From assembly GCA_021513695.1 (NCBI GenBank), contig CP084166.1, positions 416,001 to 480,000 on the forward strand: 64,000 nucleotides of DNA. Reading direction: 5' to 3'. Of this stretch, positions 1 through 64,000 are shown piece after piece. Source of the stretch: Candidatus Heimdallarchaeum aukensis. Lineage in GTDB: Archaea > Asgardarchaeota > Heimdallarchaeia > Heimdallarchaeales > Heimdallarchaeaceae. Positions within the stretch are counted from its first letter, which is position 1; the number at the start of each line of letters is the position of its first letter. The translations under genes and the position numbers were made by a program. The notes under the pieces are model-generated. The model did not search any database and was not told the DNA's origin. It saw only the letters and a program-made list of their open reading frames with translations.

Positions 1-218
1 TGTTACAAACCTATTGCTATATAGAATAGCCTCTTATAAGTGTTGGTCTAGCGAAAATGCAGATGATAAGGAAAATATCTATTGACATAATAATGTGTGC
101 TGTCAGGCCCACGCTTTCATATGTTCTTAATGATTACTAGAAGTTTTCAAATAGTAGTGAATTTAATTTTTAGCGATAATATAGTCATTTATTCAAATTA
201 TATGACATCACTATCCTA

Positions 219-235
219 TTTTTTTTTAAAAAAAA
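219..235. terminator. T9A8 tract just downstream of the copB stop, candidate bidirectional oligo-T terminator
   Basis: The sequence tttttttttaaaaaaaa lies 16 nt beyond the stop of the minus-strand ORF ending at 251. It reads as an oligo-T run on either strand. Oligo-T runs are the usual archaeal termination signal. Confidence 0.35.
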
Positions 236-250
236 GAATAGAGTAAAAAG

Positions 251-2464
251 TTACGATTTATCTTTTTGTTCTTTCTTTGCAGATTTTTTATTGTTTTTTG
301 GAGATATATCATATTTTCTTAAAGTTTGGGAATTGATAGCGACGATTACTGTACTCAAAGACATCAAAATTGCGCCTATAGCAGGGTTTATTATTACACC
401 TACACTTGCTAGAACTCCTGCAGCTAAAGGAATAGCGATTATATTATATCCTGCTGCCCACCATAAATTTTGAATCATTTTCTTGTATGTTTGCTTCGAT
501 AATTCAATTAATCTGATAACATCATTTGGGTTATTTCTTACAAGGATAATATCTGCGCTTTCTATTGCAACATCAGTTCCTGCCCCTACTGCAATTCCTA
601 CATCAGCAGTAACTAATGCAGGAGCATCATTAATTCCGTCTCCGACCATAGCGACTTTGTATCCTTCCTCTTTTAATTTTGTAATTTTATCAGCTTTCTC
701 ATGTGGAAGAACTTCTGCAAAATAGTCATCCATTTCTAATTCTTTTGCTACCCATTTTGCTACTTCTTCTGCATCGCCTGTAAGCATGTATGTTCTTATT
801 CCTAAAGATTTTAACTTCTCAATAGCAATTCTTGAATCTTCTCTTATTTTATCTGCTAGAGCAAATGCGCCAGCAAGTTTGTCATCAATTATTGTAAAGA
901 TTACAGTTTTTCCTTGTTGTTGCACTTGTTTTATCTTCTCATCTTCTATTTCTATTTTCAACTCGTCAAGTAAGTTTGGGCTACCAACATAGACTGTTTT
1001 TCCATTTATTTTACCTTTTACACCTTTACCTGGCATTACAGTAAAATCAATAGTTGAAGGGATCTTTATTTTCTTCTCTTTTGCATAATCTACTATAGCT
1101 TTTGCAATTATATGCTCAGAGTTAATCTCTAACGCTGCAGTTAACTCCAATAACTCTTCTTCAGGAATGTACGAGATAACATCAGTTACTCCAAAGTTTC
1201 CTTCAGTCAAAGTTCCTGTTTTATCAAAAACTATAGCATCTATGTTTCGAACGTTTTCAAATCCAGTTCTGTCTCTTATAAGTACTCCACTTTTAGCAGT
1301 AATAGAAGTAGATAAAGCAACAACTAGAGGAATAGCTAAACCTAACGCATGGGGGCAAGCAATAACTAATACTGTTACAGCTCTCTCTAAAGCGAAATCA
1401 GGAAAACCAAGAAGGAACCATGTAGTATAAGTTATGATTCCTGCGATAAGTGCTACATAAAATAATAATGCTGCTGCACGATTAGCTAAATCTTGTGTTC
1501 TTGATTTACTCATTTGTGCTTTTCTTACTAAGTCTATTACTTGAGCAAGATAATTTTCTTCACCAGTTTTAGTTATTTTTACATGTAAAATTCCTTCTGA
1601 ATTTATAGATCCACCAATAACCATGTCATCCACAGTTTTGGATACAGGCATTGATTCTCCAGTCAAAAAAGCTTCATTTACATATGAAGAACCGTCTATA
1701 ACTACACCATCTGAAGGAATTTTTTCTCCAGGTCTAACAAGTGTAACATCATTGATTTTAAGCTCGGAAACGGAGACATCAATGATTTCTCCATCCTTGA
1801 TTAAGTGAGCAGTAGTAGGCATAATCTTTACTAATTCCTCTAATGCTCTCGAAGCTCCCATAATACTTTTTGCTTCCACCCAGTGACCTAGTAGCATAAC
1901 ATCGATCAATGTAGCAAGCTCCCAAAAGAAATCTACTCCTTCAATGAAAAACACAGTAGCAGCCGAATAAAAGAAAGCTACAGATATTGCCATTGCAATA
2001 AGTGTCATCATACCAGGAAGTTTTTTCTTGATTTCGTTAAATAAGCCTTTTAGAAATGGCCAACCACCATAAAAATAGATAAGTGATGAGATTGCAAGAA
2101 CTAATTCTCTTTGAAAATTAAAGGTAATCTCAAAGTTTAACCATAGCTGAATTGTTTCAGATAGAAGTAAAACTGGAATGGTTAAAATTAAAGAGACAAA
2201 AAATCTTTTCTTGAAGTCAGAAATGTGAGCAGAATGGTCATGAGATTTGTGGTCCTGATGATCTCCATGTTTCATTTTAGTTCCTGTAGATCCATGATCT
2301 TTGTGTTCTTGATGATTTTGATGCGTAGTATGTGCTTCTGCAGAAACATGACTTTTATGATCCTTATGATCTTTATGTTTCATATGAGATTCTGAAGAAT
2401 CATGTTTTTTGTGATTTTGGTTATCATGATCTTGATTTTTATTTCCTTTGTTCATTTTTTTCAC
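251..2464 (-). CDS. copB: Heavy-metal (copper) translocating P1B-type ATPase, CopB-like with a His-rich N-terminus
   Basis: 737-aa ORF with the P-type ATPase motifs TGES (LTGESMPV), DKTGTLT, MLTGD and MVGDGINDAPAL. It has the CPH transmembrane metal motif (CPHALGLAIP). The N-terminal tail is His-rich (HKKHDSSESHMKHKDHKDHKSH, HGDHQDHKSHDHSAH), as in CopB/P1B-3 pumps. Confidence 0.9.
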   Translation of the reverse strand: MKKMNKGNKNQDHDNQNHKKHDSSESHMKHKDHKDHKSHVSAEAHTTHQNHQEHKDHGSTGTKMKHGDHQDHKSHDHSAHISDFKKRFFVSLILTIPVLLLSETIQLWLNFEITFNFQRELVLAISSLIYFYGGWPFLKGLFNEIKKKLPGMMTLIAMAISVAFFYSAATVFFIEGVDFFWELATLIDVMLLGHWVEAKSIMGASRALEELVKIMPTTAHLIKDGEIIDVSVSELKINDVTLVRPGEKIPSDGVVIDGSSYVNEAFLTGESMPVSKTVDDMVIGGSINSEGILHVKITKTGEENYLAQVIDLVRKAQMSKSRTQDLANRAAALLFYVALIAGIITYTTWFLLGFPDFALERAVTVLVIACPHALGLAIPLVVALSTSITAKSGVLIRDRTGFENVRNIDAIVFDKTGTLTEGNFGVTDVISYIPEEELLELTAALEINSEHIIAKAIVDYAKEKKIKIPSTIDFTVMPGKGVKGKINGKTVYVGSPNLLDELKIEIEDEKIKQVQQQGKTVIFTIIDDKLAGAFALADKIREDSRIAIEKLKSLGIRTYMLTGDAEEVAKWVAKELEMDDYFAEVLPHEKADKITKLKEEGYKVAMVGDGINDAPALVTADVGIAVGAGTDVAIESADIILVRNNPNDVIRLIELSKQTYKKMIQNLWWAAGYNIIAIPLAAGVLASVGVIINPAIGAILMSLSTVIVAINSQTLRKYDISPKNNKKSAKKEQKDKS

Positions 2465-2655
2465 TAAAGAGTTTTTATTATTTTTAAGATATTAAAGCTA
2501 TTGGTTAAACAATTTTTGAAATAATAATATCTTTCTCTTTAAGTGATATTGTTTTTCTACTCTAATTTGAGTAAAATCTCCTATTTTAGTTGTAATTCTT
2601 TCATTATTTTTTTAAGTCAAGAGATAAACCAATTTAAAAATTTAAATAATGTTAG

Positions 2656-5600
2656 TTAGTTCATGCTTTCTTTTAGATAAACCCAAGTATAACCCATTTG
2701 TTTTTGGACTATTTCTTCTGGTTTTCCTTCTGAGATTATGTACCCTCCTAGCTCTCCTCCTTCTAGACCTAAATCTATAACATAGTCTGCCTGTTTAATT
2801 AAATTCATTTCGTGATCAATTAGAACCACACTGTGTCCTTTATTTGCTAATCTATGAAGAATTTCAATAAGTTTTTCTAAATCAAAAAAGTGTAATCCTT
2901 GAGAAGGTTCATCTAGGATGTAAATACTATTTCCATAGGTTCTTTTAGATAGTTCTCTTACAATCTTTAATCTTTCAGCTTCTCCACCACTTATTGTTGT
3001 TGTTGGTTGTCCCATTTTCAAATAACCTAAACCTGCTTCAACAGCTAATTTTAATGGAGCACTTATTTTTTCTAGATCCCTAAATAACTCATATGCTTCT
3101 TCAATAGTCATCTCAAGAATATCAGAGATAGATTTTTGTTTGTACTTTACAGCTAGAACTTTTTTGTTATACCTTTTCCCCTTACAAATAGGACAAGTTA
3201 ACCATACATCAGATAAGAAAAGTAATTCTACCTTCTTTTGCCCTAATCCTTTACATTCTGGGCATTGTCCTTTTTTTACATTAAAACTAAAATGAGCAGA
3301 GCTCATTCCTCTGTTTCTTGATTCAGGTAGTTCAGCATAAAACTTTCTTATCTCGTCAAAAACTCCAAGATAAGTTGCTGGAGTTGAACGAACAGATTTA
3401 CTCATTGCAGATTGATCTACAGCAATAACTTTTTTGATATCTTCAAAACCTTTAATTTCTTTATGTTTTCCTGCTTCTATCTTCTTTTTAGAAATTTTTT
3501 TCTCTAAAGCTTTTTGTAAAGTATCTATAACCAAAGAAGATTTACCCGCACCTGATACTCCAGAAACAGCAGTAATAATTCCCTTTCCAAACTTTGCTGT
3601 AATATTTTTAAGATTATTTTCTTGTGCTCCTACTAAAGTTATATTTTCTGAAGTTTTTCTTCTTTTAGTAGGCGTTTTTATTTTTCTCTTGCCATAAATA
3701 TAGCTACCAGTAAGAGAAGATTCGCTTTTAAGAACCTCATTGGTTGAACCAAAGTTAATTATTTCTCCTCCTTCTTCTCCTCCCCTTGGTCCTAACTCAA
3801 TTATATAATCAGACTCTTTAATTATTGTATCGTCATGTTCTACTACTATTACGTGATTGCCATTTTCTTTTAATTTCTTCATGGTGTCTAATAGCCTGTT
3901 AATGTCTCTTGGATGTAAACCAATAGTGGGTTCGTCTAAGCAATAAGTTACCCCTATTAATCCACTTCCTATTTGAGAAGCTAAGCGTATTCTTTGTGCT
4001 TCTCCATTGGATAATGTACTTGCTCTTCGATCAAGAGTTAAATATTCTAACCCTACATCTACTAAATATTGAGCTCTTTTCTTTAATTCGGAAAGGATTC
4101 GCTCTGCTATTTTCGACCTTCTTTTATCTAATATTATATTATTCAGAAATACAAGAAAGTCTTTAACTGAATATTTTGTCAAATCTGTAATTGATTTGTT
4201 ATTAATTGTAATAGCTAAAACTTCTGGTTTAAGTTTTTCTCCCTTACAGTCGGGGCAAAGATACTCTGAATAATATTGGTTCATTTTTTCTTTATATTTA
4301 AGTGACCAAGTCGAATCTGTTTCAGATTTCATCCAATCATCCCAACGAGGAATTAATCCTTCCCAAGGTTTTTCTCTAATATACTCTGATACAGATTTAC
4401 GACTTTCTTGACGATAAACTATTTCTACTATTTCGCCATCTGAACCATAAAATAAAGCATGTAGTTGTTGAGGAGTAAAATCTTTTAGAGGAGTAGAGAG
4501 AGTGAAACCAAAGTGTTTTCCTACTGATTCTAACATACTTCGTCTCCAAGAGTTAGGATTACTCATTCTTTGTGCAGTATAAGGACCAATTGCTCCTTCA
4601 ATTATTGATTTATTCCAATCTGTAACTATCTTTCTAATATCAAATTTTCTGATCATTCCCAATCCTGTACAAGTTGGGCAAGCTCCTGAATAGTGATTAA
4701 AACTAAATAACCTTGGGTGAATCTCTTCTGGGACTTCAATTCCATGCTCTAAACATTCAGCATTGAATGAATACCTTTTTCCTTTTTTATCTGTAGAATA
4801 GACTTCTATTCTCCCTTTTCCAAGTTCTCTAGCTATTTCTAATGAATCAACAAATCTCGTATCTTCAACTTTTGATAAATCTATTCTATCAATCACAACT
4901 GAAAGTGTTTTAACATTATCAACACTAAACTCTTCATCTAAATGTAATAGTTTCTCATTTAGTAAAATCCTTGTATATCCTTCTTTCTTTAGTTCTTTTA
5001 CAATTTTAGATATATCTACTTGCTCTCCATTTAATACTGAAGCAGCAAGGTATATTTTCTTATCTTTGAACTCTTTTCTAATCAATTTTGCTATTTCTGT
5101 TTCTGTCCTTTGTTTTAATTCAATAGAACATTTAGGACAATGAGGAATACCTACTTTTGCAAAAAGAAGACGAAGATAATCATAAATTTCAGTAGTTGTG
5201 GCAACAGTGGAACGAGGATTATGTGAAATTGAATGTTGATCTATTGCAATTGAAGGAGTTAAGCCTACTATTTCTTCTACTTCTGTCCTTTCTGCCCGAT
5301 TTAGAAACTGTCTAGCATAACTGCTCAAACTTTCAATAAATCTTCTTTGCCCTTCAGCAAATAGTGTATCAATAACTAAACTACTTTTTCCACTACCAGA
5401 AACTCCAGTAACAACAACAAGATTATTTTTTGGAATAGTAAGATCAAGATTTTTTAGATTGTTCTTTTTTGCTCCTTTTACATAAAGAAAACTGCTTGGA
5501 TCTAATTCTTTATCTGATGTGGAAATAGAATTTTTACTTACTGTTTGCTCTTTTTCTAATTCTCTCTTTTCTCCTTCTAAAACCTTTTTTAGAGCTTGAC

Positions 5601-8445
5601 CTGTATATGACTCTTTAATTTTCACAATTTCTTCGGGAGTACCAAAACCAACTAAATATCCTCCCTTTTCTTCTCCTCCTTCAGGACCTAAATCAATGAT
5701 ATAATCTGCAGTCTTAATTACATCTAACTGATGCTCTATTACAAGAACGGTGTTTCCTTTATCTACTAATTCTTGTAAAACTTTGATTAGTTTCTTGATA
5801 TCTTCAAAACTTAAACCTGTAGTTGGTTCATCTAAGATATACAGAGTCTTACCAGTAGCTCTTTTAGCTAATTCTCTACTCAATTTTATTCTTTGCGCTT
5901 CTCCTCCAGAGAGAGTAGTAGAAGACTGACCTAATTTTATATAGTCTAAACCTACAGCTTCAAGAGTTTTGAGTATTCTAACAATTTTAGGTTGGTTCTC
6001 AAAAACATTTAATGCTTCACTTACAGTCAAGTTAAGTATATCTGCGATAGAATATCCTTTGTATTTAACTTTAAGTGTTTCATCATCATATCTGTTTCCT
6101 TTACAAATTTCACACTCTACCTCAACATCAGGTAAAAGAGACATCTCTATAGTGTTAAAACCTTTTCCTTGACAAGCTTCACATCTACCAGGGCTGTTAT
6201 TAAAACTAAATCTAGTTTTTGTATATCCTCTCAGTTTAGCAGTAGGAAGAGAAGCAAATAAGTCTCTAATAGGGTCAAGCATCTTTGTGTAAGTTGCAGG
6301 ATTTGAACGAGTAGTTCTACCTATAGGTGATTGGTCAATAACAACTACTTTATCGATATTCTCGACTCCTTTCAAAGTCTTGAATTTTCCTGCTTTCTGT
6401 TTTCCATGATGTAACTTATTTACTAAAGCGGGATAAAGGGTATCAGAAACTAAACTACTTTTACCGCTTCCAGAAACTCCAGTTACGCAAACAAATGTTC
6501 CTAAAGGTATCTTTACATCTATATTCTTTAGGTTATTGTGCTGAGCTCCTTTTAATTCAAGAAAAATATTGCTCTTTCTTCTCTTTTTAGGAACTGAAAT
6601 TGAGTCAAGGTTTAGTAAATATCTAGCTGTAAAAGAGCGTTTAGCGTCTTTTTCACTTATATCTCTAGGGTTTTTAGCAAAAAGTAATTCTCCGCCTAAA
6701 CTACCTGCTCGAGGTCCTAAATCTATTAAAACATCTGCACTCTGTAAAGTGTCTTCGTCATGTTCAACAACAATAACTGTATTCCCACCATCACGTAGAG
6801 TCTTTAAAGAAGAAAGAAGCTTTTCATTATCTCTATTTGCTAAACCTATGCTAGGTTCATCTAGAACATAATTAACTCCTTGAAGTTTAGCTCCTATTTG
6901 TGTTGCTAATCTAGTTCTTTGAGCTTCTCCGCCACTTAAATCAACAGCACTTCTATCTAAAGTGAGATAATGAAGACCCACCTCGATTAAAAAATATAAT
7001 CTGCTTATGATTTCCCTAAGAAGGGGTTTTGCTATCTTTTCTTCCTCTGGAGATAACTTTAAACTGTTAAAGAAATTGTAACATTCTTCTATAGACATTT
7101 GATTAAGTTCAGCAATATTTTTTCCATGGAAAAGTACAGATAGACTTTCATTCTTTAACCTTAGCCCTTTACAATCAGGACAAGTTTGAAGTTCCATATA
7201 TTGTTCTAAACGTTCTTTCATGCTTTTAGAAGAAGTTCTGTAATAACCCTCCATTGTTGCAGGAATAAAACCTTTCCATTTTACATCTGAAGTTCCCCGG
7301 GCTTTCCAGACACTATCTCTTGCTCCCCATTTCCAATTAATGGTATACTCTTTACTTCCAGTACCGTACATCAAGATTTGTTTGTGTTCTTCAGGCAAGT
7401 CCTTCCAAGGAATAGAAATATCAATACCTAACTGTTTAGCAATCTGTGCAATAGAATTTTTGCTCAATCCAGTATAAGTAAAGTGATCTCCACTTTTCGT
7501 CTGTAAAGCTATTGCATGTTCTAATAAAGGATTATCAGGATTAGTAACAAGTTTGTCGGGAACAATTTGAGGAAGCTTACCTAAACCTTTACATCTTGGA
7601 CAAGCTCCAACAGAAGAATTATAAGAAAAATCTCGAGGGTGAAATTCATTAACAGATAAACCACATTGAGGACAAACAAGCTTATTAGAAAAAATCTTTT
7701 TTTCCTTTTCTCCAATAATCTTTACTTTCCCATCAGCGAGATCTAAGCAAAGATCTACACTATCACGGATACTAGCTTCATTTTTCCTCAAACATTTATT
7801 TCTATCTACAACTATTTCAATATCATGGGCGACATATCTTTCCAATTTTGGAAACTTTTCATCCAGATTAATCTCTTCTCCATCAATGATTAAACGAGTA
7901 AAACCTTCTTCTTTCCATTTTGCTAGTTCTTTCCTGTACTCACCTTTTCTTTTTTTAAACATTGGTGCAACAATCTTGACTTTTTGTCCTTCAAAAGAAG
8001 CGAATATTTGATCTATTATCTGATCAGAAGGTTGTGCATCTATTTTAATATTACATATTGGACAATGAGGAACACCTACTCTAGCAAAAAGAACACGCAA
8101 GTAATCATATATTTCTGTTAAAGTTCCAACAGTACTTCGGGGATTCCTAGAAATGGTTTTCTGGTCAATAGAAATGGTAGGTCTTAAACCTTCAATATGT
8201 TCAACATCTGGACGATCAAAGTTGCCAATAAATTGTCTAGCATAAGCAGATAGAGTTTCCATATATCTTCTCTGAGCTTCTGAAAAAATAGTATTGAAAG
8301 CTAGTGAACTCTTCCCACTACCTGAAACGCCAGAAATTACCACTAGTTTATCATGTGGAATAGAAATAGTTATGTCTTTCAAGTTATTTTCTTTAGCTCT
8401 AATAATTTTAATACTGTCAGTACTAGAAGTCATATGATTATTCAC
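2656..8445 (-). CDS. Tandem-duplicated UvrA-like ABC ATPase: two complete UvrA units fused, four nucleotide-binding modules
   Basis: 1929-aa ORF, about twice the length of a normal UvrA (about 940 aa). Unit 1 starts IKIIRAKENNLKDITISIPHDKLVVISGVSGSGKSSLAFNTIFSEAQRRY. Unit 2 restarts near nt 5490 with LYVKGAKKNNLKNLDLTIPKNNLVVVTGVSGSGKSSLVIDTLFAEGQRRF. There are four Walker A sites (GVSGSGKSS x3, GVSGAGKSS) and four signature motifs (LSGGEAQR x2, LSNGEAQR, ISGGEAER). There are four Walker B sites (YVLDEPSIGL, YILDEPTTGL, YCLDEPTIGL, YILDEPSQGL). CxxC zinc modules occur in each unit. Confidence 0.85.
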   Translation of the reverse strand: MNNHMTSSTDSIKIIRAKENNLKDITISIPHDKLVVISGVSGSGKSSLAFNTIFSEAQRRYMETLSAYARQFIGNFDRPDVEHIEGLRPTISIDQKTISRNPRSTVGTLTEIYDYLRVLFARVGVPHCPICNIKIDAQPSDQIIDQIFASFEGQKVKIVAPMFKKRKGEYRKELAKWKEEGFTRLIIDGEEINLDEKFPKLERYVAHDIEIVVDRNKCLRKNEASIRDSVDLCLDLADGKVKIIGEKEKKIFSNKLVCPQCGLSVNEFHPRDFSYNSSVGACPRCKGLGKLPQIVPDKLVTNPDNPLLEHAIALQTKSGDHFTYTGLSKNSIAQIAKQLGIDISIPWKDLPEEHKQILMYGTGSKEYTINWKWGARDSVWKARGTSDVKWKGFIPATMEGYYRTSSKSMKERLEQYMELQTCPDCKGLRLKNESLSVLFHGKNIAELNQMSIEECYNFFNSLKLSPEEEKIAKPLLREIISRLYFLIEVGLHYLTLDRSAVDLSGGEAQRTRLATQIGAKLQGVNYVLDEPSIGLANRDNEKLLSSLKTLRDGGNTVIVVEHDEDTLQSADVLIDLGPRAGSLGGELLFAKNPRDISEKDAKRSFTARYLLNLDSISVPKKRRKSNIFLELKGAQHNNLKNIDVKIPLGTFVCVTGVSGSGKSSLVSDTLYPALVNKLHHGKQKAGKFKTLKGVENIDKVVVIDQSPIGRTTRSNPATYTKMLDPIRDLFASLPTAKLRGYTKTRFSFNNSPGRCEACQGKGFNTIEMSLLPDVEVECEICKGNRYDDETLKVKYKGYSIADILNLTVSEALNVFENQPKIVRILKTLEAVGLDYIKLGQSSTTLSGGEAQRIKLSRELAKRATGKTLYILDEPTTGLSFEDIKKLIKVLQELVDKGNTVLVIEHQLDVIKTADYIIDLGPEGGEEKGGYLVGFGTPEEIVKIKESYTGQALKKVLEGEKRELEKEQTVSKNSISTSDKELDPSSFLYVKGAKKNNLKNLDLTIPKNNLVVVTGVSGSGKSSLVIDTLFAEGQRRFIESLSSYARQFLNRAERTEVEEIVGLTPSIAIDQHSISHNPRSTVATTTEIYDYLRLLFAKVGIPHCPKCSIELKQRTETEIAKLIRKEFKDKKIYLAASVLNGEQVDISKIVKELKKEGYTRILLNEKLLHLDEEFSVDNVKTLSVVIDRIDLSKVEDTRFVDSLEIARELGKGRIEVYSTDKKGKRYSFNAECLEHGIEVPEEIHPRLFSFNHYSGACPTCTGLGMIRKFDIRKIVTDWNKSIIEGAIGPYTAQRMSNPNSWRRSMLESVGKHFGFTLSTPLKDFTPQQLHALFYGSDGEIVEIVYRQESRKSVSEYIREKPWEGLIPRWDDWMKSETDSTWSLKYKEKMNQYYSEYLCPDCKGEKLKPEVLAITINNKSITDLTKYSVKDFLVFLNNIILDKRRSKIAERILSELKKRAQYLVDVGLEYLTLDRRASTLSNGEAQRIRLASQIGSGLIGVTYCLDEPTIGLHPRDINRLLDTMKKLKENGNHVIVVEHDDTIIKESDYIIELGPRGGEEGGEIINFGSTNEVLKSESSLTGSYIYGKRKIKTPTKRRKTSENITLVGAQENNLKNITAKFGKGIITAVSGVSGAGKSSLVIDTLQKALEKKISKKKIEAGKHKEIKGFEDIKKVIAVDQSAMSKSVRSTPATYLGVFDEIRKFYAELPESRNRGMSSAHFSFNVKKGQCPECKGLGQKKVELLFLSDVWLTCPICKGKRYNKKVLAVKYKQKSISDILEMTIEEAYELFRDLEKISAPLKLAVEAGLGYLKMGQPTTTISGGEAERLKIVRELSKRTYGNSIYILDEPSQGLHFFDLEKLIEILHRLANKGHSVVLIDHEMNLIKQADYVIDLGLEGGELGGYIISEGKPEEIVQKQMGYTWVYLKESMN

Positions 8446-8620
8446 TTAAAAGCGACTAGTAAGTGTAAAAAATGCCTAGATTTCAATATTTAAACTTGTA
8501 TATTTAACAAGAAATAAAGAATCAGAATAAAAGTTAATGTTTAGTTGCTGAAATAAGAGCGTTGATTCTTTGTTAAAAACAAAAGATTGAACAAAATTTA
8601 TAATAGTTAATCAAATTAAA

Positions 8621-9511
8621 TTGTTGGTTATCTTTATGTTCATCTTTAAAAGAGTAAAAAGAAGAATTATTCTGAAAAGATTTTTTGTTACGCAAAACCA
8701 ACTATTAAGTGAATTTTTTGAAGAAACAGAGAAAGCATTGGGGAAAAAAATTACAATAATAGAATTTAATGAAGCCTTTAATCCAATAATAGAAAAATTA
8801 AATCAGATTATAGAAAACCATTCCAAAAGTAAAATCCTTAAAAAAACTATGAAAAAAAGATGGGCTAGGATTCTGTGGAGAAAGAAAGGAAAGGCTAAAG
8901 AAATTGAAAAGAGTCTTGTTAATATAACAGCAATTTTGGACAAATTAGATTTTTCAATTATTAATAATGATTTAGAAGAAATTGAATATTTATTAGAAGA
9001 TATAATAGAGATCGATTATGCATATGAAAAATTAAATAAATTAAAAAACGCAATAAATAGCTTCGATATTTTGTTAGAAAAAATGCTTTCAGTATTCAAC
9101 TTTTATGCAATACTAATTTCAAACGAGTCAATAAAAAATTTTGACAATTTAATAGTTAGAATTGAGAAAGATAGTTTAAGATGGAAAGCAGAAATAGATA
9201 CTTACGAAATATTAAAAGAAGCTATAGAAGAAAGAGCAGAACGAATAAACAGGCTTAAAGTATTTAATGATATGCTTGTTAAGAAAGAAAGTGTAAGCAT
9301 TACTGAAATGATGGACAAATTGGATTTTGAAAATAGAGAAAATCTAGAAAAATGGTTATTAGAAAATGTTCCTGCTAATACAATACTAATTAGCAGAGAG
9401 ATAATACAATTTAATAAAAATGTAAGTAAAAAAGAAATAGCTGAAGCAATAGATTCTTTGTTAAAAGATTACGAAAAATGGGTTAAGCAAGGAGTAGGAA
9501 AAAAAACCTAA
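8621..9511 (+). CDS. Hypothetical coiled-coil protein with a short hydrophobic N-terminus
   Basis: 296-aa ORF with a TTG start, rich in Lys/Glu/Ile heptad-like sequence. The stretch IIEFNEAFNPIIEKLNQIIEN weakly resembles the post-TM cytoplasmic segment (WNEFFNEWEKIIEQINK) of the paralogs at 23064 and 25303. No recognised catalytic motif. Confidence 0.4.
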   Translation: MLVIFMFIFKRVKRRIILKRFFVTQNQLLSEFFEETEKALGKKITIIEFNEAFNPIIEKLNQIIENHSKSKILKKTMKKRWARILWRKKGKAKEIEKSLVNITAILDKLDFSIINNDLEEIEYLLEDIIEIDYAYEKLNKLKNAINSFDILLEKMLSVFNFYAILISNESIKNFDNLIVRIEKDSLRWKAEIDTYEILKEAIEERAERINRLKVFNDMLVKKESVSITEMMDKLDFENRENLEKWLLENVPANTILISREIIQFNKNVSKKEIAEAIDSLLKDYEKWVKQGVGKKT

Positions 9512-9722
9512 AAATTTTTGATGTTCTTCTTTTTGGAATTAAAGATATTTTAGATAAAATTAAAGAAATAAATGTACAGGAAATGATTTCTTTCTAATTC
9601 TTTATGTTTTTAGAATTTATGATTGATGCAGTGCTGATCATTGAAAAGCATTTTCTGTAAAGAATAAGAGAAAATAAGGAAAAAAACAAAAATATTTAAT
9701 TTTCAATAAAAAAGTAAAAAAA

Positions 9723-10121
9723 CTAACAATTACTAGAAATTAAACAGTTAATCTTTTCTAATATTGTCTTTAGTCTAAAGGGTTTTCTAAGATAATGTAA
9801 CCCTAATTCTTCAACTTGTTTCTGAATTGAACCTTGAAATGCTGTTATTGCAATAATAGGAAGATTAGCATTAGAAAGAATAATTCTAGAAGCTTCAATT
9901 CCACTCATTTCTGGCATCTTAATGTCCATCAAGATAAGATCTGGTTTCCATTCTCTTGCAATAACTACAGCCTCTTTGCCGTTTTTTGCCATCCTAACTT
10001 CAAAAGAATCTTTCAAAAATTCATGGAATATTTTTCTTATATCCTCTTCGTCATCTGCTACAAGAATCTTCTTTGTTGGGTTAGAAAAAGGAGCAAGATT
10101 GTTTGATAAATTTAATAACAT
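9723..10121 (-). CDS. Stand-alone response regulator receiver (CheY-like)
   Basis: 132 aa. It has the acidic pocket VADDEED, a phospho-acceptor context DLILMDIKMPEMSG, and conserved T/K positions (IIAITAF, LRKPF). There is no output domain. Confidence 0.8.
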   Translation of the reverse strand: MLLNLSNNLAPFSNPTKKILVADDEEDIRKIFHEFLKDSFEVRMAKNGKEAVVIAREWKPDLILMDIKMPEMSGIEASRIILSNANLPIIAITAFQGSIQKQVEELGLHYLRKPFRLKTILEKINCLISSNC

Positions 10122-10229
10122 AATAACCTGTCTATGAAAACAGAATTATCTATACTTAAAAGCACTATTATGTTACAAAAATAAATAACTATAGAAAAAG
10201 GATTTAAGTTCAAAAAACTATTTTTTATT

Positions 10230-10706
10230 ATGAATGAAATTTCAAAAGCTCTCGAAATAGAGATGAAGTCAGTTTTTAAAATGTTAAAAAACGCAGTAAG
10301 CAGAATCGAAGGAGATTATTGGAAAAAAAAGGAAAATAACTGGATGTACGGATATGTTTTATTTCATACGATAGAAGCAATTGATTACTATCTCTCTGAA
10401 TCAGCAGAAGAGTGGAAACCTCTAAATGATGTTTCTAACTATTCAGAAGAAAAAGAAACAGAAGCATTAAAAACAAAAGATAAGCATTTCTTTGAAGAAT
10501 ATTTAAGAAAAATAGAAGAAAAAACCTTTGAAACTCTTGAAAAACTTTCTGATGAAAAATTATTAGAAAAAGACGGGTTTGGAAAAAAAGGATTTACTTC
10601 AAGATTGCACAAATATATTTACTTGATAAGACATTGTATGGTGCATTTAGGAGAATTATCTAAAACTTTGAGAGACAAAGGAGAAGAAAACATTAAGTGG
10701 GAATAA
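10230..10706 (+). CDS. DinB-superfamily-like four-helix-bundle protein (tentative)
   Basis: 158 aa. Spaced His residues sit in predicted helices (LFHTIEAIDYY, LIRHCMVHLGELS), reminiscent of DinB/YfiT-type metal-binding bundles. This is a weak call by eye. Confidence 0.35.
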   Translation: MNEISKALEIEMKSVFKMLKNAVSRIEGDYWKKKENNWMYGYVLFHTIEAIDYYLSESAEEWKPLNDVSNYSEEKETEALKTKDKHFFEEYLRKIEEKTFETLEKLSDEKLLEKDGFGKKGFTSRLHKYIYLIRHCMVHLGELSKTLRDKGEENIKWE

Positions 10707-10890
10707 ATTCAAAGAATCTCTATCAGTTAATTCATTTCTAGAAATAGTAAAATAGAAAATCCCATTTAGTAGCTTCAAATAGAAGTTCTTAAGCTAAAAA
10801 TATTGATTAATTATAGATTATTTGAAAAATGGATATTCTTTTTGCATTGTACTGATAAATAAAAAAAAGAGAAAATTGTTTTCTACAAGC

Positions 10891-11439
10891 TTAATCTAAA
10901 AATGGAAATTTCTTTGAAACCTTTTCCCAAATTTTTAATCTCCAGCCAATGTTTGTTCCATGTGCAAAGAGTAAGAGAAATGCGCCATATACTAGATGAT
11001 CGTCGAATACAGGATTATGACCTGTACCTTTTTCAGTCCAGGGAGCAACAGCTAACCACATAAGCAATAGTAAAATGAATCCTCCGTAGCCAGCAATCTT
11101 TCGACCAATACCAAAAATCAATGAAAAGCCTAATCCGTATAAAGCAATCATAAATAGCCAGTCAAGAACAGCATTTCCAGCCATAGCATCAAAAACCTTG
11201 TACAAAGGACTGTTAACAGCACCAAAATGTAAAAAACCATAGGTAGGAGAACCAGGACCGAATCCAAAAAGCCATTTATTTTCAGGAGAAGTACTATAGT
11301 TAAGCCCAAAAGTTTTGTCCAATGCAGCCCATAGAAAAATTCCAGCAAGAAAAATTCTAGTTAACATAAAGAAGATGTATTCTAAAAGATTCTTTTTTGG
11401 ATCAGTTAAATCTATTTTTTCATCCAATTTTATCACCAT
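10891..11439 (-). CDS. DoxX-like integral membrane protein (tentative)
   Basis: 182 aa with four hydrophobic segments. The N-terminal segment LTRIFLAGIFLWAALDKTFG resembles the DoxX family signature. Confidence 0.4.
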   Translation of the reverse strand: MVIKLDEKIDLTDPKKNLLEYIFFMLTRIFLAGIFLWAALDKTFGLNYSTSPENKWLFGFGPGSPTYGFLHFGAVNSPLYKVFDAMAGNAVLDWLFMIALYGLGFSLIFGIGRKIAGYGGFILLLLMWLAVAPWTEKGTGHNPVFDDHLVYGAFLLLFAHGTNIGWRLKIWEKVSKKFPFLD

Positions 11440-12043
11440 TTAATAATTTGAAAGAGCGAATTATGATGTTTAATTCCGTTCTTCTCTTTCAATCGATTAC
11501 GATACGAATGCTTGCTTTAATAGTGCATCATTAAAATAATTAAGTAAACCATATTTTAGAAAAAAAAACGATAACTGTGCATCATCTTGTCTAAGACTGC
11601 AATGTTCTTACATTTAATCAAAAAGGAGTCTAGTCTTTTTATTGTATTACTTAATAAATGCCTTTTTTGACTTTACTTTTTAAATAGAAAAAATATTGTC
11701 AAAAGTTAAGAAAATAACAAGTTCAACCTTCGAAACAAGAATTAAACTGAGAAATTAGGTAATTAATATATTTAAAAATATATTATGGTTGACATACCTT
11801 ATTATTAGGAGCTACTTTATTAAATGGATATATGTTTTGGTATGGACATCCTTGTTAGAAGAACAAGCATTTACAAAAAAATGGAAACTATACCCTTACA
11901 AGAAGGTAGGGAAAAATCAGTAAAAACAAGAAAAATGGAGAAAATAGACGCAGAAACAGAGAAATATAAATAAGGTTAATTTGTTAAAGCTGAATGTAAA
12001 GTTAATATGATCATCAGAATTTTTAAAAAGACAATAACAAATA

Positions 12044-12529
12044 TTGTTTTCCATGTCTTACCAAACTTTTGCTGAGAAGTGCGAACCTGCTGTTCCAAAG
12101 TATGTACATTACATTATTGCAGGTCTTGCATGGTTAGGAGTAGGAATAATGTTATCTAATTTTGCTATTCAATGGTTAATCGTTGCAGAGGTACCTCTTG
12201 TTTGGATTTATGGTTTAATTGGAACAATTGCTGGTTTTATCATCTACTACTTTGGTTTTTCGCATATTGCCAAAAAGAATGTTAAAAGAATAGTTGAAAA
12301 AAGGCATAAATTCTGTGTTTTTGCTTTTATTTCTTGGAAATCATACTTGACAATACTTGTTATGGTTGCAATGGGGATAGGATTGAGATTGTCTCCTATA
12401 CCTAAACACTATCTAGCCGTCTTATACATTGGTTTAGGAATAGGTTTAGGTCTGTCTAGTTTTGTTTATTTTGGAAAAACTATTCTTCATTTCAGAAATA
12501 ACCAACCAGATCAAATAACAAACAATTAG
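12044..12529 (+). CDS. Hypothetical membrane protein
   Basis: 161 aa with a TTG start and four predicted TM helices. No recognised motif. Confidence 0.4.
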   Translation: MFSMSYQTFAEKCEPAVPKYVHYIIAGLAWLGVGIMLSNFAIQWLIVAEVPLVWIYGLIGTIAGFIIYYFGFSHIAKKNVKRIVEKRHKFCVFAFISWKSYLTILVMVAMGIGLRLSPIPKHYLAVLYIGLGIGLGLSSFVYFGKTILHFRNNQPDQITNN

Positions 12530-13422
12530 TTTTTTTCTCTTTTATCATTAGTTCTTTCTGAATATGGGGTATAGAATTCTCCCAATTTAATCTTGCTCAG
12601 GTTCCACTCTATTATTTCTTGCAATTGTTTGTTTATTTCGTATCCTATATAATGTCTATAAGCTCCTTTACACACCACTGCTGTTGTACCGTTTCCCATA
12701 AAAGGGTCTAGAATTATATCTCCAGGTTTGCTTCCAAAATCTATACATCTTAAAACAACATCTGTTGGAAGTTTTGTTGCATTCTTTTTTATTCCCGTGT
12801 GATATACTCTTTTTATATTCCAAACATCTTCTGGGTAGTGTTCAATTTTATTAAAAAAATAGTTTCTTTTGTTTTTTACAGCAAAAAGAATATGATAATG
12901 ACTTGTAACAAATTTTCTTTTTGTAAAAACTCCAAATTGATATTTCCAAATTATGTGATTAATTAACTCCAAATTGTTTTTTTCCAGAGCAAATAGTATA
13001 TCTTTTAAATTTGTCCACCCACTGAAAATCCACACTCCTCCACTTTTTTTTAATATTCTCGGCAGTTCACTTATCCATCTATTTGTAAATTCAGAGTAAT
13101 TACTAATTTCTACCTCTTTGTAACCCTCAATTACATTATTTTTGTCTCTATTGTATATACCTTCTTTTCCGTTAAAATTTATTCCAAAGGGAGGATCAGC
13201 AACAACCATGTCAATGCTATTATCAGGAAGTTTTCGCATACCTTCAATGCAATCTTCATAATGGATAATATCAATATCAAAATTACATTTAGAACTCTCA
13301 TAAAGAGCTCTAGCTTCTGAAATAGTCCAATCATAAGTGGGTTTAAACTTTTTAGAGCTTTTTTTAGTGCTATGCTTATTTTTTCCTTTTTTGGTTGTTT
13401 GAGATTCCATAGATTTCTTCAT
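12526..13422 (-). CDS. Beta-class N6-adenine/N4-cytosine DNA methyltransferase (orphan)
   Basis: 298 aa. The catalytic motif IV DPPF (VVADPPFGINF) precedes the SAM-binding motif I (DPFMGNGTTAVV) near the C-terminus, which is the circular permutation typical of beta-class MTases. No restriction endonuclease candidate is adjacent. Confidence 0.8.
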   Translation of the reverse strand: MKKSMESQTTKKGKNKHSTKKSSKKFKPTYDWTISEARALYESSKCNFDIDIIHYEDCIEGMRKLPDNSIDMVVADPPFGINFNGKEGIYNRDKNNVIEGYKEVEISNYSEFTNRWISELPRILKKSGGVWIFSGWTNLKDILFALEKNNLELINHIIWKYQFGVFTKRKFVTSHYHILFAVKNKRNYFFNKIEHYPEDVWNIKRVYHTGIKKNATKLPTDVVLRCIDFGSKPGDIILDPFMGNGTTAVVCKGAYRHYIGYEINKQLQEIIEWNLSKIKLGEFYTPYSERTNDKREKN

Positions 13423-13582
13423 ACCTCTTCACAGATACAATAAAGATTTATCGGTTGAATAAATTAGAATATTACAACAAAAGTAAGACAATTGCTTTTT
13501 TCTTTACATTTAAAGGAAATTCAATATAAAAAACAGAAACAATTATCCCTAAACAAAGAATAGAAAAAAAGAAAAAAACTAA

Positions 13583-14020
13583 TTATATATCGAAGGATTC
13601 TCCTTTAACTTGTTTAATATGGTGTAAATCGTGTTTCCATAGACCAAATAAATCTGCAGCTTTTTCCTCAAGATTCTTTTCTATAAGTAATTTATAGTTT
13701 TTAATTAATTCTTCTCTTTTTTCTTTAAACATGTCTACTACTTCATTCAGACTTTTTTCTTTATATTGTTCTAGTTGTTTATCGTTCCATTCGTCAAGCT
13801 TTGAACCTGAATATTCTTCAGACCATACAACTTCTTTACCCTCAAATACATCTTTTACAATTCTCAAAATTTCAATGTCCCAGACTAATAAGTGTGCAAT
13901 AAGTTCTTTCTTTCCCCAACCGTTTGATAAACTAAAATCTTCGGAAAGATCTAACACAATTTCAGTTGTTTTTTCAAATTTGTTTATATGCTCAGTTGGT
14001 TTAATTTTTTCTTGAGTCAT
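13583..14020 (-). CDS. DinB/ClbS-like four-helix-bundle protein (tentative)
   Basis: 145 aa. His-containing helices LIAHLLVWDIEIL and WKHDLHHIKQ are present. This is a weak family call. Confidence 0.35.
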   Translation of the reverse strand: MTQEKIKPTEHINKFEKTTEIVLDLSEDFSLSNGWGKKELIAHLLVWDIEILRIVKDVFEGKEVVWSEEYSGSKLDEWNDKQLEQYKEKSLNEVVDMFKEKREELIKNYKLLIEKNLEEKAADLFGLWKHDLHHIKQVKGESFDI

Positions 14021-14191
14021 AAAAACAATGTTAAAATTGTATTTTTATCTTTTTCTTTAGGTATTTAAACTGTTATTTTCTCTTATTTTCAATTGATTCA
14101 TTGGTTGTTTTTTTCTCACTTTATTCTTGTAAAGTAGTATACTTTACTTTTCTAAATAGTAAAGTATTCATAAAAGAATGATAATTGTCAT

Positions 14192-15262
14192 TTGGTGAAA
14201 AAAATGTTCACAAAAACAAAAATTATTGGTTTGGGAATACTTCTTTCAATGCTGGTAAGCTCTTTAGCTATATCAGCTGAAAGTCAAGGGTTGCAATATT
14301 CAGAACAAAATAAGCTCGTAACAATAAGCTATGAGGATCTTACACTCATGGTTAATGCTGGAGGTCAAGTACCTAAGTTTCATATCATTCAGGATGGTGG
14401 AATAGAGTTCCAAGTAATGTTCAAGCTTCTAGCCGAATATTATGACGAAAACGGAGATGGAGCTTTTCAATATGATGAACTAAATATAGCCCAAACGGGA
14501 CAGACAGGTCCTCCTACTGCTAGAACTAACATTTTAGCTCTACCAAGTGTCATCTGGTCATTCAGCGGTTTTGAAGCAGAATACGAAGAAGGAACAGAAA
14601 ATATTGTAGCTATACACTTCAGTTTTGTCAGTGATCAAATACTTATTCCATTTTACGCTGATTTTTCTATGGAAATAAAGGCCCATTTCTATCTAGATAA
14701 CAAGACCATTGATGGATATGAGATCATTGGCGGAAGAGAACTCAAATTTGATATAATCATGAACAATTGGCCATGGGAAAGAGATGATACTTACCTTGCT
14801 TTAAGATTTGACATTTCCCCTCAAAATGATGTTGCAGAAGTAAAAGATGCTGAAGGAAAACCTATTGACACAAAAACTAACTCTACAGGTGCTGAACACA
14901 AAGTCAATAATCAAAATAAAATGAAAAATTCTTTTGAGTTAGGGAATGCTACAGATAAAGGATTCTTTGCTTACTCTAATACGGCCAACTATTCCTATCA
15001 AAATGAATACCAACAAGGAACAGTAAATTGCTCTTATGCTACAAACGGAGATAACACAATTCAAACTTATTTAAGTTTCGAGCATTTCGATGAAGAAGTT
15101 GTTTATGATCCTTCACTAGGAATCGTTTCTGATACTGAAGAAGATACAGAAGGAGATACTGACGAAGATACAAGTGGTCTAGGAAATATTGAAATATTGA
15201 CAATCAGCGTATTTTCGATATCAGCCATTACTGCTGTAGCTATCATAAGAAAGAAGAAATAA
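14192..15262 (+). CDS. Secreted, C-terminally membrane-anchored surface protein (hypothetical)
   Basis: 356 aa. It has an N-terminal signal-like segment (IIGLGILLSMLVSSLAISAES), an acidic linker DTEEDTEGDTDEDTSG, and a C-terminal TM plus basic tail (LTISVFSISAITAVAIIRKKK). Confidence 0.5.
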   Translation: MVKKMFTKTKIIGLGILLSMLVSSLAISAESQGLQYSEQNKLVTISYEDLTLMVNAGGQVPKFHIIQDGGIEFQVMFKLLAEYYDENGDGAFQYDELNIAQTGQTGPPTARTNILALPSVIWSFSGFEAEYEEGTENIVAIHFSFVSDQILIPFYADFSMEIKAHFYLDNKTIDGYEIIGGRELKFDIIMNNWPWERDDTYLALRFDISPQNDVAEVKDAEGKPIDTKTNSTGAEHKVNNQNKMKNSFELGNATDKGFFAYSNTANYSYQNEYQQGTVNCSYATNGDNTIQTYLSFEHFDEEVVYDPSLGIVSDTEEDTEGDTDEDTSGLGNIEILTISVFSISAITAVAIIRKKK

Positions 15263-15267
15263 TATCC

Positions 15268-15301
15268 TTTTTTTCTTTTTTTCTTTTTTTTTCTTTTTTT
15301 T
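15268..15301. terminator. Long oligo-T tract between convergent genes
   Basis: The sequence tttttttctttttttctttttttttcttttttttg starts 6 nt after the stop at 15262. It sits between convergent ORFs, with the next ORF ending at 15395. Confidence 0.45.
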
Positions 15302-15394
15302 GATTTTAATCAAAAATCTTTAGAAAATAAGACCATTCAAAACTTAATTTTGTATTATATTGAAAAAAAAAGGATTTTAGTTTAACCACTAAAA

Positions 15395-18067
15395 TTAATA
15401 TTTCTTTCCACAGATATCAATTTCTTCAAAAGTTTCCTTAACTTTATTTTTCTTTTGTTTTGTTCTGAAGATAATTTCAAATAAAACAATTGAAAAAATG
15501 AAAATCATCCAAACTATACTTTTACTGATAATTTCTTTTCTTCTAGTAATACCTATGTTTGAATTAGGATCTAATGGGTCAAAATCATTCATTACTTCTT
15601 CATAATCAGTATATGAATCTCCATCTGTATCAGGATCGTTGGGATCAGTATTATAAAATTTTACTTCTTCAAAATCGTCCAATCCATCAAAGTCACTATC
15701 TATGCGTAAAGGATTAGTATGGTAAATAAATAATTCTTCATAATCATCTAGTAAGTCACCATCTGTATCACGATTTAGGGGACTAGTATTGTAATTATTT
15801 ACTTCTTCTCCGTCTTTTAATCCATCATTATCAGAATCACTATCATTGGGGTCAGTATCGTACATGTAAATTTCAAGATTATCAGACAAACCATCCAAAT
15901 CTGAATCTTTTAATGTAGGATTTGTTCCATAAACAAATACTTCTACTCCATCATCTATTCCATCATTATCTGAATCATCATTTGTAGGATCTGTTCCATA
16001 AGCGTATATTTCATCACCATCTAATAATCCATCAAAGTCAGTATCATTATTCCTTGGATCAGTATTGTTTTCAAATTCGTGAATATTATATAATTCATCA
16101 TTATCAAAGTCAACATAGGCATCAATTGGATTAGCAACATCTAAACCATAGTAATATTCCCAGTAATTTGTCATTCCATCGCTGTCTAAATCTCCATCAG
16201 CATCGCTTGGATCATCAGGATCTAATCCTACACTAACTTCCCAGTAATCAGGCATTTTATCGTTATCACTATCTCTTACTAGTTTTATGATAAAAGCATC
16301 AATATATCCTTCCAAAGTGGAATTTAAAGGGCTTTTTAAAAGAAGATCATTACTCTCTGTACTCCCTACTATGTAGATAGAACCATCACTATCCACTGCT
16401 ATATCTCTACCTACATCTTCTTCTCTTCCACCAAAATATGTGCTAAAAACTAAATTTGTTCCACTTCTGTTTAACATAGAAACAAAAATATCGGAATAAT
16501 AAGTAGGATTTCTTTCTTCAATTGCATTTTTAATCGGAAAATCATTGCTCCATGTTCCACCTGTTAAATAGACGTTTTGATCATTATCTACCGTTATTGA
16601 CAAACAAGTATCATTTGATGAACCACCTAAAAATGTACTATAGATTATATTATCAGCTGTTGAACTTATTTTTGTTAAAAATATGTTAGAATATCCATTT
16701 AGTGTGTCATCAAAGGCATTTTTTGTTGGAAAGTCAGTACTATTTGTAACACCAGTGATATATACATAACCTTCACTATCAATAGTTATTCCTCTGGCAT
16801 AATCATTATACTTTCCCCCTAAATAAGTGCTAAAGATTAACCCATTTCCTGTAGAGTTAATATAGGATAAATAAACATCAAAAAAGCTTCCACCACCATA
16901 AGTAGAATTAAAAGCATTTACAGTCGGAAAATCATCACTTCTTGTAGATCCAGTAATGAAAATAGAACCATTAGAGAAAACTTTACCTTTAGCAAAGTAT
17001 TCAGCATCACTTCCCCCTATTATTGTGGTGAAAATAGGTTCAAGAGTTTCTCCATCAAGTTTAGTAACAAAAGCATCATAATCATCATCTGAAATATTTC
17101 CAAAAGCAAAGTTGTTGAATAAAGAAGTGCTCATAGTATCTCCAAAAATGTATATATTTCCATCATTTCCTATTTCTATCTTGCGTCCATAATCAAAAAT
17201 ATCCCCGCTTAAATAAGAACTAAAATCTACTAAATAAGGATCAATAATCAATTTTTTAGCTGTATCATATTGTTCAATATTAAAAATATAACAGTTGTCA
17301 TCAAGAGTAAAATAAGCGGGGATAATTTTTCCTTCTTAAAAAACTTTTAAGTTTCTATCATTAAAAATTCTATATTCTGTATTTCCGATTCTTGAGATTC
17401 CAACTATATTAGTTTCATCTTCTTGTTTTAAGTAAAACTTTGAATCTGATGATAGTTGAACCTTAATAACTGAAGGATCAGCGTTTGGTTCAACAATAAA
17501 TTCGTATTTCAGAAATGAACCTGTAAAATAGTATCTTAAAGATATTCCGGGGTATATATCTTCATATATTATTTCTTGATAACAGCTTATTTGAGTAATT
17601 GCTTTATCTTTGTAAAAAAAGTTAGAATAGTAATTTGCTAATGCTTTTGCCTGTGGTACAACGATATTTGAATCAGGAAAAGAGACATTAATTAAGAAAA
17701 ATTTAGTATTTTCTTCTTTATTCGGTTTAAGATTCTGAATAAAGTAGACCTTAGATTCTCCAAAGTAAACATTTGTTAAAGGAGATTGAGCATAATAAAA
17801 AACTGTCTTGTCAAATATATGCCCTTTATTTTTCATAAAAAAGTATTTAGAATTGTAATCACTGACATAGTTCTCTTCAATTTCGCCGGAAACACTGTAA
17901 AAATTAATTTTTGCTTTATTTTGCTGTTGTGAATATTTTATGCTGTAAGAGCCAACTAAAGTGTTATTTTTGACATAAAATCCAGATAAACTGCTCACAC
18001 TTACAAGAAAGATTAAAAACAAACAAACAATAAATGAAACATTTCCTTTGCTTTGATTTTCATTCAT
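15395..18067 (-). pseudogene. Surface protein gene (signal peptide, N-terminal domain, SBBP-type beta-propeller repeats, TSP3-like Ca-binding repeats, TM anchor) interrupted by one in-frame TAA at 17336-17338
   Basis: The ORFs 17336..18067 and 15395..17251 are in the same frame, as (17335-17251) is 84 nt, or 28 codons. I translated the gap by hand as ...NLKVF*EGKIIPAYFTLDDNCYIFNIEQYDTAKKLIIDPYLV, which is open apart from the single TAA. The downstream part has only a TTG pseudo-start and no signal peptide, while the upstream part carries the signal peptide (VSFIVCLFLIFLVSVSSLSG). SBBP-like repeats are present (YLGGKYNDYARGITIDSEGYVYITGVTNSTDFPTKNAF). So are TSP3-like repeats (DSDNDGIDDGVE, DTDGDLLDDYEE). 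Confidence 0.6.
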
Positions 18068-18350
18068 TTTTCTAAATATTTTAGGTTGAAAAATATTATA
18101 TAAATATTATCAAATGATTTTTGGATAGTTTTTTATTTAAAGTTTAAAATAAAGCTTGAATAGATTTTAGAATAAAAAGAAAAATTTTGCCAATTATATC
18201 TTTTTTGTAAGATTTAATCTAAAAAAGATAAATTCAAATTATAAGAAATAAGACAGATAATATTAGGCTAATTATCAGTTTTTCTATTAAATTCAAAATA
18301 GTGTTCTAGAAATCTAAAAAAATAGAATGAGGAAAACAGTAAAAAGCTAT

Positions 18351-18458
18351 AGTACTTCCGCAATAAGTTGACTGATTTCTATAGGTTAAAATTATAGGAG
18401 TTCATACTATCATTGGTGTGTTCTCAATTCATACTTTTTGAGATAATTCGGAAGTACT
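18351..18458. mobile_element. 108-bp MITE-like element, copy 1
   Basis: The element is bounded by perfect 10-bp terminal inverted repeats AGTACTTCCG...CGGAAGTACT, or 11 bp if the flanking T/A is included. It is intergenic and non-coding. Its reverse complement recurs at 28436..28543 with 2 mismatches by my reading. Flanking AAGCTA appears on both sides. Confidence 0.55.
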
Positions 18459-18504
18459 AAAGCTAATAACAATTTTTTTAAGTATAATTATTAAATAAAA
18501 CACA

Positions 18505-19326
18505 ATGGACAATTCTAATGATTCAATCAAGGAAATGAAACTTTTTTCAAATCAAACAAGAAGGGATTTGTTAAAACTTCTTGGAGAATCAGGAGGATTG
18601 TCTTTTACTAACATTAAAGAAGAATTGAGACTTACAGATGGAAGATTATATTTCCATCTAAAGAAATTAGAAGGCTATATTGAGAAAGATACACAAAATA
18701 ATTACAAATTAACTTTAGATGGTAAGAAAATCTATGATTCTTTGTTTTTTAGTCATATTAAAGAACAGAAAAAATTTGAAGAAGATGTTTCATCGAAATC
18801 TCTTAACAAAATCTTTCCAGAAGACATTGTTTATTATTTAATTGGAACAAAAACGAGAAGTATGATAGAATTAAATATGTTATTGTTAATTTTATGTTGG
18901 TTTTTTGCAGTTACAGACAGTTACTTTAGTTCTATTGAAACAATAGTTTTGGGGGGAGCTATAGTCAATTTTGTCATTAACCTTATCCATTGGTATTTTT
19001 ACTGTTTACTCATTTATATAATATTAAAAATTGCAAAGAAAGGAATAGACTTTGTAGAATTAACTATTGTTACAATAATAGGAATTGCCCCATATTTCCT
19101 CTATTTACTAATAAAAGGGATTTTGCAATTATTGAATATAGAAATAATTGGTTTGATAAATATTGTTCTGGTAATTTTATTTGTTATTTGTAAGATATGG
19201 TCTTCACTAATAATAGCACAAGGATTAACAGTCGTCTCAAAGATCCATCCATCACAATCTTTACTAGCTGTAATTTCATTAACAATTATTGATTATTTGT
19301 ATTTGTTTATTACTTTATCAATGTAA
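18505..19326 (+). CDS. Winged-helix (ArsR/MarR-like) DNA-binding domain fused to a multi-pass membrane domain
   Basis: 273 aa. The N-terminus (LFSNQTRRDLLKLLGESGGLSFTNIKEELRLTDGRLYFHLKKLEGYIEK) fits a wHTH pattern. The C-terminal half has about 5 hydrophobic helices. Confidence 0.5.
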   Translation: MDNSNDSIKEMKLFSNQTRRDLLKLLGESGGLSFTNIKEELRLTDGRLYFHLKKLEGYIEKDTQNNYKLTLDGKKIYDSLFFSHIKEQKKFEEDVSSKSLNKIFPEDIVYYLIGTKTRSMIELNMLLLILCWFFAVTDSYFSSIETIVLGGAIVNFVINLIHWYFYCLLIYIILKIAKKGIDFVELTIVTIIGIAPYFLYLLIKGILQLLNIEIIGLINIVLVILFVICKIWSSLIIAQGLTVVSKIHPSQSLLAVISLTIIDYLYLFITLSM

Positions 19327-19401
19327 TGATAGAACTTTAGAAAAATAAATAAGAAGAATAATAAAAAAGAAAGAGAAAAAATAAATAGAGAGCTGAAAAA
19401 C

Positions 19402-20070
19402 ATGGAAAAAAGAAATATACTGTCTCTGTTTCTACTAGTTGTAATAACTAGTTCTATAGTCGTCTCTGGGATGCTTACAATTAGAAATTATGAAGAAATA
19501 GTCGAAGATTTACATAACACTAATATTTTTCCTACCGAACCAATAGATAATGGAGATGACGATATAAAAACAGGAATATTAGAATTGTTTTATCTCGGCT
19601 CTGTTTCTGAAAATCAAGTTTTAAAAAGTATGACCAGTTATGGTCCCCCGAATGCGACAGAAACTTTGCAGAATGTTTGGATAAATGTTACAAAAATTGA
19701 ACTGGTAGGAAATGATTCAAGTTTAGTTAAGTTGTTTGAAGACCATGTCCAGCTTGATATAAAAAAGGCAGAAGAAGAAACAATATTCTTGTTTTCATTT
19801 AACATCACAGAAGGAACATACCCTGCAATTAAAATATTCTATGAAAACACTTTGATAGTAAAAACAACAGAAGGAACGGTTAAAACATATATAATTCAAG
19901 GATCGAACTTTCTAGTTATACCTTTCATGCAAGATAAGTACTCCACTAACCAATCAAATCTAGAAATATCGAAGAATGTAAAAAAATCTACCTACTTAGA
20001 TTTCAACGTGAATTTAATTTCATTTACTCAGTCAGCAGTAATAAATATACAAGCATTCTTAAGCCTTTAA
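19402..20070 (+). CDS. Hypothetical secreted or anchored protein (DUF4382-like beta-sandwich, tentative)
   Basis: 222 aa with an N-terminal TM/signal segment (ILSLFLLVVITSSIVVSGML). The remainder is beta-rich. The family guess is weak. Confidence 0.35.
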   Translation: MEKRNILSLFLLVVITSSIVVSGMLTIRNYEEIVEDLHNTNIFPTEPIDNGDDDIKTGILELFYLGSVSENQVLKSMTSYGPPNATETLQNVWINVTKIELVGNDSSLVKLFEDHVQLDIKKAEEETIFLFSFNITEGTYPAIKIFYENTLIVKTTEGTVKTYIIQGSNFLVIPFMQDKYSTNQSNLEISKNVKKSTYLDFNVNLISFTQSAVINIQAFLSL

Positions 20071-20241
20071 GTAAAAAAAATTATTTTGCAGAGTCTATTT
20101 ATTTTTAGATATTTACAGTTTTAATTCTCACAGATTCACTTCATTATTTTTAAGAGATTATATCATATAAATAATTAATAGAAAATTTATAGAAGATACT
20201 AAGATAGTTTTTTATATCTTCTTTAATTTGAATGTATAATA

Positions 20242-21156
20242 ATGAAAATTGGTTTTTCTATTCCAATATCAGAAAATAATAAAAATCAGTTACATTATGT
20301 TAAAAATCTTAACGATTTAGGAATAGAACAATTTTGGATAGGAGATAATCCTCCTGTAAACAACGCTTTTCTCACTATTGAACATATTTTAAGTAGAATA
20401 GAAAAAATTACTTTAGGAACAGGAATTACTTCTCCCTTTTATTATTCTAAACAGACTTTAGTAGGCACAGTAGAGTATTTCATAAAAAATTATGGTAAAA
20501 GATTCATTTTGGGGTTGGGTTTTGGAAAAAAGAAGTCTTTTTTTGACAGTAATGAGAGATTAGATTTTAGAAAATTTCAATCTTACACTCATGAATTAGT
20601 AGAAACAGTTAGACACAGATTACAGAAAAACAATTTGCAAGATTCTTTTTCTTATGCTATAGGAGGTTTAGGTAATAGTATATCAAAATTTGCTATTCTC
20701 AATGCTGACATATTCTTGGTGAATAGTGCTTCTAAATATGATCTCAAGCGAATAAATAAGATATTCAACAGTTTTGATGATAAAAAGAAAAGCCAAGTGT
20801 TTCTTTATTGTATGATGGAAATAAGAGAGAAGAAAGAAAACATTTCTCTCAAATTATGGAATATAGTTAAAGACATAGCTCGCAACTCATCTCTAAATAT
20901 ATTGGAAGAGCATAACTACTCTCAAAGTATGATAGAAAAAATAAAGCAATTACCTCCAGAATACATGTTTAAAATTCCTGAAGGAGAAGTAGTTCATATA
21001 GTCAATGATTTTGCTTTGGTTGGTAAAATCGATGAATTAGCGGAAAAGGTTTCTAATTTAATGAAAACTTCTAAAATAATCGATGGCTTAATTTTTGGGT
21101 GGACCAACGAAATTTATGACTACAAAAAAATAGCTGATTTTCTAGAATTGCTTTGA
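20242..21156 (+). CDS. Luciferase-like (LLM) / F420-dependent oxidoreductase family protein (tentative)
   Basis: 304 aa. The start MKIGFSIP and the stretch LGIEQFWIGDNP are typical of LLM TIM-barrel proteins. This is a weak by-eye assignment. Confidence 0.4.
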   Translation: MKIGFSIPISENNKNQLHYVKNLNDLGIEQFWIGDNPPVNNAFLTIEHILSRIEKITLGTGITSPFYYSKQTLVGTVEYFIKNYGKRFILGLGFGKKKSFFDSNERLDFRKFQSYTHELVETVRHRLQKNNLQDSFSYAIGGLGNSISKFAILNADIFLVNSASKYDLKRINKIFNSFDDKKKSQVFLYCMMEIREKKENISLKLWNIVKDIARNSSLNILEEHNYSQSMIEKIKQLPPEYMFKIPEGEVVHIVNDFALVGKIDELAEKVSNLMKTSKIIDGLIFGWTNEIYDYKKIADFLELL

Positions 21157-21211
21157 ATTACGCCAATTTATTTGAATATATTTAAATATTTAATTATTAA
21201 GCGAAAAATCT

Positions 21212-22174
21212 ATGAGCTCTTCAGATTTTGCTGTAGAAACCAATAGGTTAACAAAAGATTATGGATCATTAAGGGCAGTAAATGAAATTGATCTATCTAT
21301 TGAAAAATCAGAAATTTTTGGTTTGCTTGGTCCAAACGGTGCAGGAAAAACTACTACCATCAGGCTTCTTTCTGGAATGCTAACACCTACTTTTGGAAAA
21401 GCTAAAGTTTTAGGTATGGATTCTGTGGAAAAATCCCTCCAAATCAGAGAAAAAACAGGATTACTGACTGAAACCCCTTCGATTTATGACAGATTAACTG
21501 TTAGAGAAAACCTTACTTTCTTTGGTAGAATATATGGAGTTAAAACTGATTCCTTGAGAAAGAACATTGATAAATTGTTGGATATTTTTGATTTAGAGGA
21601 GAAAATAGATACAAAGGCAGGTACCTTATCAAAGGGTATGCGACAGAAAGTAGCAATAGCAAGAACACTTATTCATGATCCTGAACTCATATTTCTTGAT
21701 GAACCTACAGCTTCTCTTGCTCCTGAATCAGCTAAAGTTGTTAGAGATCTAATCCTTAATTTAGCAAAGGAGAGTAAAAAAACTTTCTTTATTGCAACAC
21801 ACAACCTCTATGAAGCTGAAATACTTTGTGATAGAGTAGCAATTATAAACAGAGGAAAAATTCTTGCAGTAGGAAAGCCTAAAGAACTCAAAGAAATGAT
21901 GAAGGGAGAAACATATACGATTATTAAATTCCAAGAATGGAACAAGGAAATAGAAAACTTTCTTGAAGCACATAATTACAAGATAAGTAATCTTGCCAAA
22001 GAAGAAAGAAAAATACACATAAAATTAAAGGACATTGAAAAAGAAACACCAGCTTTAATTAAAAAATTAATTGAGAATAATTACAACATTGTAGAAGTTT
22101 TCCACGAGAGACCTTCTTTAGAAAAGATCTATCTTGAACTAATAGAAAAAGAATCAAATGGAGGATTGAATTAG
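21212..22174 (+). CDS. ABC transporter ATP-binding protein (ABC-2 exporter type)
   Basis: 320 aa. It has Walker A GPNGAGKTTT, the signature LSKGMRQKVAIAR, Walker B IFLDEPTASLAP and the H-loop ATHNL. Its stop abuts the start of the permease gene at 22175. Confidence 0.9.
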   Translation: MSSSDFAVETNRLTKDYGSLRAVNEIDLSIEKSEIFGLLGPNGAGKTTTIRLLSGMLTPTFGKAKVLGMDSVEKSLQIREKTGLLTETPSIYDRLTVRENLTFFGRIYGVKTDSLRKNIDKLLDIFDLEEKIDTKAGTLSKGMRQKVAIARTLIHDPELIFLDEPTASLAPESAKVVRDLILNLAKESKKTFFIATHNLYEAEILCDRVAIINRGKILAVGKPKELKEMMKGETYTIIKFQEWNKEIENFLEAHNYKISNLAKEERKIHIKLKDIEKETPALIKKLIENNYNIVEVFHERPSLEKIYLELIEKESNGGLN

Positions 22175-22990
22175 ATGAGATGGGATAGAATTTGGGCTTT
22201 AGCTAAAAAAGATATTAAAGATTATACTAAATCTAAATATGTTTTCTTTACAATTATCTTCATGCCATTATTTCTTTCTCTTATAATGGCAATATCAGGT
22301 GTTTTACCACTAGTTAGTATTCCTGAAGATGAGGTCGATGAAGATGATTTTGCTTCTATCGATAATATTGTAGCAAATGTGGTAAAAGGCTGGAATGACT
22401 TTAATCCCAAACAGAAAATGCTAATTATTAGTGCTTATGGGATGCTATTCTTTGTTGCTCTCATACCAATAATTATACCGTCAATAATAGCTTCGGAAAC
22501 AATAGTAGGCGAAAAAGAAAGGAAAACAATGGAAGGATTAATTGCGTCTCCTCTCAGCGAAGGAGAGATAGTAGTAGGAAAAATAGTTTCTGCTTTTCTA
22601 CCCTCAATTATAGGAACAATTGTTGCTTCAATTGTTTATGCGGTAAGTGTTGATATTATGCTATATCGTGAGATAGGAAGACTTCTCTTTCCAGATCCTT
22701 TGATTATTTTATTTACATTCGTTATCAGCCCCATAACAACTATCCTTTGCGTAGAACTGATGATAATGATTTCAACAAAGATGTCAAGTGTAAGAGATGC
22801 CTATCAAATTGGTTCGCTTGTAGTTATGCCTGTGTTCTTCTTTGTTTTTCTTCAGATGGTGACCTTCTTCTTTTCAAGTTTATTATCAATACTAGCAGGA
22901 ACTACAATACTTATCCTATCTACAATTTTCTTCTACAAGCTTGCAGAGAATATTTTTGACAGAGAAAAAGCATTGGTAAAATTAGTTTGA
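22175..22990 (+). CDS. ABC-2 type transporter permease
   Basis: 271 aa with 6 predicted TM helices. It is translationally coupled to the ATPase gene (TAGATG junction). Confidence 0.7.
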   Translation: MRWDRIWALAKKDIKDYTKSKYVFFTIIFMPLFLSLIMAISGVLPLVSIPEDEVDEDDFASIDNIVANVVKGWNDFNPKQKMLIISAYGMLFFVALIPIIIPSIIASETIVGEKERKTMEGLIASPLSEGEIVVGKIVSAFLPSIIGTIVASIVYAVSVDIMLYREIGRLLFPDPLIILFTFVISPITTILCVELMIMISTKMSSVRDAYQIGSLVVMPVFFFVFLQMVTFFFSSLLSILAGTTILILSTIFFYKLAENIFDREKALVKLV

Positions 22991-23020
22991 TTTTCTTTTC
23001 TCTTTTTTATTTTTATTTTC

Positions 23021-23063
23021 AGAAAAATTTTTATTAAATATATAAGGATATAATTGAAGGGGT
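23021..23063 (+). promoter_or_regulatory. Conserved promoter/5' leader module of paralog 1
   Basis: An 18-nt box AGAAAAATTTTTATTAAA (BRE/TATA-like) is followed by ..GATATAATTGAAGGGGT and then the TTG start. The same box with the same 43-nt spacing to a TTG start recurs at 25260. Confidence 0.45.
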
Positions 23064-25118
23064 TTGAACAGAGCAAAAAAAATAGTACCTTTAGCTATAA
23101 TATTTGTTCAAATAATTCTTTTTACTAGCTTACAGTATAGTTCCGTCAATGCAGATGAGATTCAGTATAACGTAATTGGAATAAACATCAATTCCGATAG
23201 TGATTTTATTGATTTTGCAAGGACAGGAGCAGGAACTAAAGAAGATCCCTACATAATTTCAGGGTATCACTTTGAGTACTATGAAATTGGGATATTTATT
23301 TCACAAACAAGTAAATATGTCATAATAACTAACTGTTCTTTTTCTAACATCAAATATGAAGCAATAAGATTGTGGTCTGTCAAATCTGGAACAGTAAGAA
23401 TAGAAAACAATACGATTGTTAATGCAAAAGTGGGAATATTCCTATATGAAGCTCCAGATTGTACAATAATAAGTAATAAAATAATGAACTGTTCTGCTTT
23501 TGCAATTAAAGATGATTTTTCTAGAATAGGATCAAAAATTATGAACAATACACTTTATAACAACGAAGAAGGAATAACCATAAGTGAAACTAATTACACT
23601 CAAATACTGAATAATTACATAATTTACAGTAGAAATGTTGGCATTTATTTAATGGATACCACAAATGGAACAGAAATACATCATAACTTCTTCTTAAATG
23701 CTAACAAACCTGCTTTTACAACAGCTTGTAGTTATGGATATTATAATAATTGGACATCAAATTATTGGAGTGATTGGGATGGTTCAAGTCCATATAAAAT
23801 AGAGAGTAAATATGAACAAACTTTTGACACAAATCCTTTAAGTTTCGATGACTCTGATGGAGACAAAATAATCGATATTTTAGAACTTGTTATGGATATG
23901 AATCCAGAATCAACCGACAACGACTCTGATGAAATTTCAGATTATGATGAATTACTTATTTATGCAACAAACCCTAATACAATAGATACAGATGAAGATG
24001 GAATAACAGATTATGATGAAATATTTGTATATTTAACAAATCCGAATACACAAGATACAGATAAAGATGGAATAACAGATTATGATGAAGTATTTGTATA
24101 TCATACAGATCCGAATAAAAAAGACTCAGATGGTGATACCTTTTCAGATTATGAAGAAATATTACAGAAAACCAATCCTAGGAAAAGTTATAGTAATCCA
24201 ATTACAAAAAAATATTTGACAATCTTTCTTCCAATTTTTTCAGGTTTATTTGGTGTTGCATTTCTTTCAACTAGATATTACTCTAACTCAAAGAAAAACA
24301 AAATTAAGGTAATCTTTGACACATGGAATGAATTTTTCAATGAATGGGAAAAAATAATTGAACAGATAAATAAATCAGGAAATTCAGAAATAGAAGAAAT
24401 AATCTTTGAGGTAAATCAGTTAAAAGAAAAAAAAGTAGATGAGCTTGAATTTGTCAAAAAAATAGTAGCTCAATCAAAGAAACTACTTATAGAACATATG
24501 AAATTCAACGTTGAATTAAGTTTACAAAAATACAAAAAGCAAATAGAAATTTTTGTTAACCTACAGAGTAATTTGATTGATAAAGCTTTAATTACCCTTA
24601 ATCAAATAACAGAAAATACAATTCTTAATGCTGTAAAAGATTATTTGTGGATGAGATTCGTTTATTTGTATAGTACTACTAGCAAATCAGAAGCAATTAC
24701 CACTATTGAAGATGTGAGTGGAGATGCACTTTTTAACAAGTTCATTAAATTTTATAGATCTTTAGATTATGAGGAAAGACTGAAAAAAGAAATATCCAAC
24801 TTAGCAGAAGAAGTAAAATTTCAGATAAATCAAGCAAAAAAATATGAAATTGAGCTTATAGAAAGTTCAATAAACTCTATTATTGATTCTCTATTTGATA
24901 AATTTAATAAACTTGAGATCGATATAAATATTCTTCAAGAAAAAATCAAGGATATAAACATCGCTCAGATTAAACTAGATAATCCTTCCGAAACTTTTGT
25001 TAGAATCGAAAATATAGTAAAAGAAGAAGTGAACATACAAATGAAAGATAAAGAAGAGTCTATTCAGTCTAATCTTTTCTCTAATCAAGAAAAAGGGTTA
25101 AAGAATCCGCGTGAATAG
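23064..25118 (+). CDS. Type I membrane protein: right-handed beta-helix (NosD/PbH1-like) ectodomain, TSP3-like Ca-binding repeats, TM, about 290-aa cytoplasmic coiled-coil tail (paralog 1)
   Basis: 684 aa. Signal-like N-terminus. Parallel beta-helix repeats are present (IENNTIVNAKVGIFLY, IISNKIMNCSAFAI, LNNYIIYSRNVGIYL). TSP3-like repeats follow (DTDEDGITDYDE, DTDKDGITDYDE, DSDGDTFSDYEE). The TM segment is LTIFLPIFSGLFGVAFL. The tail is K/E-rich. Confidence 0.7.
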   Translation: MNRAKKIVPLAIIFVQIILFTSLQYSSVNADEIQYNVIGININSDSDFIDFARTGAGTKEDPYIISGYHFEYYEIGIFISQTSKYVIITNCSFSNIKYEAIRLWSVKSGTVRIENNTIVNAKVGIFLYEAPDCTIISNKIMNCSAFAIKDDFSRIGSKIMNNTLYNNEEGITISETNYTQILNNYIIYSRNVGIYLMDTTNGTEIHHNFFLNANKPAFTTACSYGYYNNWTSNYWSDWDGSSPYKIESKYEQTFDTNPLSFDDSDGDKIIDILELVMDMNPESTDNDSDEISDYDELLIYATNPNTIDTDEDGITDYDEIFVYLTNPNTQDTDKDGITDYDEVFVYHTDPNKKDSDGDTFSDYEEILQKTNPRKSYSNPITKKYLTIFLPIFSGLFGVAFLSTRYYSNSKKNKIKVIFDTWNEFFNEWEKIIEQINKSGNSEIEEIIFEVNQLKEKKVDELEFVKKIVAQSKKLLIEHMKFNVELSLQKYKKQIEIFVNLQSNLIDKALITLNQITENTILNAVKDYLWMRFVYLYSTTSKSEAITTIEDVSGDALFNKFIKFYRSLDYEERLKKEISNLAEEVKFQINQAKKYEIELIESSINSIIDSLFDKFNKLEIDINILQEKIKDINIAQIKLDNPSETFVRIENIVKEEVNIQMKDKEESIQSNLFSNQEKGLKNPRE

Positions 25119-25259
25119 CTTTATTTCTCTTTTATAGTTGATACTTTTATTACAATGAACTTACTCACAATCTCTCTCCAAAAATATGAAATATAATCTT
25201 TCTTCCTAATGAATCAAACATTATTTATAATCTAATTTCACTTTTCTTTTTTCAATTTT

Positions 25260-25302
25260 AGAAAAATTTTTATTAAAGGTACAAAGATATGATTGAAGGG
25301 GT
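25260..25302 (+). promoter_or_regulatory. Conserved promoter/5' leader module of paralog 2
   Basis: It has the same AGAAAAATTTTTATTAAA box, the same ..GATATGATTGAAGGGGT leader and a TTG start at the same spacing as at 23021. Confidence 0.45.
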
Positions 25303-27288
25303 TTGAAAATAAAAAAGTCAAAATCTAATCTGTTAGTTTTGTTTTTAATATTGTTCTTTACTAGTTCTACCTATTTTCATATAAAAGCAGATGATAATAC
25401 AAAATCAGGTTTTGCAATTCAAATCTCTTCTAACGATGAATTTTCTTTATTTTCAAAAGCAGGTAACGGAACTAAAGAAAATCCCTATGTTATCTCAGGA
25501 TATATCATTGAACACTTCGAAGCAGGTATTTTTATATCTCAAACAACCAAATTTTTCGTTATTACTAATTGTACTTTTCTTAATCTAAAATATGAAGCCA
25601 TACGAATAATGACAGTAGATGTTGGTAATGTTAGAATAGAAAATAATACGATTATTAATACAAAGTTTGGAATTTATATATATCAAGCTCCAAAAAGTAT
25701 TATTGTAAATAACAAAATCGTTAATTGCACTGTATCAGGAATAAGAGACGAATTTTCAGGAATAGGTTCTAAAATTGAAAACAACACTCTTTACAACAAT
25801 GAAGAAGCTATTACAATTTATTCAACAAATTATACTCAAATATTAAATAATTATATAATCAAAAGTCGGAAAGCTGGCATATTTCTATTGTGGAAACCAA
25901 ATGGAACAGAAATACATTATAACTTTATTCTAAACTCAGTAAAACCTTATATTGCAACTGCTCACAACGAAGGATTCAATAATAATTGGACATCAAATTA
26001 TTGGAATGACTGGAATGGAACAGGAGATTATCAAATAAGTAGCATTTATGAAACAACATTTGATAAAAATCCTTTGAGTTTTAATGACACTGATGGAGAT
26101 AAAATAATTGATATTTTGGAACTTGTAATGAATACAGATCCTTATGTGGTAGATAGCGACAATGACGGAATTGATGACTATAATGAATTGCTTAATTATG
26201 CAACAAACCCTAATGCCCAAGACAGTGATGGAGATGGAATATCTGATTATGACGAAATAATTGTATATACAACAAATCCCAATGCACAAGACACTGATGG
26301 AGATGGAATAACAGATTATGATGAAGTATTTGTTTATGGAACTGATGCAAAGAAACGAGATACTGATGGCGATACTTTTTCTGATTATGAAGAAATATTA
26401 ATGAAAACTAACCCTAAAAAAAGTTACAGTAATCCTATTATTAGAAGATATCTAACCATCTTAATTCCTACTTTTTCAGGAGTACTTGTTATTGCAGCTT
26501 TTTCAACTAGATACTATACCAACTCAAGGAGAAACAAAATTAAGGTGATTTTTGAAACATGGAATGAATTTTTCACTGAGTGGGAGAAAATAATTGAGCA
26601 GATAAACAATACAAAAAATTCAGAAGTTGAAGAAATAATATTTGAGGTAAAGGAACTTAAAAATAAGAAAATTGACGAACTTGAGCTTGTAAAGAAAATA
26701 ATCAGTCAAGCTAAAAAATTACTTATCAATCATATGAAGTTCAATGTTGAATTAAGCTTACAAAGATATAAAAAGCAAGCTGAAATTGTAATTAATCTAC
26801 AGAATAACTTAATTAGCCAAGCATTAACTGCTCTTAATCAAATAACAAAGAATACAATACTAAACGCTGTAAAAGATTACTTGTGGATGAGATTTGTTTA
26901 TCTATATAGCACAACAGAAAAATCTGAAGCCATAACTACTATTGAAGATATAAGTGGAGACACTCTTTTTAACAAGTTTGTCAAATTTTACAAATCATTA
27001 GATTATGAAGAGAGATTGAAAGAAGAAGTTGCTCATTTGGCAGAAGAAATCAAATATCAAATAAGAAAAGCCAAAGATTATGAAATTGATCTTTTAGAGA
27101 GTTCAATAAATTCAATTATAGACTCTTTACTTGATAAGTTTAACAAGCTTGAAGTTGATATTAATTTTCTTGAAGAAAAAATAAAAGACATTAGTGTTGA
27201 ACAGTCCAAGATCGATAATCCAAAAGATGCCTTCTTAAAAATAGAAAAAATAGTTAAAGAAGAAGTGAAAGAACAAAAAAGCAATTAA
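25303..27288 (+). CDS. Type I membrane protein: beta-helix ectodomain, TSP3-like repeats, TM, cytoplasmic coiled-coil tail (paralog 2)
   Basis: 661 aa and collinear with the 684-aa neighbour. Long identical stretches include DKIIDILELVM, NAVKDYLWMRFVYLYSTT and SINSIIDSL. Confidence 0.7.
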   Translation: MKIKKSKSNLLVLFLILFFTSSTYFHIKADDNTKSGFAIQISSNDEFSLFSKAGNGTKENPYVISGYIIEHFEAGIFISQTTKFFVITNCTFLNLKYEAIRIMTVDVGNVRIENNTIINTKFGIYIYQAPKSIIVNNKIVNCTVSGIRDEFSGIGSKIENNTLYNNEEAITIYSTNYTQILNNYIIKSRKAGIFLLWKPNGTEIHYNFILNSVKPYIATAHNEGFNNNWTSNYWNDWNGTGDYQISSIYETTFDKNPLSFNDTDGDKIIDILELVMNTDPYVVDSDNDGIDDYNELLNYATNPNAQDSDGDGISDYDEIIVYTTNPNAQDTDGDGITDYDEVFVYGTDAKKRDTDGDTFSDYEEILMKTNPKKSYSNPIIRRYLTILIPTFSGVLVIAAFSTRYYTNSRRNKIKVIFETWNEFFTEWEKIIEQINNTKNSEVEEIIFEVKELKNKKIDELELVKKIISQAKKLLINHMKFNVELSLQRYKKQAEIVINLQNNLISQALTALNQITKNTILNAVKDYLWMRFVYLYSTTEKSEAITTIEDISGDTLFNKFVKFYKSLDYEERLKEEVAHLAEEIKYQIRKAKDYEIDLLESSINSIIDSLLDKFNKLEVDINFLEEKIKDISVEQSKIDNPKDAFLKIEKIVKEEVKEQKSN

Positions 27289-27295
27289 AAAGTTT

Positions 27296-28411
27296 CTAAT
27301 GTATCCTTAGATTAGGTGGAATAAGGTTTAGAACTCCACAGGCTGGACATTCTATTACTCCATTTTCGTTCATGTCTTTTAGATCTAAGAGTTCTCCACA
27401 ATTCCCTGCACAATACATGGGAATTAATTCTGGTCCTTCCTTTACTCCTTCAATTGCACTATTAATCTTTGGAATAACTTCTTTGTAGAGCCTTTCGTGT
27501 ATTTGATCCACTTCATAACCGTAGACCCATATAGCTATATTTCCACTTTTTTCTTTTCCTGTGATTATAAGTTCAACTATAGAAATATCTTTTTTTCCGA
27601 TTTGGGAGACAAACATCAGGTTTCCAATGAAATTTTCACTTGTATCCATTACTATCTGTTCGTTCACTGTTTTATAAGAATCAAATAAGGTTTTTAAAAC
27701 TTTAAAAGCGACTTTTGGCTTTGCATGGAATTCTATTGATCTTCCTAATGAATCGAGCTTGTTGTTCTTTAATTCCATTAAAGCTTCATAATAACCATTT
27801 TCTATTCTTTCTTTAAGTATTAAAGCTCGTTCCTCTCTTTTTTTGTAAGCTTCATAGATTAGTTCTGTAAATTCAGCTTGTTTTTTCTTAACTATTGTAA
27901 ATTTCGTTCCTTCATGTATCTTTACAGGGGGAAAAGGCAAGCTACCTATTATTTGAGACTGAACAATATATGGTTCTCTTAAAGTTGAAGGAACAATAAA
28001 GCTTAACGAAGTACCGTAATCGATTATTTTTCCAATGTTTCCCTCTCTTACTATTGAACTCCAATCTCCTCCAGGAATTGTAACTGTATCTGGAACAGCC
28101 AAAAACACAACATCTGCTCTCGGGGGAGCAGAAGATATTAAAGCTGTTACTTCTTCTCCATCACCTATTTCTCCTGCAATTCTTTTGTCCAAGTATATTA
28201 AAGGATTTTTTCCTTTTTTTACTATCTCATTGATTTCAGCAAAAACTGAACTAGTCCTTCCAATTGTAGAAGAAAAGAGAAGAGCATATTTTTCATCATC
28301 TGCAAGTTCTAATTCAGTATCTTCTGGTAAAACTATACCTATACCGTTTCTAAAAACTAGTTTAACTTTACATGTAACCGTTTTCACATTCCTCTCTAAG
28401 AAAATCCTCAC
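27296..28411 (-). CDS. CDC48 N-domain-like (double-psi barrel plus beta-clam) protein with a C-terminal zinc ribbon and no ATPase domain (tentative)
   Basis: 371 aa with a GTG start. The segment IYLDKRIAGEIGDGEEVTALISSAPPRADVVFLAVP...VKIHEGTKFTIVK resembles the substrate/adaptor-binding N-domain of CDC48/VAT. The C-terminus has CAGNCGE...CPACG, i.e. two CxxC pairs. Confidence 0.35.
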   Translation of the reverse strand: MRIFLERNVKTVTCKVKLVFRNGIGIVLPEDTELELADDEKYALLFSSTIGRTSSVFAEINEIVKKGKNPLIYLDKRIAGEIGDGEEVTALISSAPPRADVVFLAVPDTVTIPGGDWSSIVREGNIGKIIDYGTSLSFIVPSTLREPYIVQSQIIGSLPFPPVKIHEGTKFTIVKKKQAEFTELIYEAYKKREERALILKERIENGYYEALMELKNNKLDSLGRSIEFHAKPKVAFKVLKTLFDSYKTVNEQIVMDTSENFIGNLMFVSQIGKKDISIVELIITGKEKSGNIAIWVYGYEVDQIHERLYKEVIPKINSAIEGVKEGPELIPMYCAGNCGELLDLKDMNENGVIECPACGVLNLIPPNLRIH

Positions 28412-28435
28412 ATTTATATTTTCCTATAAGAAAAT

Positions 28436-28543
28436 AGTACTTCCGAATTATCTCAAAAAGTATGAATTGAGAACACGCCAATGATAGTATGAACTCCTAT
28501 AATTTTAACCTATAGAAATCGGTCAACTTATTGCGGAAGTACT
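28436..28543. mobile_element. 108-bp MITE-like element, copy 2 (inverted relative to copy 1)
   Basis: The sequence AGTACTTCCGAATTATCTCAAAAAGTATGAATTGAGAACACGCC...GGTCAACTTATTGCGGAAGTACT is the reverse complement of 18351..18458 apart from 2 positions. AAGAAAA is present on both flanks. The element lies 24 nt upstream of the GTG start at 28411. Confidence 0.55.
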
Positions 28544-28752
28544 AAAGAAAAAGAAAAAATAAAATTCTAAAAAGGTAGTTGGGGAAGAAATTCCAGAAAA
28601 TTAGCTAAAGTCCCATATAAGCCAAATAAAGAACCTAGAATTGAATAAACAAGTAAAGCATATTTTTGAAACCCAGAAATATTTATGCCTAACAAGGCTT
28701 CAAATTGTTTTTTATAGAATTTAACAGGAATATTAACAACAAAAAGTTGTTT

Positions 28753-29529
28753 TTAATTTTGTTCAAATTCTATTCTAATCTCATATGCAGTTTTTGAAGT
28801 CCAAATAGTTGGTGTGATGAAAAATTCTGCAACTATTTCTTCTTTATCTGGATCAAAATATACATTTCTTTCAGACGGGACAATATAACCAATTCCATTT
28901 GTAAAATAAGCTCTTACAGTCATTGAACCTTGATTAAGTCCATTTAGTTTTACTGTTGCTTCAGTTAATTTTTTACCCAATTTTTCTGTTGTCAAACTAT
29001 AAAGTCTAGCTTCTTCAGAACTAACTCTAGAGCAAGTAATTTCTAACTCATCCAGAGCATAACCAGTTTTTTTGATAAAAATAACTAATTTAAAGACTTC
29101 ATTAATACAAAAATTATATGGTACTTTTATCATTAAATTTCTACTATAGGTCTTTTCTTCTTTATCAACAGAGAGTGAAAGAGATTCTGTTTCTTCTGCT
29201 TCTTCGATCATTTCCAATTCAGGAGATTCAATTAATTTCTCATCAAGTGTCATAGGAGCAAAAGGAATAGGAGAGCGTACAGATTTTGGAAGTTCAGTTT
29301 CTTCTTCTGATGACATTGTTTTTACTGAAGAAGGAATAGAACGTCTTCTTTTTTTCTTACTTTTCTTATCTTTTCTAGATAATCTCATTTTATCCGTTAT
29401 TAGATCCTTTACATTTGAAGTGAAAATTTTCTCTTTTTGAAAATCTATCTTCTTAGAACTGAAAACAATAACAAATGTTACTAAGCTACTAACTAGAAAA
29501 ATTATTCCTAAAATAAAAGATGTTGACAT
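28753..29529 (-). CDS. Hypothetical N-terminally anchored protein
   Basis: 258 aa. It has an N-terminal TM (FILGIIFLVSSLVTFVIVF), a basic stretch KDKKSKKKRRRS, and a beta-rich C-terminal domain. Confidence 0.45.
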   Translation of the reverse strand: MSTSFILGIIFLVSSLVTFVIVFSSKKIDFQKEKIFTSNVKDLITDKMRLSRKDKKSKKKRRRSIPSSVKTMSSEEETELPKSVRSPIPFAPMTLDEKLIESPELEMIEEAEETESLSLSVDKEEKTYSRNLMIKVPYNFCINEVFKLVIFIKKTGYALDELEITCSRVSSEEARLYSLTTEKLGKKLTEATVKLNGLNQGSMTVRAYFTNGIGYIVPSERNVYFDPDKEEIVAEFFITPTIWTSKTAYEIRIEFEQN

Positions 29530-29702
29530 TTATATGAGGATATATATTATGTTTGATGAAAATATATTCCTAATAACAAAAATAATTGAAATATCAACTT
29601 TAAAGTTATACAGAAGACAAAAAAAAGTTTTTTTGATAATTATGTAGTACCCATTAATTTTAAAAATAAATAAATAGATTTGTTTTTTGAGCAAATGGGA
29701 TA

Positions 29703-30755
29703 ATGATGAGTAAACAAAAAAACAAAAAAACAAATAACACAGAAGTATACAAGAAAATTTTTCAGACGGCTCAAGATTCAATTTTTTTGCTTAATAAGAA
29801 TAATGTCTTTATAGATTGCAATCCTTATACTTGTGATATGTTTAATTGTGAGAAAGAAGATATTATTGGAACAACCCCAGTTGAATGGTCTCCTGAACTA
29901 CAGTTTGATGAAGTTCCTTCAGAAAAAAAGGCTAAACAATATATAAACAAAGCCTTTTCTGGAACACCTCAACGCTTTGAGTGGATTCACAAAAAAAAGA
30001 CAGGAGAATTATTTTATTGCGAAGTTTCTCTTAATAAGGTTGTAATAGATGGAGAAGATTTTTTACAAGCAATAGTACGTGAGATAACAGAAAAAAAATT
30101 TATTGAAGAAGTTGATTTAATATTCTCAAAAATAATTGACCATGATACCAGAAATATAGCCTTTGCAACTACTTCATACATCAATCTAATTCGAAATAAC
30201 TTTGAAGTAAATGAAAAACTAGATAATTATCTTAAAAGAATAGAAGATAATTTAGAAGAATTAATGAGTATTATAAATAAATTTTCAATTTTACATGAAG
30301 TCATGTATGAAACAAAAAAGCAAGTAATAAACCTTTATGAGACTGTTTGCAAAAGCATTCAACTTTTTGAAGAGAAATTAGGAGAAAAAAAAGTTGTAGT
30401 TGAAAACAAGATTAACAAAAATCACAAAGTAATTGCGGGGAATTTATTGATTGAAGTAATTAACAATTTAATAAGTAATTCCCTTCGGCACGCAAATGCT
30501 AATAAAGTTTTAATAAAAAGCAAAGAAACTCCAGAAAAAATAATTCTTGTTTTTGCAGATGATGGAAAAGGTTTTGACGAAAATTTATTACCTAATTTAT
30601 TTAAAGAAGGAATAAAAGGTCGTGATTCAAAAGGATCTGGTCTCGGTTTATATATTTCTAAAAAAATAATTAATTTATATGAAGGACATATTTCAGCAAG
30701 AAATGCAAGTAAAGGCGGAGCTGAATTTATTATTGAATTAGAAAAAGCAGATTGA
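29703..30755 (+). CDS. PAS-domain sensor histidine kinase (cytoplasmic)
   Basis: 350 aa. The N-terminus is PAS-like (IFQTAQDSIFLLNKNNVFIDCNPYTCDMFNC...). An H-box-like IDHDTRNIA is present. The HATPase_c motifs are N-box NLISNSLRHA, G1 DDGKGF and G2 GSGLGLYISKKI. Confidence 0.8.
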   Translation: MMSKQKNKKTNNTEVYKKIFQTAQDSIFLLNKNNVFIDCNPYTCDMFNCEKEDIIGTTPVEWSPELQFDEVPSEKKAKQYINKAFSGTPQRFEWIHKKKTGELFYCEVSLNKVVIDGEDFLQAIVREITEKKFIEEVDLIFSKIIDHDTRNIAFATTSYINLIRNNFEVNEKLDNYLKRIEDNLEELMSIINKFSILHEVMYETKKQVINLYETVCKSIQLFEEKLGEKKVVVENKINKNHKVIAGNLLIEVINNLISNSLRHANANKVLIKSKETPEKIILVFADDGKGFDENLLPNLFKEGIKGRDSKGSGLGLYISKKIINLYEGHISARNASKGGAEFIIELEKAD

Positions 30756-30829
30756 TTTAAACAAATTTAAACCCAAAAAATATAATAAAGATAAAAGAAT
30801 AATATTCGCTAACTCACGCAAAAATTCAT

Positions 30830-31693
30830 GTGAAAGATATGAATGATAAAAAAAGATACTTAAGGTTAAAGAATTTAAAAGAATTTGGAGTAGATATTAC
30901 TTGGGAAAATCTTTTTTCAAAAACCGTTTTATTTGCAGGAGTAGGTGGAGTAGGAAGTATTGCTGCTGAAATGTTTGCTCGATGTGGAATAGGAAAAATG
31001 ATTTTGATAGACTTAGATATTGTAGAAGAAGTAAATTTAAACAGACTATTTTATACTCAGGAAAATATAGGAAAGCCAAAAGTAGAAGTAGCAAAAGAAA
31101 TTTTAACAAAAATTAATAGAGACGTGGAAATTGAAACATATCATTCTGATATCTGTGCAATCGATTTTGAAGAAAAATTTGAACAATTGATAAAAGAATC
31201 AGATTTAGTTATTTCTAGTTTAGACAATATACCTGCAAGATTATATATTAATGAAAAATGCGTTCAACTAAGAAAAGAGTATATCGATTCAGGAGCAAGC
31301 AGATCAGGTTTAGGAGGATATGTTCATTTAGTTATTCCATTTAAAACTGCTTGCTATCAATGTACAGGTTCAATAGATTTAGGAGAAAAAAAGCATGGAG
31401 AACCATGTACTGCTTCTTTACCTTCTACAATAGCTATTATAGCTTCACTCACAGTGGAAATTGCACTTAAACATTTGTTAAATTTTGGAGTGATTCCTGA
31501 TTATATCGGTTTTAACGCTTTGACCGACCAGTATATAATACAAAAGATGAATAGAGATCCTTCATGTTATATATGTGGAGAAAGAAAAACGAATCTAAAA
31601 GAGCAGAGGAAATCTTTGCAAGAAATTGATGAATTAACGGAAGGAAAAACTGTAGATGAGTTAATTCAAAATTTGGATTCTCATGAGAAGTAG
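30830..31693 (+). CDS. UBA5-like (UFM1-activating type) E1 adenylation enzyme
   Basis: 287 aa with a GTG start at 30830; an alternative ATG is at 30839. It has the nucleotide loop [38 protein letters not shown] matches remembered human UBA5 [30 protein letters not shown]. The CxxC pairs ACYQC and SCYIC match the UBA5 zinc site. [11 protein letters not shown] (Cys193) matches the UBA5 catalytic-Cys context [18 protein letters not shown] matches UBA5 LKFLLNFG. Confidence 0.85.
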   Translation: [287 protein letters not shown]

Positions 31694-31706
31694 AACTAAT
31701 TAAAAA

Positions 31707-32765
31707 GTGGTAAGAATGGTTAAAGTTCAAATTTCTAAACATATCTTAAAAGCAATAGAGAAACACGCTATTGAATTTAAAGGAAAAGAAATCTATGGTT
31801 GGTTGTTAGGATACGATAATGGTTCAAATTTGAAAGTTATTGCAAGTGTTCCTTGTAAAATGTACAAAATTCAAAATGAAGTAAGAGCAGAACCATCAAC
31901 AGAAGAAGCTTTTGAAATTGTAAAGAACATTCCTAAAGGAATAGGAATCATAGGTATTTATCATAGTCATCCAAATAAGGTTTATCACAGCGTAACTGAT
32001 GATTTGACAGTAAAACAATATGCTAATGTATATCCTCATTTCTTAAGTATTGTAACAAACGGAAAGGAAACAAAATCATTTCAATTAATAGATAACGATG
32101 TTAAACCAATTGATGTAGGTGAGTTAAAAGAAGAAACTTTAAAGACTCTTACTTTTAAGATACCTTTGAAATATTATTATCCTGAAAATGAGGAATTAAC
32201 GCTAGCTTTCATTTCATCAGAAATAAGAGAATTCTTGGAAAAAGAGTCACAAAACCTAAAACTAATAGCTAATGACAGAGAAATTAAAGATGATGAGAAG
32301 ATAGATTCTTTGACAAAAACAACCATTGAAGTAAAGTTAGAAAGTGCTGAAATTAATTTCAATGAAAAGAAAAAGTATATTTTCTTTAATTTTCATTTTG
32401 ATATGGTTTCTCCACCCAAGAAAACTGTTTCAGATTTAAAACCTCTCTTATTCAATGGCATTAAAGATTCTATGTATTATTACATTAAAAATATAAAATT
32501 AAACAATTCTTTTGAACTACCTTACGAATTTAAATTTGAAATTTCTAATATTCCTTGGAGGTTTAATGTCAAAAAAGACACATGGGATCTAATTCAGTTT
32601 CTTGACATTTTTGCATTTCGAATAAAGTACATGTCATTTAAAAATGAGAAGAAGAGGAACAAAATTCATTCAGAGATAATTAAAATTAAAGAAATTTTAG
32701 AAAAAGACAAATCAGCTTTTGGAAAAATTGATTCGTTATTGGAGGGACTAACGAAAAAGATTTAA
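31707..32765 (+). CDS. JAMM/MPN+ metallopeptidase with a long uncharacterised C-terminal extension
   Basis: 352 aa with a GTG start at 31707; an in-frame ATG is at 31716. The first ~130 aa carry the JAMM motif elements: Glu in KEIYGWLLG, then HSHPNKVYHSVTD (His86, His88, Ser95, Asp98). By my count the His-to-Ser spacer is 6 residues rather than the canonical 7. The remaining ~220 aa have no recognisable motif. Confidence 0.75.
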   Translation: MVRMVKVQISKHILKAIEKHAIEFKGKEIYGWLLGYDNGSNLKVIASVPCKMYKIQNEVRAEPSTEEAFEIVKNIPKGIGIIGIYHSHPNKVYHSVTDDLTVKQYANVYPHFLSIVTNGKETKSFQLIDNDVKPIDVGELKEETLKTLTFKIPLKYYYPENEELTLAFISSEIREFLEKESQNLKLIANDREIKDDEKIDSLTKTTIEVKLESAEINFNEKKKYIFFNFHFDMVSPPKKTVSDLKPLLFNGIKDSMYYYIKNIKLNNSFELPYEFKFEISNIPWRFNVKKDTWDLIQFLDIFAFRIKYMSFKNEKKRNKIHSEIIKIKEILEKDKSAFGKIDSLLEGLTKKI

Positions 32766-32804
32766 AAAGAAAAAAGCTAGAAGAAGAACAATGGGGACAA
32801 AAAA

Positions 32805-33068
32805 ATGGAGTCTTTAAAGAGATTATATTTTACAACAATAGTAGGAACAGAACATAAACAAATACCATTTGAAACACCAGGAAGTATAGTTTTCCACGAA
32901 TTAATTGTAGAAGTTTCAAAAAAGTTTGGAATAGCTACTGAACAAATTGCGATAAGCAGTGAAATGGGAGAAACTCTAACAGTTTCAGATTTTCAATCCA
33001 CTGTGGACGAAATAATAAGAAAGTATGGAACAGCTTTTCAAGTTATTAATCGAGGAGTAGTAGGATAA
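32805..33068 (+). CDS. UFM1-like beta-grasp ubiquitin-like modifier ending in Val-Gly
   Basis: 87 aa. The C-terminus KYGTAFQVINRGVVG-stop parallels remembered mature human UFM1 KHGSELRIIPRDRVG. The middle segment EVSKKFGIATEQIAISSEMG parallels UFM1 FAAEEFKVPAATSAIITNDG. It sits between the JAMM and E2 genes. Confidence 0.7.
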   Translation: MESLKRLYFTTIVGTEHKQIPFETPGSIVFHELIVEVSKKFGIATEQIAISSEMGETLTVSDFQSTVDEIIRKYGTAFQVINRGVVG

Positions 33069-33079
33069 AGATTTTAGAG

Positions 33080-33661
33080 ATGGGGGTTCCAAAGATTAGC
33101 GACAGCGATACTTCAACAGTAAAAGGAAGATGGAGAGAAACACCTGCAGAAAGAGAACTAGTTAAGTTTCCAGAAGCTCTGATAAATATAACTCCAAAGC
33201 ATCCTAAATGGACAGAAAGAGTGAAAATAGAAATTTTAAATCTAGCAAAATATGTTCAGTTTTTACAAAGAAAAGGCGGGCATAGCTGGTTCTTTCTTAC
33301 ACCTAGTAAAGATCCTAAGTACAACTTTATGAAATGGGAAGGATATTTGCAAGTGGCTACAAGACCAGAAATTAGGTTTAAAATAGTAATTCTTTTACCT
33401 GGAAACTATCCAAAATCTTGCCCTAGGGCTTTCATTGAAGAAAGAGTAGTAGAATTTGCAGGAAAGATTTATACCAAAAATGTCTGGGAAGAGCCAAATG
33501 GAGAAAAATATTTGATGATATGTCATGACCACATGAGTGAAATTGACGATATTTGGGATCCAAGGTTAACAATTGCACACTTTTTCATAAGAGAAGTATT
33601 CTATTGGTGGGCAGCTCAACAGAACCTAATAATTGAACATTACGACAAAGGAAAGAAATAG
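33080..33661 (+). CDS. UFC1-like E2 conjugating enzyme
   Basis: 193 aa starting 11 nt after the Ubl stop. KWTERVKIEILNLAKYVQF parallels UFC1 LWVQRLKEEYQSLIRYVEN. LPGNYPKSCP parallels IPITYPTTAP. FAGKIY parallels KTAKMY. LMICHDHMSEIDDIW (Cys148) parallels the UFC1 active site KICLTDHFKPLW. LTIAHF parallels GLAHL. There is no canonical E2 HPN motif, as in UFC1. Confidence 0.7.
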   Translation: MGVPKISDSDTSTVKGRWRETPAERELVKFPEALINITPKHPKWTERVKIEILNLAKYVQFLQRKGGHSWFFLTPSKDPKYNFMKWEGYLQVATRPEIRFKIVILLPGNYPKSCPRAFIEERVVEFAGKIYTKNVWEEPNGEKYLMICHDHMSEIDDIWDPRLTIAHFFIREVFYWWAAQQNLIIEHYDKGKK

Positions 33662-33836
33662 ATTATTTTTAAGCTATTTTTACTTTTTAAATTTAGAAGT
33701 TTATTTTTATTAAATGGTGTTTACTTGAAAAGCAGAAGCAGAAATAAGAAAGAAGTTATGAGACTAAATAAATCAATGTAAAAAAACTGTTAAATTTAAA
33801 CAAAAAATTTAACTATTTTATCGTTTATATAATTTT

Positions 33837-34874
33837 TTGATGAGTAACAATTTAATATTGAATTTTTTAAATTTTCCACCAAATGTTGATTCTTTTACAG
33901 ATTATGAAAGTAAAATTCATAACGAAATTGAAAATCAATTCAATGATACACGTTCATTACTTCTTGTAATCATGAAGAGTTTGGATGTGGAAGACAAAAA
34001 ACGTTTTTTCAAAATTAAGAAATTTCTTGACAAATTAATTAGTGAGTTCAATTCCTTAAAAACTAGAATTTTTTCATTTGAGACAATTGAAGGAAAATTA
34101 TCTTTCAATCATGAAGTTGTTTTAATTTTAGATTTCTTAATTTTTGAACGTTTATTAGACTTCAATACTACTTTAAGAAATATAGAATCGATAGTTCTAC
34201 ATACTTTGGATAAAGATTACATTCAAGCTCAATCTTTTCAACTTCACAAATCTCTACAAAAACTAGAAAATTTAATTAATTTCCGTAAAGTAGCACATCA
34301 ACTTACTCCATCTGATCAATTGTTTCTGCAATTCTCAGAAGATTTCAGTGCTCAACTCTCTTATCTTGAATCAGTAGGCGTAATTCACCAGTTTGATGAA
34401 CTAAGTAAACCTTCTTTATTGGGAAAGAAAGCATATTATGACAAACTTTCTCAATTGTTTATCTCAACTTGCAATTCTCTACAAAAACAAAATAGATTAA
34501 ACATACCTTTTCTTGAATTTGTAGATGTTTTTCAAAAGAGATATCCAAATGTTGAGTTTGCTGTAGAAGATTTGGACAAAATTGCTTCAAGACTTTCAAA
34601 GACTGGGATGATTTCTGTAGTTACTAATACAGAGCAATCAAAGAAAATTATTATTGGCGAAGACATTGCTTTACAGCAAGAAATACTCAAATTAGCCAAA
34701 GGAAAAGGATACATTACACAAGAAGAATTGATTAGTTCTTTAGGTAAAAGTATAACGGAGATACAATTAACTATCAAGAAACTTGAAGATGCAGGACTAG
34801 CTATCGAAGACGATGACTATGCTTCAGGAAAGAGGATCTATTTTCCAGGTTTAGAAACAGAAATAAAAAGTTAG
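33837..34874 (+). CDS. Tandem winged-helix protein, EAP30 (Vps22/Vps36, ESCRT-II)-like, with DDRGK-type WH as an alternative
   Basis: 345 aa; the likely ATG is at 33840. The C-terminus ISVVTNTEQSKKIIIGEDIALQQEILKLAKGKGYITQEELISSLGKSITEIQLTIKKLEDAGLAIEDDDYASGKRIYFPGL aligns by eye with remembered human SNF8/Vps22 ...LIQSVPAELNMDHTVVLQLAEKNGYVTVSEIKASLKWETERARQVLEHLLKEGLAWLDLQAPGEAHYWLPAL. It also resembles the DDRGK1 WH (LEDLA...LLAEGTITGVIDDRGKFIYIT). A helical N-terminal half precedes it. Confidence 0.5.
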   Translation: MMSNNLILNFLNFPPNVDSFTDYESKIHNEIENQFNDTRSLLLVIMKSLDVEDKKRFFKIKKFLDKLISEFNSLKTRIFSFETIEGKLSFNHEVVLILDFLIFERLLDFNTTLRNIESIVLHTLDKDYIQAQSFQLHKSLQKLENLINFRKVAHQLTPSDQLFLQFSEDFSAQLSYLESVGVIHQFDELSKPSLLGKKAYYDKLSQLFISTCNSLQKQNRLNIPFLEFVDVFQKRYPNVEFAVEDLDKIASRLSKTGMISVVTNTEQSKKIIIGEDIALQQEILKLAKGKGYITQEELISSLGKSITEIQLTIKKLEDAGLAIEDDDYASGKRIYFPGLETEIKS

Positions 34875-34883
34875 GGTGAAAAA

Positions 34884-35531
34884 ATGTCATATATTGTAAA
34901 ATTGGGATTAGATGAAAAACAAGAAAATAATGTAACTAAAAGTGAACTTTCAGATGAACTTGTTGCATGGGTTTTTCCCTACGCTTTAGAAAAATGGGAA
35001 AAAATTAATTTAAAGAAAAGAAGGCAAATTTTGGTTAAACTCAATGAAAAAGCTCTCGTTTATAACAAAGAAAACTTCATTCAAGAGCTTTCAAGTGGCT
35101 TATACAAAGTTAATAGAAAAGAAGGTCTTGAAGATCACAAAATTGTTTTCTTAGAAAAAAACCTTATTACTCTTAAATGGGGCATCACTCAAATGCAAGG
35201 AGTTTTAACAAGTGACAATATAAAAGTTGGAGCTTCTGGAACAGTTTCTCTAACTTTATCAGGTGCAGAAGTATTTGTTTTAAACGTTCTGAAAAATAAA
35301 ACAAGTTTTTCAAAGAAAGAACTCCGCCCCATAATAAATAATATCGTCAAAAGTGCATTAAGAGAAGTTTTTCCACAGTATTCTATTGAAGAATTACAAA
35401 AATTAAGTAAAGACGAATTACTTATGTTCTTTGAACCAATAATTGTAGAAGAATTGCAAAAAATAGGTTTTAGTAGCCAAGATATATCATTGGGTGCATT
35501 GGGAATTCCTCCGGAGTATAGGATTTTCTAA
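34884..35531 (+). CDS. SPFH/Band-7-like (YdjI-type) domain protein (tentative)
   Basis: 215 aa starting 9 nt after the previous stop. ITLKWGITQ...ASGTVSLTLSG...FSKKELRPIINNIVKSALREVF...GFSSQDISLGALGIPPE follows the pattern I recall for the Band_7_1 family (e.g. B. subtilis YdjI: FTVRWGTKQ...ANGTFKFKV...GFQIMSFNYPQE). Confidence 0.35.
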   Translation: MSYIVKLGLDEKQENNVTKSELSDELVAWVFPYALEKWEKINLKKRRQILVKLNEKALVYNKENFIQELSSGLYKVNRKEGLEDHKIVFLEKNLITLKWGITQMQGVLTSDNIKVGASGTVSLTLSGAEVFVLNVLKNKTSFSKKELRPIINNIVKSALREVFPQYSIEELQKLSKDELLMFFEPIIVEELQKIGFSSQDISLGALGIPPEYRIF

Positions 35532-35647
35532 AAAAAAGATAAAAAAGGCTTTTTAGGGTGAATAACAAGAGAAAAAAATAAACTGCCCTAATAAAGCCTT
35601 AAACAACCATTTTTGCGCTTCTCTCCGTAATACAACATGTTTTTATT

Positions 35648-36514
35648 TTGAAAAAATATTCTTGTTTCATGTCATTAGAATACAGTTGTATACTTCCACA
35701 TGGTTTTAATCTTATACCAGATCTTAATCCAGAACAAGATGAAAAATCAGCTAAACTCGCTTTAGAAATTTCTTCTATTGCTGAACAAATAGTTAACAAA
35801 GACCCTGAAGTAATAATTATTGCGTCTCCTCATAATCTGCGAATAAGCGAAAATATAGGCATTGTTACTACAGAATGGTTGAAGGGCTCTTATATAGAAA
35901 AAGATACAGAAAAAAGTGCAGAAATGGAATGGAAGTGTGACAGAAAACATGCTTCTAAACTCTACATTAGGGCAAAAAATGAAGGTTTACCTGTAGTTGC
36001 TGTTAATTTTGGAACAAGTGAGGGCCCATTATCGAGTATACCTTTAGATTGGGGAACATTTATTCCTCTTTACTTCATCAAAAAAGCTTACGAGAAAAGT
36101 AAGAAAACAATTCCTCAGGTAGTTCTAATCACCCCTAGCAGAGACATAGATTGGAAGCATTTAGTGAAATTAGGAGAGTTAATATATCTATTGAGCATTG
36201 AGGAAAATAAGAAAACAGTTTTCATAGCAAGTGCTGATCAAGCTCATGCACATGATGCAAATGGTCCTTACGGATTTGATCCTGCAGCAAAAAGTTTTGA
36301 CGACTTGATTTGCAAAATGATTACTTCAAACTCGTTAAATGATTTATTAGGAATAGATCAAGGATTAATTGAACACTCAAAACCAGATAGTCTGTGGCAG
36401 ATACTTATTCTTGCAGGAATAGCTGTTAAAGCAAACATGGTCAACAAGTCTTGTGTCTATGAGTGTCCAACTTACTATGGAATGATTGCTGCCTCATTTG
36501 AAAGAAAAATATAA
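35648..36514 (+). CDS. Class III extradiol dioxygenase subunit B (LigB)-like protein (tentative)
   Basis: 288 aa; the real start is possibly the ATG at 35669. His-containing motifs CILPHG, IIIASPHNL and ASADQAHAHD resemble the LigB/DODA family metal ligands. Confidence 0.4.
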   Translation: MKKYSCFMSLEYSCILPHGFNLIPDLNPEQDEKSAKLALEISSIAEQIVNKDPEVIIIASPHNLRISENIGIVTTEWLKGSYIEKDTEKSAEMEWKCDRKHASKLYIRAKNEGLPVVAVNFGTSEGPLSSIPLDWGTFIPLYFIKKAYEKSKKTIPQVVLITPSRDIDWKHLVKLGELIYLLSIEENKKTVFIASADQAHAHDANGPYGFDPAAKSFDDLICKMITSNSLNDLLGIDQGLIEHSKPDSLWQILILAGIAVKANMVNKSCVYECPTYYGMIAASFERKI

Positions 36515-36545
36515 AAAAAACTGCTCGTTCATTGAATAGAATATT

Positions 36546-37571
36546 ATGCACAACAAAGAAAAAAGAAAACAATTATTCCTTTTTATTTTTGCCTTAATAA
36601 TCAGCATAACACTCGCAATAGTGCTTACTCTAGTAGAAAAACAAGTTTCAGTTCCTAAAATGATTATTTTTGGTTTTTCCTCTTTTTTAAATATCATAAC
36701 AATTTGTATCTTTACTTTTCCTTACATTAACAAAATAGTTATAGAGTATCTAAAAGGAAGAAAAATATACTATCTTTTCTTATTAGTAGTAATTATCAAT
36801 CCATTGTTAAATTGGATATTTATTGATTCACTAAATGGATTTATAGTTGCTTTTCTATCTTATTTAGCTTGGATAGCTTTACCTGTTATAGCTTTTATGC
36901 AAGCATATGTAATTGATAAAATCAAGTTTAAATCATTACTACTTGTGGCAGGAATATTAATTTTAGCATATGGTTTTGATTCAAGACTTATGTATTCTGT
37001 TCTTTCCGGTTTTGATGAAGGAAAATACAGTTTTAGCTCATTATGGGTAAGCGCAATAATTCTTACAATATACTCTATTCAGTTAGAAAAAGCAGAAATA
37101 AGATTAAGGTGGACACTAAATTTAAAGAAGCTAATATTATCTCTCGGTTCTTTAGTCGTATTGTTTGCTGTTATAGTTCCTTTAGGCTTATATACTGAAT
37201 TTCTAGTCTGGTCTCCTGATTGGCCAGGATTTGCATTATTTATCCTTGCATTTATAGGTATATGGTTTACAATTGCTCTTCCAGAAGAACTAATAGCTCG
37301 CTCAATAATCCAATATCAATTATCAGAGAAAACTGTTCCTAAAAGTAGTAAATATTACAAATATCACAAATGGATTATATTGGTAGTAGCGTCCTTTATC
37401 TTCGGATTAAGTCACCACAACAACACAAGTGCAGAATTCGCTTGGATTTACATAGGCTTTGCTACTTTTGCAGGAATTTTATATGGTATATGTTGGAGAT
37501 ATGGTAATTTAGCTACAGCAATGTTAACACATACTCTAGTAGACTGGATTTGGCAACTGTTATTTAGATAG
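36546..37571 (+). CDS. CPBP (CAAX protease / bacteriocin-processing) family intramembrane metalloprotease
   Basis: 341 aa and polytopic. It has the three CPBP motifs: EELIARS (EExxxR), FGLSHHNN (FxxxH) and HTLVDW (HxxxD). Confidence 0.7.
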   Translation: MHNKEKRKQLFLFIFALIISITLAIVLTLVEKQVSVPKMIIFGFSSFLNIITICIFTFPYINKIVIEYLKGRKIYYLFLLVVIINPLLNWIFIDSLNGFIVAFLSYLAWIALPVIAFMQAYVIDKIKFKSLLLVAGILILAYGFDSRLMYSVLSGFDEGKYSFSSLWVSAIILTIYSIQLEKAEIRLRWTLNLKKLILSLGSLVVLFAVIVPLGLYTEFLVWSPDWPGFALFILAFIGIWFTIALPEELIARSIIQYQLSEKTVPKSSKYYKYHKWIILVVASFIFGLSHHNNTSAEFAWIYIGFATFAGILYGICWRYGNLATAMLTHTLVDWIWQLLFR

Positions 37572-37573
37572 AT

Positions 37574-38716
37574 TTACATCCTTTCTACTTCTTCTAAATA
37601 ATCAAAAAATTGAACTTTTTCTGATGTCTCAGAATCTTGCATTCTTTTTATTAATCTCTTTTTTGCAACCTCAATTGCTTTTTTTGAGTTATCTATACCT
37701 ATCCATCTTCTATCTAGTTCTTGAGCAGCAAGTAGAGTTGTGCCAGAACCGCAAAAACAATCAAGAACAATGCTATCTTTGTTAGAAGAAATAGCAATTA
37801 GAAGTTTTAACAATTCAATGTTTTTTTCTGTAGGGTAGCTGGGATATTGAGGATCTTTAAACTCTAGAATGTCTTGATATTTCATTCCTTTTTTCTCATC
37901 TGCATAAATTTTCTTCCTAGGAACACCTGTTTTTGACCATTCAATTAGTCCTTCTTTATCTAGTTTTTCTAGTTCTTCAGGAGAACTTCGCCAGTGTCGT
38001 CCTTTAGGCGGTAAAATTCCTTTCCACTCTTTTCCTGTCAAACCATTTTTTGTTTCTCCAGGAGCATGAAGAGGAATGGTGGTATATCTTCTTCCATCGC
38101 TATCAATTTTTTTGAAAAGACGATTAATGTCTTCTTCAGTAAAAGGTTTTTTTTGTTCATTCCAAATATAATCTTTAGTCTTTGAATAGAATAATATCAT
38201 GTCTTTAATATTACCAAAAGCTTTTCGATGAAAATTTTTGGGATTACACTTTATTCTTGACAAATCATTGATAAAATTCTCTTCTCCAAATATTTCGTCC
38301 ATTATGATTTTAACATAGTGACCTATTTTGTAGTCAGTATGGACATAGATAGAAGCTTGTTTTGACATTAATTCTCTTATTAAAACCAATCTTTCTCTAA
38401 GAAATTCAAGAAATTCATACCCCGTTACAATATCAGAAAAAGCTACATTCGAAGACAAACTGTTGCTAATTGTGTTAGCCCTATCTTCTGAAATTCTAAA
38501 AACCTTATTTGTAGAAAAAGGAGGATCTATATAGACCAAATCTATTTTTTCTTTATATTTTTCAGATTCTAGTAAATGTTTCATAACTCTCAAATTATCT
38601 CCAAAAATGAGTTTAGAACTAGTATTATTACTTCCGTTTATTGACTTTAATTCAATTTGAGGAATTGACTTGAATATCTCCTCTTTTGTCTTCTTGTTAG
38701 GATATTCTAAATACAT
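37574..38716 (-). CDS. Beta-class N6-adenine/N4-cytosine DNA methyltransferase (orphan, Mod-like)
   Basis: 380 aa. Motif IV is DPPF (LVYIDPPFSTNKVF). Motif I is near the C-terminus (DCFCGSGTTLLAAQELDRRWIGIDNS). No Res or endonuclease partner is nearby. Confidence 0.8.
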   Translation of the reverse strand: MYLEYPNKKTKEEIFKSIPQIELKSINGSNNTSSKLIFGDNLRVMKHLLESEKYKEKIDLVYIDPPFSTNKVFRISEDRANTISNSLSSNVAFSDIVTGYEFLEFLRERLVLIRELMSKQASIYVHTDYKIGHYVKIIMDEIFGEENFINDLSRIKCNPKNFHRKAFGNIKDMILFYSKTKDYIWNEQKKPFTEEDINRLFKKIDSDGRRYTTIPLHAPGETKNGLTGKEWKGILPPKGRHWRSSPEELEKLDKEGLIEWSKTGVPRKKIYADEKKGMKYQDILEFKDPQYPSYPTEKNIELLKLLIAISSNKDSIVLDCFCGSGTTLLAAQELDRRWIGIDNSKKAIEVAKKRLIKRMQDSETSEKVQFFDYLEEVERM

Positions 38717-38836
38717 CGGTTAAACCATGTAAACCTTATAATTAATTATTAAAATCATTTACTCTTGCTGTTATTTGAGTTTTATTAAAATTCTTTATTT
38801 AACAAAGTTTTAATAGAAGAGCATTAAGAGCACACC

Positions 38837-39526
38837 ATGATTGATGGTCTTCTATCATTAATATTCTTTGCAATCGAATTTGCAATATTAATATCTGTAG
38901 TGCTTTTAAATAGAGATCATCCTTTCTTTTGGACTATTATCTCTCTGTTAGCACTACTTCAACTATATCAGCTATCTGAATTCCTAATTTGTAGTGGAAT
39001 TGCACCTGCAATATTTATCCGAATTGCGTATGTAATAATAACTTTCCTTCCTCCCACAGGATATTTTCTTTCATCTCAAATTTCAGGGTGGAAAAATCAA
39101 AGCAATATACTGGGTAAAGATTACATACTAGGATTTATTTTAGGAACAGGTTTCGCTATCTATTATTTGGTAGATACAGCTTCTGTAACACTTTTGGATT
39201 GTAATCCTTTTTTTGCAACTTATGACAGCAAGTTCTCTTTAGCTTATGGTATATTTTATTATGGTTACATAATGTTTGCAATTGCACTACTGTTCTATTC
39301 AATTGGTTTTGGAGTTTATAAAGAGGAAAATTATCCTAAAAAGAAATATGCTATTCTCATGCTAATCGGTTATCTATCTTTTCTAGTACCAATGCACTTG
39401 ATGACATTGATTGATGTAAGTTGGCTTAATGTTGTTCCTTCAGTAATGTGCAAATACGCTATTCTACTCGCTATAACTTTGGGAATATTCAGTTTTATAA
39501 AAAAGTCAAAAACTAAAACTGAATAA
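38837..39526 (+). CDS. Hypothetical polytopic membrane protein
   Basis: 229 aa with about 7 hydrophobic helices. No recognised motif. Confidence 0.45.
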   Translation: MIDGLLSLIFFAIEFAILISVVLLNRDHPFFWTIISLLALLQLYQLSEFLICSGIAPAIFIRIAYVIITFLPPTGYFLSSQISGWKNQSNILGKDYILGFILGTGFAIYYLVDTASVTLLDCNPFFATYDSKFSLAYGIFYYGYIMFAIALLFYSIGFGVYKEENYPKKKYAILMLIGYLSFLVPMHLMTLIDVSWLNVVPSVMCKYAILLAITLGIFSFIKKSKTKTE

Positions 39527-39540
39527 CTCTTTTTTACTTT

Positions 39541-40437
39541 TCAAAGAGGAATAGTTACAAATTTCATTTTATTAATAATCATCAACCCATTCATTATAAA
39601 AGTAGCACAAGCTTGTAAGAATGCAGGAAAAGGCAAGTTTATGGTTATTTGTTCTAAAAGCAAATTATATATTTCTAATAGTTTTTTGCTCGAATTATCT
39701 TTAGCGAGAATGAACAATTTTTTGTAAATTCTATGTGTAGTCAAATCTATCTCAGGAATTATTTCTCTCCAGTTTTTTTGATAAATTTCAATTGTTGTTT
39801 CATTTGAATAAATGATGGATATTGTAGAATTAAGTAGCAGATCTAATTCCAGTAGTTGTCTGATTTGTGGAGAACTATCTAATCTTGTTTCCAAAAAAGT
39901 TGCTACATAATGAAGCATTTCTTCATCTAAAACAACCAATGACTCAAAAGAATTAGCTAGTTGTGTAAACCATGTATCCACGATATCTTTGTCTATTTCA
40001 ACAGAAACCAGAGCTGTTATCTCAATAAAACCTAAACGAGAAACATACTTATGCTCTTTACTTTTTACCTTTGCAATAACTTTTTCTTCTATAATATATT
40101 GTGTTTGCCTTAAATAGTCCTTAATCTTTAAACCTTGAAGGTTAAAAGGAGAATAACCAATAGAGTCAATAAATACTTTTCTTAATTCTGATTTCTTGGG
40201 CATAGGAATGTTTAATCCTATTTCTTGTTTCTTCTCTTTTTGTTTTGCTTGAACTTGTGATCTAACATTGAAATCTTCATCTACATACAGAATTATAGCA
40301 TCCAAAGAATCTTTACAGTCATGTACATCTACATAAGTTGTTAAACCTTCAGCTCCTATTTTAACAACAAGCTCAGAAGGAATTTCCATTGTTCTTTTTT
40401 TTCCACAAAAGTTGCATTGATAAGTAATTATAGTCAT
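39541..40437 (-). CDS. Uncharacterised Cys-cluster protein, family copy A
   Basis: 298 aa. The N-terminus YQCNFCGKKR...VDVHDC has a CxxC plus HxC cluster. It is homologous along its full length to the ORF at 44566..45471. Shared motifs are LLYxD....VRSQ, FNLxGxKIKDxLRQ, FIExxA, LLxNSxISxIY, NWxxIxPxL and FPxFL. Confidence 0.5.
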   Translation of the reverse strand: MTIITYQCNFCGKKRTMEIPSELVVKIGAEGLTTYVDVHDCKDSLDAIILYVDEDFNVRSQVQAKQKEKKQEIGLNIPMPKKSELRKVFIDSIGYSPFNLQGLKIKDYLRQTQYIIEEKVIAKVKSKEHKYVSRLGFIEITALVSVEIDKDIVDTWFTQLANSFESLVVLDEEMLHYVATFLETRLDSSPQIRQLLELDLLLNSTISIIYSNETTIEIYQKNWREIIPEIDLTTHRIYKKLFILAKDNSSKKLLEIYNLLLEQITINLPFPAFLQACATFIMNGLMIINKMKFVTIPL

Positions 40438-40521
40438 TTAGTATCTAAAATAATTAATTGTTCTGAGCCTATAAAAAATTTGCTAGAAAAAAGATAAAAG
40501 TGTCTTTTTTAATTTGGTTGT

Positions 40522-41367
40522 ATGAGTAAATACCCAGTCTTTATTCTTGCAGGACGAGACAAAGAAAGAAGAGAAATAATGAAAAATATGGATCCAGAAG
40601 AAAAATATCAAATAAAAGCTCTGTTACCATTTTTAGGTAAAAGGGTTATAGATTATGTTGTTGAAGCTCTTTATCAATCTAAGATGGTAGAAGATGTATA
40701 TATTGTCGGTCAGAATGAAAAAACCCTACCCTTTGATAACTTTCCGGTAAAGTATATTGAAATAGATTACATTTCTGATATTAAGACTAAATATAATGCT
40801 ATTTTAAATTATTTAGAGAGAGAAAATAAGAAACTAAATTACATAATTTTTTGCTCTTCTGACTGTCCAGCAATAAGACCTGAACTAGTTGATCAATTCA
40901 TCAAAGAAGTAGACTCTTGTGAGAATTGCGATTTTATAATGTCTATTGTTCCAAATGAAAGAGTTATAGAACTCTATGGTGAATCTAATAGAGTTGTAGG
41001 TAAGTTTACTGATGCGGAAGTATTCCCTGGAGAAATGTATGCTCTTTCTCCACGAGCAATAAAAGTAGGTACAAAAGAAATAGAAATTTTATCTAACAGG
41101 CGTAAGAATAGAACTTTCTGGGGAACAGCTTCTTATATAGTAAAGAAAGCTATAAAGAAACCTTCAACTTGGTTTAGGATACTTAAATTAGTTTTTAAAA
41201 AAGCAAGTCTGAATGATGCAAAGATTATTTTCGAAAAAGTTTTCGAAATAAAAGGAAAAGCTGTGATTATCGATGATATTGGATTTGGTTACGATCTAGA
41301 TTTAGAAGAAGACTATGAAAAATTAGAAAAACTAGTTATTCAAAGAAATAATGAAATGAAAAAGTAA
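40522..41367 (+). CDS. MobA-like nucleotidyltransferase family protein (tentative)
   Basis: 281 aa. The N-terminus VFILAGRDKERREI...KALLPFLGKRVIDYVVEAL resembles the NTP_transf_3/GT-A nucleotide-binding fold. Confidence 0.45.
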   Translation: MSKYPVFILAGRDKERREIMKNMDPEEKYQIKALLPFLGKRVIDYVVEALYQSKMVEDVYIVGQNEKTLPFDNFPVKYIEIDYISDIKTKYNAILNYLERENKKLNYIIFCSSDCPAIRPELVDQFIKEVDSCENCDFIMSIVPNERVIELYGESNRVVGKFTDAEVFPGEMYALSPRAIKVGTKEIEILSNRRKNRTFWGTASYIVKKAIKKPSTWFRILKLVFKKASLNDAKIIFEKVFEIKGKAVIIDDIGFGYDLDLEEDYEKLEKLVIQRNNEMKK

Positions 41368-41412
41368 ACAAATTGCAAAAAAATTAAAAGTGTAATACGA
41401 ATTATTACTATT

Positions 41413-42369
41413 ATGAAAAAAAAATACATCTCTTTTTTTATCATAACAATTTTTATTGCTTCAATATTGAATAGTGTTTCAATATTAGCTGAAACAGCTC
41501 CTGATGAGCTTGAACTCCAGGAAGGAACGTATGTAAAAGGTCGATATTATAAAGATGCAAATAATGAGACTGTTGCTACAGTCACTTTAACTGTTTCAAA
41601 AATATGGAATATTACTAGTTCTCTTGATGCTATAGCTATAGAACAAAAGATGGAATATCCTTCAGGTTCTACAGATATTTTCTTTGGTTCAACTTATTCT
41701 ACTGTTATTATGACAGAATTAGTTTGGAAGCATAACCGTACTGTTATCTATCCTGCAGCTAAATTAAAACTTGTAAATAGTTCTGATACTATTGAAGCTA
41801 CAATCTTAGATAATCCTGATTATGAATCTATGATGGATACAAATAACTTAAAAATAGTTTTAAAAGATGGTACTAGTTATAGAATAGGAGATATTGATAG
41901 TTCTATCCCTGACTATTCCAAAGTTTTAGGAATGGCTTTTGCATGGGCAATAATAAATGCTGTATTACTCATTGGTTATACTTATACATGGTTAGCGATC
42001 AGTCCTGAAACTGAAGACACTCAGACTATAAATTACAGAAATGGGACTGCTTCGGTTGAAGACATTAGTTCCTTTACTGTAGGAGGAAAGAAATACTCCA
42101 CTATTCATTTACAACAAAGCAAAAAGAAGGTTACTAGCGGATTCTTTTCTAACTATTTCAATGAAGTAGATGCATACTATGAAACAAAAACTGGATTTCT
42201 AATTAAGTGGAAAGAAAAAGATTATGATACTGATGAACTATACATTTTCGAACCCAGTGAAATTGAAATAAAAGCTTCACTAATTGGAAACATAGACTTT
42301 TCTATTTACGGAGCTCTTATTGCTTTTGCAGTAATTTCTTTTGCAGTATTTGTTAGAAAGAGGAGATAA
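41413..42369 (+). CDS. Secreted, C-terminally anchored hypothetical protein
   Basis: 318 aa. It has a signal-like segment ISFFIITIFIASILNSVSILAE, one internal hydrophobic segment, and a C-terminal TM plus RKRR tail. Confidence 0.5.
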   Translation: MKKKYISFFIITIFIASILNSVSILAETAPDELELQEGTYVKGRYYKDANNETVATVTLTVSKIWNITSSLDAIAIEQKMEYPSGSTDIFFGSTYSTVIMTELVWKHNRTVIYPAAKLKLVNSSDTIEATILDNPDYESMMDTNNLKIVLKDGTSYRIGDIDSSIPDYSKVLGMAFAWAIINAVLLIGYTYTWLAISPETEDTQTINYRNGTASVEDISSFTVGGKKYSTIHLQQSKKKVTSGFFSNYFNEVDAYYETKTGFLIKWKEKDYDTDELYIFEPSEIEIKASLIGNIDFSIYGALIAFAVISFAVFVRKRR

Positions 42370-42439
42370 TCTATTTTTCTCTTTTTTTTATTATAAGAGG
42401 AAACTTAAATATTAGCGGTTTATTTTTTTTTGAAGAGGA

Positions 42440-43675
42440 ATGAAACATATATCAGAAGATATTTTGGGAACTTTAAGTTCAGAATTAGATGGAAAAACTA
42501 TTGTTCATTGTGTGACTAGCTCTATTTCATGCTTTCTAGCACCAAAAATAAGTCGGTTATTGATGAGAAATGGAGCAAAAGTTATTCCAGTTTTATCTCC
42601 TGAAGCAGCAAAGTTTGTTCATCCTATGATTTTTGAGTGGGCAACAGGAAATGAACCAATAGTTACAATTGAAGGAAAAGTAGAACATGTTCATTATGCA
42701 GGTTTATCAAAAGAAAAAGCTGATCTGATTCTTATTGCGCCCATAACTGCAAATTCTCTTTCTAAAATAGCTAATGGGATTATGGATACATCTGTTACAC
42801 TGATGGCTGGAACAGCTTTGGGAAACAATATACCTATGATAATTGTTCCTACAATGCATGAAGTTATGCTTTACAACCCTTCTGTTAAAGAGAATATTAA
42901 GAAGCTAGAGAAAATGGGTGTTAAAGTCTTAATGCCATTGATTGAAGAAGAAAAAGCTAAAATTCCTTCTGAAGAATATATAGTAAATGAAGTAGTAAAA
43001 GAACTAACTGAAAAAACTTTTGAGAATACTTCTGTTTTAGTTACAGCTGGTCCAACTAGAGCATATATAGATGGAATAAGGTTTATTAGCAATCCTTCAA
43101 GTGGAAAAATGGGTTTTGCTTTAGCTTTGGAAGCTTGGAAAAAAGGAGCTAAAGTAAAAGTTGTTTATGGAGCTACAGAACTTTCTCCTGAAAAGAATAT
43201 AGAAGAAAAAGTAAAAGTTGAAAGACCAGAAGAAATGTATTTAGAGGTTTTAGAATCATTAAAGAAAGAAAAATATGATTTTGTAATCCTTGCAGCAGCT
43301 ATGAACGACTTTGCTGCAGAGGAGATACCTGACGAGAAAATCAAGTCAAAGTCAGAATGGTTACTTAAACTGAAGCCTGTAGCCAAATTAGCAGACAAAA
43401 TAAAAGAGATTTCACCTGAAACTACATTAGTTTTATTTAAAGCAGAATATGCAAAAACAGACGAAGAATTAGTTGAAATAGCTAAACAAAGACTAGAAAA
43501 AGCTCAAGCTGACTTTATTGTGGCTAACGATGTTTCCGTCAAAAAATATGGATTTGCAAGTTACCAAAATAGGGTGGCTTTGATATCAAAAGATAAAGAA
43601 AAAGTTCAGTGGTTTGAAGGTAGTAAAAAAGAAGTTGCTAGAAAAATATTAGAAAATATTAGAAAAAAAATGTAA
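42440..43675 (+). CDS. coaBC: Bifunctional phosphopantothenoylcysteine decarboxylase / phosphopantothenate-cysteine ligase
   Basis: 411 aa. The N-terminal flavoprotein domain has IVHCVTSSISCFLAPKISRLL and APITANSLSKIANGIMDTSVT. The C-terminal DFP domain has VTAGPTRAYIDGIRFISNPSSGKMGFALA and AAAMNDF. Confidence 0.85.
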   Translation: MKHISEDILGTLSSELDGKTIVHCVTSSISCFLAPKISRLLMRNGAKVIPVLSPEAAKFVHPMIFEWATGNEPIVTIEGKVEHVHYAGLSKEKADLILIAPITANSLSKIANGIMDTSVTLMAGTALGNNIPMIIVPTMHEVMLYNPSVKENIKKLEKMGVKVLMPLIEEEKAKIPSEEYIVNEVVKELTEKTFENTSVLVTAGPTRAYIDGIRFISNPSSGKMGFALALEAWKKGAKVKVVYGATELSPEKNIEEKVKVERPEEMYLEVLESLKKEKYDFVILAAAMNDFAAEEIPDEKIKSKSEWLLKLKPVAKLADKIKEISPETTLVLFKAEYAKTDEELVEIAKQRLEKAQADFIVANDVSVKKYGFASYQNRVALISKDKEKVQWFEGSKKEVARKILENIRKKM

Positions 43676-43689
43676 GAAGGCAATATTTC

Positions 43690-44424
43690 TTAATTACCAG
43701 ATGCAACTGGAACTTCAACTATTTTTTTATTGTTCTTTCTTTGGTCAATAATGAAATTTAGTAAAAACAATACTGGAATTCCAGAGTTAAATTCTAGCAG
43801 ACTGTTGAAAAGAATAATTGATAAACTACCTTCAATAGGCCTTATTCCTGAAACATGTAGAGTTAATTCCATTCCAAAGTGAACTAATATACCTATCAGA
43901 AAAAGATAAGCTATGTTAAGAAATGTTAAGTCTTTCATTGGTTTATAAAACAATTTAAGCAAAAGAATTACCAAATAACCAATTCCAACCATGAGTATTT
44001 GTGTCAGCCTAGCATTTGTCATTTCTCTGTAAATTGAAATCGTGCGGTCATCAAGAGGAATATATTGAGACATAAATGCAGATGACAACCAACCTACATA
44101 TAGGAAAACTGTCCAGAATAAAGCTTTCTTTACTTCTTTTGTTCTAATCATAATAATAGCGTAAGAAAACTCAATAACTCCGTAAGTAAATGAAAAGTAC
44201 AATAAAAACAGATCTGGTTGTAGAGGAGCATCAATAACCCTTGTTCCTTTAAGATGAAACCAAATGACATCATCAGTAAAGAAAACTATTAAAAAACCAA
44301 ATAAACCAAAGAAAAACTCTCTGTAATGTTTTTTCTTCAATAAAACTCCAATCCAAATCAAGCAAAATAATAAGTCAAAATATATAAAATCAAAATTAAA
44401 GACTCTGGCAACTATATTGTTCAT
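43690..44424 (-). CDS. Hypothetical polytopic membrane protein
   Basis: 244 aa with about 7 TM helices. No recognised motif. Confidence 0.45.
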   Translation of the reverse strand: MNNIVARVFNFDFIYFDLLFCLIWIGVLLKKKHYREFFFGLFGFLIVFFTDDVIWFHLKGTRVIDAPLQPDLFLLYFSFTYGVIEFSYAIIMIRTKEVKKALFWTVFLYVGWLSSAFMSQYIPLDDRTISIYREMTNARLTQILMVGIGYLVILLLKLFYKPMKDLTFLNIAYLFLIGILVHFGMELTLHVSGIRPIEGSLSIILFNSLLEFNSGIPVLFLLNFIIDQRKNNKKIVEVPVASGN

Positions 44425-44565
44425 TAAATTCGAGACAATTTACGTGATTTATAAGATTTATCTACATTTTAGTGTAATGTTGTTTATAATTTTTCATAAT
44501 AACTAACTTTTTGTTAGTACAATGAATAGGGTTATAAATTCTCCTTTCAGAGTTAATTTCGGAAA

Positions 44566-45471
44566 TTGAATAGGCAAATAGAATATCAGTGTGATGAATG
44601 TAAGAAAATAAGAATGCTACTTATTTCAGATGCTATTGAACTTAAGAGTTTAATGCTAGATGTTGGAACTATCGAGTTCGTAGATGTTCATCGATGCATA
44701 GATGATGAAATTAAGGCATCGTTATTGTACATAGACTCTTATAACAAAGTTCGTTCTCAGTGTATTATTGAAGCTGAAGAAAATGATGATACCAAAAATG
44801 AACTAGATAACTTAATTCCTACCGTTCCAAAAACAGATTTTCCTAAAATTCAAATAGTACCTACTTCTGATTTTGGTTCATTCAATTTAAAAGGTTTTAA
44901 AATTAAAGACAAACTTAGACAATGTTATTACTTACTTAATGAGAATGCTAAAGGAGAAAAAATTAAAGTTATTTCTCTCCTGAAATTTATTGAATTTGAA
45001 GCAACTATTGCTCCAGAAATAGATAAAAAGATTGCAGAAAGATGGATAAAAAGAACAGTAAAGTTAATTGAAAGTGTTCCAATTTTAGAAGATATTGTTA
45101 TAACCTTTCTCCCTTCCTATCTTGATAATTTTATCACTTTTGAACCAAAAGAAAGAGAAATAAATGAACTAGAATTGCTTTTTAATTCACCAATAAGTGT
45201 AATTTATACAACAGAAGATAAAAAGAAACTGTTTCAAGAAAATTGGAAAACTATTTGCCCAGATTTAGGTAGTACAGGATATAGAATGTATAACACAATC
45301 TTAGAAGAATGTGCAGATGAAATTGAAAAATCAATAATCGATGTATATTTTCAAATAGGTTCACAATACACTTTTCCTTACTTTTTAGCTTCAATTAATG
45401 AATTAATATCCTTGGGTTTAATCTGTTTTGAAAAACTAGAATTTATAACTATTAAACGACCTAACGATTAA
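44566..45471 (+). CDS. Uncharacterised Cys-cluster protein, family copy B
   Basis: 301 aa with a TTG start. The N-terminus is YQCDECKKIR...VDVHRC. It is a full-length paralog of 39541..40437. The 989-aa surface protein gene begins 64 nt downstream. Confidence 0.5.
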   Translation: MNRQIEYQCDECKKIRMLLISDAIELKSLMLDVGTIEFVDVHRCIDDEIKASLLYIDSYNKVRSQCIIEAEENDDTKNELDNLIPTVPKTDFPKIQIVPTSDFGSFNLKGFKIKDKLRQCYYLLNENAKGEKIKVISLLKFIEFEATIAPEIDKKIAERWIKRTVKLIESVPILEDIVITFLPSYLDNFITFEPKEREINELELLFNSPISVIYTTEDKKKLFQENWKTICPDLGSTGYRMYNTILEECADEIEKSIIDVYFQIGSQYTFPYFLASINELISLGLICFEKLEFITIKRPND

Positions 45472-45535
45472 GAATTGAGATATTAATATTTTTTTGTTGA
45501 TTTTTTTATGTTATTAAACACATTTAAAAAGTGAT

Positions 45536-48505
45536 ATGAAAATAAAATCCATGAAATATAAAAAATATTTTTTCTTTGTACTTTTCACGGTCTTAGTTGT
45601 ATTCGCTTATCCACGAAGCTTTTACAACGAAGTTGAAGCAGGATATACACAAACAACTCCTATCAACATATATTCTGATTCAGACTTAGAAAGTTATTCA
45701 TTTCCTGGTACAGGAACTGAAGCTGACCCTTATATTATAGAAAATTATAACATCACAGTTACTAGTGGTTATGCTATTTCAATTAGAGCAACAACAAAAT
45801 ATGTCATTATAAGAAATAACTATATTATAGGGTCTGATACTGGCAATGGAATGTACATTTTTAGTGTTGCACCAAACACTGTTCATATAATAAATAACAC
45901 CGTTGTCAATGCTTATACTGGAATTTATGTAAATACTGAAGGACAAATGATAATAGAGAATAATACTGTAACAGGAGGAGAGTCTGCCTATTATTTCTCT
46001 TCAACTGGAAATATTAATTTTACTAACAATAAGGCAATCAATCCTAAAAAATATGGTTTAAGAGCTTATAATTTAAATAACTTCAGAATGGCTAATAGTA
46101 CTTTAATAGGCGCTGGAGTAGGTTTTTCTACAAGTAGTACATCCTTTTATGATAATTACTATTTTGATAACAATTCAATTAATAACAAGCCTTTGATGGT
46201 AGTTTATTCTTCATCAGATCTTGTTTTTGACAAAAATCAAAATGGTCAGATATTAATTATAGACAGCACGAACATCACAGTCAAAAATTATGTCTCAAGC
46301 GAAAATACTTTTGGAGTTTATTCCTACTATTCTGATAAAATAACAATAGAGGATAGTTTTTTTTCAAAAGCAGTTTCTTCAATTAAAGCAGAATATTCTT
46401 CAAATATTGAAATAAAGAATGTAAAAATTAGTAACACATACGAGTATGGAATGAATATTCGCAATATAGATGGAATTTCGATTGAAGATACTATAGTTGA
46501 AGATTCTAATAAAGGGATATATGCAAGAGGAATAAATAATTTAGAAATAACAAATACTACTTCCACTAATCATGAAAATGATGGCTTGTACCTGTGGTAT
46601 GTAAATAATGCAAATATTTCTAGTTCGTTTTTCGCAAATTGTAAGAACGGATTAGTTGCAAGAAGTTCAACTAACATAAGATTAGAAGAAAACTCAGCTT
46701 CAAACTGTAGTTATACAAGTTTTACTCTAATTTATCTTGAGAATGTAACAGTAAAAGATAACTTAATGGAATCTGGGATAAAACTTAACCATTACAACGT
46801 TGAATGGAGCTACGAATTCAGTAATAATACAATAAAAGGAAAACCTTTAGGTGTTTTTTATAATAAAACAGGGTTAACTATTGACTCAACTTATTCGCAA
46901 TTAATACTAGTAAATTGTACAGACTTTATAATCAATAATGCGTATTTTTCTCAAGTAGTAAGAGGAATTTACATTCTTTACGGAGAAAATATTTCTATAA
47001 ATAATATCTCGATGTACAACGTCTTTGAAGGTGGACTATTAGTAGAGTATTCCAAGAAAATAAGCATTCAAGATTTAAATGTAAATGGAGTAATAGGTAA
47101 TGAAGCTTATGGTATTTACACTTATAATGTAACTTCGGTGTTTCTTAATCATTCTATTTTTACACTGTGCGGAGATTATCCTTTTTATGGAGAAGAGATT
47201 GCAGATGCTATAATTTCTTATAATATATTTAATAATAGCACTAATAATGTGTTTTACATTTACAATGGCTTTAATCTTTCTATTTTTGGAAATGATTTTT
47301 TGTTTAATGATTATGCACTTTATGTTGAATTTTCAAACGAAATAGAATTCTACAACCTTGAATTAGAAATGGGAAATTGTTACTCTGAATGGAACGGTTC
47401 AACTAGATATCCTATTGAAACAGATAGTGGCTACATTTATGATGAATTTCCATTAAATGATACTGACAGAGATAAGCTTAACGACAGTTTAGAAGTGTAT
47501 AGTTACAATACTGACCCATTTCTTGCAGATACAGATTACGATATACTCAGTGATTATGACGAAATAATGAACTATGGAACTGACCCAAACTCGGTAGATT
47601 CAGATAATGATAATATGCCAGACAAATGGGAAATAGAAAATAATCTTAACCCAATCGAAGATGACTCCTCAGAAGATCCTGACGATGATGATTTGTCTAA
47701 CATAGAAGAATATAATTCACACACCAATCCCAATTCTGCTGATACAGATTCTGATGGTATGCCTGATGGTTGGGAAGTGGAAAATGAATTAAATCCTTTG
47801 ATAGATGATGCTGATGAAGACCCAGATAATGATGATCTAACTAATTTAGAAGAATACTCTAATAATACTGACCCTAACTCTGCAGATACAGATTCTGACG
47901 GTATGCCTGACAAATGGGAGGTAGATAATAATCTTGACCCAACTAAAGATGATGCTGATGAAGACCCAGATAATGATGATCTAACTAATTTAGAAGAATA
48001 CACTAACAACACAGACCCTAACACCAATGACACAGATGGTGATGGTATGTTTGATGGTTGGGAAGTAGATAATAGTCTTGATCCTCTAACTGATGATGCT
48101 GATGAAGATCCTGATAATGATGGACTAACAAATCTAGAAGAACATACAAACAATACTAACCCAAATGATGAAGATACGGATTCAGATGGTATGCCTGATG
48201 GATGGGAAGTGGAAAATGGATTAAATCCTCTGATAGATGATGCTGAGGAAGACCCAGATAATGATAGATTAACTAACATACAAGAATACTTGAATAACAC
48301 AGATCCCAACAATCCAGATACTGATGGAGATGGATATTCAGACTCTGAAGAAATAGAGAAAGGCTCTAACCCTACCGATGCTACAGATAAACCTCTTAAT
48401 TTGGGATTGATTCTTGGTTTATCCATTGGTATTCCAACTGTTCTTATTGCAGTCTTCTTATTTATAATGAAGAAAAAAGGTTTACTCTTCTTTAAGAAGA
48501 AGTAA
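45536..48505 (+). CDS. Large surface protein: extended right-handed beta-helix, five MPDxWE/TSP3-like Ca-binding modules, C-terminal TM anchor
   Basis: 989 aa. It has a signal-like N-terminus and many PbH1-type repeats (IINNTVVNAYTGIYV, IENNTVTGGESAYYF, ...). Five 48-aa modules follow (DTDSDGMPDGWEVENELNPLIDDADEDPDNDDLTNLEEY). The C-terminal TM is LILGLSIGIPTVLIAVFLFIM, followed by KKK. Confidence 0.75.
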   Translation: MKIKSMKYKKYFFFVLFTVLVVFAYPRSFYNEVEAGYTQTTPINIYSDSDLESYSFPGTGTEADPYIIENYNITVTSGYAISIRATTKYVIIRNNYIIGSDTGNGMYIFSVAPNTVHIINNTVVNAYTGIYVNTEGQMIIENNTVTGGESAYYFSSTGNINFTNNKAINPKKYGLRAYNLNNFRMANSTLIGAGVGFSTSSTSFYDNYYFDNNSINNKPLMVVYSSSDLVFDKNQNGQILIIDSTNITVKNYVSSENTFGVYSYYSDKITIEDSFFSKAVSSIKAEYSSNIEIKNVKISNTYEYGMNIRNIDGISIEDTIVEDSNKGIYARGINNLEITNTTSTNHENDGLYLWYVNNANISSSFFANCKNGLVARSSTNIRLEENSASNCSYTSFTLIYLENVTVKDNLMESGIKLNHYNVEWSYEFSNNTIKGKPLGVFYNKTGLTIDSTYSQLILVNCTDFIINNAYFSQVVRGIYILYGENISINNISMYNVFEGGLLVEYSKKISIQDLNVNGVIGNEAYGIYTYNVTSVFLNHSIFTLCGDYPFYGEEIADAIISYNIFNNSTNNVFYIYNGFNLSIFGNDFLFNDYALYVEFSNEIEFYNLELEMGNCYSEWNGSTRYPIETDSGYIYDEFPLNDTDRDKLNDSLEVYSYNTDPFLADTDYDILSDYDEIMNYGTDPNSVDSDNDNMPDKWEIENNLNPIEDDSSEDPDDDDLSNIEEYNSHTNPNSADTDSDGMPDGWEVENELNPLIDDADEDPDNDDLTNLEEYSNNTDPNSADTDSDGMPDKWEVDNNLDPTKDDADEDPDNDDLTNLEEYTNNTDPNTNDTDGDGMFDGWEVDNSLDPLTDDADEDPDNDGLTNLEEHTNNTNPNDEDTDSDGMPDGWEVENGLNPLIDDAEEDPDNDRLTNIQEYLNNTDPNNPDTDGDGYSDSEEIEKGSNPTDATDKPLNLGLILGLSIGIPTVLIAVFLFIMKKKGLLFFKKK
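47588..48307 (+). repeat. Five tandem 144-nt coding repeats (48-aa acidic Ca-binding modules)
   Basis: The period was measured from gatacagattctga at 47741 and 47885, a 144-nt offset. Five protein-level copies were read. The copies are diverged, not identical. Confidence 0.75.
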
Positions 48506-48570
48506 GTTCTTTATTTTTTTTACAATTTTACTATTTTGCTAATTTTCAACAAAAAAGATAAGAAAAAAAG

Positions 48571-49467
48571 TTAGTAGAATTCTTTAGTTATAATTTCTAT
48601 TTGTTCATCACTTAAGCCTAGTTTGTCATGAGCAGGAATATATCCTTGGTTTAGAGCGAAATCTCTTTCTTCGTATGTTGTTTTATTTTCAATCTGGTAG
48701 AATATTCCTATAGGTAATTGATCTCTCACAAATCTCTGATTAGCCAAATCTATAGCAGCATGAAAGTCTTCTTTATCGTGGTCTGTTTCTTCTATTTTGT
48801 AAACTCTTGCTCTAAAGAAATCAAAAGTTTGGTTTCTGTTGAAAGTTATACATGGGCTAAAAACGTCAACAAATGCAAAACCTCTATGTTCTATTGCCTC
48901 TTTAAAGATATATTGTAAATGTTTAGCATCACCACTAAATCCTCTTGCTACAAAAGTTGCTCCTGCAGAAATTGCTAAAGAAACTGGATTCAAGGGGTTT
49001 TCTATGCTTCCTCTTGGAGTAGTCTTTGTTAATGTTCCTACTGGCGAAGTTGGAGAGGCTTGCCCTGTTGTTAGACCATAAATGAAATTGTTAGATACAA
49101 TTGTTATAATGTCCACATTTCTTCTACAAGCATGTAAAAAGTGATTTCCTCCTATCCCATAAATATCTCCATCTCCTCCATAAACAAGAACAGTTAATTT
49201 GGGATTAGCTAGTCTTACACCCGTCGCAACAGGAATTCCTCTTCCATGCACCGTCTGTATTCCATAAACATTTAAGAAATTGGGCATATGAGAAGAACAA
49301 CCAATTCCTGAAGCTAAAACAACTTCTTCAGGAGGAATCTCAAGTTCAGCTAGAGCAGCTCTTAAAGCTCTCCATTGGGCGAAGTTACCACAACCAGGGC
49401 ACCATGTAGGCCTAAAATTGCTTTTATAATCGTCAGCTTTATATTTTCTTTCACTCATTTTTAACAA
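48571..49467 (-). CDS. korB: 2-oxoacid:ferredoxin oxidoreductase beta subunit (TPP-binding)
   Basis: 298 aa. It has TWCPGCGNF, the TPP motif GGDGDIYGIGGNH, and a 17-nt overlap with the upstream alpha subunit gene. Confidence 0.85.
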   Translation of the reverse strand: MLKMSERKYKADDYKSNFRPTWCPGCGNFAQWRALRAALAELEIPPEEVVLASGIGCSSHMPNFLNVYGIQTVHGRGIPVATGVRLANPKLTVLVYGGDGDIYGIGGNHFLHACRRNVDIITIVSNNFIYGLTTGQASPTSPVGTLTKTTPRGSIENPLNPVSLAISAGATFVARGFSGDAKHLQYIFKEAIEHRGFAFVDVFSPCITFNRNQTFDFFRARVYKIEETDHDKEDFHAAIDLANQRFVRDQLPIGIFYQIENKTTYEERDFALNQGYIPAHDKLGLSDEQIEIITKEFY

Positions 49468-51202
49468 TCTCCTTTACTTTCTCTACTATTTGGCTCGGAA
49501 CAATAAGTTCTCCATCATATCTTCGCAAGTGATGCTTGATATCAAAAGCAGTTTGCATACAAATATACTGCTGCATCTGTCCAGAAAAGTTCTGTTCTAT
49601 AATCAAAACTTCTTTAGCATTCTCCAAAATTTCTTTAACTTTTTCTTTTTGGAAGGGGAGAATGTATTTTATGTGAAGATGATTACTTTTTATTCCTTCT
49701 TCTTCCAGAAGAATTCGAGCTTCTCTAACAATATTTATTGTTGAGCCCCAAGAAACAAGTGTTATATCTGCATCTTTGTCTCCTTCGAAAATAGGTTCTG
49801 GTATCTCTTTTGCTACTTGCTCCAGTTTTCTAGCTCTTTTTTCAACCATTGCATTTCTAATAGGTAGAGTATCAGGAAGACCTGCTAAAGTTGACGCAAT
49901 AGAAAAACCTTTTTCATTTCTTTCACTAGAACCTGTAAAGTGCATACCTTTGGGTGTTCCTGGAAGTGTTCTGGGTGAAACTCCACTTTCTGTAATTTTA
50001 TATCTGAGATAATTGTCATCCACTTTGTCTAGAATACCATATCTTTTTGTTTTGTGTTTTAAATTGAGTTTTCTAACTGTAGCTATTCCTTCTGATAAAT
50101 AGAGATCCATTAAAACTATTACTACCATTTGATATTTTTCAGCTAATTCTAAAGATTCTACACCCACGTTAAAAGCATCTTCCATATCATATGGAGCGAT
50201 TATAATCTTAGGAAAGTCTCCTTGACTTGCACCATAAGCTTGGAACAAATCAGCTTGTTCGGTTTTTGTTGCCATTCCAGTTGAAGGACCAGCACGCATG
50301 GAGTTGATTATAACCAAAGGAACTTCTTGAATGGCAGCCATCCCTACAATCTCTGTCATGAGAGCAAATCCTCCTCCAGAAGTCCCCGTAGCAGCTCGTG
50401 CACCACAATAAGAAGCTCCTACAGCCATTCCTACTGCTGCTATTTCATCTTCAGTTTGTTTAACGATAATTCCTAATTTAGGTAGATATCTTGTGAGATA
50501 ATGAATAATTGAAGTCGCTGGAGTCATGGGGTATCCAGAATAATATTTCAAGCCACCTGTTAAAAGACCTAAAGCTAAAGCTTCATTTCCAGTTATGACC
50601 ATCTGTTTTCCTTTTTCAAACTTAAGTTTTTTAGATACCTTTTCCCAGTTATTGCTTTTAGCAAATTCAATTCCTAAATCTAAAGCTTTATAGTTTATTT
50701 CTACTACTTCTTTTCCTTTGTAACCAAATTGCTCTTCTAAAACTTCTTTAATTAGTTCAGTATCTAAACCTAGTATATGTCCTAAAGCTCCAAAAACAAT
50801 AATGTTCTTAATTACAGAAAGCTTAGAAACTTGCTTTGCTAATTCTTTCATGGGTATGGGTAATTTCTCTATTTTGTCAGAAGTGTAACCCAACTCATCT
50901 AAATCAACATAGTCTTGATCATAAACTATCTTTGCATTATCGTTGACCCTAGGAAGGTGTAATGCTGCAACATGTTTATTGAGCAAAACAATTATGTCTG
51001 CTTCTTCACCAACAGAATAAACTTTCTCGTCGCTGAATCTTAACTGATATTCGTTATATCCTCCTCGAATAACAGATTGATAACTTCTAAATCCTACTAG
51101 ATTTAGATTGTGTTTTTTAATTATTTTAGCAAAAAGCCAACCTAAAGAGACCAAACCATCTCCAGCACTACCAACAAATCTCACTGTAATATCTTGATTC
51201 AT
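49451..51202 (-). CDS. korA: 2-oxoacid:ferredoxin oxidoreductase alpha subunit (fused gamma-alpha type)
   Basis: 583 aa. The N-terminus is a gamma-like domain (ITVRFVGSAGDGLVSLG). It is followed by the alpha domain GNEALALGLLTGGLKYYSGYPMTPATSI and GARAATGTSGGGFALM. Confidence 0.85.
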   Translation of the reverse strand: MNQDITVRFVGSAGDGLVSLGWLFAKIIKKHNLNLVGFRSYQSVIRGGYNEYQLRFSDEKVYSVGEEADIIVLLNKHVAALHLPRVNDNAKIVYDQDYVDLDELGYTSDKIEKLPIPMKELAKQVSKLSVIKNIIVFGALGHILGLDTELIKEVLEEQFGYKGKEVVEINYKALDLGIEFAKSNNWEKVSKKLKFEKGKQMVITGNEALALGLLTGGLKYYSGYPMTPATSIIHYLTRYLPKLGIIVKQTEDEIAAVGMAVGASYCGARAATGTSGGGFALMTEIVGMAAIQEVPLVIINSMRAGPSTGMATKTEQADLFQAYGASQGDFPKIIIAPYDMEDAFNVGVESLELAEKYQMVVIVLMDLYLSEGIATVRKLNLKHKTKRYGILDKVDDNYLRYKITESGVSPRTLPGTPKGMHFTGSSERNEKGFSIASTLAGLPDTLPIRNAMVEKRARKLEQVAKEIPEPIFEGDKDADITLVSWGSTINIVREARILLEEEGIKSNHLHIKYILPFQKEKVKEILENAKEVLIIEQNFSGQMQQYICMQTAFDIKHHLRRYDGELIVPSQIVEKVKEIVKNE

Positions 51203-51344
51203 ACACTTATTCGCTCTTCTAAGCTTCTAAGAGCACATAATTTAAAGAGATAAAAAATCTTGCTAAATGGATATGATTTATTTTAGATCAACATTTGTCA
51301 CTTAAAATTACTTAAAACTTAAGAACAATAATGCATATTTTCAT

Positions 51345-52313
51345 TTGGTGGTTTTTATTACAAATGAAAACACTTTTCGCACAGAAAAAGAAAATGAACT
51401 TGGTTTCGAACAATTTTTGATAAAAAAACCTTCAGTTTTTAGGTGGATAATAGTTTTCTTAATTACACTTGGTTCTAATTTACTTTGGGTAGCGCTTACA
51501 GAAATTCCACTAATGCTATTACTTTTTGTTGTAGGTGGGGTAATTACTATTTCAATCTTCTTTTGGTCTGTAACAGGTCAATGGAGTGTAAGAATACTAG
51601 TTCTAAAAAATATTGAACGTATATCGGTTGGAAAAATGGGTTTTTTTCTTAAATATTCTATGAAGTTCCTTGGAATGCATTTTGATAAAAATAATAAATA
51701 CTTTTTAGAACGAACAAGCTATTTTAGAGATTATAATAATATAAAAGAATTATTTTATGATAGACTTCTTGACCCTGTTTCTTCGTCACTTGGATTAGGT
51801 TTCTTAATAATAACTTTTGTCAAACCATTCATCACTACTGTTCCACAAGCAATGATTATAGCAAACTTCGTTCTTCTTACAACTCCATTACTGGCAGGTT
51901 TTATAATTCCATTCTATTGGATAATAAAAGATTCTAGAATAAGATACATAAATGAGAAAAACGACATTTTCAAAGCAGAAGAAAATATAAAGAAGAGTAC
52001 ACTTAACAAGTTTTTAGGTTTTTCAGGTTTTGTTGCAGGAATTAATTTCCTACTAGAAAGTTTGCCAGAACATCCAGCATTTGCTAAAGTTAACTCGACT
52101 TTGGTTTTATTCATACTTTCAGTAATCGTCCTTCTGTTCATAAGCTTGATAGTTGCAGGAATAAACCTTTTTGTAGCAACAGTATATCTAACAACAAAAC
52201 ATCAAAAATTAGTAAATGAATTAAGAAATAAAATTACAAATTTTATTCCTGTAGGAGAAACTAATGTTTTACTAAATGATGAAAGAAAATCAGAAGTTAA
52301 CTTTCAAAGATAG
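51345..52313 (+). CDS. Hypothetical polytopic membrane protein
   Basis: 322 aa with a TTG/GTG-type start and several long hydrophobic helices. No recognised motif. Confidence 0.4.
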   Translation: MVVFITNENTFRTEKENELGFEQFLIKKPSVFRWIIVFLITLGSNLLWVALTEIPLMLLLFVVGGVITISIFFWSVTGQWSVRILVLKNIERISVGKMGFFLKYSMKFLGMHFDKNNKYFLERTSYFRDYNNIKELFYDRLLDPVSSSLGLGFLIITFVKPFITTVPQAMIIANFVLLTTPLLAGFIIPFYWIIKDSRIRYINEKNDIFKAEENIKKSTLNKFLGFSGFVAGINFLLESLPEHPAFAKVNSTLVLFILSVIVLLFISLIVAGINLFVATVYLTTKHQKLVNELRNKITNFIPVGETNVLLNDERKSEVNFQR

Positions 52314-52551
52314 TTTTTTTTTTATTTTTAATTTTGTTATGATCTTAGACAATTAAAATATTCTTTTAAACTTTCGTTACAATATTTGATGAATTTGGGA
52401 AATTTGTATATTCTAATCCAATTAAACAAGAGTAAATAATAAAATTGCAATGAAAATCAATTACAATTAACTTTTGTTTAATTAAAGCTAGAAAATAGAT
52501 TATAATTTGTAAAAGATTGTTTAGGAAGTCTAAATAAAAAAAGAAAGGAAA

Positions 52552-54459
52552 TTAGTAGATTTTTTTCAGTTGTTTAAGGAGAGGAGTATAGATATCATAC
52601 TCTTCTTTTAGATCTTTTGCTATTATTAGTTCTTTCAGATTCTGTGCAGATTGTAAAATAAAAGTGGGTGCAGTACTCTCAATTAATGGATATTGTTTTG
52701 ATTTATATCCTGCTAAAACAGTATTGTTCTTTAGGCAAATAGAAGCCAATAGTTTAATTTCCTCTTCTTCGTTTAGTTCTTCTCCTTTTTCAAATAACCA
52801 GTTTATAGAACCTTTTTCTGCTATACTGCCTACCCAGATTAATAGAAGATAATCATAGATATCGTTAGGAAAGCCTAAACTGTTGTATTTGTTAAAAACA
52901 GAGAATAAATTAGCAAATTGTTCTACTTCTTTATTATCTTTACTTACTATCATTATAGAGATAAGAAAATCTTTTTGAACATCTGTGAGAGTATCTAAAA
53001 GCTCTTTCTTTATCTTTAACAATTCATCTTTCTTCTCTTTAATTTCTTCATAACTTTCATTGTTTATTTTGTAATTTCCAATTATCTCATCAAGTTGTTT
53101 TTTCCTTTCTTCTTCTAAACCTTCTAAATCTTTTGTATAATTTTCAATAATCTCTTTTAGAGTTTCTTTAGCTTCTTCTACTTCTTTCTCTGTAACTTCT
53201 GCATTAGTGATGGTCTTTCCTTGCATTGCAGCTTTTGTCTGTTTTTGCCAACTAAGTGCGTCTTTTAAACTTTTATCGTTTAATAAAGAGTTGATCATCT
53301 TTGCAACTATGTATTTAATTTCAACGATGGAATTAGCATCTCTTGTAGCTATTGAAAGAAATAGGTGTAAAACATTAGGCATCAAATTATAAGGATCAAT
53401 TTGTTGATTTCCTCTCAATGCACTAAAATTAAAGTTAGATAATGCCCATTCATATAAAGAACTTCCAACGAAGTTTGAAGGGGGATTAAGGGCAGAAAAT
53501 ATAGGTAAAGAAGTATACATGTTACCTATTGACAATAAAACATTATGCCAACCAAAGGTCGAAGAATCAAATTCTTTAATTCTTATTTCTTTTCCAGAGA
53601 TAAGGTATTCTTCAGTCAAATAATAAATTAAATGTTTATTTAAGCTGACTGAAGATAGAGAATCTGCTTCATATTTGGTCTCATTACTGTTTAATACAGA
53701 TATTAGCTCTATATTGTTAAATAATTCTGCTTGATTAGCGTCATCAAGTATTTCTTTTATTGATTCTTGGTTTTCAGGGTATAATGCTTCTAGAATGTGG
53801 TATATCCAGTGAATAATGTAAGCATAAACATTCTCATTTTGTTTAAGCACTTTTCTCCATTCAAACCATTGTTTTAGTCTATTTAGATAGATTTCACTCA
53901 TCTTTTCAATATCTGAATCACTTAATTCTTTTGTTGAATAACGCAATGGAAAGATTGAAACAGGTTCCTTATTATTAAACAGCACTTCTTTAATGTCTTT
54001 AATTAGTGTGTTAATAATTAGTTCAAGATCCATAATTGCATAACGTGAGATTACTTTTGCTTCTTTAAAATAATCAAAAGAGCAGCTTCCATTTCTCAAG
54101 AAAATGGGTTCATGAATGTAACTAACAATTTTATCAAAGAATTCTTTCCCCTTTTCATCTAATTGAGCAATAAGTTCTGATACTTCTTGAAAGATATAGG
54201 CATTAAGAAAAGCGTTAAACGCTGTTCCAATAATTTTTGCATTTGAAGCATAACTCTTAATAATTTTATTAATCTCTGGACTATTCTTTTTTATTTTACT
54301 TAACTCAAAGTCATCTGGAATCTTAACTAGTTCTTTATTACTATCTCGTGGCCTAAGAAATTTTCCTTCACTTTGAAAGACAAGTAGTTTGTTCTTTGTA
54401 TCCAAACCAAAAATAACTTCCTTGTCTAGCAATTTTCCTTCAAAAATTTTTATATCCAT
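52552..54459 (-). CDS. Large cytoplasmic hypothetical protein with a central coiled coil
   Basis: 635-aa uninterrupted ORF with no TM segment. It has a K/E-rich coiled-coil segment (EVTEKEVEEAKETLKEIIENYTKDLEGLEEERKKQLDEII). I recognise no motif. Confidence 0.5.
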   Translation of the reverse strand: MDIKIFEGKLLDKEVIFGLDTKNKLLVFQSEGKFLRPRDSNKELVKIPDDFELSKIKKNSPEINKIIKSYASNAKIIGTAFNAFLNAYIFQEVSELIAQLDEKGKEFFDKIVSYIHEPIFLRNGSCSFDYFKEAKVISRYAIMDLELIINTLIKDIKEVLFNNKEPVSIFPLRYSTKELSDSDIEKMSEIYLNRLKQWFEWRKVLKQNENVYAYIIHWIYHILEALYPENQESIKEILDDANQAELFNNIELISVLNSNETKYEADSLSSVSLNKHLIYYLTEEYLISGKEIRIKEFDSSTFGWHNVLLSIGNMYTSLPIFSALNPPSNFVGSSLYEWALSNFNFSALRGNQQIDPYNLMPNVLHLFLSIATRDANSIVEIKYIVAKMINSLLNDKSLKDALSWQKQTKAAMQGKTITNAEVTEKEVEEAKETLKEIIENYTKDLEGLEEERKKQLDEIIGNYKINNESYEEIKEKKDELLKIKKELLDTLTDVQKDFLISIMIVSKDNKEVEQFANLFSVFNKYNSLGFPNDIYDYLLLIWVGSIAEKGSINWLFEKGEELNEEEEIKLLASICLKNNTVLAGYKSKQYPLIESTAPTFILQSAQNLKELIIAKDLKEEYDIYTPLLKQLKKIY

Positions 54460-54639
54460 TTTTTTCCCCTTTTCTCGCTATTAATGAACATTTTGCAAAG
54501 TTTTTATTTGTTTGCTTGTATGACATACAATTTTAACTTCAAATAATAATTCTAAATGTTAATTTAAATTAGGTCCCTTTAAAAAATCTTAAAAAATAAA
54601 TAAGTTATTCATATTATCGATTATACAGAGAATCTAGAA

Positions 54640-55938
54640 ATGAATAAAGTAAATTATCTTTCAGAGAAAGGAATGTTCATCGAAAAAAATGTTAATCTTT
54701 CAGCAGGAACTCTTGCTTGGGGAAGTAAGGCAAGACAAAGAGCTAAAGAAGTTAAGGATTTTATAGACGCAACAATTGGCTCGGCAAAAAGTGATGAAGG
54801 AAAGTTATTTGCTTTTAAAACCTTTGAAGAGGAATTAAAAGGGTTACCAGCAGATAAAATGTTTGGTTATGCAAACGTTAGAGGACAAAAAAGATTTACA
54901 AGAGCTTGGATGGAAGATACATTAGAAACCTTTCCAAGTGAATATAGAGAAAAATCTCGTTTATTATCAACAGAACCTATAACAACTTGCGGCGGGATTA
55001 CAGGAGGATTAACTATTGCAGGTCAACTCTTTTTCGATAAAACAGATAATTTACTTGTTCCTAATTCAAGATGGAGTAATGTAGATAATTGTTTCTTCAA
55101 AAACCAACAGATAACAGAATTAAATTATAATCTGATTGACATAGAAGGAAATCTATCTTTTGATGACCTTATAGAGAAAATTAAACTTCTAGAAAAAGAA
55201 AATAAAAAAATTGGTATATACTTTAATTTTCCAAACAATCCCAGTGGTATAAGCCCCACTTTATCACAAATAAAAGAAATTCAAGAAACTTTAGAAGAAG
55301 TAAAAGTTCCAACAGTAATTATTTTAGACGATGCTTATGAAGGATATGTCTATTCTGATGATGTTTTAGATCATTCGATTTACCCTTATTTAATCGGGCT
55401 AAATGAGAATGTCCTAACAATTAAAGTAGACGGTATGAGTAAAAGATATTCTGCTTATGGAGTAAGATTAGGTACAATTATGCTAGGTTTTGGAAAAGAA
55501 GTTGATGAGAAAGAAAAAGAAGATTATCGCGAGCTGATAGCTAAAGGTGCAAGGTCTTTAACTTCTAGTTCTCCAAGAGGTCCTCAAGAAGCTTTTGCCA
55601 ACATTTCAGAAGACAAAAAGAAGAAAGAACAACTGAAAAAAGAAAAAGAAGAATTAAAGAATCTATTAAAAGAGAGGTATTTAGAGATAAAAGCTTTAAT
55701 AAAAGATAAAGAGCATGATACTATTCACCCTGTCGACTTTAATAGTGGTTTCTTCGGTTATTGGATAATTAAGAACGATCTTCTATCATTCGATTTAGGA
55801 GAAAAGTTGTTAGAAAGAGGTTTAGGAACTGTACCATTTTACAACAATACAACAGGATTAAATGGTATAAGATTAGCTTTTTGCTCAATAAAAAGAGATG
55901 ATCTCGAAAAAGCAATTGATATTCTTTATTCAATCTAA
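54640..55938 (+). CDS. Class I/II pyridoxal-phosphate-dependent aminotransferase
   Basis: 432 aa. It has NFPNNPSGISPT, DDAYEGYVY, and a PLP-lysine context GMSKRYSAYGVRLG (SKxxxxxGxRxG). Confidence 0.7.
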   Translation: MNKVNYLSEKGMFIEKNVNLSAGTLAWGSKARQRAKEVKDFIDATIGSAKSDEGKLFAFKTFEEELKGLPADKMFGYANVRGQKRFTRAWMEDTLETFPSEYREKSRLLSTEPITTCGGITGGLTIAGQLFFDKTDNLLVPNSRWSNVDNCFFKNQQITELNYNLIDIEGNLSFDDLIEKIKLLEKENKKIGIYFNFPNNPSGISPTLSQIKEIQETLEEVKVPTVIILDDAYEGYVYSDDVLDHSIYPYLIGLNENVLTIKVDGMSKRYSAYGVRLGTIMLGFGKEVDEKEKEDYRELIAKGARSLTSSSPRGPQEAFANISEDKKKKEQLKKEKEELKNLLKERYLEIKALIKDKEHDTIHPVDFNSGFFGYWIIKNDLLSFDLGEKLLERGLGTVPFYNNTTGLNGIRLAFCSIKRDDLEKAIDILYSI

Positions 55939-56111
55939 CTCTTTTCTTTTTTTTAATTTCTTTTTCACTTTTCTACTTTTCCACTTTTAAAAAAAGATAG
56001 TTGTTGACCAAATAAGTAATTTATTACCCAATAGAACAAATTTAAGATGAGTCAATATTCTATTTAATTTTAGAAAAAATTTATAAAATAGCTATTAAAC
56101 AAAAAGTTGAA

Positions 56112-57629
56112 ATGAATTTGCTAAAAACTGTAGTAAAAATAACTCCTGTCTCAATATTGCGTAAAGTTCAATCATTTTCACTAAAAAAACCTAGCAGAAT
56201 TAAATTTTTATTCAAAGTTTCTAATGAAGAAGCTTTAGTCGAGATAGGAAAAAAACTGGCTTATAATAATTTCAAAAAAGTATCAAAGAATACACCCGCT
56301 TACAAGAAGTTCTTGGAGAGTAATGGAGTCAATGCAAAGAAAGTTAATAGCTTTGAAAAATTTATTGAAATTGTTCCTACAACAGACAAAAACAACTATA
56401 TTGCTAAATATCCGATGGATGAACTCTGTATCAACGGAGACCTTTCTCCACTAGCAATAATTGACAGAAGCTCAGGATATTCGGGTAAATCCATTTACTT
56501 TCCGATATCCAAAAAAGAAAACCTCTTTGATGAACTAGTAATGGCAAATTGGTTTAAAACACAATTCAATATCTCAACTAAAGATTTACTCATAAATTGT
56601 TTCTTTTTAGGTTCATGGGTAGCAGGAATAAAGATAGGAAACTCAGCTAGAATGATAGGAACTACAATAAATACAGGACCTCGTTTAGATGAAATTGTAG
56701 AAACAATATTCGATCTCGATAGATACTATGAAAGAATAATTATTTTATCCTATCCGCCCTTTGCAATGATGCTTGTTTACAAACTAATAGAAGCAGGATA
56801 TGACTTTGAAGGTAAAAACTTCTTGTTTTTGGTAGGAGGAGAAGGATATAATCTGGAGTTCAAACAAAAATTGCAAGAACTTACAAAAAACAGTAGCGAA
56901 ATTTTTGGAGCTTTTGGTAGTACTGAAACAGGAATAAGAATCGGAAATGAAACAGCTGATACACACATGCTTAAACAAATGGCTGCATCAAACAAGGAAT
57001 TCTGCAAGAAAATGTTTGGAAAAGAATTCCCACCAAATATCTTTCAATATGACCCAACAAATGTTCATTTATTCACAAAGAAATATAAAAACGGAAAAGA
57101 CGCTCTGGTTTTCACTTCAGCATCTAAAAGAGCAGTTCCTGTAATTAAATATAACCTAAAAGATGAAGGAGGAGTACTAACACAAAAAGAAGTAAAGAAA
57201 ATAATAAAAGAAGTATTTAACATGGATTTCAATTTTAAACTACCTTTACCAATCTTTTATGTTTATGGAAGAGTAGATGATACAATATCCATAGCAAGTG
57301 CAATATTCTATCCTCATCAAATAAAATCAGGACTGTTGGAGTTCATGGATAATGTAATAGATTACAGATTGGAATCAAAAACAACAGATACAGGAGTAAT
57401 CTATCCTGCAGTTCATGTAGCGGTAAAAGATAAAAGAAAAGCTTCCAAAAAGAAAATAGAAGAAAGTATTTACAAAACGTTACTAAAATACAGTAGCACC
57501 TACTCAGAATCAATAAAAGAAGGAATTGCAGATAGACCTATAGTTTTCCTATACACAGAAAAAGACTTCCCTTTTGAACTAAACGAAATAACAAAAAATC
57601 AAGTAAAAGAAAAACATTTAGTAAATTAA
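56112..57629 (+). CDS. Adenylate-forming enzyme of the PaaK/F390-synthetase/GH3-like type (tentative)
   Basis: 505 aa. A P-loop-like motif RSSGYSGKSIYFP (compare SSGTTG/SSGTSxG) and a GAFGSTETG motif are present. The size and layout fit ANL-superfamily ligases. Confidence 0.45.
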   Translation: MNLLKTVVKITPVSILRKVQSFSLKKPSRIKFLFKVSNEEALVEIGKKLAYNNFKKVSKNTPAYKKFLESNGVNAKKVNSFEKFIEIVPTTDKNNYIAKYPMDELCINGDLSPLAIIDRSSGYSGKSIYFPISKKENLFDELVMANWFKTQFNISTKDLLINCFFLGSWVAGIKIGNSARMIGTTINTGPRLDEIVETIFDLDRYYERIIILSYPPFAMMLVYKLIEAGYDFEGKNFLFLVGGEGYNLEFKQKLQELTKNSSEIFGAFGSTETGIRIGNETADTHMLKQMAASNKEFCKKMFGKEFPPNIFQYDPTNVHLFTKKYKNGKDALVFTSASKRAVPVIKYNLKDEGGVLTQKEVKKIIKEVFNMDFNFKLPLPIFYVYGRVDDTISIASAIFYPHQIKSGLLEFMDNVIDYRLESKTTDTGVIYPAVHVAVKDKRKASKKKIEESIYKTLLKYSSTYSESIKEGIADRPIVFLYTEKDFPFELNEITKNQVKEKHLVN

Positions 57630-57795
57630 CAAACCCTTTTTTCTTTTTATTGATAAACAACTTTCTACCTTGCGTAAATAGTTTAGTTTATTTATAGAGA
57701 ATTGAAATAAAACAGAACTAAACATCATAAAAAGTTTTATCAAAAAATGAAATCGTGTTTTAAAATTTAAAAATAAAGAAAAAAAGAAATTTTCA

Positions 57796-60700
57796 TTATT
57801 CTTTCTTCTTACCTTCACCTATAATTTCCCAATCACGATATTGGCTAAGTAAACGGTCAATCTCATTATCAATATCAATAGTTTCTTTTCTTACAAAAGA
57901 TTGCTCAAGTTCATAATATTCACCAATATCAGGGTTAGCTTGTAGGATATCTTTGAGATACTCTTCAACAACAGATTTAGAAAGACCGCTAAGTTCAGAA
58001 ATTCGTTGCAAAGTAACAGAAATATTAGGTTTGAATTGGTTAAGCAAGTTAATGAGAGTTTTATAATCTTCTTCTCTCTTCAATGCTTTCATGTACTCAG
58101 ATTTAGTTTTATAGCCTTGAGCAGAGATTTCTTCCCACTCAGACTTAGTTTTAAAACCTAACTTCATTGCTGTATACATTTCTTTGATAGAAGAAAAACC
58201 AAAAGAAGAAGCTCTTTTACGAAGATAAAGTCTAATTCCTATAAAAGTCAAAAAAGCAACAGCACCAGTAACAATGACAGCACCTGTAACTATTGAAATA
58301 ATTGTGAGTATTCTTTTAACTTTCAATTTGTGTTCTAAATTCGATTTAGGATTGAGAGGATCAAAACCGTTTTCTATTTCTTTACCATCATTTTCTCCAT
58401 CTCCATCAGTGTCAGAATTGTTAGGGTCTGTTCTATAAATCTTTACTTCTTCATAATCAGTTAATCCATCACTATCAGAATCACTACTTGTGGGGTTAGT
58501 AAAATATTCTTTAATCTCTTCATAATCAGTTAATCCATCATTATCTGTATCAGTACTATTAGCAAACGTACCAACATTAAATTCTTCAAGATTGGTTAAA
58601 CCATCACCGTCTAAATCAGAGTTGGAATCATCTGTTAATGGGTCTAATCCAGAATGAACTTCATAACCATCAGGCATACCATCTTCGTCAGTGTCAGAGT
58701 TGTTAGCGAAAGTGCCAAGAGTATATTCCTCAAAATTAGATAAATTATCGTTATCGAAATCAGAATTACTATCATTAACAATTGCGTTTGTACCTGTTTG
58801 AACTTCCCACAAATCATCCATCAAGTCACCATCAGTATCAGTACTATTAGCAAACGTACCAACATTAAATTCTTCAAGATTGGTTAAACCATCACCGTCT
58901 AAATCAGAGTTGGAATCATCTGTTAATGGGTCTAATCCAGAATGAACTTCATAACCATCAGGCATACCATCTTCGTCAGTGTCAGAGTTGTTAGCGAAAG
59001 TGCCAAGAGTATATTCCTCAAAATTAGATAAATTATCGTTATCGAAATCAGAATTACTATCATTAACAATTGCGTTTGTACCTGTTTGAACTTCCCACAA
59101 ATCATCCATCAAGTCACCATCAGTATCAGTACTATTAGCAAACGTACCAACATTAAATTCTTCAAGATTGGTTAAACCATCACCGTCTAAATCAGAGTTG
59201 GAATCATCTGTTAATGGGTCTAATCCAGAATGAACTTCATAACCATCAGGCATACCATCTTCGTCAGTGTCAGAAACCAAAGGATCAGTACCGTAAGTGT
59301 TAACCTCTTCTCCATCAGTTAAACCATCACTGTCAGTGTTAGAAGTAGTAGGATCAGTTGAATAAACATTGATTTCACTAAAATCATCTAATCCATCACT
59401 ATCAGTATCAGAAGTAGTAGGATCAGTTGAATAATTTACTACTTCATCAAAATCATCCAATCCATCACTGTCAGTATCAACCTTACTCATATCTGTCCCT
59501 AAAATCTCCTCCTCATGGTCAAACAATCCATCATTATCAGTATCTAAATATTCCCCTGTCCTTTGATTGTTAACCGAATCAGTATAGAGTGGAGCATATC
59601 CAAGGCCAATAGAATTCCAAATAGATACTCCCATGTTGGAAACATCACCGTACCCGGCAAGTATTTCTAAGGAAGAATCGTTATCGACATCAGCAACAGC
59701 TAAAGACCAAAAAGTACCACTTGTCGTTTTTGGCCAACCAGGAACAACAGTACCATCACTATTCCAAATAACCACTCCACCACCAAAGTCAATACGATAC
59801 CCGGCAATTATCTCAAGTGCTGAATCGTTATCGACATCTGCAATAGTTAAAGAATGAACTTCACCACTTGTTTCACTTGTTGTTTGTGGCCAACCAGGAA
59901 CAACAGTACCATCACTATTCCAAATAATTACGCCACCACTGTAGTATTCACCGTACCCAGCAATTATTTCTAATGTTGAATCATCATCAACATCTGCAAC
60001 AGCTAAAGAATAAACATAACCACTTGTTGTTTTTGGCCAACCAGCAACAACACTACCATCACTATTCCAAATAACTACTCCACCACCATATCCTGCAATT
60101 ATTTCTAATGTTAAATCATCATCAACATCTGCAACAGCTAAAGAACGAACATCATCACTTGTTTTTGGCCAACCAGGAACAACAGTACCATCACTATTCC
60201 AAATAATTACTCCACCACCATATCCTGCAATTATTTCTAATGTTGAATCATCATCAACATCTGCAACAGCTAAAGAATAAACATAACCACTTGTTGTTTT
60301 TGGCCAACCAGCAACAACACTACCATCACTATTCCAAATAACTACTCCACCATAACCAGCATCACGATATCCTGCAATTATTTCTAGTTCTGAATCACCA
60401 TCAACATCAGCAAGAGCTAAAGAATAAACATAACCACTTGTTGTTTTTGGCCAACCAGCAACAACACTACCATCACTATTCCAAATAACTACTCCACCAT
60501 CATCAACATATCCTCCTCCTGCGACTATCTCGAGTTTTAAATCACCATCAACATCAGCAAGAGCTAAAGAATAAACATCTCCGCTTGTAGTTTTAGGCCA
60601 ACCAGGAATAACAGTACCATCACTATTCCAAATAACTACTCCACCATAATACCCTGCAAGTATTTCTAGTTCTGAATCACCGTCCACATCTCCAACAGCT

Positions 60701-62244
60701 AAAGAATAAACATAACCGCTTGTAGTTTTTGACCAAGAAAATAAAGTTGAATAATAATTAATAAAAGAGTTATAGCGACTGTTACTTGTATTATAGTTAG
60801 TTGTTTTCCAATCAAAAACATTATCACAGCTAATTTGAGCAGCTAAAATATAACCATAATAATCTGAATAGTATAAATATTTGCCTTGAATAGTAATTAT
60901 TCTGTTTAAATATAAATAACCTGATAATATTGCTTCATTCGTGGATGAAGAATAAAAATGCTTTGCATAAACATTTGAAGAGGAACAATATAGTAATTCC
61001 CAATTATAATCATTGTCCACATCGGTAAGTATAGGTTCTTCTTGAATATTTAGACCTAAGGAACTACTATACTCATTTAATATCTCTCCGGTGAAAGAAA
61101 AACTTTTTTGTTCTCCGTTTGTTGATAGAGTAACTATTTCATACTCTCTATCCCAATTAATATCAACAATTATAGGACCTAACCACTCTGAATCACCTGA
61201 AGAAGTAAGCCAAGAATGAATAGTAGTACCATTATTTGATAAAAGATAAAGATTTCTTCCTGCAGGGCAAACAATGTCTATTTTACTGTCTTTGTTGATG
61301 TCTGCAACTGCAAGAGGATGAGTAATAGGCTCTGTTAAATCTTTAGGAAAATTTGAGATGATGTCTCCATTTCCTTTCCACGCGTAAACTTTTCCATCGG
61401 TACTACCTACAATAACATCTTTGGAACCATCATTGTCTACATCAGCTAAAACTGGTGCAACTATTACTTCTCCTCCTGTTGTTTTAGGCCAACCAGCTAA
61501 AAGATTTCCACTTCCATCAAATGCATAAACTTTTGAACTGTTAGATCCAACCACTATCTCATTTTTATCGTCTCCATTAATATCTCCAACTGCTAATGTT
61601 TCTTCTACTGGTCCCTCACAATTGACTGGCCAACCTGGTATACTAGTACCATCACCGTAAAATGCGTAAACCGAACCATTAGCTGCTCCTATAATTATTT
61701 CTTCAGTTGCACTATTTCCATCTATATTAGCTAACATTGGTGTAGATATTAAAGCAACACCTATGTTTTTTCCATCTATCCAATTTGAAGATTCTGTACC
61801 ATCTATCTCGTAAACTCTTATTATGCCATTTAACGTTCCTACAACAATTTCATAATTTCCATCTCCGTCTATATCCCCTGCTCCAGGTCCTCCTTTTAAC
61901 TCTCCCCCTACATATATTGGCCAACTACCAAAAGAATTGAGAGATTGAGAGATTTTTTTACCTGAAAAATTGTTATCTAAAAGTTCAGAACGGGAAGAAG
62001 TTGTTTTGATCTCTATGTCGTTGTTCGCTTCTTCAACTCTTTGTAAATCTGTGTGATAATCATTATTTTGACTTACATTATTTTGACTTACATTACTTTG
62101 TTGTGAATCTAAAATGATATTATTAAAATCTTTCATCACTAGAGAATTTGTAGTCATTGAACTTGTAATTATAATTAGTAATGCTACTACCATTCCTGAA
62201 TATTTTGATTTCCCTCTAAAACTTTTTTTTATTCGTTTCATCAT
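57796..62244 (-). CDS. Giant integrin-like surface protein: two FG-GAP/VCBS beta-propeller arrays, TSP3-like Ca-binding repeats, TM, about 150-aa cytoplasmic tail
   Basis: 1482 aa with a signal/anchor MVVALLIIITSSMTT. Divergent FG-GAP repeats are present (GDIDGDGNYEIVVGT, GDINGDDKNEIVVGS, ADVDNDGSKDVIVGS). At least 8 near-identical blades follow (GGVVIWNSDGSVVAGWPKTTSGYVYSLAVADVDDDSTLEIIAGYG). TSP3 repeats follow (DTDSDGLDDFDE, DTDEDGMPDGYEV). The TM is ILTIISIVTGAVIVTGAVAFLTFIGI. The tail has GFKTKSEWEE / GYKTKSEYMK and an HTH-like ISVTLQRISELSGLSKSVVEEYLKDIL. Confidence 0.8.
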   Translation of the reverse strand: MMKRIKKSFRGKSKYSGMVVALLIIITSSMTTNSLVMKDFNNIILDSQQSNVSQNNVSQNNDYHTDLQRVEEANNDIEIKTTSSRSELLDNNFSGKKISQSLNSFGSWPIYVGGELKGGPGAGDIDGDGNYEIVVGTLNGIIRVYEIDGTESSNWIDGKNIGVALISTPMLANIDGNSATEEIIIGAANGSVYAFYGDGTSIPGWPVNCEGPVEETLAVGDINGDDKNEIVVGSNSSKVYAFDGSGNLLAGWPKTTGGEVIVAPVLADVDNDGSKDVIVGSTDGKVYAWKGNGDIISNFPKDLTEPITHPLAVADINKDSKIDIVCPAGRNLYLLSNNGTTIHSWLTSSGDSEWLGPIIVDINWDREYEIVTLSTNGEQKSFSFTGEILNEYSSSLGLNIQEEPILTDVDNDYNWELLYCSSSNVYAKHFYSSSTNEAILSGYLYLNRIITIQGKYLYYSDYYGYILAAQISCDNVFDWKTTNYNTSNSRYNSFINYYSTLFSWSKTTSGYVYSLAVGDVDGDSELEILAGYYGGVVIWNSDGTVIPGWPKTTSGDVYSLALADVDGDLKLEIVAGGGYVDDGGVVIWNSDGSVVAGWPKTTSGYVYSLALADVDGDSELEIIAGYRDAGYGGVVIWNSDGSVVAGWPKTTSGYVYSLAVADVDDDSTLEIIAGYGGGVIIWNSDGTVVPGWPKTSDDVRSLAVADVDDDLTLEIIAGYGGGVVIWNSDGSVVAGWPKTTSGYVYSLAVADVDDDSTLEIIAGYGEYYSGGVIIWNSDGTVVPGWPQTTSETSGEVHSLTIADVDNDSALEIIAGYRIDFGGGVVIWNSDGTVVPGWPKTTSGTFWSLAVADVDNDSSLEILAGYGDVSNMGVSIWNSIGLGYAPLYTDSVNNQRTGEYLDTDNDGLFDHEEEILGTDMSKVDTDSDGLDDFDEVVNYSTDPTTSDTDSDGLDDFSEINVYSTDPTTSNTDSDGLTDGEEVNTYGTDPLVSDTDEDGMPDGYEVHSGLDPLTDDSNSDLDGDGLTNLEEFNVGTFANSTDTDGDLMDDLWEVQTGTNAIVNDSNSDFDNDNLSNFEEYTLGTFANNSDTDEDGMPDGYEVHSGLDPLTDDSNSDLDGDGLTNLEEFNVGTFANSTDTDGDLMDDLWEVQTGTNAIVNDSNSDFDNDNLSNFEEYTLGTFANNSDTDEDGMPDGYEVHSGLDPLTDDSNSDLDGDGLTNLEEFNVGTFANSTDTDNDGLTDYEEIKEYFTNPTSSDSDSDGLTDYEEVKIYRTDPNNSDTDGDGENDGKEIENGFDPLNPKSNLEHKLKVKRILTIISIVTGAVIVTGAVAFLTFIGIRLYLRKRASSFGFSSIKEMYTAMKLGFKTKSEWEEISAQGYKTKSEYMKALKREEDYKTLINLLNQFKPNISVTLQRISELSGLSKSVVEEYLKDILQANPDIGEYYELEQSFVRKETIDIDNEIDRLLSQYRDWEIIGEGKKKE
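58547..59275 (-). repeat. 2.5 copies of an apparently identical 288-bp tandem repeat inside the giant surface protein gene
   Basis: ggtctaatccagaatgaact recurs at 58641, 58929 and 59217, with offsets of exactly 288 nt. Reading the three copies side by side, I found no mismatch until divergence at about 59276. Each unit encodes 96 aa (DEDGMPDGYEVHSGLDPLTDDSNSDLDGDGLTNLEEFNVGTFANSTDTDGDLMDDLWEVQTGTNAIVNDSNSDFDNDNLSNFEEYTLGTFANNSDT). Confidence 0.85.
59640..60720 (-). repeat. Imperfect tandem coding repeats, unit about 132-156 nt, encoding beta-propeller blades
   Basis: ggccaaccagcaacaacactaccatcactattccaaataactac recurs at 60035, 60302 and 60449. Variants with ccaggaacaacagtacc lie in between. 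At least 8 units are visible at protein level. Confidence 0.6.
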
Positions 62245-62491
62245 TTTTTTGAATTACTTATATTTTATAAAATTTTTTTTAATAATAATTCTCTAAGAAC
62301 ACGTTTAAATTTTAAAAAAATGTCACTTCGCTACTTCTCACAAGTCTGTTTCAATTTACCATATCTATATTATAGACACTTTTTTAGGAAATTTATGACG
62401 GGAATGCAAATAATTACGTATTGGTTATTCAAATGCTTCTATTTTCAATCATATCCGATATCTTTAAATTTTAAAATTCTTTTTTGCAAAT

Positions 62492-63616
62492 ATGATTTCT
62501 TATTACTCTATAGGTTTATTCTTATTTGAGCAACTTACTTTTATTACTAGCAGCATTATTTTGTTTAGAACTTACAAGCAGACTCGCTTTCTTTCTCACT
62601 TCCTTTTGGGTACTAGCTATCTTTTGTGGGTTTTCAATTCTATAGGAAGATTCATTACTTCTTTTTTCAGTGAAAATGTAATAATCTTCGACAATACTCG
62701 ACTTATTTCACTTATTTGGATCATTGTTAACTGTTTGTTAATTCTTGGAATGATTTTCGTTTTCTATTCTTTTATTTATTTCAAGACTAACAGATTACAT
62801 CCTATAATAAACATAGTTAGTTTTTTAGGAGGAGCATTATTTCTTGCATTTATAATACCTGATTTCACTGAATTGACTTACTCTGAACAACTTGGAGCTT
62901 GGTCTGCGAAATATAGTATTTGGATATCTGTTCTTGTTATTCCAATGCTTTTATTCTTCATTTTTTCTTTTATTCTTCCCATTTCTACAAAAATTGTTAG
63001 AACTACTGACAAAGATATTCGTAAGCAACTATTTGTGCAGATAGTCGGACTTATTATCGTAATTATCTGGGCATTTTTCGCTGGTTTTACTAGCAATGCT
63101 GTTCTTCGAGCTGTTCGTCCTTTCCTTATGGCAACAGGCTGGTTTATCTGGTCTTTAACTTTGATAATGGATCCTTTCAACATAATGATTTCTAACGCTA
63201 AAATTAGTCAATTATTGATTACAACTACTAGCGGTTTACCAATCTATTATGATGACTTCACTTTTGATGAAAAAGAAGTAAAAAGTGAGATTTCTGCAGA
63301 TCTAGCTTCAGGTTTAATTTCAGGAGTTACCCAAGCTCTAGAGCAAATAATGGAAAGAAAATCGGAATTAAACACTGTAGTATATAAAGACAAAGTTATA
63401 GGTACTACTGCAGTAGGCTATCTTCAAGCATATATTTTTGGAGAAAGATTTGATAAAACTTTAGAAACTGTATTAAATGTTCTTCTAAGAGAAATACAAG
63501 ATAATCCAGCTCTTGCTTTAAAAATCACTCCCAACTTTGTAGATCTAGATGGGGCTTCAGGAAAAATCTTGAAACTCATAGTTGAAAAAAATCTAAAGAG
63601 AATATTAGTAATTTAA
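62492..63616 (+). CDS. Polytopic membrane protein (about 7 TM) with a C-terminal soluble domain of unknown function
   Basis: 374 aa with seven hydrophobic segments. These are followed by about 130 aa of soluble sequence (ITTTSGLPIYYDDFTF...DLASGLISGVTQALEQIM...AVGYLQAYIFGERF). Confidence 0.5.
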   Translation: MISYYSIGLFLFEQLTFITSSIILFRTYKQTRFLSHFLLGTSYLLWVFNSIGRFITSFFSENVIIFDNTRLISLIWIIVNCLLILGMIFVFYSFIYFKTNRLHPIINIVSFLGGALFLAFIIPDFTELTYSEQLGAWSAKYSIWISVLVIPMLLFFIFSFILPISTKIVRTTDKDIRKQLFVQIVGLIIVIIWAFFAGFTSNAVLRAVRPFLMATGWFIWSLTLIMDPFNIMISNAKISQLLITTTSGLPIYYDDFTFDEKEVKSEISADLASGLISGVTQALEQIMERKSELNTVVYKDKVIGTTAVGYLQAYIFGERFDKTLETVLNVLLREIQDNPALALKITPNFVDLDGASGKILKLIVEKNLKRILVI

Positions 63617-63775
63617 TTAATTTGCATTCTTTTCTTCCTTTTTCTTTCTTATGTTCTATATTTAGCTTTTATTATACTAGGTAAATATACGAAACTATCA
63701 TATCTTTTAATATAAGTTCAAAATAGTTGATTAATAGGAAATAAACTTTTAAATAACCAATTTTAGAAATAAATA

Positions 63776-64000
63776 TGATTGCACCAACTATTGATTCTTT
63801 ATGGTCTGCAGCTTTGGGATATTTTTTTGGTTCAATACCCTTATCTTTTATAATCGTCAAAGTTTTTCTTGACGGGTTAGATATTCGAACAGTTGGATCA
63901 AAAAATGTCGGTGGAAGAAATGTTATTAGATCTTTCAAGTATAAAGGAAAGTCAAATAATGTTGCTTATACTATGGGGTTAATTGTAGCTATCTTTGATA
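63776..64000 (+). CDS. PlsY-like (glycerol-3-phosphate acyltransferase family) membrane protein, 5' part, truncated by the window end
   Basis: This ORF is not in the supplied track because it runs off the window. My hand translation from the ATG at 63776 is [58 protein letters not shown].... It matches the PlsY N-terminal pattern GYLLGSIPfgxlixkxxxGxDIRxxGSGNxGATNVxR. Confidence 0.6.

Follow-up and report, generated by a model that had tools for sequence, protein, structure and literature searches.

The window analysed here, a 64-kb stretch with a G+C content of ~30%, carries a cluster of co-directional genes in the order E1–JAMM–Ubl–E2–EAP30/Vps22-like–SPFH (Table 1), in which Ubl is an 87-residue ubiquitin-fold modifier. 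The modifier ORF starts at an ATG preceded by GGGGA and closes with AAT CGA GGA GTA GTA GGA TAA (N R G V V G stop), and the E2 gene is the next one after it. The initial annotation of the locus had described an ORF terminating directly after NRGVVG with no C-terminal propeptide; our reading of the frame bears this out, with the stop codon following immediately on Gly87, the predicted conjugation end of the modifier.

Table 1. Features of the modifier cluster, in coordinates of the 64-kb window.
Feature	Position	Strand	Basis
PAS + HATPase sensor kinase, immediately upstream of E1	29703..30755	+	ORF; Pfam of the L001/L002 orthologue
UBA5-like E1, ThiF fold, 287 aa	30830..31693	+	Pfam ThiF 4.6e-51; best PDB match UBA5
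JAMM/MPN+ metalloprotease, 352 aa	31707..32765	+	Pfam Prok-JAB + JAB; motif HSHPNKVYHSVTD
UFM1-like modifier, 87 aa, C-terminal NRGVVG	32805..33068	+	ORF, orthologues, AF2 fold, Foldseek, profile matches
Stop signals of the modifier	33066..33077	+	TAA 33066-33068 directly after Gly87; in-frame TAG 33075-33077, three codons on
UFC1-like E2, 193 aa	33080..33661	+	Pfam UFC1; PDB matches; alignment with Asgard orthologues and human UFC1
EAP30/Vps22-like winged-helix protein (ESCRT-II type)	33837..34874	+	Pfam EAP30 2.8e-8, 34.2 bits vs 26.8
SPFH/Band 7 protein, last gene of the conserved cluster	34884..35531	+	Pfam Band_7 8.5e-12

A homologue search found the identical 87-aa hypothetical protein encoded on a 3.08 Mb contig of Candidatus Heimdallarchaeum aukensis, together with 12 more orthologues of 55–97% identity from independent NCBI, JGI, ENA and Logan assemblies. 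Since nine of these 13 proteins (that of the window included) stop exactly after the Gly, the modifier gene and its stop position are real and an assembly artefact is excluded.

The order E1–JAMM–Ubl–E2–x–SPFH is the same in the window (no tail on the modifier) and at three other loci: L001 from the sister species H. endolithica (one-residue tail, +L), L013 (+WYE) and L011 (modifier joined in frame to the E2). For L011 and L013, the E1, JAMM, E2 and SPFH proteins are orthologues of the window proteins. Altogether, adjacent genes for the complete set of Ubl, E1, E2 and JAMM occur in the window, L001/L002, L003, L006, L011 and L013. At L009, Ubl, JAMM and ThiF genes are present and no E2 was identified. 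This last locus (L009:1108-3086, from GCA_038861095.1, labelled Candidatus Korarchaeota archaeon) has a tail-less UFM1-like gene followed by the JAMM and then the ThiF E1, and its JAMM is 38% identical to that of the window over 123 aa (E 4e-26); if the Korarchaeota label is correct, the family extends beyond the Asgard archaea.

The slot of the EAP30/Vps22-like gene, whose product gave no sequence match in the PDB, is also occupied in L001, and in L001, L006, L011 and L013 the cluster likewise ends with a Band_7 gene. These two neighbours suggest that the modifier system may work at a membrane scaffold. The sensor kinase gene adjoins E1 in H. endolithica too, and whether it belongs to the operon is uncertain. 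Shortly after the end of the cluster, at 35648-37571, lie a LigB-family gene and a gene for an Rce1-like CPBP intramembrane protease, as they do in H. endolithica; the Rce1-like CPBP family processes protein C-termini in eukaryotes, and there is no evidence of a link to the modifier cluster. Elsewhere in the window, at 15395-17251 (−), 23064-25118 (+), 25303-27288 (+) and 45536-48505 (+), are large paralogous proteins, probably surface proteins: three combine a right-handed beta-helix/NosD region with bacterial TSP3 calcium-binding repeats, and one combines SBBP beta-propeller repeats with TSP3. Among the ORFs of at least 130 aa scanned between 14192 and 51202, no match to UFL1, DDRGK1, a RING E3 or a UfSP-type protease was found.

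An AF2 model of the modifier, built on the 13 orthologues, adopts a beta-grasp fold (mean pLDDT 91, pTM 0.80). In a Foldseek search of the PDB with this model, ranks 1–13 are all UFM1 (TM 0.73–0.87, rmsd 1.3–2.6 Å), and ubiquitin chains rank below them at a TM of ~0.70. At the sequence level, detecting the relationship to UFM1 needed deeper profiles: a PDB search with the single 87-aa sequence returned chance matches only, and hhalign of the 13-sequence profile, which is too shallow, against single UFM1 or ubiquitin sequences gave probabilities of 5–13%. With a 33-sequence family profile, the top 12 hmmsearch matches in the PDB are all UFM1 chains (E~0.003), and Gly87, the final column of the profile, is aligned with UFM1 Gly83. 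The same deep profile aligns by hhalign with 14 metazoan UFM1 sequences at 95% probability (E 4e-8) over 63 columns up to the terminal VG, and with three ubiquitins at 87% over the N-terminal 47 columns only. The Val-Gly of the modifier thus stands in register with Val82-Gly83 of eukaryotic UFM1, at the end of a C-terminal block common to the modifier family and UFM1, K-[YH]-G-x-x-[FL]-x-[IV]-I-x-R-x-x-V-G.

The curated Pfam threshold, however, does not place the modifier in UFM1 proper at the sequence level: it scores 13.7 bits against the Ufm1 model (PF03671; cut-off 27; E=0.061), a model that matches 2 of 33 family members at E<1. With fold, profile, C-terminal register and partner enzymes in agreement and the Pfam threshold missed, we regard the UFM1 reading as well supported. 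The claim of the initial annotation that a single Gly after Val is a hallmark of UFM1 rather than of ubiquitin or SAMPs is upheld by the register, the fold, the UBA5-like E1 and the UFC1-like E2. We also considered whether the modifier is the “Heimdall ubiquitin” of Hatano et al., since the orthologue P0009 has Val45, and rejected this identity: HeimAB125_14240 is a Gly-Gly ubiquitin.

The partner enzymes are recognized as a UBA5-type E1 and a UFC1-type E2 by their sequences and by gene adjacency. The E1 matches UBA5 in the PDB at 2.4e-51, as against 8e-25 for MoeB, and its Cys193 (GEPCTASLPST) aligns with the Cys of UBA5 GVCAASLPTT. A comparison of the 26-aa C-terminal tail of the E1 with the UFM1- and UFC1-binding peptides of UBA5 found no match; the E1 sequence ...TVDELIQNL may resemble the UBA5 C-terminus. 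The E2 passes the Pfam UFC1 cut-off marginally (26.1 bits vs 25), and all 26 of its PDB matches are UFC1. Cys148, in a conserved MICHDH motif, is the candidate catalytic Cys and would correspond to UFC1 Cys116, judging from the common I-C-x(1-2)-D-H motif; the MAFFT alignment with human UFC1 mis-gaps the catalytic loop. In H. endolithica, the first ~82 codons of the E2 gene (L001:6268-6525, orthologous to window 33069-33325) are present at 91% DNA identity, the ATG is replaced by ATCG through a 1-nt insertion with an in-frame TAA just upstream, and the first canonical start, at 6526, gives a called protein of 111 aa; possible explanations for this 5′ end are a start codon of non-canonical type, an error in the sequence and an E2 truncated at its N-terminus.

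The Heimdall system resembles the eukaryotic UFM1 system as follows: the beta-grasp fold of the modifier is closest to UFM1; the single Gly follows Val in the same register; the E1 is UBA5-like, with a C[AT]ASLP[ST]T cysteine loop; and the E2 is UFC1-like. It differs in several respects: the modifier is only ~20% identical to eukaryotic UFM1, under the Pfam threshold; it has no propeptide, whereas UFM1 is a UfSP-trimmed precursor and the metazoan UFM1 sequences with a readable RVG end (~115) are all tailed, by 1 to about 18 aa, SC being the commonest tail; the protease that goes with it is a JAMM metalloenzyme in place of a UfSP cysteine protease; the genes are arranged as a prokaryotic operon, with no UFL1, DDRGK1 or CDK5RAP3 gene nearby; and the E1 is without the long C-terminal region of UBA5.

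The JAMM of the window retains the catalytic residues E28, H86, H88, S95 and D98. The motif H-x-H-x(6-8)-S-x-x-D is intact in the JAMM proteins of the window, L003, L006, L011 and L013; that of L001 was assigned from Pfam JAB matches. The best PDB match of the window JAMM is CsRpn11 (6fjv; 1.4e-5), and there is a weak NCBIfam desampylase match. The active-site spacing, HxHx6Sx2D, is one residue shorter than in CsRpn11. Orthologues are 293–403 aa long, and the C-terminal ~225 aa of the window protein (residues ~130–352) had no sequence match in Pfam, NCBIfam or the PDB. A JAMM gene stands beside a tail-less modifier in the window, L006 and L009 and beside a +KN form in L003; at the tail-less locus L010, no JAMM or E1 was found within 5 kb.

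CsRpn11 belongs to the ubiquitin operon of Caldiarchaeum subterraneum and cleaves both the precursor and the conjugates of its modifier CsUb (PMC6043591). That operon is like the present one in encoding an archaeal Ubl together with an E1, an E2 and a JAMM. It is unlike it in that CsUb is ubiquitin-like, with a Gly-Gly end and a 9-aa propeptide; the Caldiarchaeum operon includes a RING E3, of which no counterpart was found here; its E1 and E2 are ubiquitin-type enzymes rather than UBA5/UFC1-type ones; and CsRpn11 is specific for Gly-Gly, unlike the Val-Gly end here. We know of no JAMM for which cleavage after Val-Gly has been shown.

The haloarchaeal SAMPs (with UbaA and HvJAMM1) and the Asgard ubiquitins offer a second comparison. 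The SAMPs are encoded ending in Gly-Gly, and JAMM desampylases reverse SAMP conjugation. Like the present modifier, both groups are often encoded already mature: HeimAB125 ubiquitin, for example, ends in TKGG, whereas Odin ubiquitin continues past its Gly-Gly (TEGG-SVKY). They differ from it in their Gly-Gly termini and in belonging to another beta-grasp subfamily, and the SAMP systems work without an E2. Archaeal modifiers encoded in mature form are ordinary and common.

Among the 13 orthologues, [VI]-V-Gly is invariant, and four carry tails of 1–5 aa (+L, +T, +KN and +QKVLY). The +Leu form is that of H. endolithica, confirmed on two assemblies, where a modifier 97% identical to that of the window lies in the same operon. 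For the wider family we pooled the close orthologues with 42 relatives at E <=0.001 from an exhaustive HMMER scan of 1.84 billion cluster representatives; a second, word-indexed homologue search with the family alignment as query gave no new sequences. Gly occupies the terminal profile position in 41 family members: 19 end there, 14 have tails of 1–9 residues and 8 have long extensions. In all 41, the position before the aligned Gly holds V, A, L, T or D and in no case G. A further 13 relatives without the terminal Gly are ubiquitin-fold domains or fragments and, as their sequences indicate, non-conjugatable.

Whether the VG-stop end is conserved among homologues was the point on which the initial annotation had staked its reading, with Gly-Gly or extended ends counting against it. 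Val-Gly itself is conserved throughout the orthologues, most of which also stop there, and Gly-Gly is never the aligned terminus; tails or extensions, however, occur in 4/13 orthologues and in 22/41 Gly-bearing family members. The tail-less state is therefore a detail that varies between lineages and is not fixed, and the role of the JAMM does not follow from it.

Four of the eight long extensions (P0028, P0029, P0034 and P0049) are in-frame fusions of the modifier to a UFC1-like E2, and L011 keeps the order E1–JAMM–[Ubl-E2]–x–SPFH around its fusion. The linkers of such natural fusions, including L011:5001-5816 and L007:940-1764, are ~10–35 residues long. Other relatives have unusual architectures. 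P0026 (L008:3759-6383; 874 aa), another of the eight long extensions, consists of an N-terminal domain, a UFM1-like domain ending in HRVVG, a Hint/Vint-like domain (weak Pfam Vint match) whose Cys-Phe-Ser-Gly follows directly after the Gly, and LRR repeats; as read from this arrangement, a self-cleaving Hint after the reactive Gly could yield an E1-independent thioester. P0019 (285 aa) joins a TIR-like N-terminal domain to a UFM1-like domain ending in IVG-GSKI, and a TIR-LRR gene (L007:1890-2933) adjoins the Ubl-E2 fusion of L007; this TIR association points tentatively to a connection, in some lineages, with immune-type signalling modules. Each of the long proteins P0042, P0051, P0045 and P0035 contains between two and five UFM1-like domains without the terminal Gly, and they look like relatives of the modifier that cannot be conjugated. 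Acidic low-complexity regions and hydrophobic, possibly membrane, segments at the C-terminus also occur in P0042 and P0051.

From the sequence, fold, homology, operon conservation and tail distribution computed here, we infer every enzymatic step of the mechanism that we consider probable: an Asgard UFM1 homologue, its Val-Gly exposed at translation, would be conjugated by UBA5/UFC1-like enzymes and cleaved after Val-Gly by the JAMM, and its tail would be labile. In this scheme, the UBA5-like E1 would adenylate Gly87 and take the modifier as a thioester on Cys193; the E1 would then hand it to Cys148 of the UFC1-like E2; and the E2 would attach it to substrate lysines, no E3 gene having been found nearby. 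The initial annotation proposed mass spectrometry for a Val-Gly remnant on lysines, which needs correction where trypsin is used: with R83 as the final Arg, digestion would leave GVVG (+312.18 Da). The JAMM would cleave after Val-Gly, and in H. aukensis only deconjugation would be left to it, whereas in relatives with the same operon it would also remove tails of 1–9 residues or free the modifier from the E2 fusion. Whether a tail is present would be labile, shifting with the position of the stop codon, a tail being tolerated because the protease is present.

Two of these points bear on earlier claims about the locus. For the H. aukensis genome, which encodes no tail, it is correct that activation needs no processing protease. 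The further proposal, that the JAMM is a deconjugase rather than a maturase, stands in so far as only deconjugation is left in the window genome and falls short for the family, which keeps tails and fusions. Given that the JAMM is kept at loci where there is nothing to mature, it must have another role, for which deconjugation is the obvious candidate; given that tails and fusions persist in the same operon, a protease that cleaves after Val-Gly must be available, and the JAMM is the only conserved candidate for this cleavage that the gene neighbourhoods offer. The choice between deconjugase and maturase is a false one for the family, because tailed and fused forms share the operon and CsRpn11 does both. 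By analogy with CsRpn11, the JAMM most likely both matures and deconjugates across the family.

A purely deconjugating JAMM, with tails trimmed by another protease or carboxypeptidase or with the tailed and fused forms inactive, appears unlikely to us. Retention of the JAMM at the tail-less loci (window, L006 and L009) does show that maturation is not its sole role. However, tails and E2 fusions lie inside the very same E1–JAMM–Ubl–E2 operon (L001, L013 and L011), in which no other protease is conserved; the closest solved homologue of the JAMM performs both reactions; and without a maturase, strong selection would be expected against the tails that about half of the family carries.

It is still less probable, indeed improbable, that the modifier acts chiefly as a sulfur carrier, or as a non-covalent ubiquitin-fold adaptor, of the ThiS/MoaD/Urm1 kind, activated by a ThiF-type E1 and making no lysine-directed tag. 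The E1 has a ThiF fold and NCBIfam matches to ThiF, MoeB and SAMP E1, the 13 related proteins without a terminal Gly are clearly non-conjugatable, and archaeal SAMPs and Urm1 are each both tag and sulfur carrier, all of which would agree with such a role. Yet the E1 resembles UBA5 much more closely than it does MoeB or ThiF; its conserved neighbours include a Cys-bearing UFC1-like E2 and a JAMM isopeptidase, neither of which sulfur transfer requires; known sulfur carriers end in Gly-Gly; and no rhodanese, ThiG/H or MoaE gene was found near the modifier among the scanned ORFs. Finally, that the mature end stems from an error of annotation or sequencing, or that the stop is read through and a tail really made, is hardly credible: stop codons are reportedly recoded in some Asgard lineages (PMC9723677), and the long “tail” of P0016 (L012), on a contig with broken-looking neighbour genes, is probably a frameshift artefact, but nine independent assemblies share the stop position here, the TAA is backed by an in-frame TAG, and the source is a contig of 3.08 Mb.

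Asgard Ufm1 homologues have already been reported from nine clades by structure-based searches (Koestlbacher et al., bioRxiv 2024, Nat Microbiol 2026; PMC12962969); they are described there as restricted to Asgard lineages, with partial matches and multi-region or multi-domain matches. The multi-domain matches, as given there, agree with the fusions and repeats that we found, and the modifier family most likely corresponds to these published homologues. The main text of PMC12962969 makes no mention of glycine, JAMM, UFC1 or UBA5, and the text available to us does not describe the C-terminal states or the E1–JAMM–Ubl–E2 operon. Our literature search found no publication linking UFC1 to Asgard archaea. 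Because Asgard Ufm1 homologues are published and tail-less archaeal modifiers are ordinary, the tail-less end is a modest refinement. Its importance is mainly practical: the modifier would be usable for E1/E2 reconstitution without a processing step, and the tail-less form, the +Leu form of the sister species and a natural Ubl-E2 fusion make up a ready substrate set for JAMM function.

The whole operon is of more interest than the tail-less end itself. We tentatively suggest, as a possibility that falls somewhat short of an even chance, that the UBA5-like E1, the Val-Gly UFM1-like modifier and the UFC1-like E2 represent the whole catalytic core of UFMylation, pre-eukaryotic and originating in Asgard archaea, held in an operon and physically coupled to ESCRT-II-like Vps22 and SPFH proteins; that its JAMM was later replaced by UfSP cysteine proteases; and that the UFM1 propeptide is old, dispensable and freely gained and lost. 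If true, this would contradict earlier phylogenomics, in which UFM1, UFC1 and UfSP2 were eukaryote-only and UBA5 was bacterial in origin (PMC10183829). An operon of UBA5-, JAMM-, UFM1- and UFC1-like genes in Heimdallarchaeia, beside ESCRT-II-like and SPFH genes, thus bears on the origin of UFMylation and also on whether the first UFMylation protease was a metalloprotease.

Follow-up and report, generated by a model that had tools for sequence, protein, structure and literature searches.

The locus considered here raises the question of what is encoded by two closely spaced genes directly downstream of a Ufm1-like conjugation cascade in Candidatus Heimdallarchaeum aukensis (Asgard archaea, Heimdall group), and whether their products belong to that cascade. 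The window is the whole 64-kb stretch of DNA that was analysed, and all positions refer to it. The initial annotation had described a two-gene unit with a 9-nt gap lying 175 nt after the E2 gene, and the coordinates of the open reading frames agree with this description. The first gene, here designated EAP30L, carries in the public annotation only the name 'hypothetical protein K9W45_01760', with the ATG at 33840 as its start. The features of the pair are as follows.

33662 to 33836, plus strand: intergenic region between the E2 gene and EAP30L; T-runs come right after the E2 stop, and the ATG is preceded at ~25-35 nt by the A/T box AAAAAATTTAACTA
33837 to 34874, plus strand: EAP30L, a paralogue of the EAP30/Vps22 family, 345 aa when read from TTG and 344 aa from the annotated ATG (33840)
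33840 to 34394, plus strand: N-terminal helical domain of EAP30L, ~185 residues, subfamily-specific and four-helix-bundle-like, with long helices at residues 17-47, 51-72, 90-122 and 126-155
34395 to 34853, plus strand: linker with the conserved motif KPxLLGKxxYYxKL, then the tandem winged-helix (WH) core (WH1 ~197-273, WH2 ~277-335), ending in the family motif YFPGL
34875 to 34883, plus strand: 9-nt spacer between EAP30L and the SPFH gene, with a Shine-Dalgarno-like GGTGA at 34875-34879, 4 nt before the SPFH ATG, as read directly from the sequence
34884 to 35531, plus strand: SPFH/Band-7 domain protein, short and soluble, 215 aa, pI 8.6

The spacer and the Shine-Dalgarno-like GGTGA fit a bicistronic EAP30L-SPFH unit. 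The two genes are 9-41 nt apart in eight Heimdallarchaeaceae-type loci and 12, 17, 10 and 20 nt apart in loci L036, L037, L038 and L039, respectively, and they overlap by 11 nt in L034/L035. Both are under strong purifying selection, with pN/pS values of 0.032 (EAP30L) and 0.074 (SPFH) against the sister genome of H. endolithica (L005). EAP30L starts 175 nt past the E2 stop (33661), and in relatives the gap between E2 and EAP30L is ~85-220 nt, as compared with 10-40 nt inside the cascade. The T-runs and a TTTAA-type box are kept in an alignment of this intergenic region from the window and three relatives, which suggests a terminator followed by a promoter of the pair's own, though this can only be inferred because the genome has a GC content of ~30%. 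The 175-nt gap with its T-runs suggests that the pair is transcribed apart from the cascade, and this is a point against the main reading developed below, in which the pair is the membrane-side arm of the cascade.

As judged by its profile matches, EAP30L is confirmed as a tandem WH member of the EAP30/Vps22-36 family. It matches the EAP30 profile (PF04157) over residues 128-326 with 34.2 bits (curated cutoff 26.8; E 2.8e-08), and the same profile scores above the cutoff in 14 of 14 relatives, spanning both WH domains (best E 4e-14). A word-based homologue search with the 345-aa protein returned 2 proteins only; the relatives came from an exhaustive profile search, and the genome scan was run with a 10-sequence alignment. 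In the PDB, the EAP30L family profile matched human SNF8 (6.7e-14), yeast Vps22 (5.8e-07) and Vps36 (7.9e-06), and Vps22 and Vps36 were also the best fold-search matches of the AF2 model, which is of only moderate quality (pLDDT 70.6). The core fold of two consecutive WH domains is present, and F335 and P336 are invariant across the 14 relatives. The by-eye alignment with WH2 of SNF8/Vps22 in the initial annotation was reproduced in register by the alignment of the family profile to human SNF8 (PDB 3cuq_A/2zme_A, E 6.7e-14; ...LQLAEKNGYVTVSEIKASLKWETERARQVLEHLLKEGLAWLDLQAPGEAHYWLPAL).

An equally good match to the WH domain of DDRGK1 had been claimed as well and did not hold up. Of the three profiles that had been singled out for comparison, EAP30 was recovered above its cutoff, and DDRGK (PF09756) and UFL1 gave no family hit with the window protein at E<=1. 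Homology to DDRGK or UFL1 was rejected, as neither PF09756 nor UFL1 was found at E<=0.01 in 14 family members and no UFL1 or DDRGK1 chain appeared in the PDB sequence or fold searches. A generic MarR/ArsR-type transcription factor, the fold that would have undermined the original assignment, was rejected as well, all HTH/WH profiles falling below their thresholds: the best, HTH_24, reached 20.7 bits (cutoff 21.9), and the NCBIfam matches were all at E>=0.0078, far below their cutoffs. The architecture of EAP30L is tandem WH plus a 185-aa helical domain instead of the single WH and dimerisation helix of MarR/ArsR proteins. It is extremely unlikely that EAP30L is a WH DNA-binding regulator of the neighbouring operon with merely fold-level likeness to ESCRT-II, given the EAP30 match over both WH domains in all 14 relatives, the family-specific YFPGL C-terminus, the acidic character of the protein (pI 5.55) and its coupling to SPFH in 11 of 12 lineages.

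A single Vps22/36-like gene per Asgard genome was found by Hatano et al. 2022 (PMC9192718), and the diversity of Asgard Vps22 paralogues has since been noted in general terms only (Makarova et al. 2024, PMC10936438). The genome of H. endolithica includes an EAP30L orthologue that is 97% identical and, elsewhere (~1.70-1.72 Mb vs ~0.52-0.55 Mb), a full Ub-ESCRT cluster with genes for an Arf-like GTPase, a UEV-Vps23-Vps28 fusion, the canonical Vps22-like EAP30 protein of 241 aa (P0074), E1, ubiquitin, Vps25, Vps4 and two Snf7 proteins. EAP30L is 25% identical to P0074. Against canonical Asgard Vps22-like proteins, hhalign gave a probability of 99.9% (E 6.8e-33) over residues 186-343 only; the canonical profile matches SNF8 over its full length (1e-34), whereas the EAP30L profile matches its WH core only (3e-11). 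From these comparisons, EAP30L is a divergent extra paralogue of Vps22, previously unannotated.

With Vps22/SNF8 and the canonical ~240-aa Asgard orthologues (PMC9192718; asCOG 'Vps22#', PMC10936438), EAP30L shares the homologous tandem WH core, a YFPGL-type C-terminus and a location near a Ubl-conjugation cascade, which in the canonical case comprises E1 and ubiquitin; its relative in L034 also adjoins Vps25-like, Snf7 and Vps4 genes. EAP30L differs in having ~100 more residues, an apparently unrelated N-terminal domain of four-helix-bundle type and ~25% identity to the sister-genome copy, and in lying outside the ESCRT cluster, paired with SPFH and next to a UFM1-type rather than ubiquitin-type cascade.

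The Pfam EAP30 alignment begins as early as profile position 20, whereas the hhalign match is confined to residues 186-343 of EAP30L and the PDB alignment to residues 66-217 of SNF8; residues 1-185 of EAP30L look like a domain other than the N-terminal helical region of Vps22/Vps36. Searches with this domain gave generic four-helix-bundle matches only, and no significant Vps28-C, steadiness-box or Snf7 signal. Pairing of Vps22 with Vps36 is mediated by their N-terminal helical region. EAP30L could be a second canonical ESCRT-II subunit, analogous to Vps36, that forms a heterodimer with the 241-aa Vps22-like protein and carries an extra N-terminal targeting domain. Eukaryotic Vps36 is itself a Vps22 paralogue that has diverged and carries an N-terminal extension, an undiscovered partner has been suggested for the monomeric Odin Vps22 (PMC9192718), and EAP30L adjoins a Vps25-like gene in L034. 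However, EAP30L is closer to Vps22 than to Vps36 (6.7e-14 vs 7.9e-06), its N-terminal domain is a helical bundle and not GLUE/PH, the region matching the Vps22 N-terminal helical region has no detectable conservation, and the gene never adjoins the canonical cluster in Heimdallarchaeum. A Vps36-like role is hence considered very unlikely.

The product of the second gene, which had been called SPFH/Band-7-like, is assigned to this family by Band_7 (PF01145; 45.9 bits, cutoff 23.6) over residues 54-213 of 215 and by Band_7_1 (PF13421; 28.0 bits, cutoff 24). Its AF2 model is poor (pLDDT 57) and served as corroboration only; the top 31 Foldseek PDB matches of this low-confidence model were all SPFH-family proteins (HflK/C, 3.8e-05), and the matches include stomatin, flotillin, erlin, prohibitin, QmcA and MVP. 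A PDB sequence search with the protein gave no significant hits. Neither product of the pair has a transmembrane helix, the maximum Kyte-Doolittle 19-residue scores being 1.31 for EAP30L and 1.37 for the SPFH protein, which also has no hydrophobic segment. Classical SPFH cages need a coiled coil. The window SPFH protein ends with the SPFH domain and has no C-terminal coiled coil. Longer partner SPFH proteins, of 295-499 aa and with long C-terminal extensions, occur in L036-L039, and the extension in L036 looks coiled-coil-like by eye.

The genes upstream of the pair, together with a seventh conserved component of the neighbourhood, are as follows.

27296 to 28411, minus strand: 371-aa protein with a C-terminal 4-Cys zinc ribbon and no known domain, the seventh component
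30830 to 31693, plus strand: UBA5-like E1, 287 aa (Pfam ThiF, 173.7 bits)
31707 to 32765, plus strand: JAMM/MPN metalloprotease, 352 aa (Prok-JAB 33.3 bits, JAB 32.5 bits), with a C-terminal extension of ~220 aa
32805 to 33068, plus strand: Ufm1-like ubiquitin-fold modifier (Ubl), 87 aa, ending exactly in ...RGVVG
33080 to 33661, plus strand: UFC1-like E2, 193 aa (26.1 bits against Pfam UFC1, narrowly over the cutoff of 25)

The description of this cascade as UFM1-type in the initial annotation is supported by the E1, which in a PDB phmmer search matches UBA5 (2.4e-51) far better than MoeB (8.1e-25), by the UFC1 match of the E2 and by the ...VG terminus of the Ubl. The E2 profile matches Leishmania UFC1 (3kpa) weakly (E 0.18), and the putative catalytic Cys of the E2 lies within MICHDHM. 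E2 identity is 68-95% among Heimdallarchaeaceae-type relatives that keep the full cascade, and a metagenome scan with the E2 alignment found one locus only. The Ubl scores 13.7 bits against Pfam Ufm1 (E 0.061), under the cutoff of 27, and neither the Ubl nor its profile has a significant match in the PDB; its C-terminal NRGVVG is invariant in 7 lineages, with one extra residue in L005 and two in L036. As judged by Pfam, the protease of the cascade is JAMM and not UFSP, and the cluster has no gene for a recognisable E3. A 2023 study found UFC1 and UFM1 in eukaryotes only (PMC10183829). Ufm1 homologues in nine Asgard clades were reported by a 2026 study (PMC12962969), in whose text UFC1, UBA5 and gene neighbourhoods do not come up.

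The four-gene E1/JAB/Ubl/E2 composition is like that of operons for Ubl-conjugating defence in bacteria, E1 and JAB match CBASS Cap2/Cap3 models generically in PADLOC, and DNA methyltransferase genes lie nearby. These genes might accordingly form a Bil/CBASS-like anti-virus conjugation system with EAP30L-SPFH as its sensor or effector. The chance of this is very remote, however, because none of the Ubl, E2, EAP30L and SPFH proteins had a significant hit in PADLOC, the E1 is specifically UBA5-like, and the cluster is syntenic, with a LigB-like gene downstream, in lineages with EAP30L identity down to 42%, which points to vertical inheritance and not to a mobile island. As the PADLOC hits were generic and confined to E1 and JAB, a known defence system was rejected.

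Linkage of the pair to the Ubl operon, on which the initial annotation had let its proposal depend, is conserved in relatives. The order E1-JAMM-Ubl-E2-EAP30L-SPFH is collinear in six lineages (window/L005, L001/2, L006, L029, L030 and L031). In the five of these other than window/L005, EAP30L is 41-66% identical. All seven components are also found in L036, arranged divergently, and in L039, where the gene order is different again and EAP30L is present as two tandem genes. The 371-aa protein gave no hits in Pfam or in PDB sequence searches. Its homologues are located next to the cluster in L005, L030, L031 and L039 (phmmer 2.3e-42) and, in L036 (4.2e-38), within the cascade operon, and the four Cys of the zinc ribbon are invariant among them.

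The pair also occurs apart from an intact cascade. In L004 the E2 survives only as a pseudogene beside an intact EAP30L-SPFH pair. In L034/35, EAP30L lies directly before SPFH beside Vps25-like (PF05871, 29.7 bits; cutoff 27), Snf7, Vps4, FHA, kinase and phosphatase genes, with no Ubl cascade. The SPFH gene also follows EAP30L directly in L037 and L038. EAP30L is tightly coupled to SPFH in 11 of the 12 distinct lineages sampled with these types, the exception being L032/33, where SPFH is encoded on the other strand, 1.2 kb upstream. When the loci were searched with a profile of the partner SPFH, a copy was found in 17 of 17 with these EAP30L types and in 0 of 16 that have a canonical 241-aa Vps22-like gene at their centre. 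Judged from gene order, the deepest conserved linkage is that of the EAP30-like protein with SPFH. Within the window, no Vps25, Vps4 or Snf7 Pfam hit was found among the open reading frames of at least 110 aa, scanned in full but for the overlapping minus-strand frame 47572-48426 (~15 of them without any hit), in line with the earlier statement that the window has no Vps25, Vps4 or ESCRT-III gene. Genomic association of EAP30L with Vps25 and ESCRT-III/Vps4 was seen only in the distant relative L034/35.

These data favour, by a modest lean, a dedicated two-protein module in which an ESCRT-II-like adaptor works with a membrane platform of SPFH type, with Ufm1-like conjugation supplying or controlling the pair. 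The SPFH partner would form an oligomeric membrane-proximal platform, and EAP30L would bind it, using the WH tandem as a protein-protein adaptor as in ESCRT-II. Because both proteins are without a transmembrane segment and the window SPFH protein is without a coiled coil, membrane association of the pair is assumed. In Heimdallarchaeaceae the module would be the membrane-side arm of a UFM1-type system made up of the UBA5-like E1, UFC1-like E2, Ufm1-like Ubl, JAMM and 371-aa zinc-ribbon proteins. Information would presumably pass from cascade to module, either through modification of the module or by bringing Ubl-tagged proteins to it, and the module may hand over to Vps25/ESCRT-III/Vps4, encoded adjacent to it in L034/35. 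The linkage of the pair either to a UFM1-type cascade or to ESCRT-III/Vps4 genes would tie membrane remodelling to ubiquitin-like tagging.

The roles put forward for EAP30L in the initial annotation, those of adaptor, E3-like scaffold or reader of the modifier, are putative. An E3-like scaffold role for EAP30L is possible. In this rival reading, the missing E3 of the cascade would be EAP30L, either by itself or together with SPFH, the 371-aa protein or both. It would serve as a non-catalytic WH scaffold that binds the charged UFC1-like E2 and activates it for aminolysis, and would be a functional analogue of UFL1-DDRGK1/UFBP1 but not a detectable homologue of it. No E3 is recognisable in the cluster, the eukaryotic UFM1 E3 is a membrane-tethered scaffold-type ligase of tandem WH domains (PMC9627666), the tandem-WH EAP30L stays linked to a UFC1-like E2 across three gene orders, and an Asgard origin has been reported for UFL1 and DDRGK1 (PMC10183829). 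The UFL1-DDRGK1(UFBP1) ligase has WH repeats and acts with UBA5, UFC1 and UFM1 at a membrane (PMC9627666), and EAP30L is likewise a WH-repeat protein, genetically tied to UBA5-, UFC1- and Ufm1-like genes and to an SPFH protein of membrane-scaffold type. Unlike that ligase, EAP30L has no transmembrane anchor or evident partial-WH complementation, sequence and fold searches gave no similarity to UFL1/DDRGK1 beyond the generic WH fold, and the protease is JAMM rather than a UFSP cysteine protease. Moreover, the EAP30L-SPFH pair occurs next to ESCRT-III/Vps4 without a Ubl cascade (L034/35) and survives loss of the adjacent E2 (L004), and the case for the conserved 371-aa zinc-ribbon protein as the E3 is as good or better. 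The identification of EAP30L with the missing E3 is thus unlikely.

A broader proposal is that the EAP30L/SPFH module, possibly with the 371-aa protein, is the membrane-tethered WH E3/adaptor of a complete pre-eukaryotic UFM1-type pathway, and that ESCRT-II and UFL1-DDRGK1 share descent from one class of WH adaptors through which Asgard archaea linked Ubl conjugation with membrane platforms and with ESCRT-III. This is unlikely, but if it were true, lineages would plug the same EAP30-like/SPFH output module into either Ubl conjugation or FHA/kinase/phosphatase signalling.

For the favoured module of adaptor and platform, contextual links between SPFH and ESCRT are known in methanogens and from PspA-YdjI (PMC10936438). 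In the 'Meth_adaptin' ESCRT loci and in B. subtilis YdjI with PspA (PMC10936438), as here, an SPFH/Band-7 gene lies in a conserved neighbourhood of ESCRT components, and this suggests that an SPFH platform may localise the remodelling machinery. The present case differs in being from Asgard archaea, in the direct partner, which is of EAP30 type and not ESCRT-III/PspA or adaptin-like, and in the window SPFH protein, a minimal 215-aa domain without a transmembrane segment, coiled coil or zinc ribbon. The L034/35 arrangement resembles euryarchaeal ESCRT loci of the 'Main' and 'Halo_FHA' clades, which contain the wH protein arCOG09748 along with FHA, STK and STP genes (PMC10936438). In L034/35, too, a protein with an N-terminal helical domain and C-terminal WH domains is surrounded by genes for FHA, kinase, phosphatase, Snf7 and Vps4 proteins. 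This likeness is one of gene content and domain layout, and the L034 protein differs in being a Pfam-detectable EAP30 protein with a Vps25-like neighbour and an SPFH partner.

The comparisons set apart a second, specific line of Vps22 paralogues that is marked by an N-terminal domain of its own and by an obligate SPFH partner. ESCRT, SPFH membrane scaffolds and a UFM1-type cascade, three eukaryote-like systems, are joined in one neighbourhood, a link not yet described. The small set of soluble proteins involved (E1, E2, Ubl, JAMM, EAP30-like, SPFH and zinc-ribbon) bears on the origin of the WH-scaffold UFM1 ligase and on the first coupling of ubiquitin-like tagging to membrane remodelling.

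A crude neighbour-joining tree of the WH core resolved type A (100%) and, weakly, A+C (65%), but not the deep relationships, and neither supported nor refuted a single clade of all SPFH-linked EAP30-like proteins. The Heimdall clade with 24-27% identity is not 'solo' as a whole, since the solo genes are one of three paralogues and the other two lie in tandem in a full cascade and SPFH cluster. The P0015-like paralogue type (L007-L012) lies alone among unrelated genes, a further point against the main reading.

The genes considered here, including the two that follow the E2 gene, lie in the window, which is from Candidatus Heimdallarchaeum aukensis, as follows. The coordinates, gaps and lengths reported in the initial annotation for the latter two ORFs are all correct.

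29703-30755 (+), PAS histidine kinase
30830-31693 (+), ThiF-type E1
31707-32765 (+), JAMM protease
32805-33068 (+), 87-aa Ubl with C-terminus ...RGVVG
33080-33661 (+), E2
33662-33836, 175-nt gap, E2 to EAP30L
33837-34874 (+), 345-aa ORF, here EAP30L, with an ATG at 33840
34875-34883, 9-nt gap, EAP30L to SPFH
34884-35531 (+), 215-aa ORF, SPFH
35648-36514 (+), LigB-like
36546-37571 (+), Rce1-like

EAP30L is a Vps22 paralogue that had escaped annotation and has a new N-terminal domain; the encoded protein shows 100% identity to UJG41203.1 ('hypothetical protein K9W45_01760', 3.08-Mb contig). Residues 128-326 match Pfam EAP30 (PF04157) with 34.2 bits, as compared with a curated cutoff of 26.8, and matches above the cutoff were also found in 14 of 14 aligned relatives. 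When searched against PDB, the family profile detected human SNF8/Vps22 (6.7e-14), yeast Vps22 (5.8e-07) and human Vps36 (7.9e-06), and its alignment with SNF8/Vps22 recovered the register that had been proposed by eye. In the AF2 model, which is of moderate confidence (pLDDT 70.6), an N-terminal set of four long helices precedes two winged-helix (WH) domains; the protein is acidic (pI 5.55). An about equal likeness to the DDRGK1 WH had also been put forward, but neither DDRGK1 nor UFL1 gave a Pfam match at E≤1, PDB sequence and fold searches gave neither of them, and homology to them was rejected. Matches to HTH families were all below threshold.

In Heimdallarchaeum endolithica, the EAP30L orthologue is 97% identical and has the same six-gene context at ~0.52-0.55 Mb, and a complete ubiquitin-ESCRT cluster is located at ~1.70-1.72 Mb. 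This cluster encodes an Arf-like GTPase, a UEV-Vps23-Vps28 fusion, a 241-aa protein already annotated as EAP30, E1, ubiquitin, Vps25, Vps4 and two Snf7 proteins. The two EAP30 proteins are 25% identical, in the WH core only. In profile-profile comparison, EAP30L matches the canonical Asgard Vps22-like family (99.9%, E 6.8e-33) over residues 186-343 only; human SNF8 is matched along its entire length by the canonical profile (1e-34) and in the WH tandem only by the EAP30L subfamily profile (3e-11). As judged by these comparisons, EAP30L is a paralogue rather than this organism's ESCRT-II subunit, and residues 1-185 are assigned to a helical domain particular to the subfamily because similarity to the canonical protein and SNF8 is confined to the WH core. 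It has been noted in general terms that Asgard ESCRT-II proteins differ in paralogue number and domain organisation (PMC10936438). One Heimdall-group lineage (L039, 590-2887) has two tandem EAP30-like paralogues of 348 and 346 aa ahead of the SPFH gene. A third, 'solo' paralogue type (L007-L012) stands alone, adjoining CYTH, GH31 and GNAT genes; ~1.4 kb upstream of it, L010 (5512-8535) and L008 (1490-4510) encode a ~1007-aa protein with a weak C-terminal RING-finger match under the cutoff (zf-RING_2, E 0.003).

The partner of EAP30L is a minimal SPFH protein. Pfam Band_7 (45.9 bits) and Band_7_1 (28 bits) both exceed the cutoff, and although the AF2 model is poor (pLDDT 57), the top 31 Foldseek matches in PDB are all SPFH proteins. 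No hydrophobic segment was found in the 215-aa protein and its C-terminus coincides with the end of the SPFH domain, so that it has neither the anchor nor the coiled coil from which classical SPFH cages are built. A comparison of the two Heimdallarchaeum species gave pN/pS values of 0.032 for EAP30L (pS 0.45) and 0.074 for SPFH (pS 0.42), indicative of strong purifying selection on both genes.

In the 9-nt spacer between these genes, GGTGA is found four bases 5' of the ATG. The gap between E2 and EAP30L is ~85-220 nt in all relatives, as compared with 10-40 nt inside the cascade. The E2 stop is followed at once by T-runs, and an A/T box precedes the EAP30L ATG by ~25-45 nt. EAP30L-SPFH is probably a separate, co-directional bicistronic unit, a reading that is only suggestive because the genome has only ~30% GC.

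By its sequence matches, the cascade upstream of EAP30L is probably of the UFM1 type. The E1 matches UBA5 at 2.4e-51 versus MoeB at 8e-25, and the E2 exceeds the UFC1 Pfam cutoff by a narrow margin (26.1 versus 25). For the Ubl, the Ufm1 match is below threshold, and the C-terminal ...NRGVVG is invariant. The protease is of the JAMM and not of the UFSP type. Homologues of UFL1 and DDRGK1 were reported in Asgard archaea, with UFC1 and UFM1 in eukaryotes only (Picchianti et al. 2023, PMC10183829), and Ufm1 homologues were later reported in nine Asgard clades (Koestlbacher et al. 2026, PMC12962969), in a text where UFC1, UBA5 and gene neighbourhoods go unmentioned.

A further, 371-aa protein is encoded at 27296-28411 (-). 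It had no match in Pfam or PDB sequence searches, and carries a C-terminal 4-Cys zinc ribbon that is invariant among homologues. These are encoded beside the UFM1-like cluster in L005 (the H. endolithica locus), L030 and L031, within the cascade operon in L036 and adjoining it in L039. The protein counts as a seventh component and may be an E3 or adaptor.

Several features of the cascade genes were also observed. The JAMM protease (31707-32765, +) has a ~220-residue C-terminal extension (residues ~130-352) without a family match, and its gene evolves faster than any other in the cluster (at 36-40% identity when E2 is at 68-69%). In L005 (9239-9820), L001 (2831-3388) and L006 (2232-2798), the conserved N-terminus of the UFC1-like E2 reaches 5' of the first in-frame ATG/GTG/TTG, and the ATG of the E2 in the window is replaced in H. 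endolithica, which suggests that translation starts at a non-canonical codon or that the start codon was lost very recently. The PAS/HATPase histidine kinase gene (29703-30755, +), 75 nt 5' of E1, is kept beside E1 in the closest relative only (L005, 77% identity) and, as judged by this distribution, is outside the conserved neighbourhood.

Linkage of the pair to the Ubl operon is conserved in relatives, whose loci are an opportunistic sample and not a census. The order E1-JAMM-Ubl-E2-EAP30L-SPFH is collinear in six lineages (window/L005, L001/2, L006, L029, L030 and L031, with SPFH of L030 cut by the contig end); the five besides window/L005 are 41-66% (EAP30L), 68-90% (E2) and 64-90% (Ubl) identical to the window. 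Gene arrangements in the more divergent loci are as follows.

L036 (EAP30L 18% identical to the window): (-) Ubl, E2, 371-aa homologue, JAB; (+) EAP30L, SPFH (499 aa), E1
L039 (EAP30L 23-24% identical): (+) EAP30L, EAP30L, SPFH (483 aa), E2; (-) E1, JAB, Ubl; (+) 371-aa homologue, second E2-like
L034/35: phosphatase, kinase, FHA, EAP30L, SPFH; adjoining Vps25-like, Snf7, MIT-AAA Vps4
L032/33: Snf7, kinase, FHA, SPFH, RING-like protein, EAP30L
L037: EAP30L, SPFH, PCI/Zn-ribbon protein
L038: EAP30L, SPFH; nearby ThiF E1, Ubl ending GG, UQ_con E2

L036 and L039 thus hold the cascade, EAP30L and SPFH components in two further gene orders, each including the 371-aa homologue, and retention of linkage through rearrangement is strong evidence that the components of the neighbourhood are functionally connected. 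The pair is recurrently coupled to this seven-component UFM1-type neighbourhood in Heimdall-group lineages, and in another lineage (L034/35) to Vps25-like (PF05871, 29.7 bits, cutoff 27), Snf7 and Vps4 genes. Coupling within the pair is tight and ancient: a profile of the partner SPFH found a copy in 17/17 loci holding these EAP30L types, in 0/16 loci around canonical ~241-aa Vps22-like genes and in 0/6 'solo' paralogue loci. In L004, the pair is intact and the E2 is decayed, with stops in its N-terminal half; no E1, JAMM or Ubl genes were found upstream. The E2 pseudogene relic (4097-4471) retains 93 intact C-terminal codons, including the MICHEHM Cys motif. A PCI-domain-like protein follows the pair in two lineages (L038, 6001-13002; L037, 150-3429), and the 109-aa Ubl of L038 ends ...IKGG, the cascade there being ubiquitin-type, not UFM1-type.

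EAP30L and SPFH would form a complex at the membrane, in which the WH tandem may serve as an ESCRT-II-like adaptor, with the Ufm1-like cascade feeding or regulating this module. The membrane-platform part is plausible given the SPFH-like baskets seen on the inner membrane face in recent cryo-ET of an Asgard archaeon; in methanogens, SPFH genes accompany ESCRT systems (PMC10936438). EAP30L could instead be the E3 scaffold of the cascade, as the eukaryotic UFM1 E3 is likewise a tandem-WH scaffold (PMC9627666), the membrane location being that of the eukaryotic E3. However, this role is unlikely, and the adaptor role is ranked above it because the pair also exists without any Ubl cascade and survives loss of the E2, and because there is another E3 candidate in the 371-aa Zn-ribbon protein. 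In the searchable literature, neither the EAP30-like/SPFH module nor a connection between it and a UFM1-type cascade was found described, and the module bears on the origins of ESCRT-II, the UFM1 ligase and ubiquitin-like control of membranes.

Three neighbouring proteins in L004 (204-3995; 7597-8307, -; 8345-9211, -), including a giant surface protein with TSP3 repeats, end in a closely similar C-terminal tail of ~60 residues (…LNQF(R/T)P..PV.L.R…LELEQVFI(K/R)…W), which by eye resembles a small cytoplasmic module of the winged-helix or PCI-like kind. The window has two N6/N4 DNA methyltransferase genes (12526-13422, -; 37574-38716, -), the second matching PADLOC Type II MTase very strongly (7.5e-174); no restriction endonuclease was identified adjoining them. 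Five large secreted/surface proteins (15395-17251, -; 23064-25118; 25303-27288; 45536-48505; 57796-62244, -) have beta-helix/NosD, FG-GAP or beta-propeller repeats and bacterial TSP3 calcium-binding repeats. A 1929-aa ORF (2656-8445, -) contains the complete UvrA domain set twice (UvrA_inter x2, UvrA_DNA-bind x2) and is apparently a tandem duplication or fusion of UvrA.

Follow-up and report, generated by a model that had tools for sequence, protein, structure and literature searches.

The gene at positions 57796–62244, on the reverse strand of the analysed window (the whole stretch of 64,000 nucleotides), is real and encodes a large cell-surface protein of Heimdallarchaeum, in which two beta-propeller-type domains, an acidic stalk of calcium-binding repeats and a single transmembrane (TM) segment are followed by a folded tail. 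This tail belongs to a winged-helix (WH) family for which neither Pfam nor NCBIfam has a model, and the tail family is the new part of the finding. We infer that the protein is probably a surface adhesin or receptor with an integrin-like layout, the tail of which would dock on a cytoplasmic partner that it shares with other surface proteins. A role in surface contact or as a receptor, as put forward in the original prediction, is a reasonable one to infer. The resemblance to integrins is one of layout only, i.e. analogy and not homology.

The open reading frame starts with ATG, comprises 1,482 amino acids and a stop codon, exactly matching the length and bounds initially given for it, and is unbroken across 4.4 kb. 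Window positions 52371–64000 are syntenic with the genome of Ca. Heimdallarchaeum endolithica PR6, with 89–93% DNA identity, which bears out the Asgard host that had been proposed. The closed PR6 genome, reached through a genome scan with a 12-sequence WH alignment, holds a syntenic ortholog of 1,381 aa and a paralog of 1,455 aa. Another complete ortholog (P0008) has the parts in the same order; the contig that carries it shows almost no synteny with the window. Four other open reading frames of the window pair a stalk of thrombospondin type 3 (TSP3) repeats and a TM segment with other heads (beta-helix/NosD, SBBP propeller), for a total of five such frames within 64 kb. The combination of double propeller, TSP3 stalk, TM segment and WH tail was not seen outside Heimdallarchaeaceae in the homologue searches.

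A Kyte-Doolittle scan of the 1,482-aa protein gave only two hydrophobic peaks, at aa 17–37 and aa 1307–1341. The first (peak value 1.85) lies within aa 1–37 (62134–62244), where a basic n-region (7 K/R, no D/E) precedes a hydrophobic h-region; the segment is conserved in orthologs and is predicted to be either a signal peptide of the Sec type or a signal anchor at the N-terminus. Next comes a low-complexity linker (aa 38–104; 61933–62133) that includes an NVSQN repeat, encoded by a 15-bp tandem repeat at 62061–62100, of which the PR6 ortholog has one unit more. The second peak (2.36) marks the single TM segment (58222–58326; core at approximately aa 1311–1336, followed by RLYLRKR), which is kept in P0008, P0125, P0126 and the PR6 paralog. 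The signal or anchor and the single TM segment of the original prediction are both recovered in this way, the assignments being made by hydropathy and conservation. Basic residues flank the TM segment on both sides, so the inside/outside call rests on the N-terminal signal and the sole later TM segment. On these grounds, the protein is predicted to be a type I membrane protein, with the acidic ectodomain outside (net charge of −33 for the first propeller, −43 for the second and −112 for the stalk) and the structured tail (−1) in the cytoplasm.

Both repeat arrays are modelled as beta-propeller-type domains, with blade numbers taken from the sequence repeats. Pfam FG-GAP_3 (PF13517) matches 12 stretches with a score of 89.1 bits (cut-off 26.9), and FG-GAP (PF01839) is barely above its cut-off (23.3 vs. 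22.1). The first domain (aa 105–472; 60829–61932) consists of seven divergent repeats of approximately 47 aa each, with D-x-D-x-D calcium motifs at aa 122, ~173, 219, 266, 313, 359 and 406, and a C-terminal four-strand unit without the motif; it forms an all-beta block in the AF2 model (pLDDT about 60–92, dropping toward the C-terminal end of the domain) and has Foldseek matches to tandem propellers. After an inter-propeller linker (aa 473–497; 60754–60828; pLDDT < 50 at model residues 375–399), the second domain (aa 498–890; 59575–60753; pLDDT mostly > 90) contains exactly eight near-identical blades of approximately 45–49 aa, with motifs within aa 517–850. In the DNA, this array is a 147-bp tandem repeat (5.7 copies, 84% identity), the blades of which show concerted evolution; the blade count is eight in 7 of 8 relatives. 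The ectodomain model as a whole (pLDDT 83.2) comprises two all-beta domains, and the structure search with this model returned 985 PDB matches (E ≤ 1e-3), with proteins made of tandem propellers and the designed Cake propellers at the top of the list. The AF2 model, accordingly, favours the propeller over the non-propeller fold that had been named as the adverse outcome. The repeat counts first suggested, about seven divergent FG-GAP repeats and at least eight similar blades, hold up, the latter number being exactly eight, and the Pfam annotation that had been advised places FG-GAP, FG-GAP_3 and TSP3_bac (PF18884) all above their cut-offs.

The stalk (aa 891–1300; 58345–59574) carries about 17 TSP3-type calcium-binding repeats. 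TSP3_bac scores 53.7 bits (cut-off 25) over 8 stretches, and 17 D-x-D-x-D-G-type motifs recur with a period of approximately 23 aa between aa 901 and 1290, in agreement with the TSP3-like repeats noticed at the outset. Within the stalk, a 288-bp tandem repeat at 58543–59274 is present in 2.5 copies with 99% identity, and for this reason no part of the assembly is less certain than the exact number of TSP3 copies; the PR6 ortholog differs in this number (2.5 units of 96 aa in the window vs. about 1.5).

The tail comprises the 141 aa after the TM segment (aa 1342–1482); the sequence following the TM segment reads RLYLRKRASSFGFSS... Three 14-aa 'GF' repeats (aa 1346–1389; 58078–58209; G-F/Y-x-S/T-x-x-E-W/Y/M...), namely GFSSIKEMYTAMKL, GFKTKSEWEEISAQ and GYKTKSEYMKALKR, can be read from the sequence, and related proteins have up to 8 stretches matching the GF motif in exhaustive phmmer searches. 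The AF2 model of the tail (pLDDT 88.5) shows an H1-b1-H2-H3-b2-b3 order followed by a long helix, which is a winged-helix topology. The predicted WH domain spans aa 1390–1453 (57886–58077), with H1 at 1391–1403, b1 at 1409–1411, H2 at 1412–1419, H3 at 1423–1436, b2 at 1441–1444 and b3 at 1449–1452. The C-terminal helix (aa 1454–1482; 57799–57885; helical at model residues 69–91) ends in the conserved motif ID.LL..Y..WE..GEGKKKE, common to the 45 family members that end there. The structured tail of the original prediction is, thus, present with 141 instead of about 150 aa, its G(F/Y)KTKSE(W/Y) motif occurs in three copies rather than two, and the segment described as HTH-like is a full winged helix in the model. 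The tail is under strong purifying selection, with dN/dS of 0.08 compared to 0.29–0.54 in the parts of the ectodomain. It contains no cysteine. A KKxx-type sorting signal at the GEGKKKE end was considered but is not claimed, given that the lysine register varies across the WH family.

Word-indexed homologue searches, whether started from the tail or from the WH profile, yielded only 4–6 close fragments, and the family emerged by exhaustive phmmer, in which the tail retrieved 119 representatives. The WH domain is carried by 95 fetched proteins including the window protein, i.e. approximately 95 cluster representatives, and all named members are Heimdallarchaeia. Among the 94 other representatives, a TM segment is found upstream of the WH domain in 35, TSP3 repeats in 11 and a RING-H2 finger downstream in 37. 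The module terminates many membrane proteins with differing ectodomains and also occurs in soluble LRR, TPR and RING proteins. When 65 WH domains were scanned against Pfam and NCBIfam, no family matched more than 3 of them. An HMM search of all six-frame ORFs found no further family members in the window, and the beta-helix paralogs at 23064–27288 have long tails that are unrelated to the WH tail. We found no description of the window protein, the WH family or the GF repeats in the literature.

In the proposed explanation, the ligand of the propellers would be external, be it a glycan, a protein or another cell, and the calcium-stiffened stalk of approximately 400 aa would set the distance from the membrane at which the ligand is bound. 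The WH tail would act as a module for protein-protein docking or oligomerisation rather than as a DNA binder, and would link the window protein and other surface proteins to a common cytoplasmic partner. No recurrent partner was detected in the gene neighbourhoods of WH-family members. In structure searches, the WH domain is equally near to DNA-binding and protein-binding winged helices, and no specific partner can be named. A broader version, whereby the WH tail serves the whole lineage for docking or hetero-oligomerisation and WH-bearing RING-H2 proteins use it to recognise diverse Heimdallarchaeial surface receptors (FG-GAP, WD40, beta-helix and multi-pass), is speculative and on the whole unlikely. 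In a cultured Asgard archaeon, an ordered S-layer is missing and many surface proteins protrude from the cell instead. Asgard cells appear to wear a varied coat of such proteins in place of an ordered S-layer, and the cell-cell contacts that figure in models of eukaryogenesis are presumed to depend on them (PMC9834061). The window gene is a concrete, well-modelled Heimdallarchaeum instance of such a protein. Furthermore, a conserved WH module that is absent from domain libraries ties differing ectodomains to one intracellular logic, with RING-H2 fusions in paralogous proteins; should this module turn out to serve for docking, it would become possible to test directly for outside-in coupling and perhaps for a ubiquitin-dependent handling of Asgard surface proteins.

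The adhesin or receptor interpretation has to be weighed, above all, against a passive role in the envelope or glycocalyx, in which the propellers and stalk would form a protective or spacing layer, with the tail merely anchoring or oligomerising the protein. The recurrence of the stalk-plus-TM design in five frames of the window, the 20 N-x-S/T sequons of the ectodomain, the dense surface proteins of Asgard cells without an ordered S-layer (PMC9834061) and the fast, concerted evolution of the blades, as is often seen in exposed structural or antigenic surfaces, are all compatible with such a role. However, a purely structural anchor would not need the constraint observed in the tail, a WH module common to soluble LRR, TPR and RING proteins would be needless, and calcium-binding propellers are typically ligand-binding heads. 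We consider the passive role a minority possibility, clearly less probable than a receptor.

A membrane-anchored ectoenzyme, with one or both propellers catalytic (e.g. of a polysaccharide lyase or hydrolase type), appears improbable. Eight-bladed calcium propellers are known from PL11 rhamnogalacturonan lyases, which counts in favour of an enzyme, as do the match to Pfam Beta-prop_CGLA, the lambda-carrageenase propeller (31.5 bits vs. a cut-off of 26.8), the match to Beta-prop_ACSF4 (E = 9.5e-13, yet below its cut-off) and the peptidase fusions in many homologues. However, both Beta-prop matches fall within stretches that also give the generic FG-GAP signal, no catalytic motif was found, the top structural matches are scaffolding propellers, and near-identical, concertedly evolving blades better suit a repetitive binding surface than a single tuned active site.

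The winged helix raises the question whether the protein is a membrane-tethered transcription factor, the tail of which would bind DNA, either while still at the membrane or once set free by proteolysis, thereby coupling an external signal to gene expression. The weak Pfam matches to HTH_IclR and HTH_40 point in this direction. However, the net charge is zero or negative for the WH core in 75% of the family and for the wing in 86%, and the invariant residues G52, F61 and R25 sit in the wing and core and not in a basic recognition helix. Moreover, fusions of the WH domain to RING-H2, LRR and TPR are typical of protein-interaction modules, and no protease site or partner was seen. DNA binding by the WH domain therefore seems unlikely, and the complete scenario of a tethered regulator very unlikely.

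Integrin alpha subunits have one seven-bladed FG-GAP propeller, thigh and calf legs, a membrane-proximal GFFKR sequence and an obligate beta partner (beta-I/VWA with MIDAS). Like these, the window protein has D-x-D-x-D-G calcium loops in an FG-GAP propeller towards its N-terminus, a predicted type I topology, one TM segment and a cytoplasmic tail; together with the FG-GAP match just above its cut-off and a host lineage near eukaryotes, this could suggest a true integrin alpha homolog, i.e. one partner in a heterodimeric adhesion receptor that signals in both directions and is ancestral to the integrins of eukaryotes. However, there are two propeller domains instead of one (seven repeats plus the additional four-strand unit, then eight blades), the stalk is built of TSP3 repeats where integrins have the Ig-like thigh, calf-1 and calf-2 legs, and a folded WH domain takes the place of the short GFFKR peptide tail, with no GFFKR after the TM segment. 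Neither the integrin leg and tail families nor Integrin_alpha gave a Pfam match at E ≤ 1, and no VWA or integrin-beta family was detected in the four neighbouring genes scanned (window positions 52552–57629 and 62492–63616). The nearest relatives beyond Heimdallarchaeaceae are bacterial FG-GAP_3/VCBS proteins with peptidases and T9SS domains. Homology to integrin alpha is, hence, slightly more improbable again than a tethered regulator: of the integrin-like architecture that had been proposed, the layout of propellers, calcium repeats, TM segment and tail stands, whereas descent from a common integrin ancestor does not. Integrin repeats in Asgard archaea have been reported previously (Liu et al. 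2021, as cited in PMC9258230 and PMC9197732); the notion of an 'archaeal integrin' in the sense of homology should not spread from FG-GAP repeats alone.

An assembly artefact, whether a chimeric or a collapsed repeat gene, is scarcely credible: although the frame contains the 288-bp repeat and the 147-bp array, and fragmentary MAG copies (P0005–P0007 and P0009) stop inside the TSP3 repeats at contig ends, the frame is intact, the blade DNA is just 84% identical, and the closed PR6 chromosome, with an ortholog in the same gene order and a paralog, both matching in domain order, is the ground for rejecting misassembly and shows that the gene is not the chimera that the original prediction had asked to be excluded. 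The uncertainty is limited to the TSP3 copy number.

Compared with known systems, the blades are of the common prokaryotic FG-GAP_3 type (GWP...AD.DGD..EI), found in thousands of prokaryotic proteins. Prokaryotic FG-GAP_3/VCBS propeller proteins share the blade consensus (P)GWP...S.AvAD.DGDG.lEIv.G...G.vy.w..DG and the predicted propeller fold; among 8,000 candidates scored, 2,665 blade relatives were obtained at E ≤ 1e-5, mostly bacterial and, in contrast to the window protein, with S8 peptidases, T9SS sorting domains, PKD domains or the like as fusion partners. The stalk resembles Myxococcus MtsD (NF047639; 1.6e-21) and CglD (NF033765; 2.9e-16), as well as the type 3 repeats of eukaryotic thrombospondin/COMP, in that all have acidic D-x-D-x-D-G-x-x-D calcium-binding arrays in extracellular adhesion or cohesion proteins, whereas they differ from the window protein in their remaining domains, their anchoring and their host. 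The MtsD and CglD matches are confined to the TSP3 region and score far below the equivalog cut-offs (76.2 vs. 800 and 58.5 vs. 400, respectively), so that only the repeat type is held in common with these proteins.

For the WH domain and the helix that follows, the best matches in a Foldseek search of the PDB are the winged helices of PCI proteins, with Rpn6 at 5e-3. PCI-domain proteins (Rpn6/PSMD11, CSN2, eIF3 subunits) likewise have a winged helix and then a long helix, which they use for protein-protein assembly. However, the helical-repeat part of the PCI domain (PF01399) is absent here, and all sequence matches are non-significant: PF01399 has a sub-threshold match in 2 of 65 members, and when the WH profile was run against PDB sequences, no match reached significance, with Rpn6 (E = 0.5) ranking first among real proteins. 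Archaeal membrane kinases carry a C-terminal PCI-like winged helix for which a role as an oligomerisation module has been proposed (PMC10936438).

The tail has counterparts in the RING-H2 proteins of Heimdallarchaeia (e.g. P0128, P0131 and P0136, where Pfam zf-RING_2 is above its cut-off, and the TPR-WH-ZnR-RING genes of L005 and L006), the homologous WH domains of which are 30–55% identical to that of the window protein; GF repeats and an upstream TM segment are often present in these proteins as well. Next to the WH-RING genes in L004–L006 are genes for an Arf-family GTPase and for LRR, SPFH and HEAT proteins; ubiquitin, E1 or E2 genes were not found beside them. In the 37 RING-bearing proteins, the WH domain lies directly ahead of a Zn-ribbon and a RING-H2 finger, whereas in the window protein, this position is taken by the helix and GEGKKKE; the C3H2C3 RING-H2 finger is confined to other WH-family members, and the window protein, which ends after the WH domain and helix, therefore lacks an E3-like module.

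The minus-strand ORF at 57796..62244 starts with ATG and encodes a protein of 1482 aa, in which a hydropathy scan detected only two hydrophobic segments, aa 17-37, preceded by a basic n-region, and aa 1307-1341 (hydropathy peak 2.36). Pfam matched FG-GAP_3 (89.1 bits, cut-off 26.9, 12 stretches), FG-GAP (23.3 vs. cut-off 22.1) and bacterial TSP3 repeats (TSP3_bac, 53.7 vs. cut-off 25, 8 stretches). By motif mapping, aa 105-430 contain 7 divergent repeats of ~47 aa each, aa 505-890 exactly 8 repeats of ~45-49 aa each, and aa 901-1290 17 D-x-D-x-D-G motifs with a period of ~23 aa; in the DNA, a 147-bp tandem repeat (5.7 copies, 84% identity) underlies the second blade array, and a 288-bp repeat (2.5 copies, 99% identity) part of the TSP3 zone. 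Thus, the N-terminal signal/anchor, the approximately 7 divergent FG-GAP-type repeats, the TSP3-like DxDxDG repeats and the single TM of the original prediction all hold, as does the HTH-like tail segment, which AlphaFold2 models as a winged helix (WH). The similar blades, put at 'at least 8', number 8, whereas the tail, indeed structured, has 141 rather than ~150 residues after the TM, and its motif, described as duplicated, is repeated in three consecutive 14-aa units (GFSSIKEMYTAMKL, GFKTKSEWEEISAQ, GYKTKSEYMKALKR). The overall architecture, with a signal/anchor, two calcium-loop propellers, a TSP3 stalk, a TM and a folded WH tail, can be assigned with high confidence.

An AlphaFold2 model of the ectodomain (aa 99-905, 40-sequence alignment, mean pLDDT 83.2) consists of two all-beta domains, one at aa ~108-470 (block pLDDT ~60-92, lower toward the C-terminal end) and the other at aa ~498-881 (pLDDT mostly >90), joined by a low-confidence linker (aa 473-497). 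A Foldseek comparison of the model with the PDB yielded 985 matches (E <= 1e-3), led by tandem beta-propeller proteins (SSU-processome WD proteins, DDB1, SF3B3 and Gemin5) together with designed 'Cake' propellers, which argues against a non-propeller fold. The ectodomain is accordingly described as two predicted propellers, the blade numbers being those of the sequence repeats. The blades are of the ordinary prokaryotic FG-GAP_3 type: among 8000 candidates scored, 2665 matched at E <= 1e-5, most of them bacterial fusions with peptidases, T9SS or PKD domains. With the 1381-aa ortholog in the closed genome of Ca. Heimdallarchaeum endolithica PR6, propeller 1 shares 91% identity (dN/dS 0.29) and the second array, which changes fast in sequence, only 74% (dN/dS 0.54). 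For 7 of the 8 blades of the second array (window 59575-60753, compared with the PR6 locus L002), the nearest blade is one of the same protein and not any PR6 blade; blades 4 and 6 share an identical 28-aa core, and 8 blades are found in 7 of 8 relatives. The blades of the second array thus undergo concerted evolution with a fixed blade count, as would be anticipated for a closed ring of 8 blades whose exposed surface is repetitive.

The stalk carries a net charge of -112 and 11 of the 20 N-x-S/T sequons of the ectodomain. In NCBIfam, it matched the TSP3 regions of Myxococcus MtsD and CglD, far below the cut-off, and an MtsD/CglD equivalog was rejected. Four further ORFs in the window, at 15395-17251 (-), 23064-25118 (+), 25303-27288 (+) and 45536-48505 (+), combine a signal peptide and a variable head, either an SBBP propeller or a NosD/right-handed beta-helix, with a TSP3 stalk and a TM. 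The stalk plus TM resembles a display cassette in general use in the host genome, and these ORFs provide supporting context for the favored reading given below. The tandem paralogs at 23064-27288 have the TM at approximately aa 385 and cytoplasmic tails of ~280 aa that are unrelated to the WH tail. Elsewhere in the window, a 1929-aa ORF at 2656-8445 (-), about twice the usual length of UvrA, appears UvrA-like at both termini (ABC ATPase motifs).

No Pfam family matched the tail at threshold. An exhaustive phmmer search with the tail against 1.84 billion representatives (E <= 1e-3) retrieved 119 proteins. Two sub-modules account for the matches, singly or together: the GF repeats, at query aa 2-50, and a domain of ~65-90 aa, at query aa ~50-135. 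When the fetched proteins were searched with an iterated HMM, 95 of them, counting the window protein, carried this second domain. AlphaFold2, run on a 65-sequence alignment (pLDDT 88.5, pTM 0.77), predicts the topology H1-b1-H2-H3-b2-b3 followed by a long C-terminal helix, and we therefore assign this domain, on the model, as a winged helix; a PCI domain identity was rejected. Relative to the PR6 ortholog, the tail shows 98.5% identity and the lowest dN/dS of all parts of the protein (0.08), and is therefore strongly constrained.

Of the 94 representatives besides the window protein, a TM lies upstream of the WH in 35 and TSP3 repeats in 11; 45 end, like the window protein, in a helix motif ID.LL..(Y/F)..(W/F)E....GK, whereas 37 instead carry a Zn-ribbon and a RING-H2 finger, zf-RING_2 being above the Pfam cut-off in three tested members (P0128, P0131 and P0136). 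N-terminal partners include WD40 + TSP3 + TM, beta-helix + TM, multi-pass membrane domains, LRR, TPR and HEAT. The modular family of the WH tail is lineage-specific: each member that is named is from Heimdallarchaeaceae, 'Heimdallarchaeota' or Hodarchaeales, and one extra genome match has an Asgard label at kingdom level only. As far as members are named, the WH-RING family seems limited to Heimdallarchaeia. Pfam and NCBIfam hold no model for the WH part, and no description of the WH tail family, the GF repeats or the RING-H2 link was found in Pfam, NCBIfam or the searchable literature.

Several members merit separate mention. The Zn-ribbon and RING-H2 combination also occurs in P0132, P0141, P0144, P0146 and others, and in genes at L005 1611-3443 and L006 4699-6498, the WH often following TPR, LRR or multi-pass membrane domains; RING protein identity was rejected for the window protein itself. 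Four proteins from Heimdallarchaeota and Hodarchaeales (P0150 and P0155, on one 370-kb contig, P0173 and P0198) combine a signal peptide, WD40 propellers, TSP3, a TM and the WH tail, so that their WD40 repeats would apparently be extracellular, which is unusual. In a Heimdallarchaeota MAG, two adjacent WH-family genes (L004 5389-6255 and 6290-7003), one with an N-terminal TM anchor, GF repeats and a predicted helical spacer, the other with LRR repeats, adjoin another LRR protein and an SPFH/Band-7 protein. At the C-termini of 45 members (window aa 1459-1482), G.GKK-like basic residues come after the conserved motif ID.LL..(Y/F)..(W/F)E and close the chain; the likeness to a di-lysine sorting signal is superficial, the lysine register being variable. 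The GF repeats of the window protein (58078-58209 (-), aa 1346-1389; L-G-F-x-T/S-x-x-E-W-x-x-A...) recur ~5-12 times in tandem in P0133, P0142, P0185, P0195, P0204, P0210 and P0211, and GF-repeat proteins include apparent bacterial lipoproteins (signal peptide and Cys lipobox) with the repeats predicted to be extracellular; no Pfam family matched the two repeat-rich proteins scanned, P0133 and P0142.

The reading we favor, as probable, is a surface adhesin or receptor whose WH tail docks on a common cytoplasmic partner; the adhesin or receptor function taken by itself has about an even chance of being correct. The propellers would form a ligand-binding head, kept off the membrane by a calcium-stiffened stalk, and the tail, as a protein-protein docking or oligomerisation module, may couple this and many other surface proteins to the same partner. 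A cultured Asgard archaeon lacks an ordered S-layer and bears many protruding surface proteins (PMC9834061), and for a PCI-like WH that ends archaeal membrane kinases, a role as an oligomerisation module has been put forward (PMC10936438). That the common WH lets WH-RING ligases recognise surface receptors is a speculative extension. A passive envelope component seems a rather unlikely alternative, and an ectoenzyme a distinctly unlikely one. For a membrane-tethered DNA-binding regulator, the WH fold would be the basis, but the charge is acidic or neutral in the WH core of 75% of members and in the wing of 86%, and the invariant residues (G52, F61 and R25) are structural, which argues against nucleic-acid binding and makes this reading very improbable.

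Slightly more improbable still is a true integrin homolog. The integrin-like architecture originally proposed stands as a layout but not as family membership: the protein contains neither integrin leg domains nor a GFFKR motif and matches no integrin-specific Pfam family, and none of the four neighbouring genes scanned matched a beta-subunit family. FG-GAP repeats with calcium motifs are present, in two predicted propellers, one of them 8-bladed by repeat count. On the features tested, membership in the integrin family fails.

An assembly artefact is the least credible explanation, and chimerism of the gene is excluded because the same parts occur in the PR6 ortholog, in a 1455-aa PR6 paralog ~90 kb away, where their order is the same, and in P0008, a Heimdallarchaeaceae MAG ortholog that is complete at 1206 aa. 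When one genome per species was scanned with the WH-domain pattern, the closed PR6 chromosome CP084167.1 gave a match, and window 52371-64000 is colinear with that locus (DNA identity 89-93%), the common gene order being 374 aa, propeller gene, 505 aa, 432 aa and 635 aa. The window is thus from a near relative of PR6, plausibly Ca. H. aukensis, described in the same study (PMC8813620). The only soft point of the assembly is the TSP3 copy number, the PR6 ortholog having one 96-aa unit fewer. At 62061-62100, the N-terminal linker contains NVSQN units encoded by a 15-bp tandem repeat; with one further unit in the PR6 ortholog, this amounts to a small copy-number polymorphism. Among the neighbours whose order is kept in PR6, those at 56112-57629 (+) and 52552-54459 (-) encode soluble proteins of 505 and 635 aa, and that at 62492-63616 (+) a 374-aa multi-pass membrane protein, none with a Pfam match at the thresholds used.

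Among known families, the window protein belongs to the FG-GAP_3 and TSP3_bac repeat families, and its tail is of winged-helix fold. Liu et al. 2021, as cited in PMC9258230 and PMC9197732, had earlier reported integrin repeats from Asgard archaea. The window protein is a new combination of domains from known repeat types, and its novelty lies in the WH tail family of Heimdallarchaeia, with the GF repeats and the link to RING-H2 fingers.
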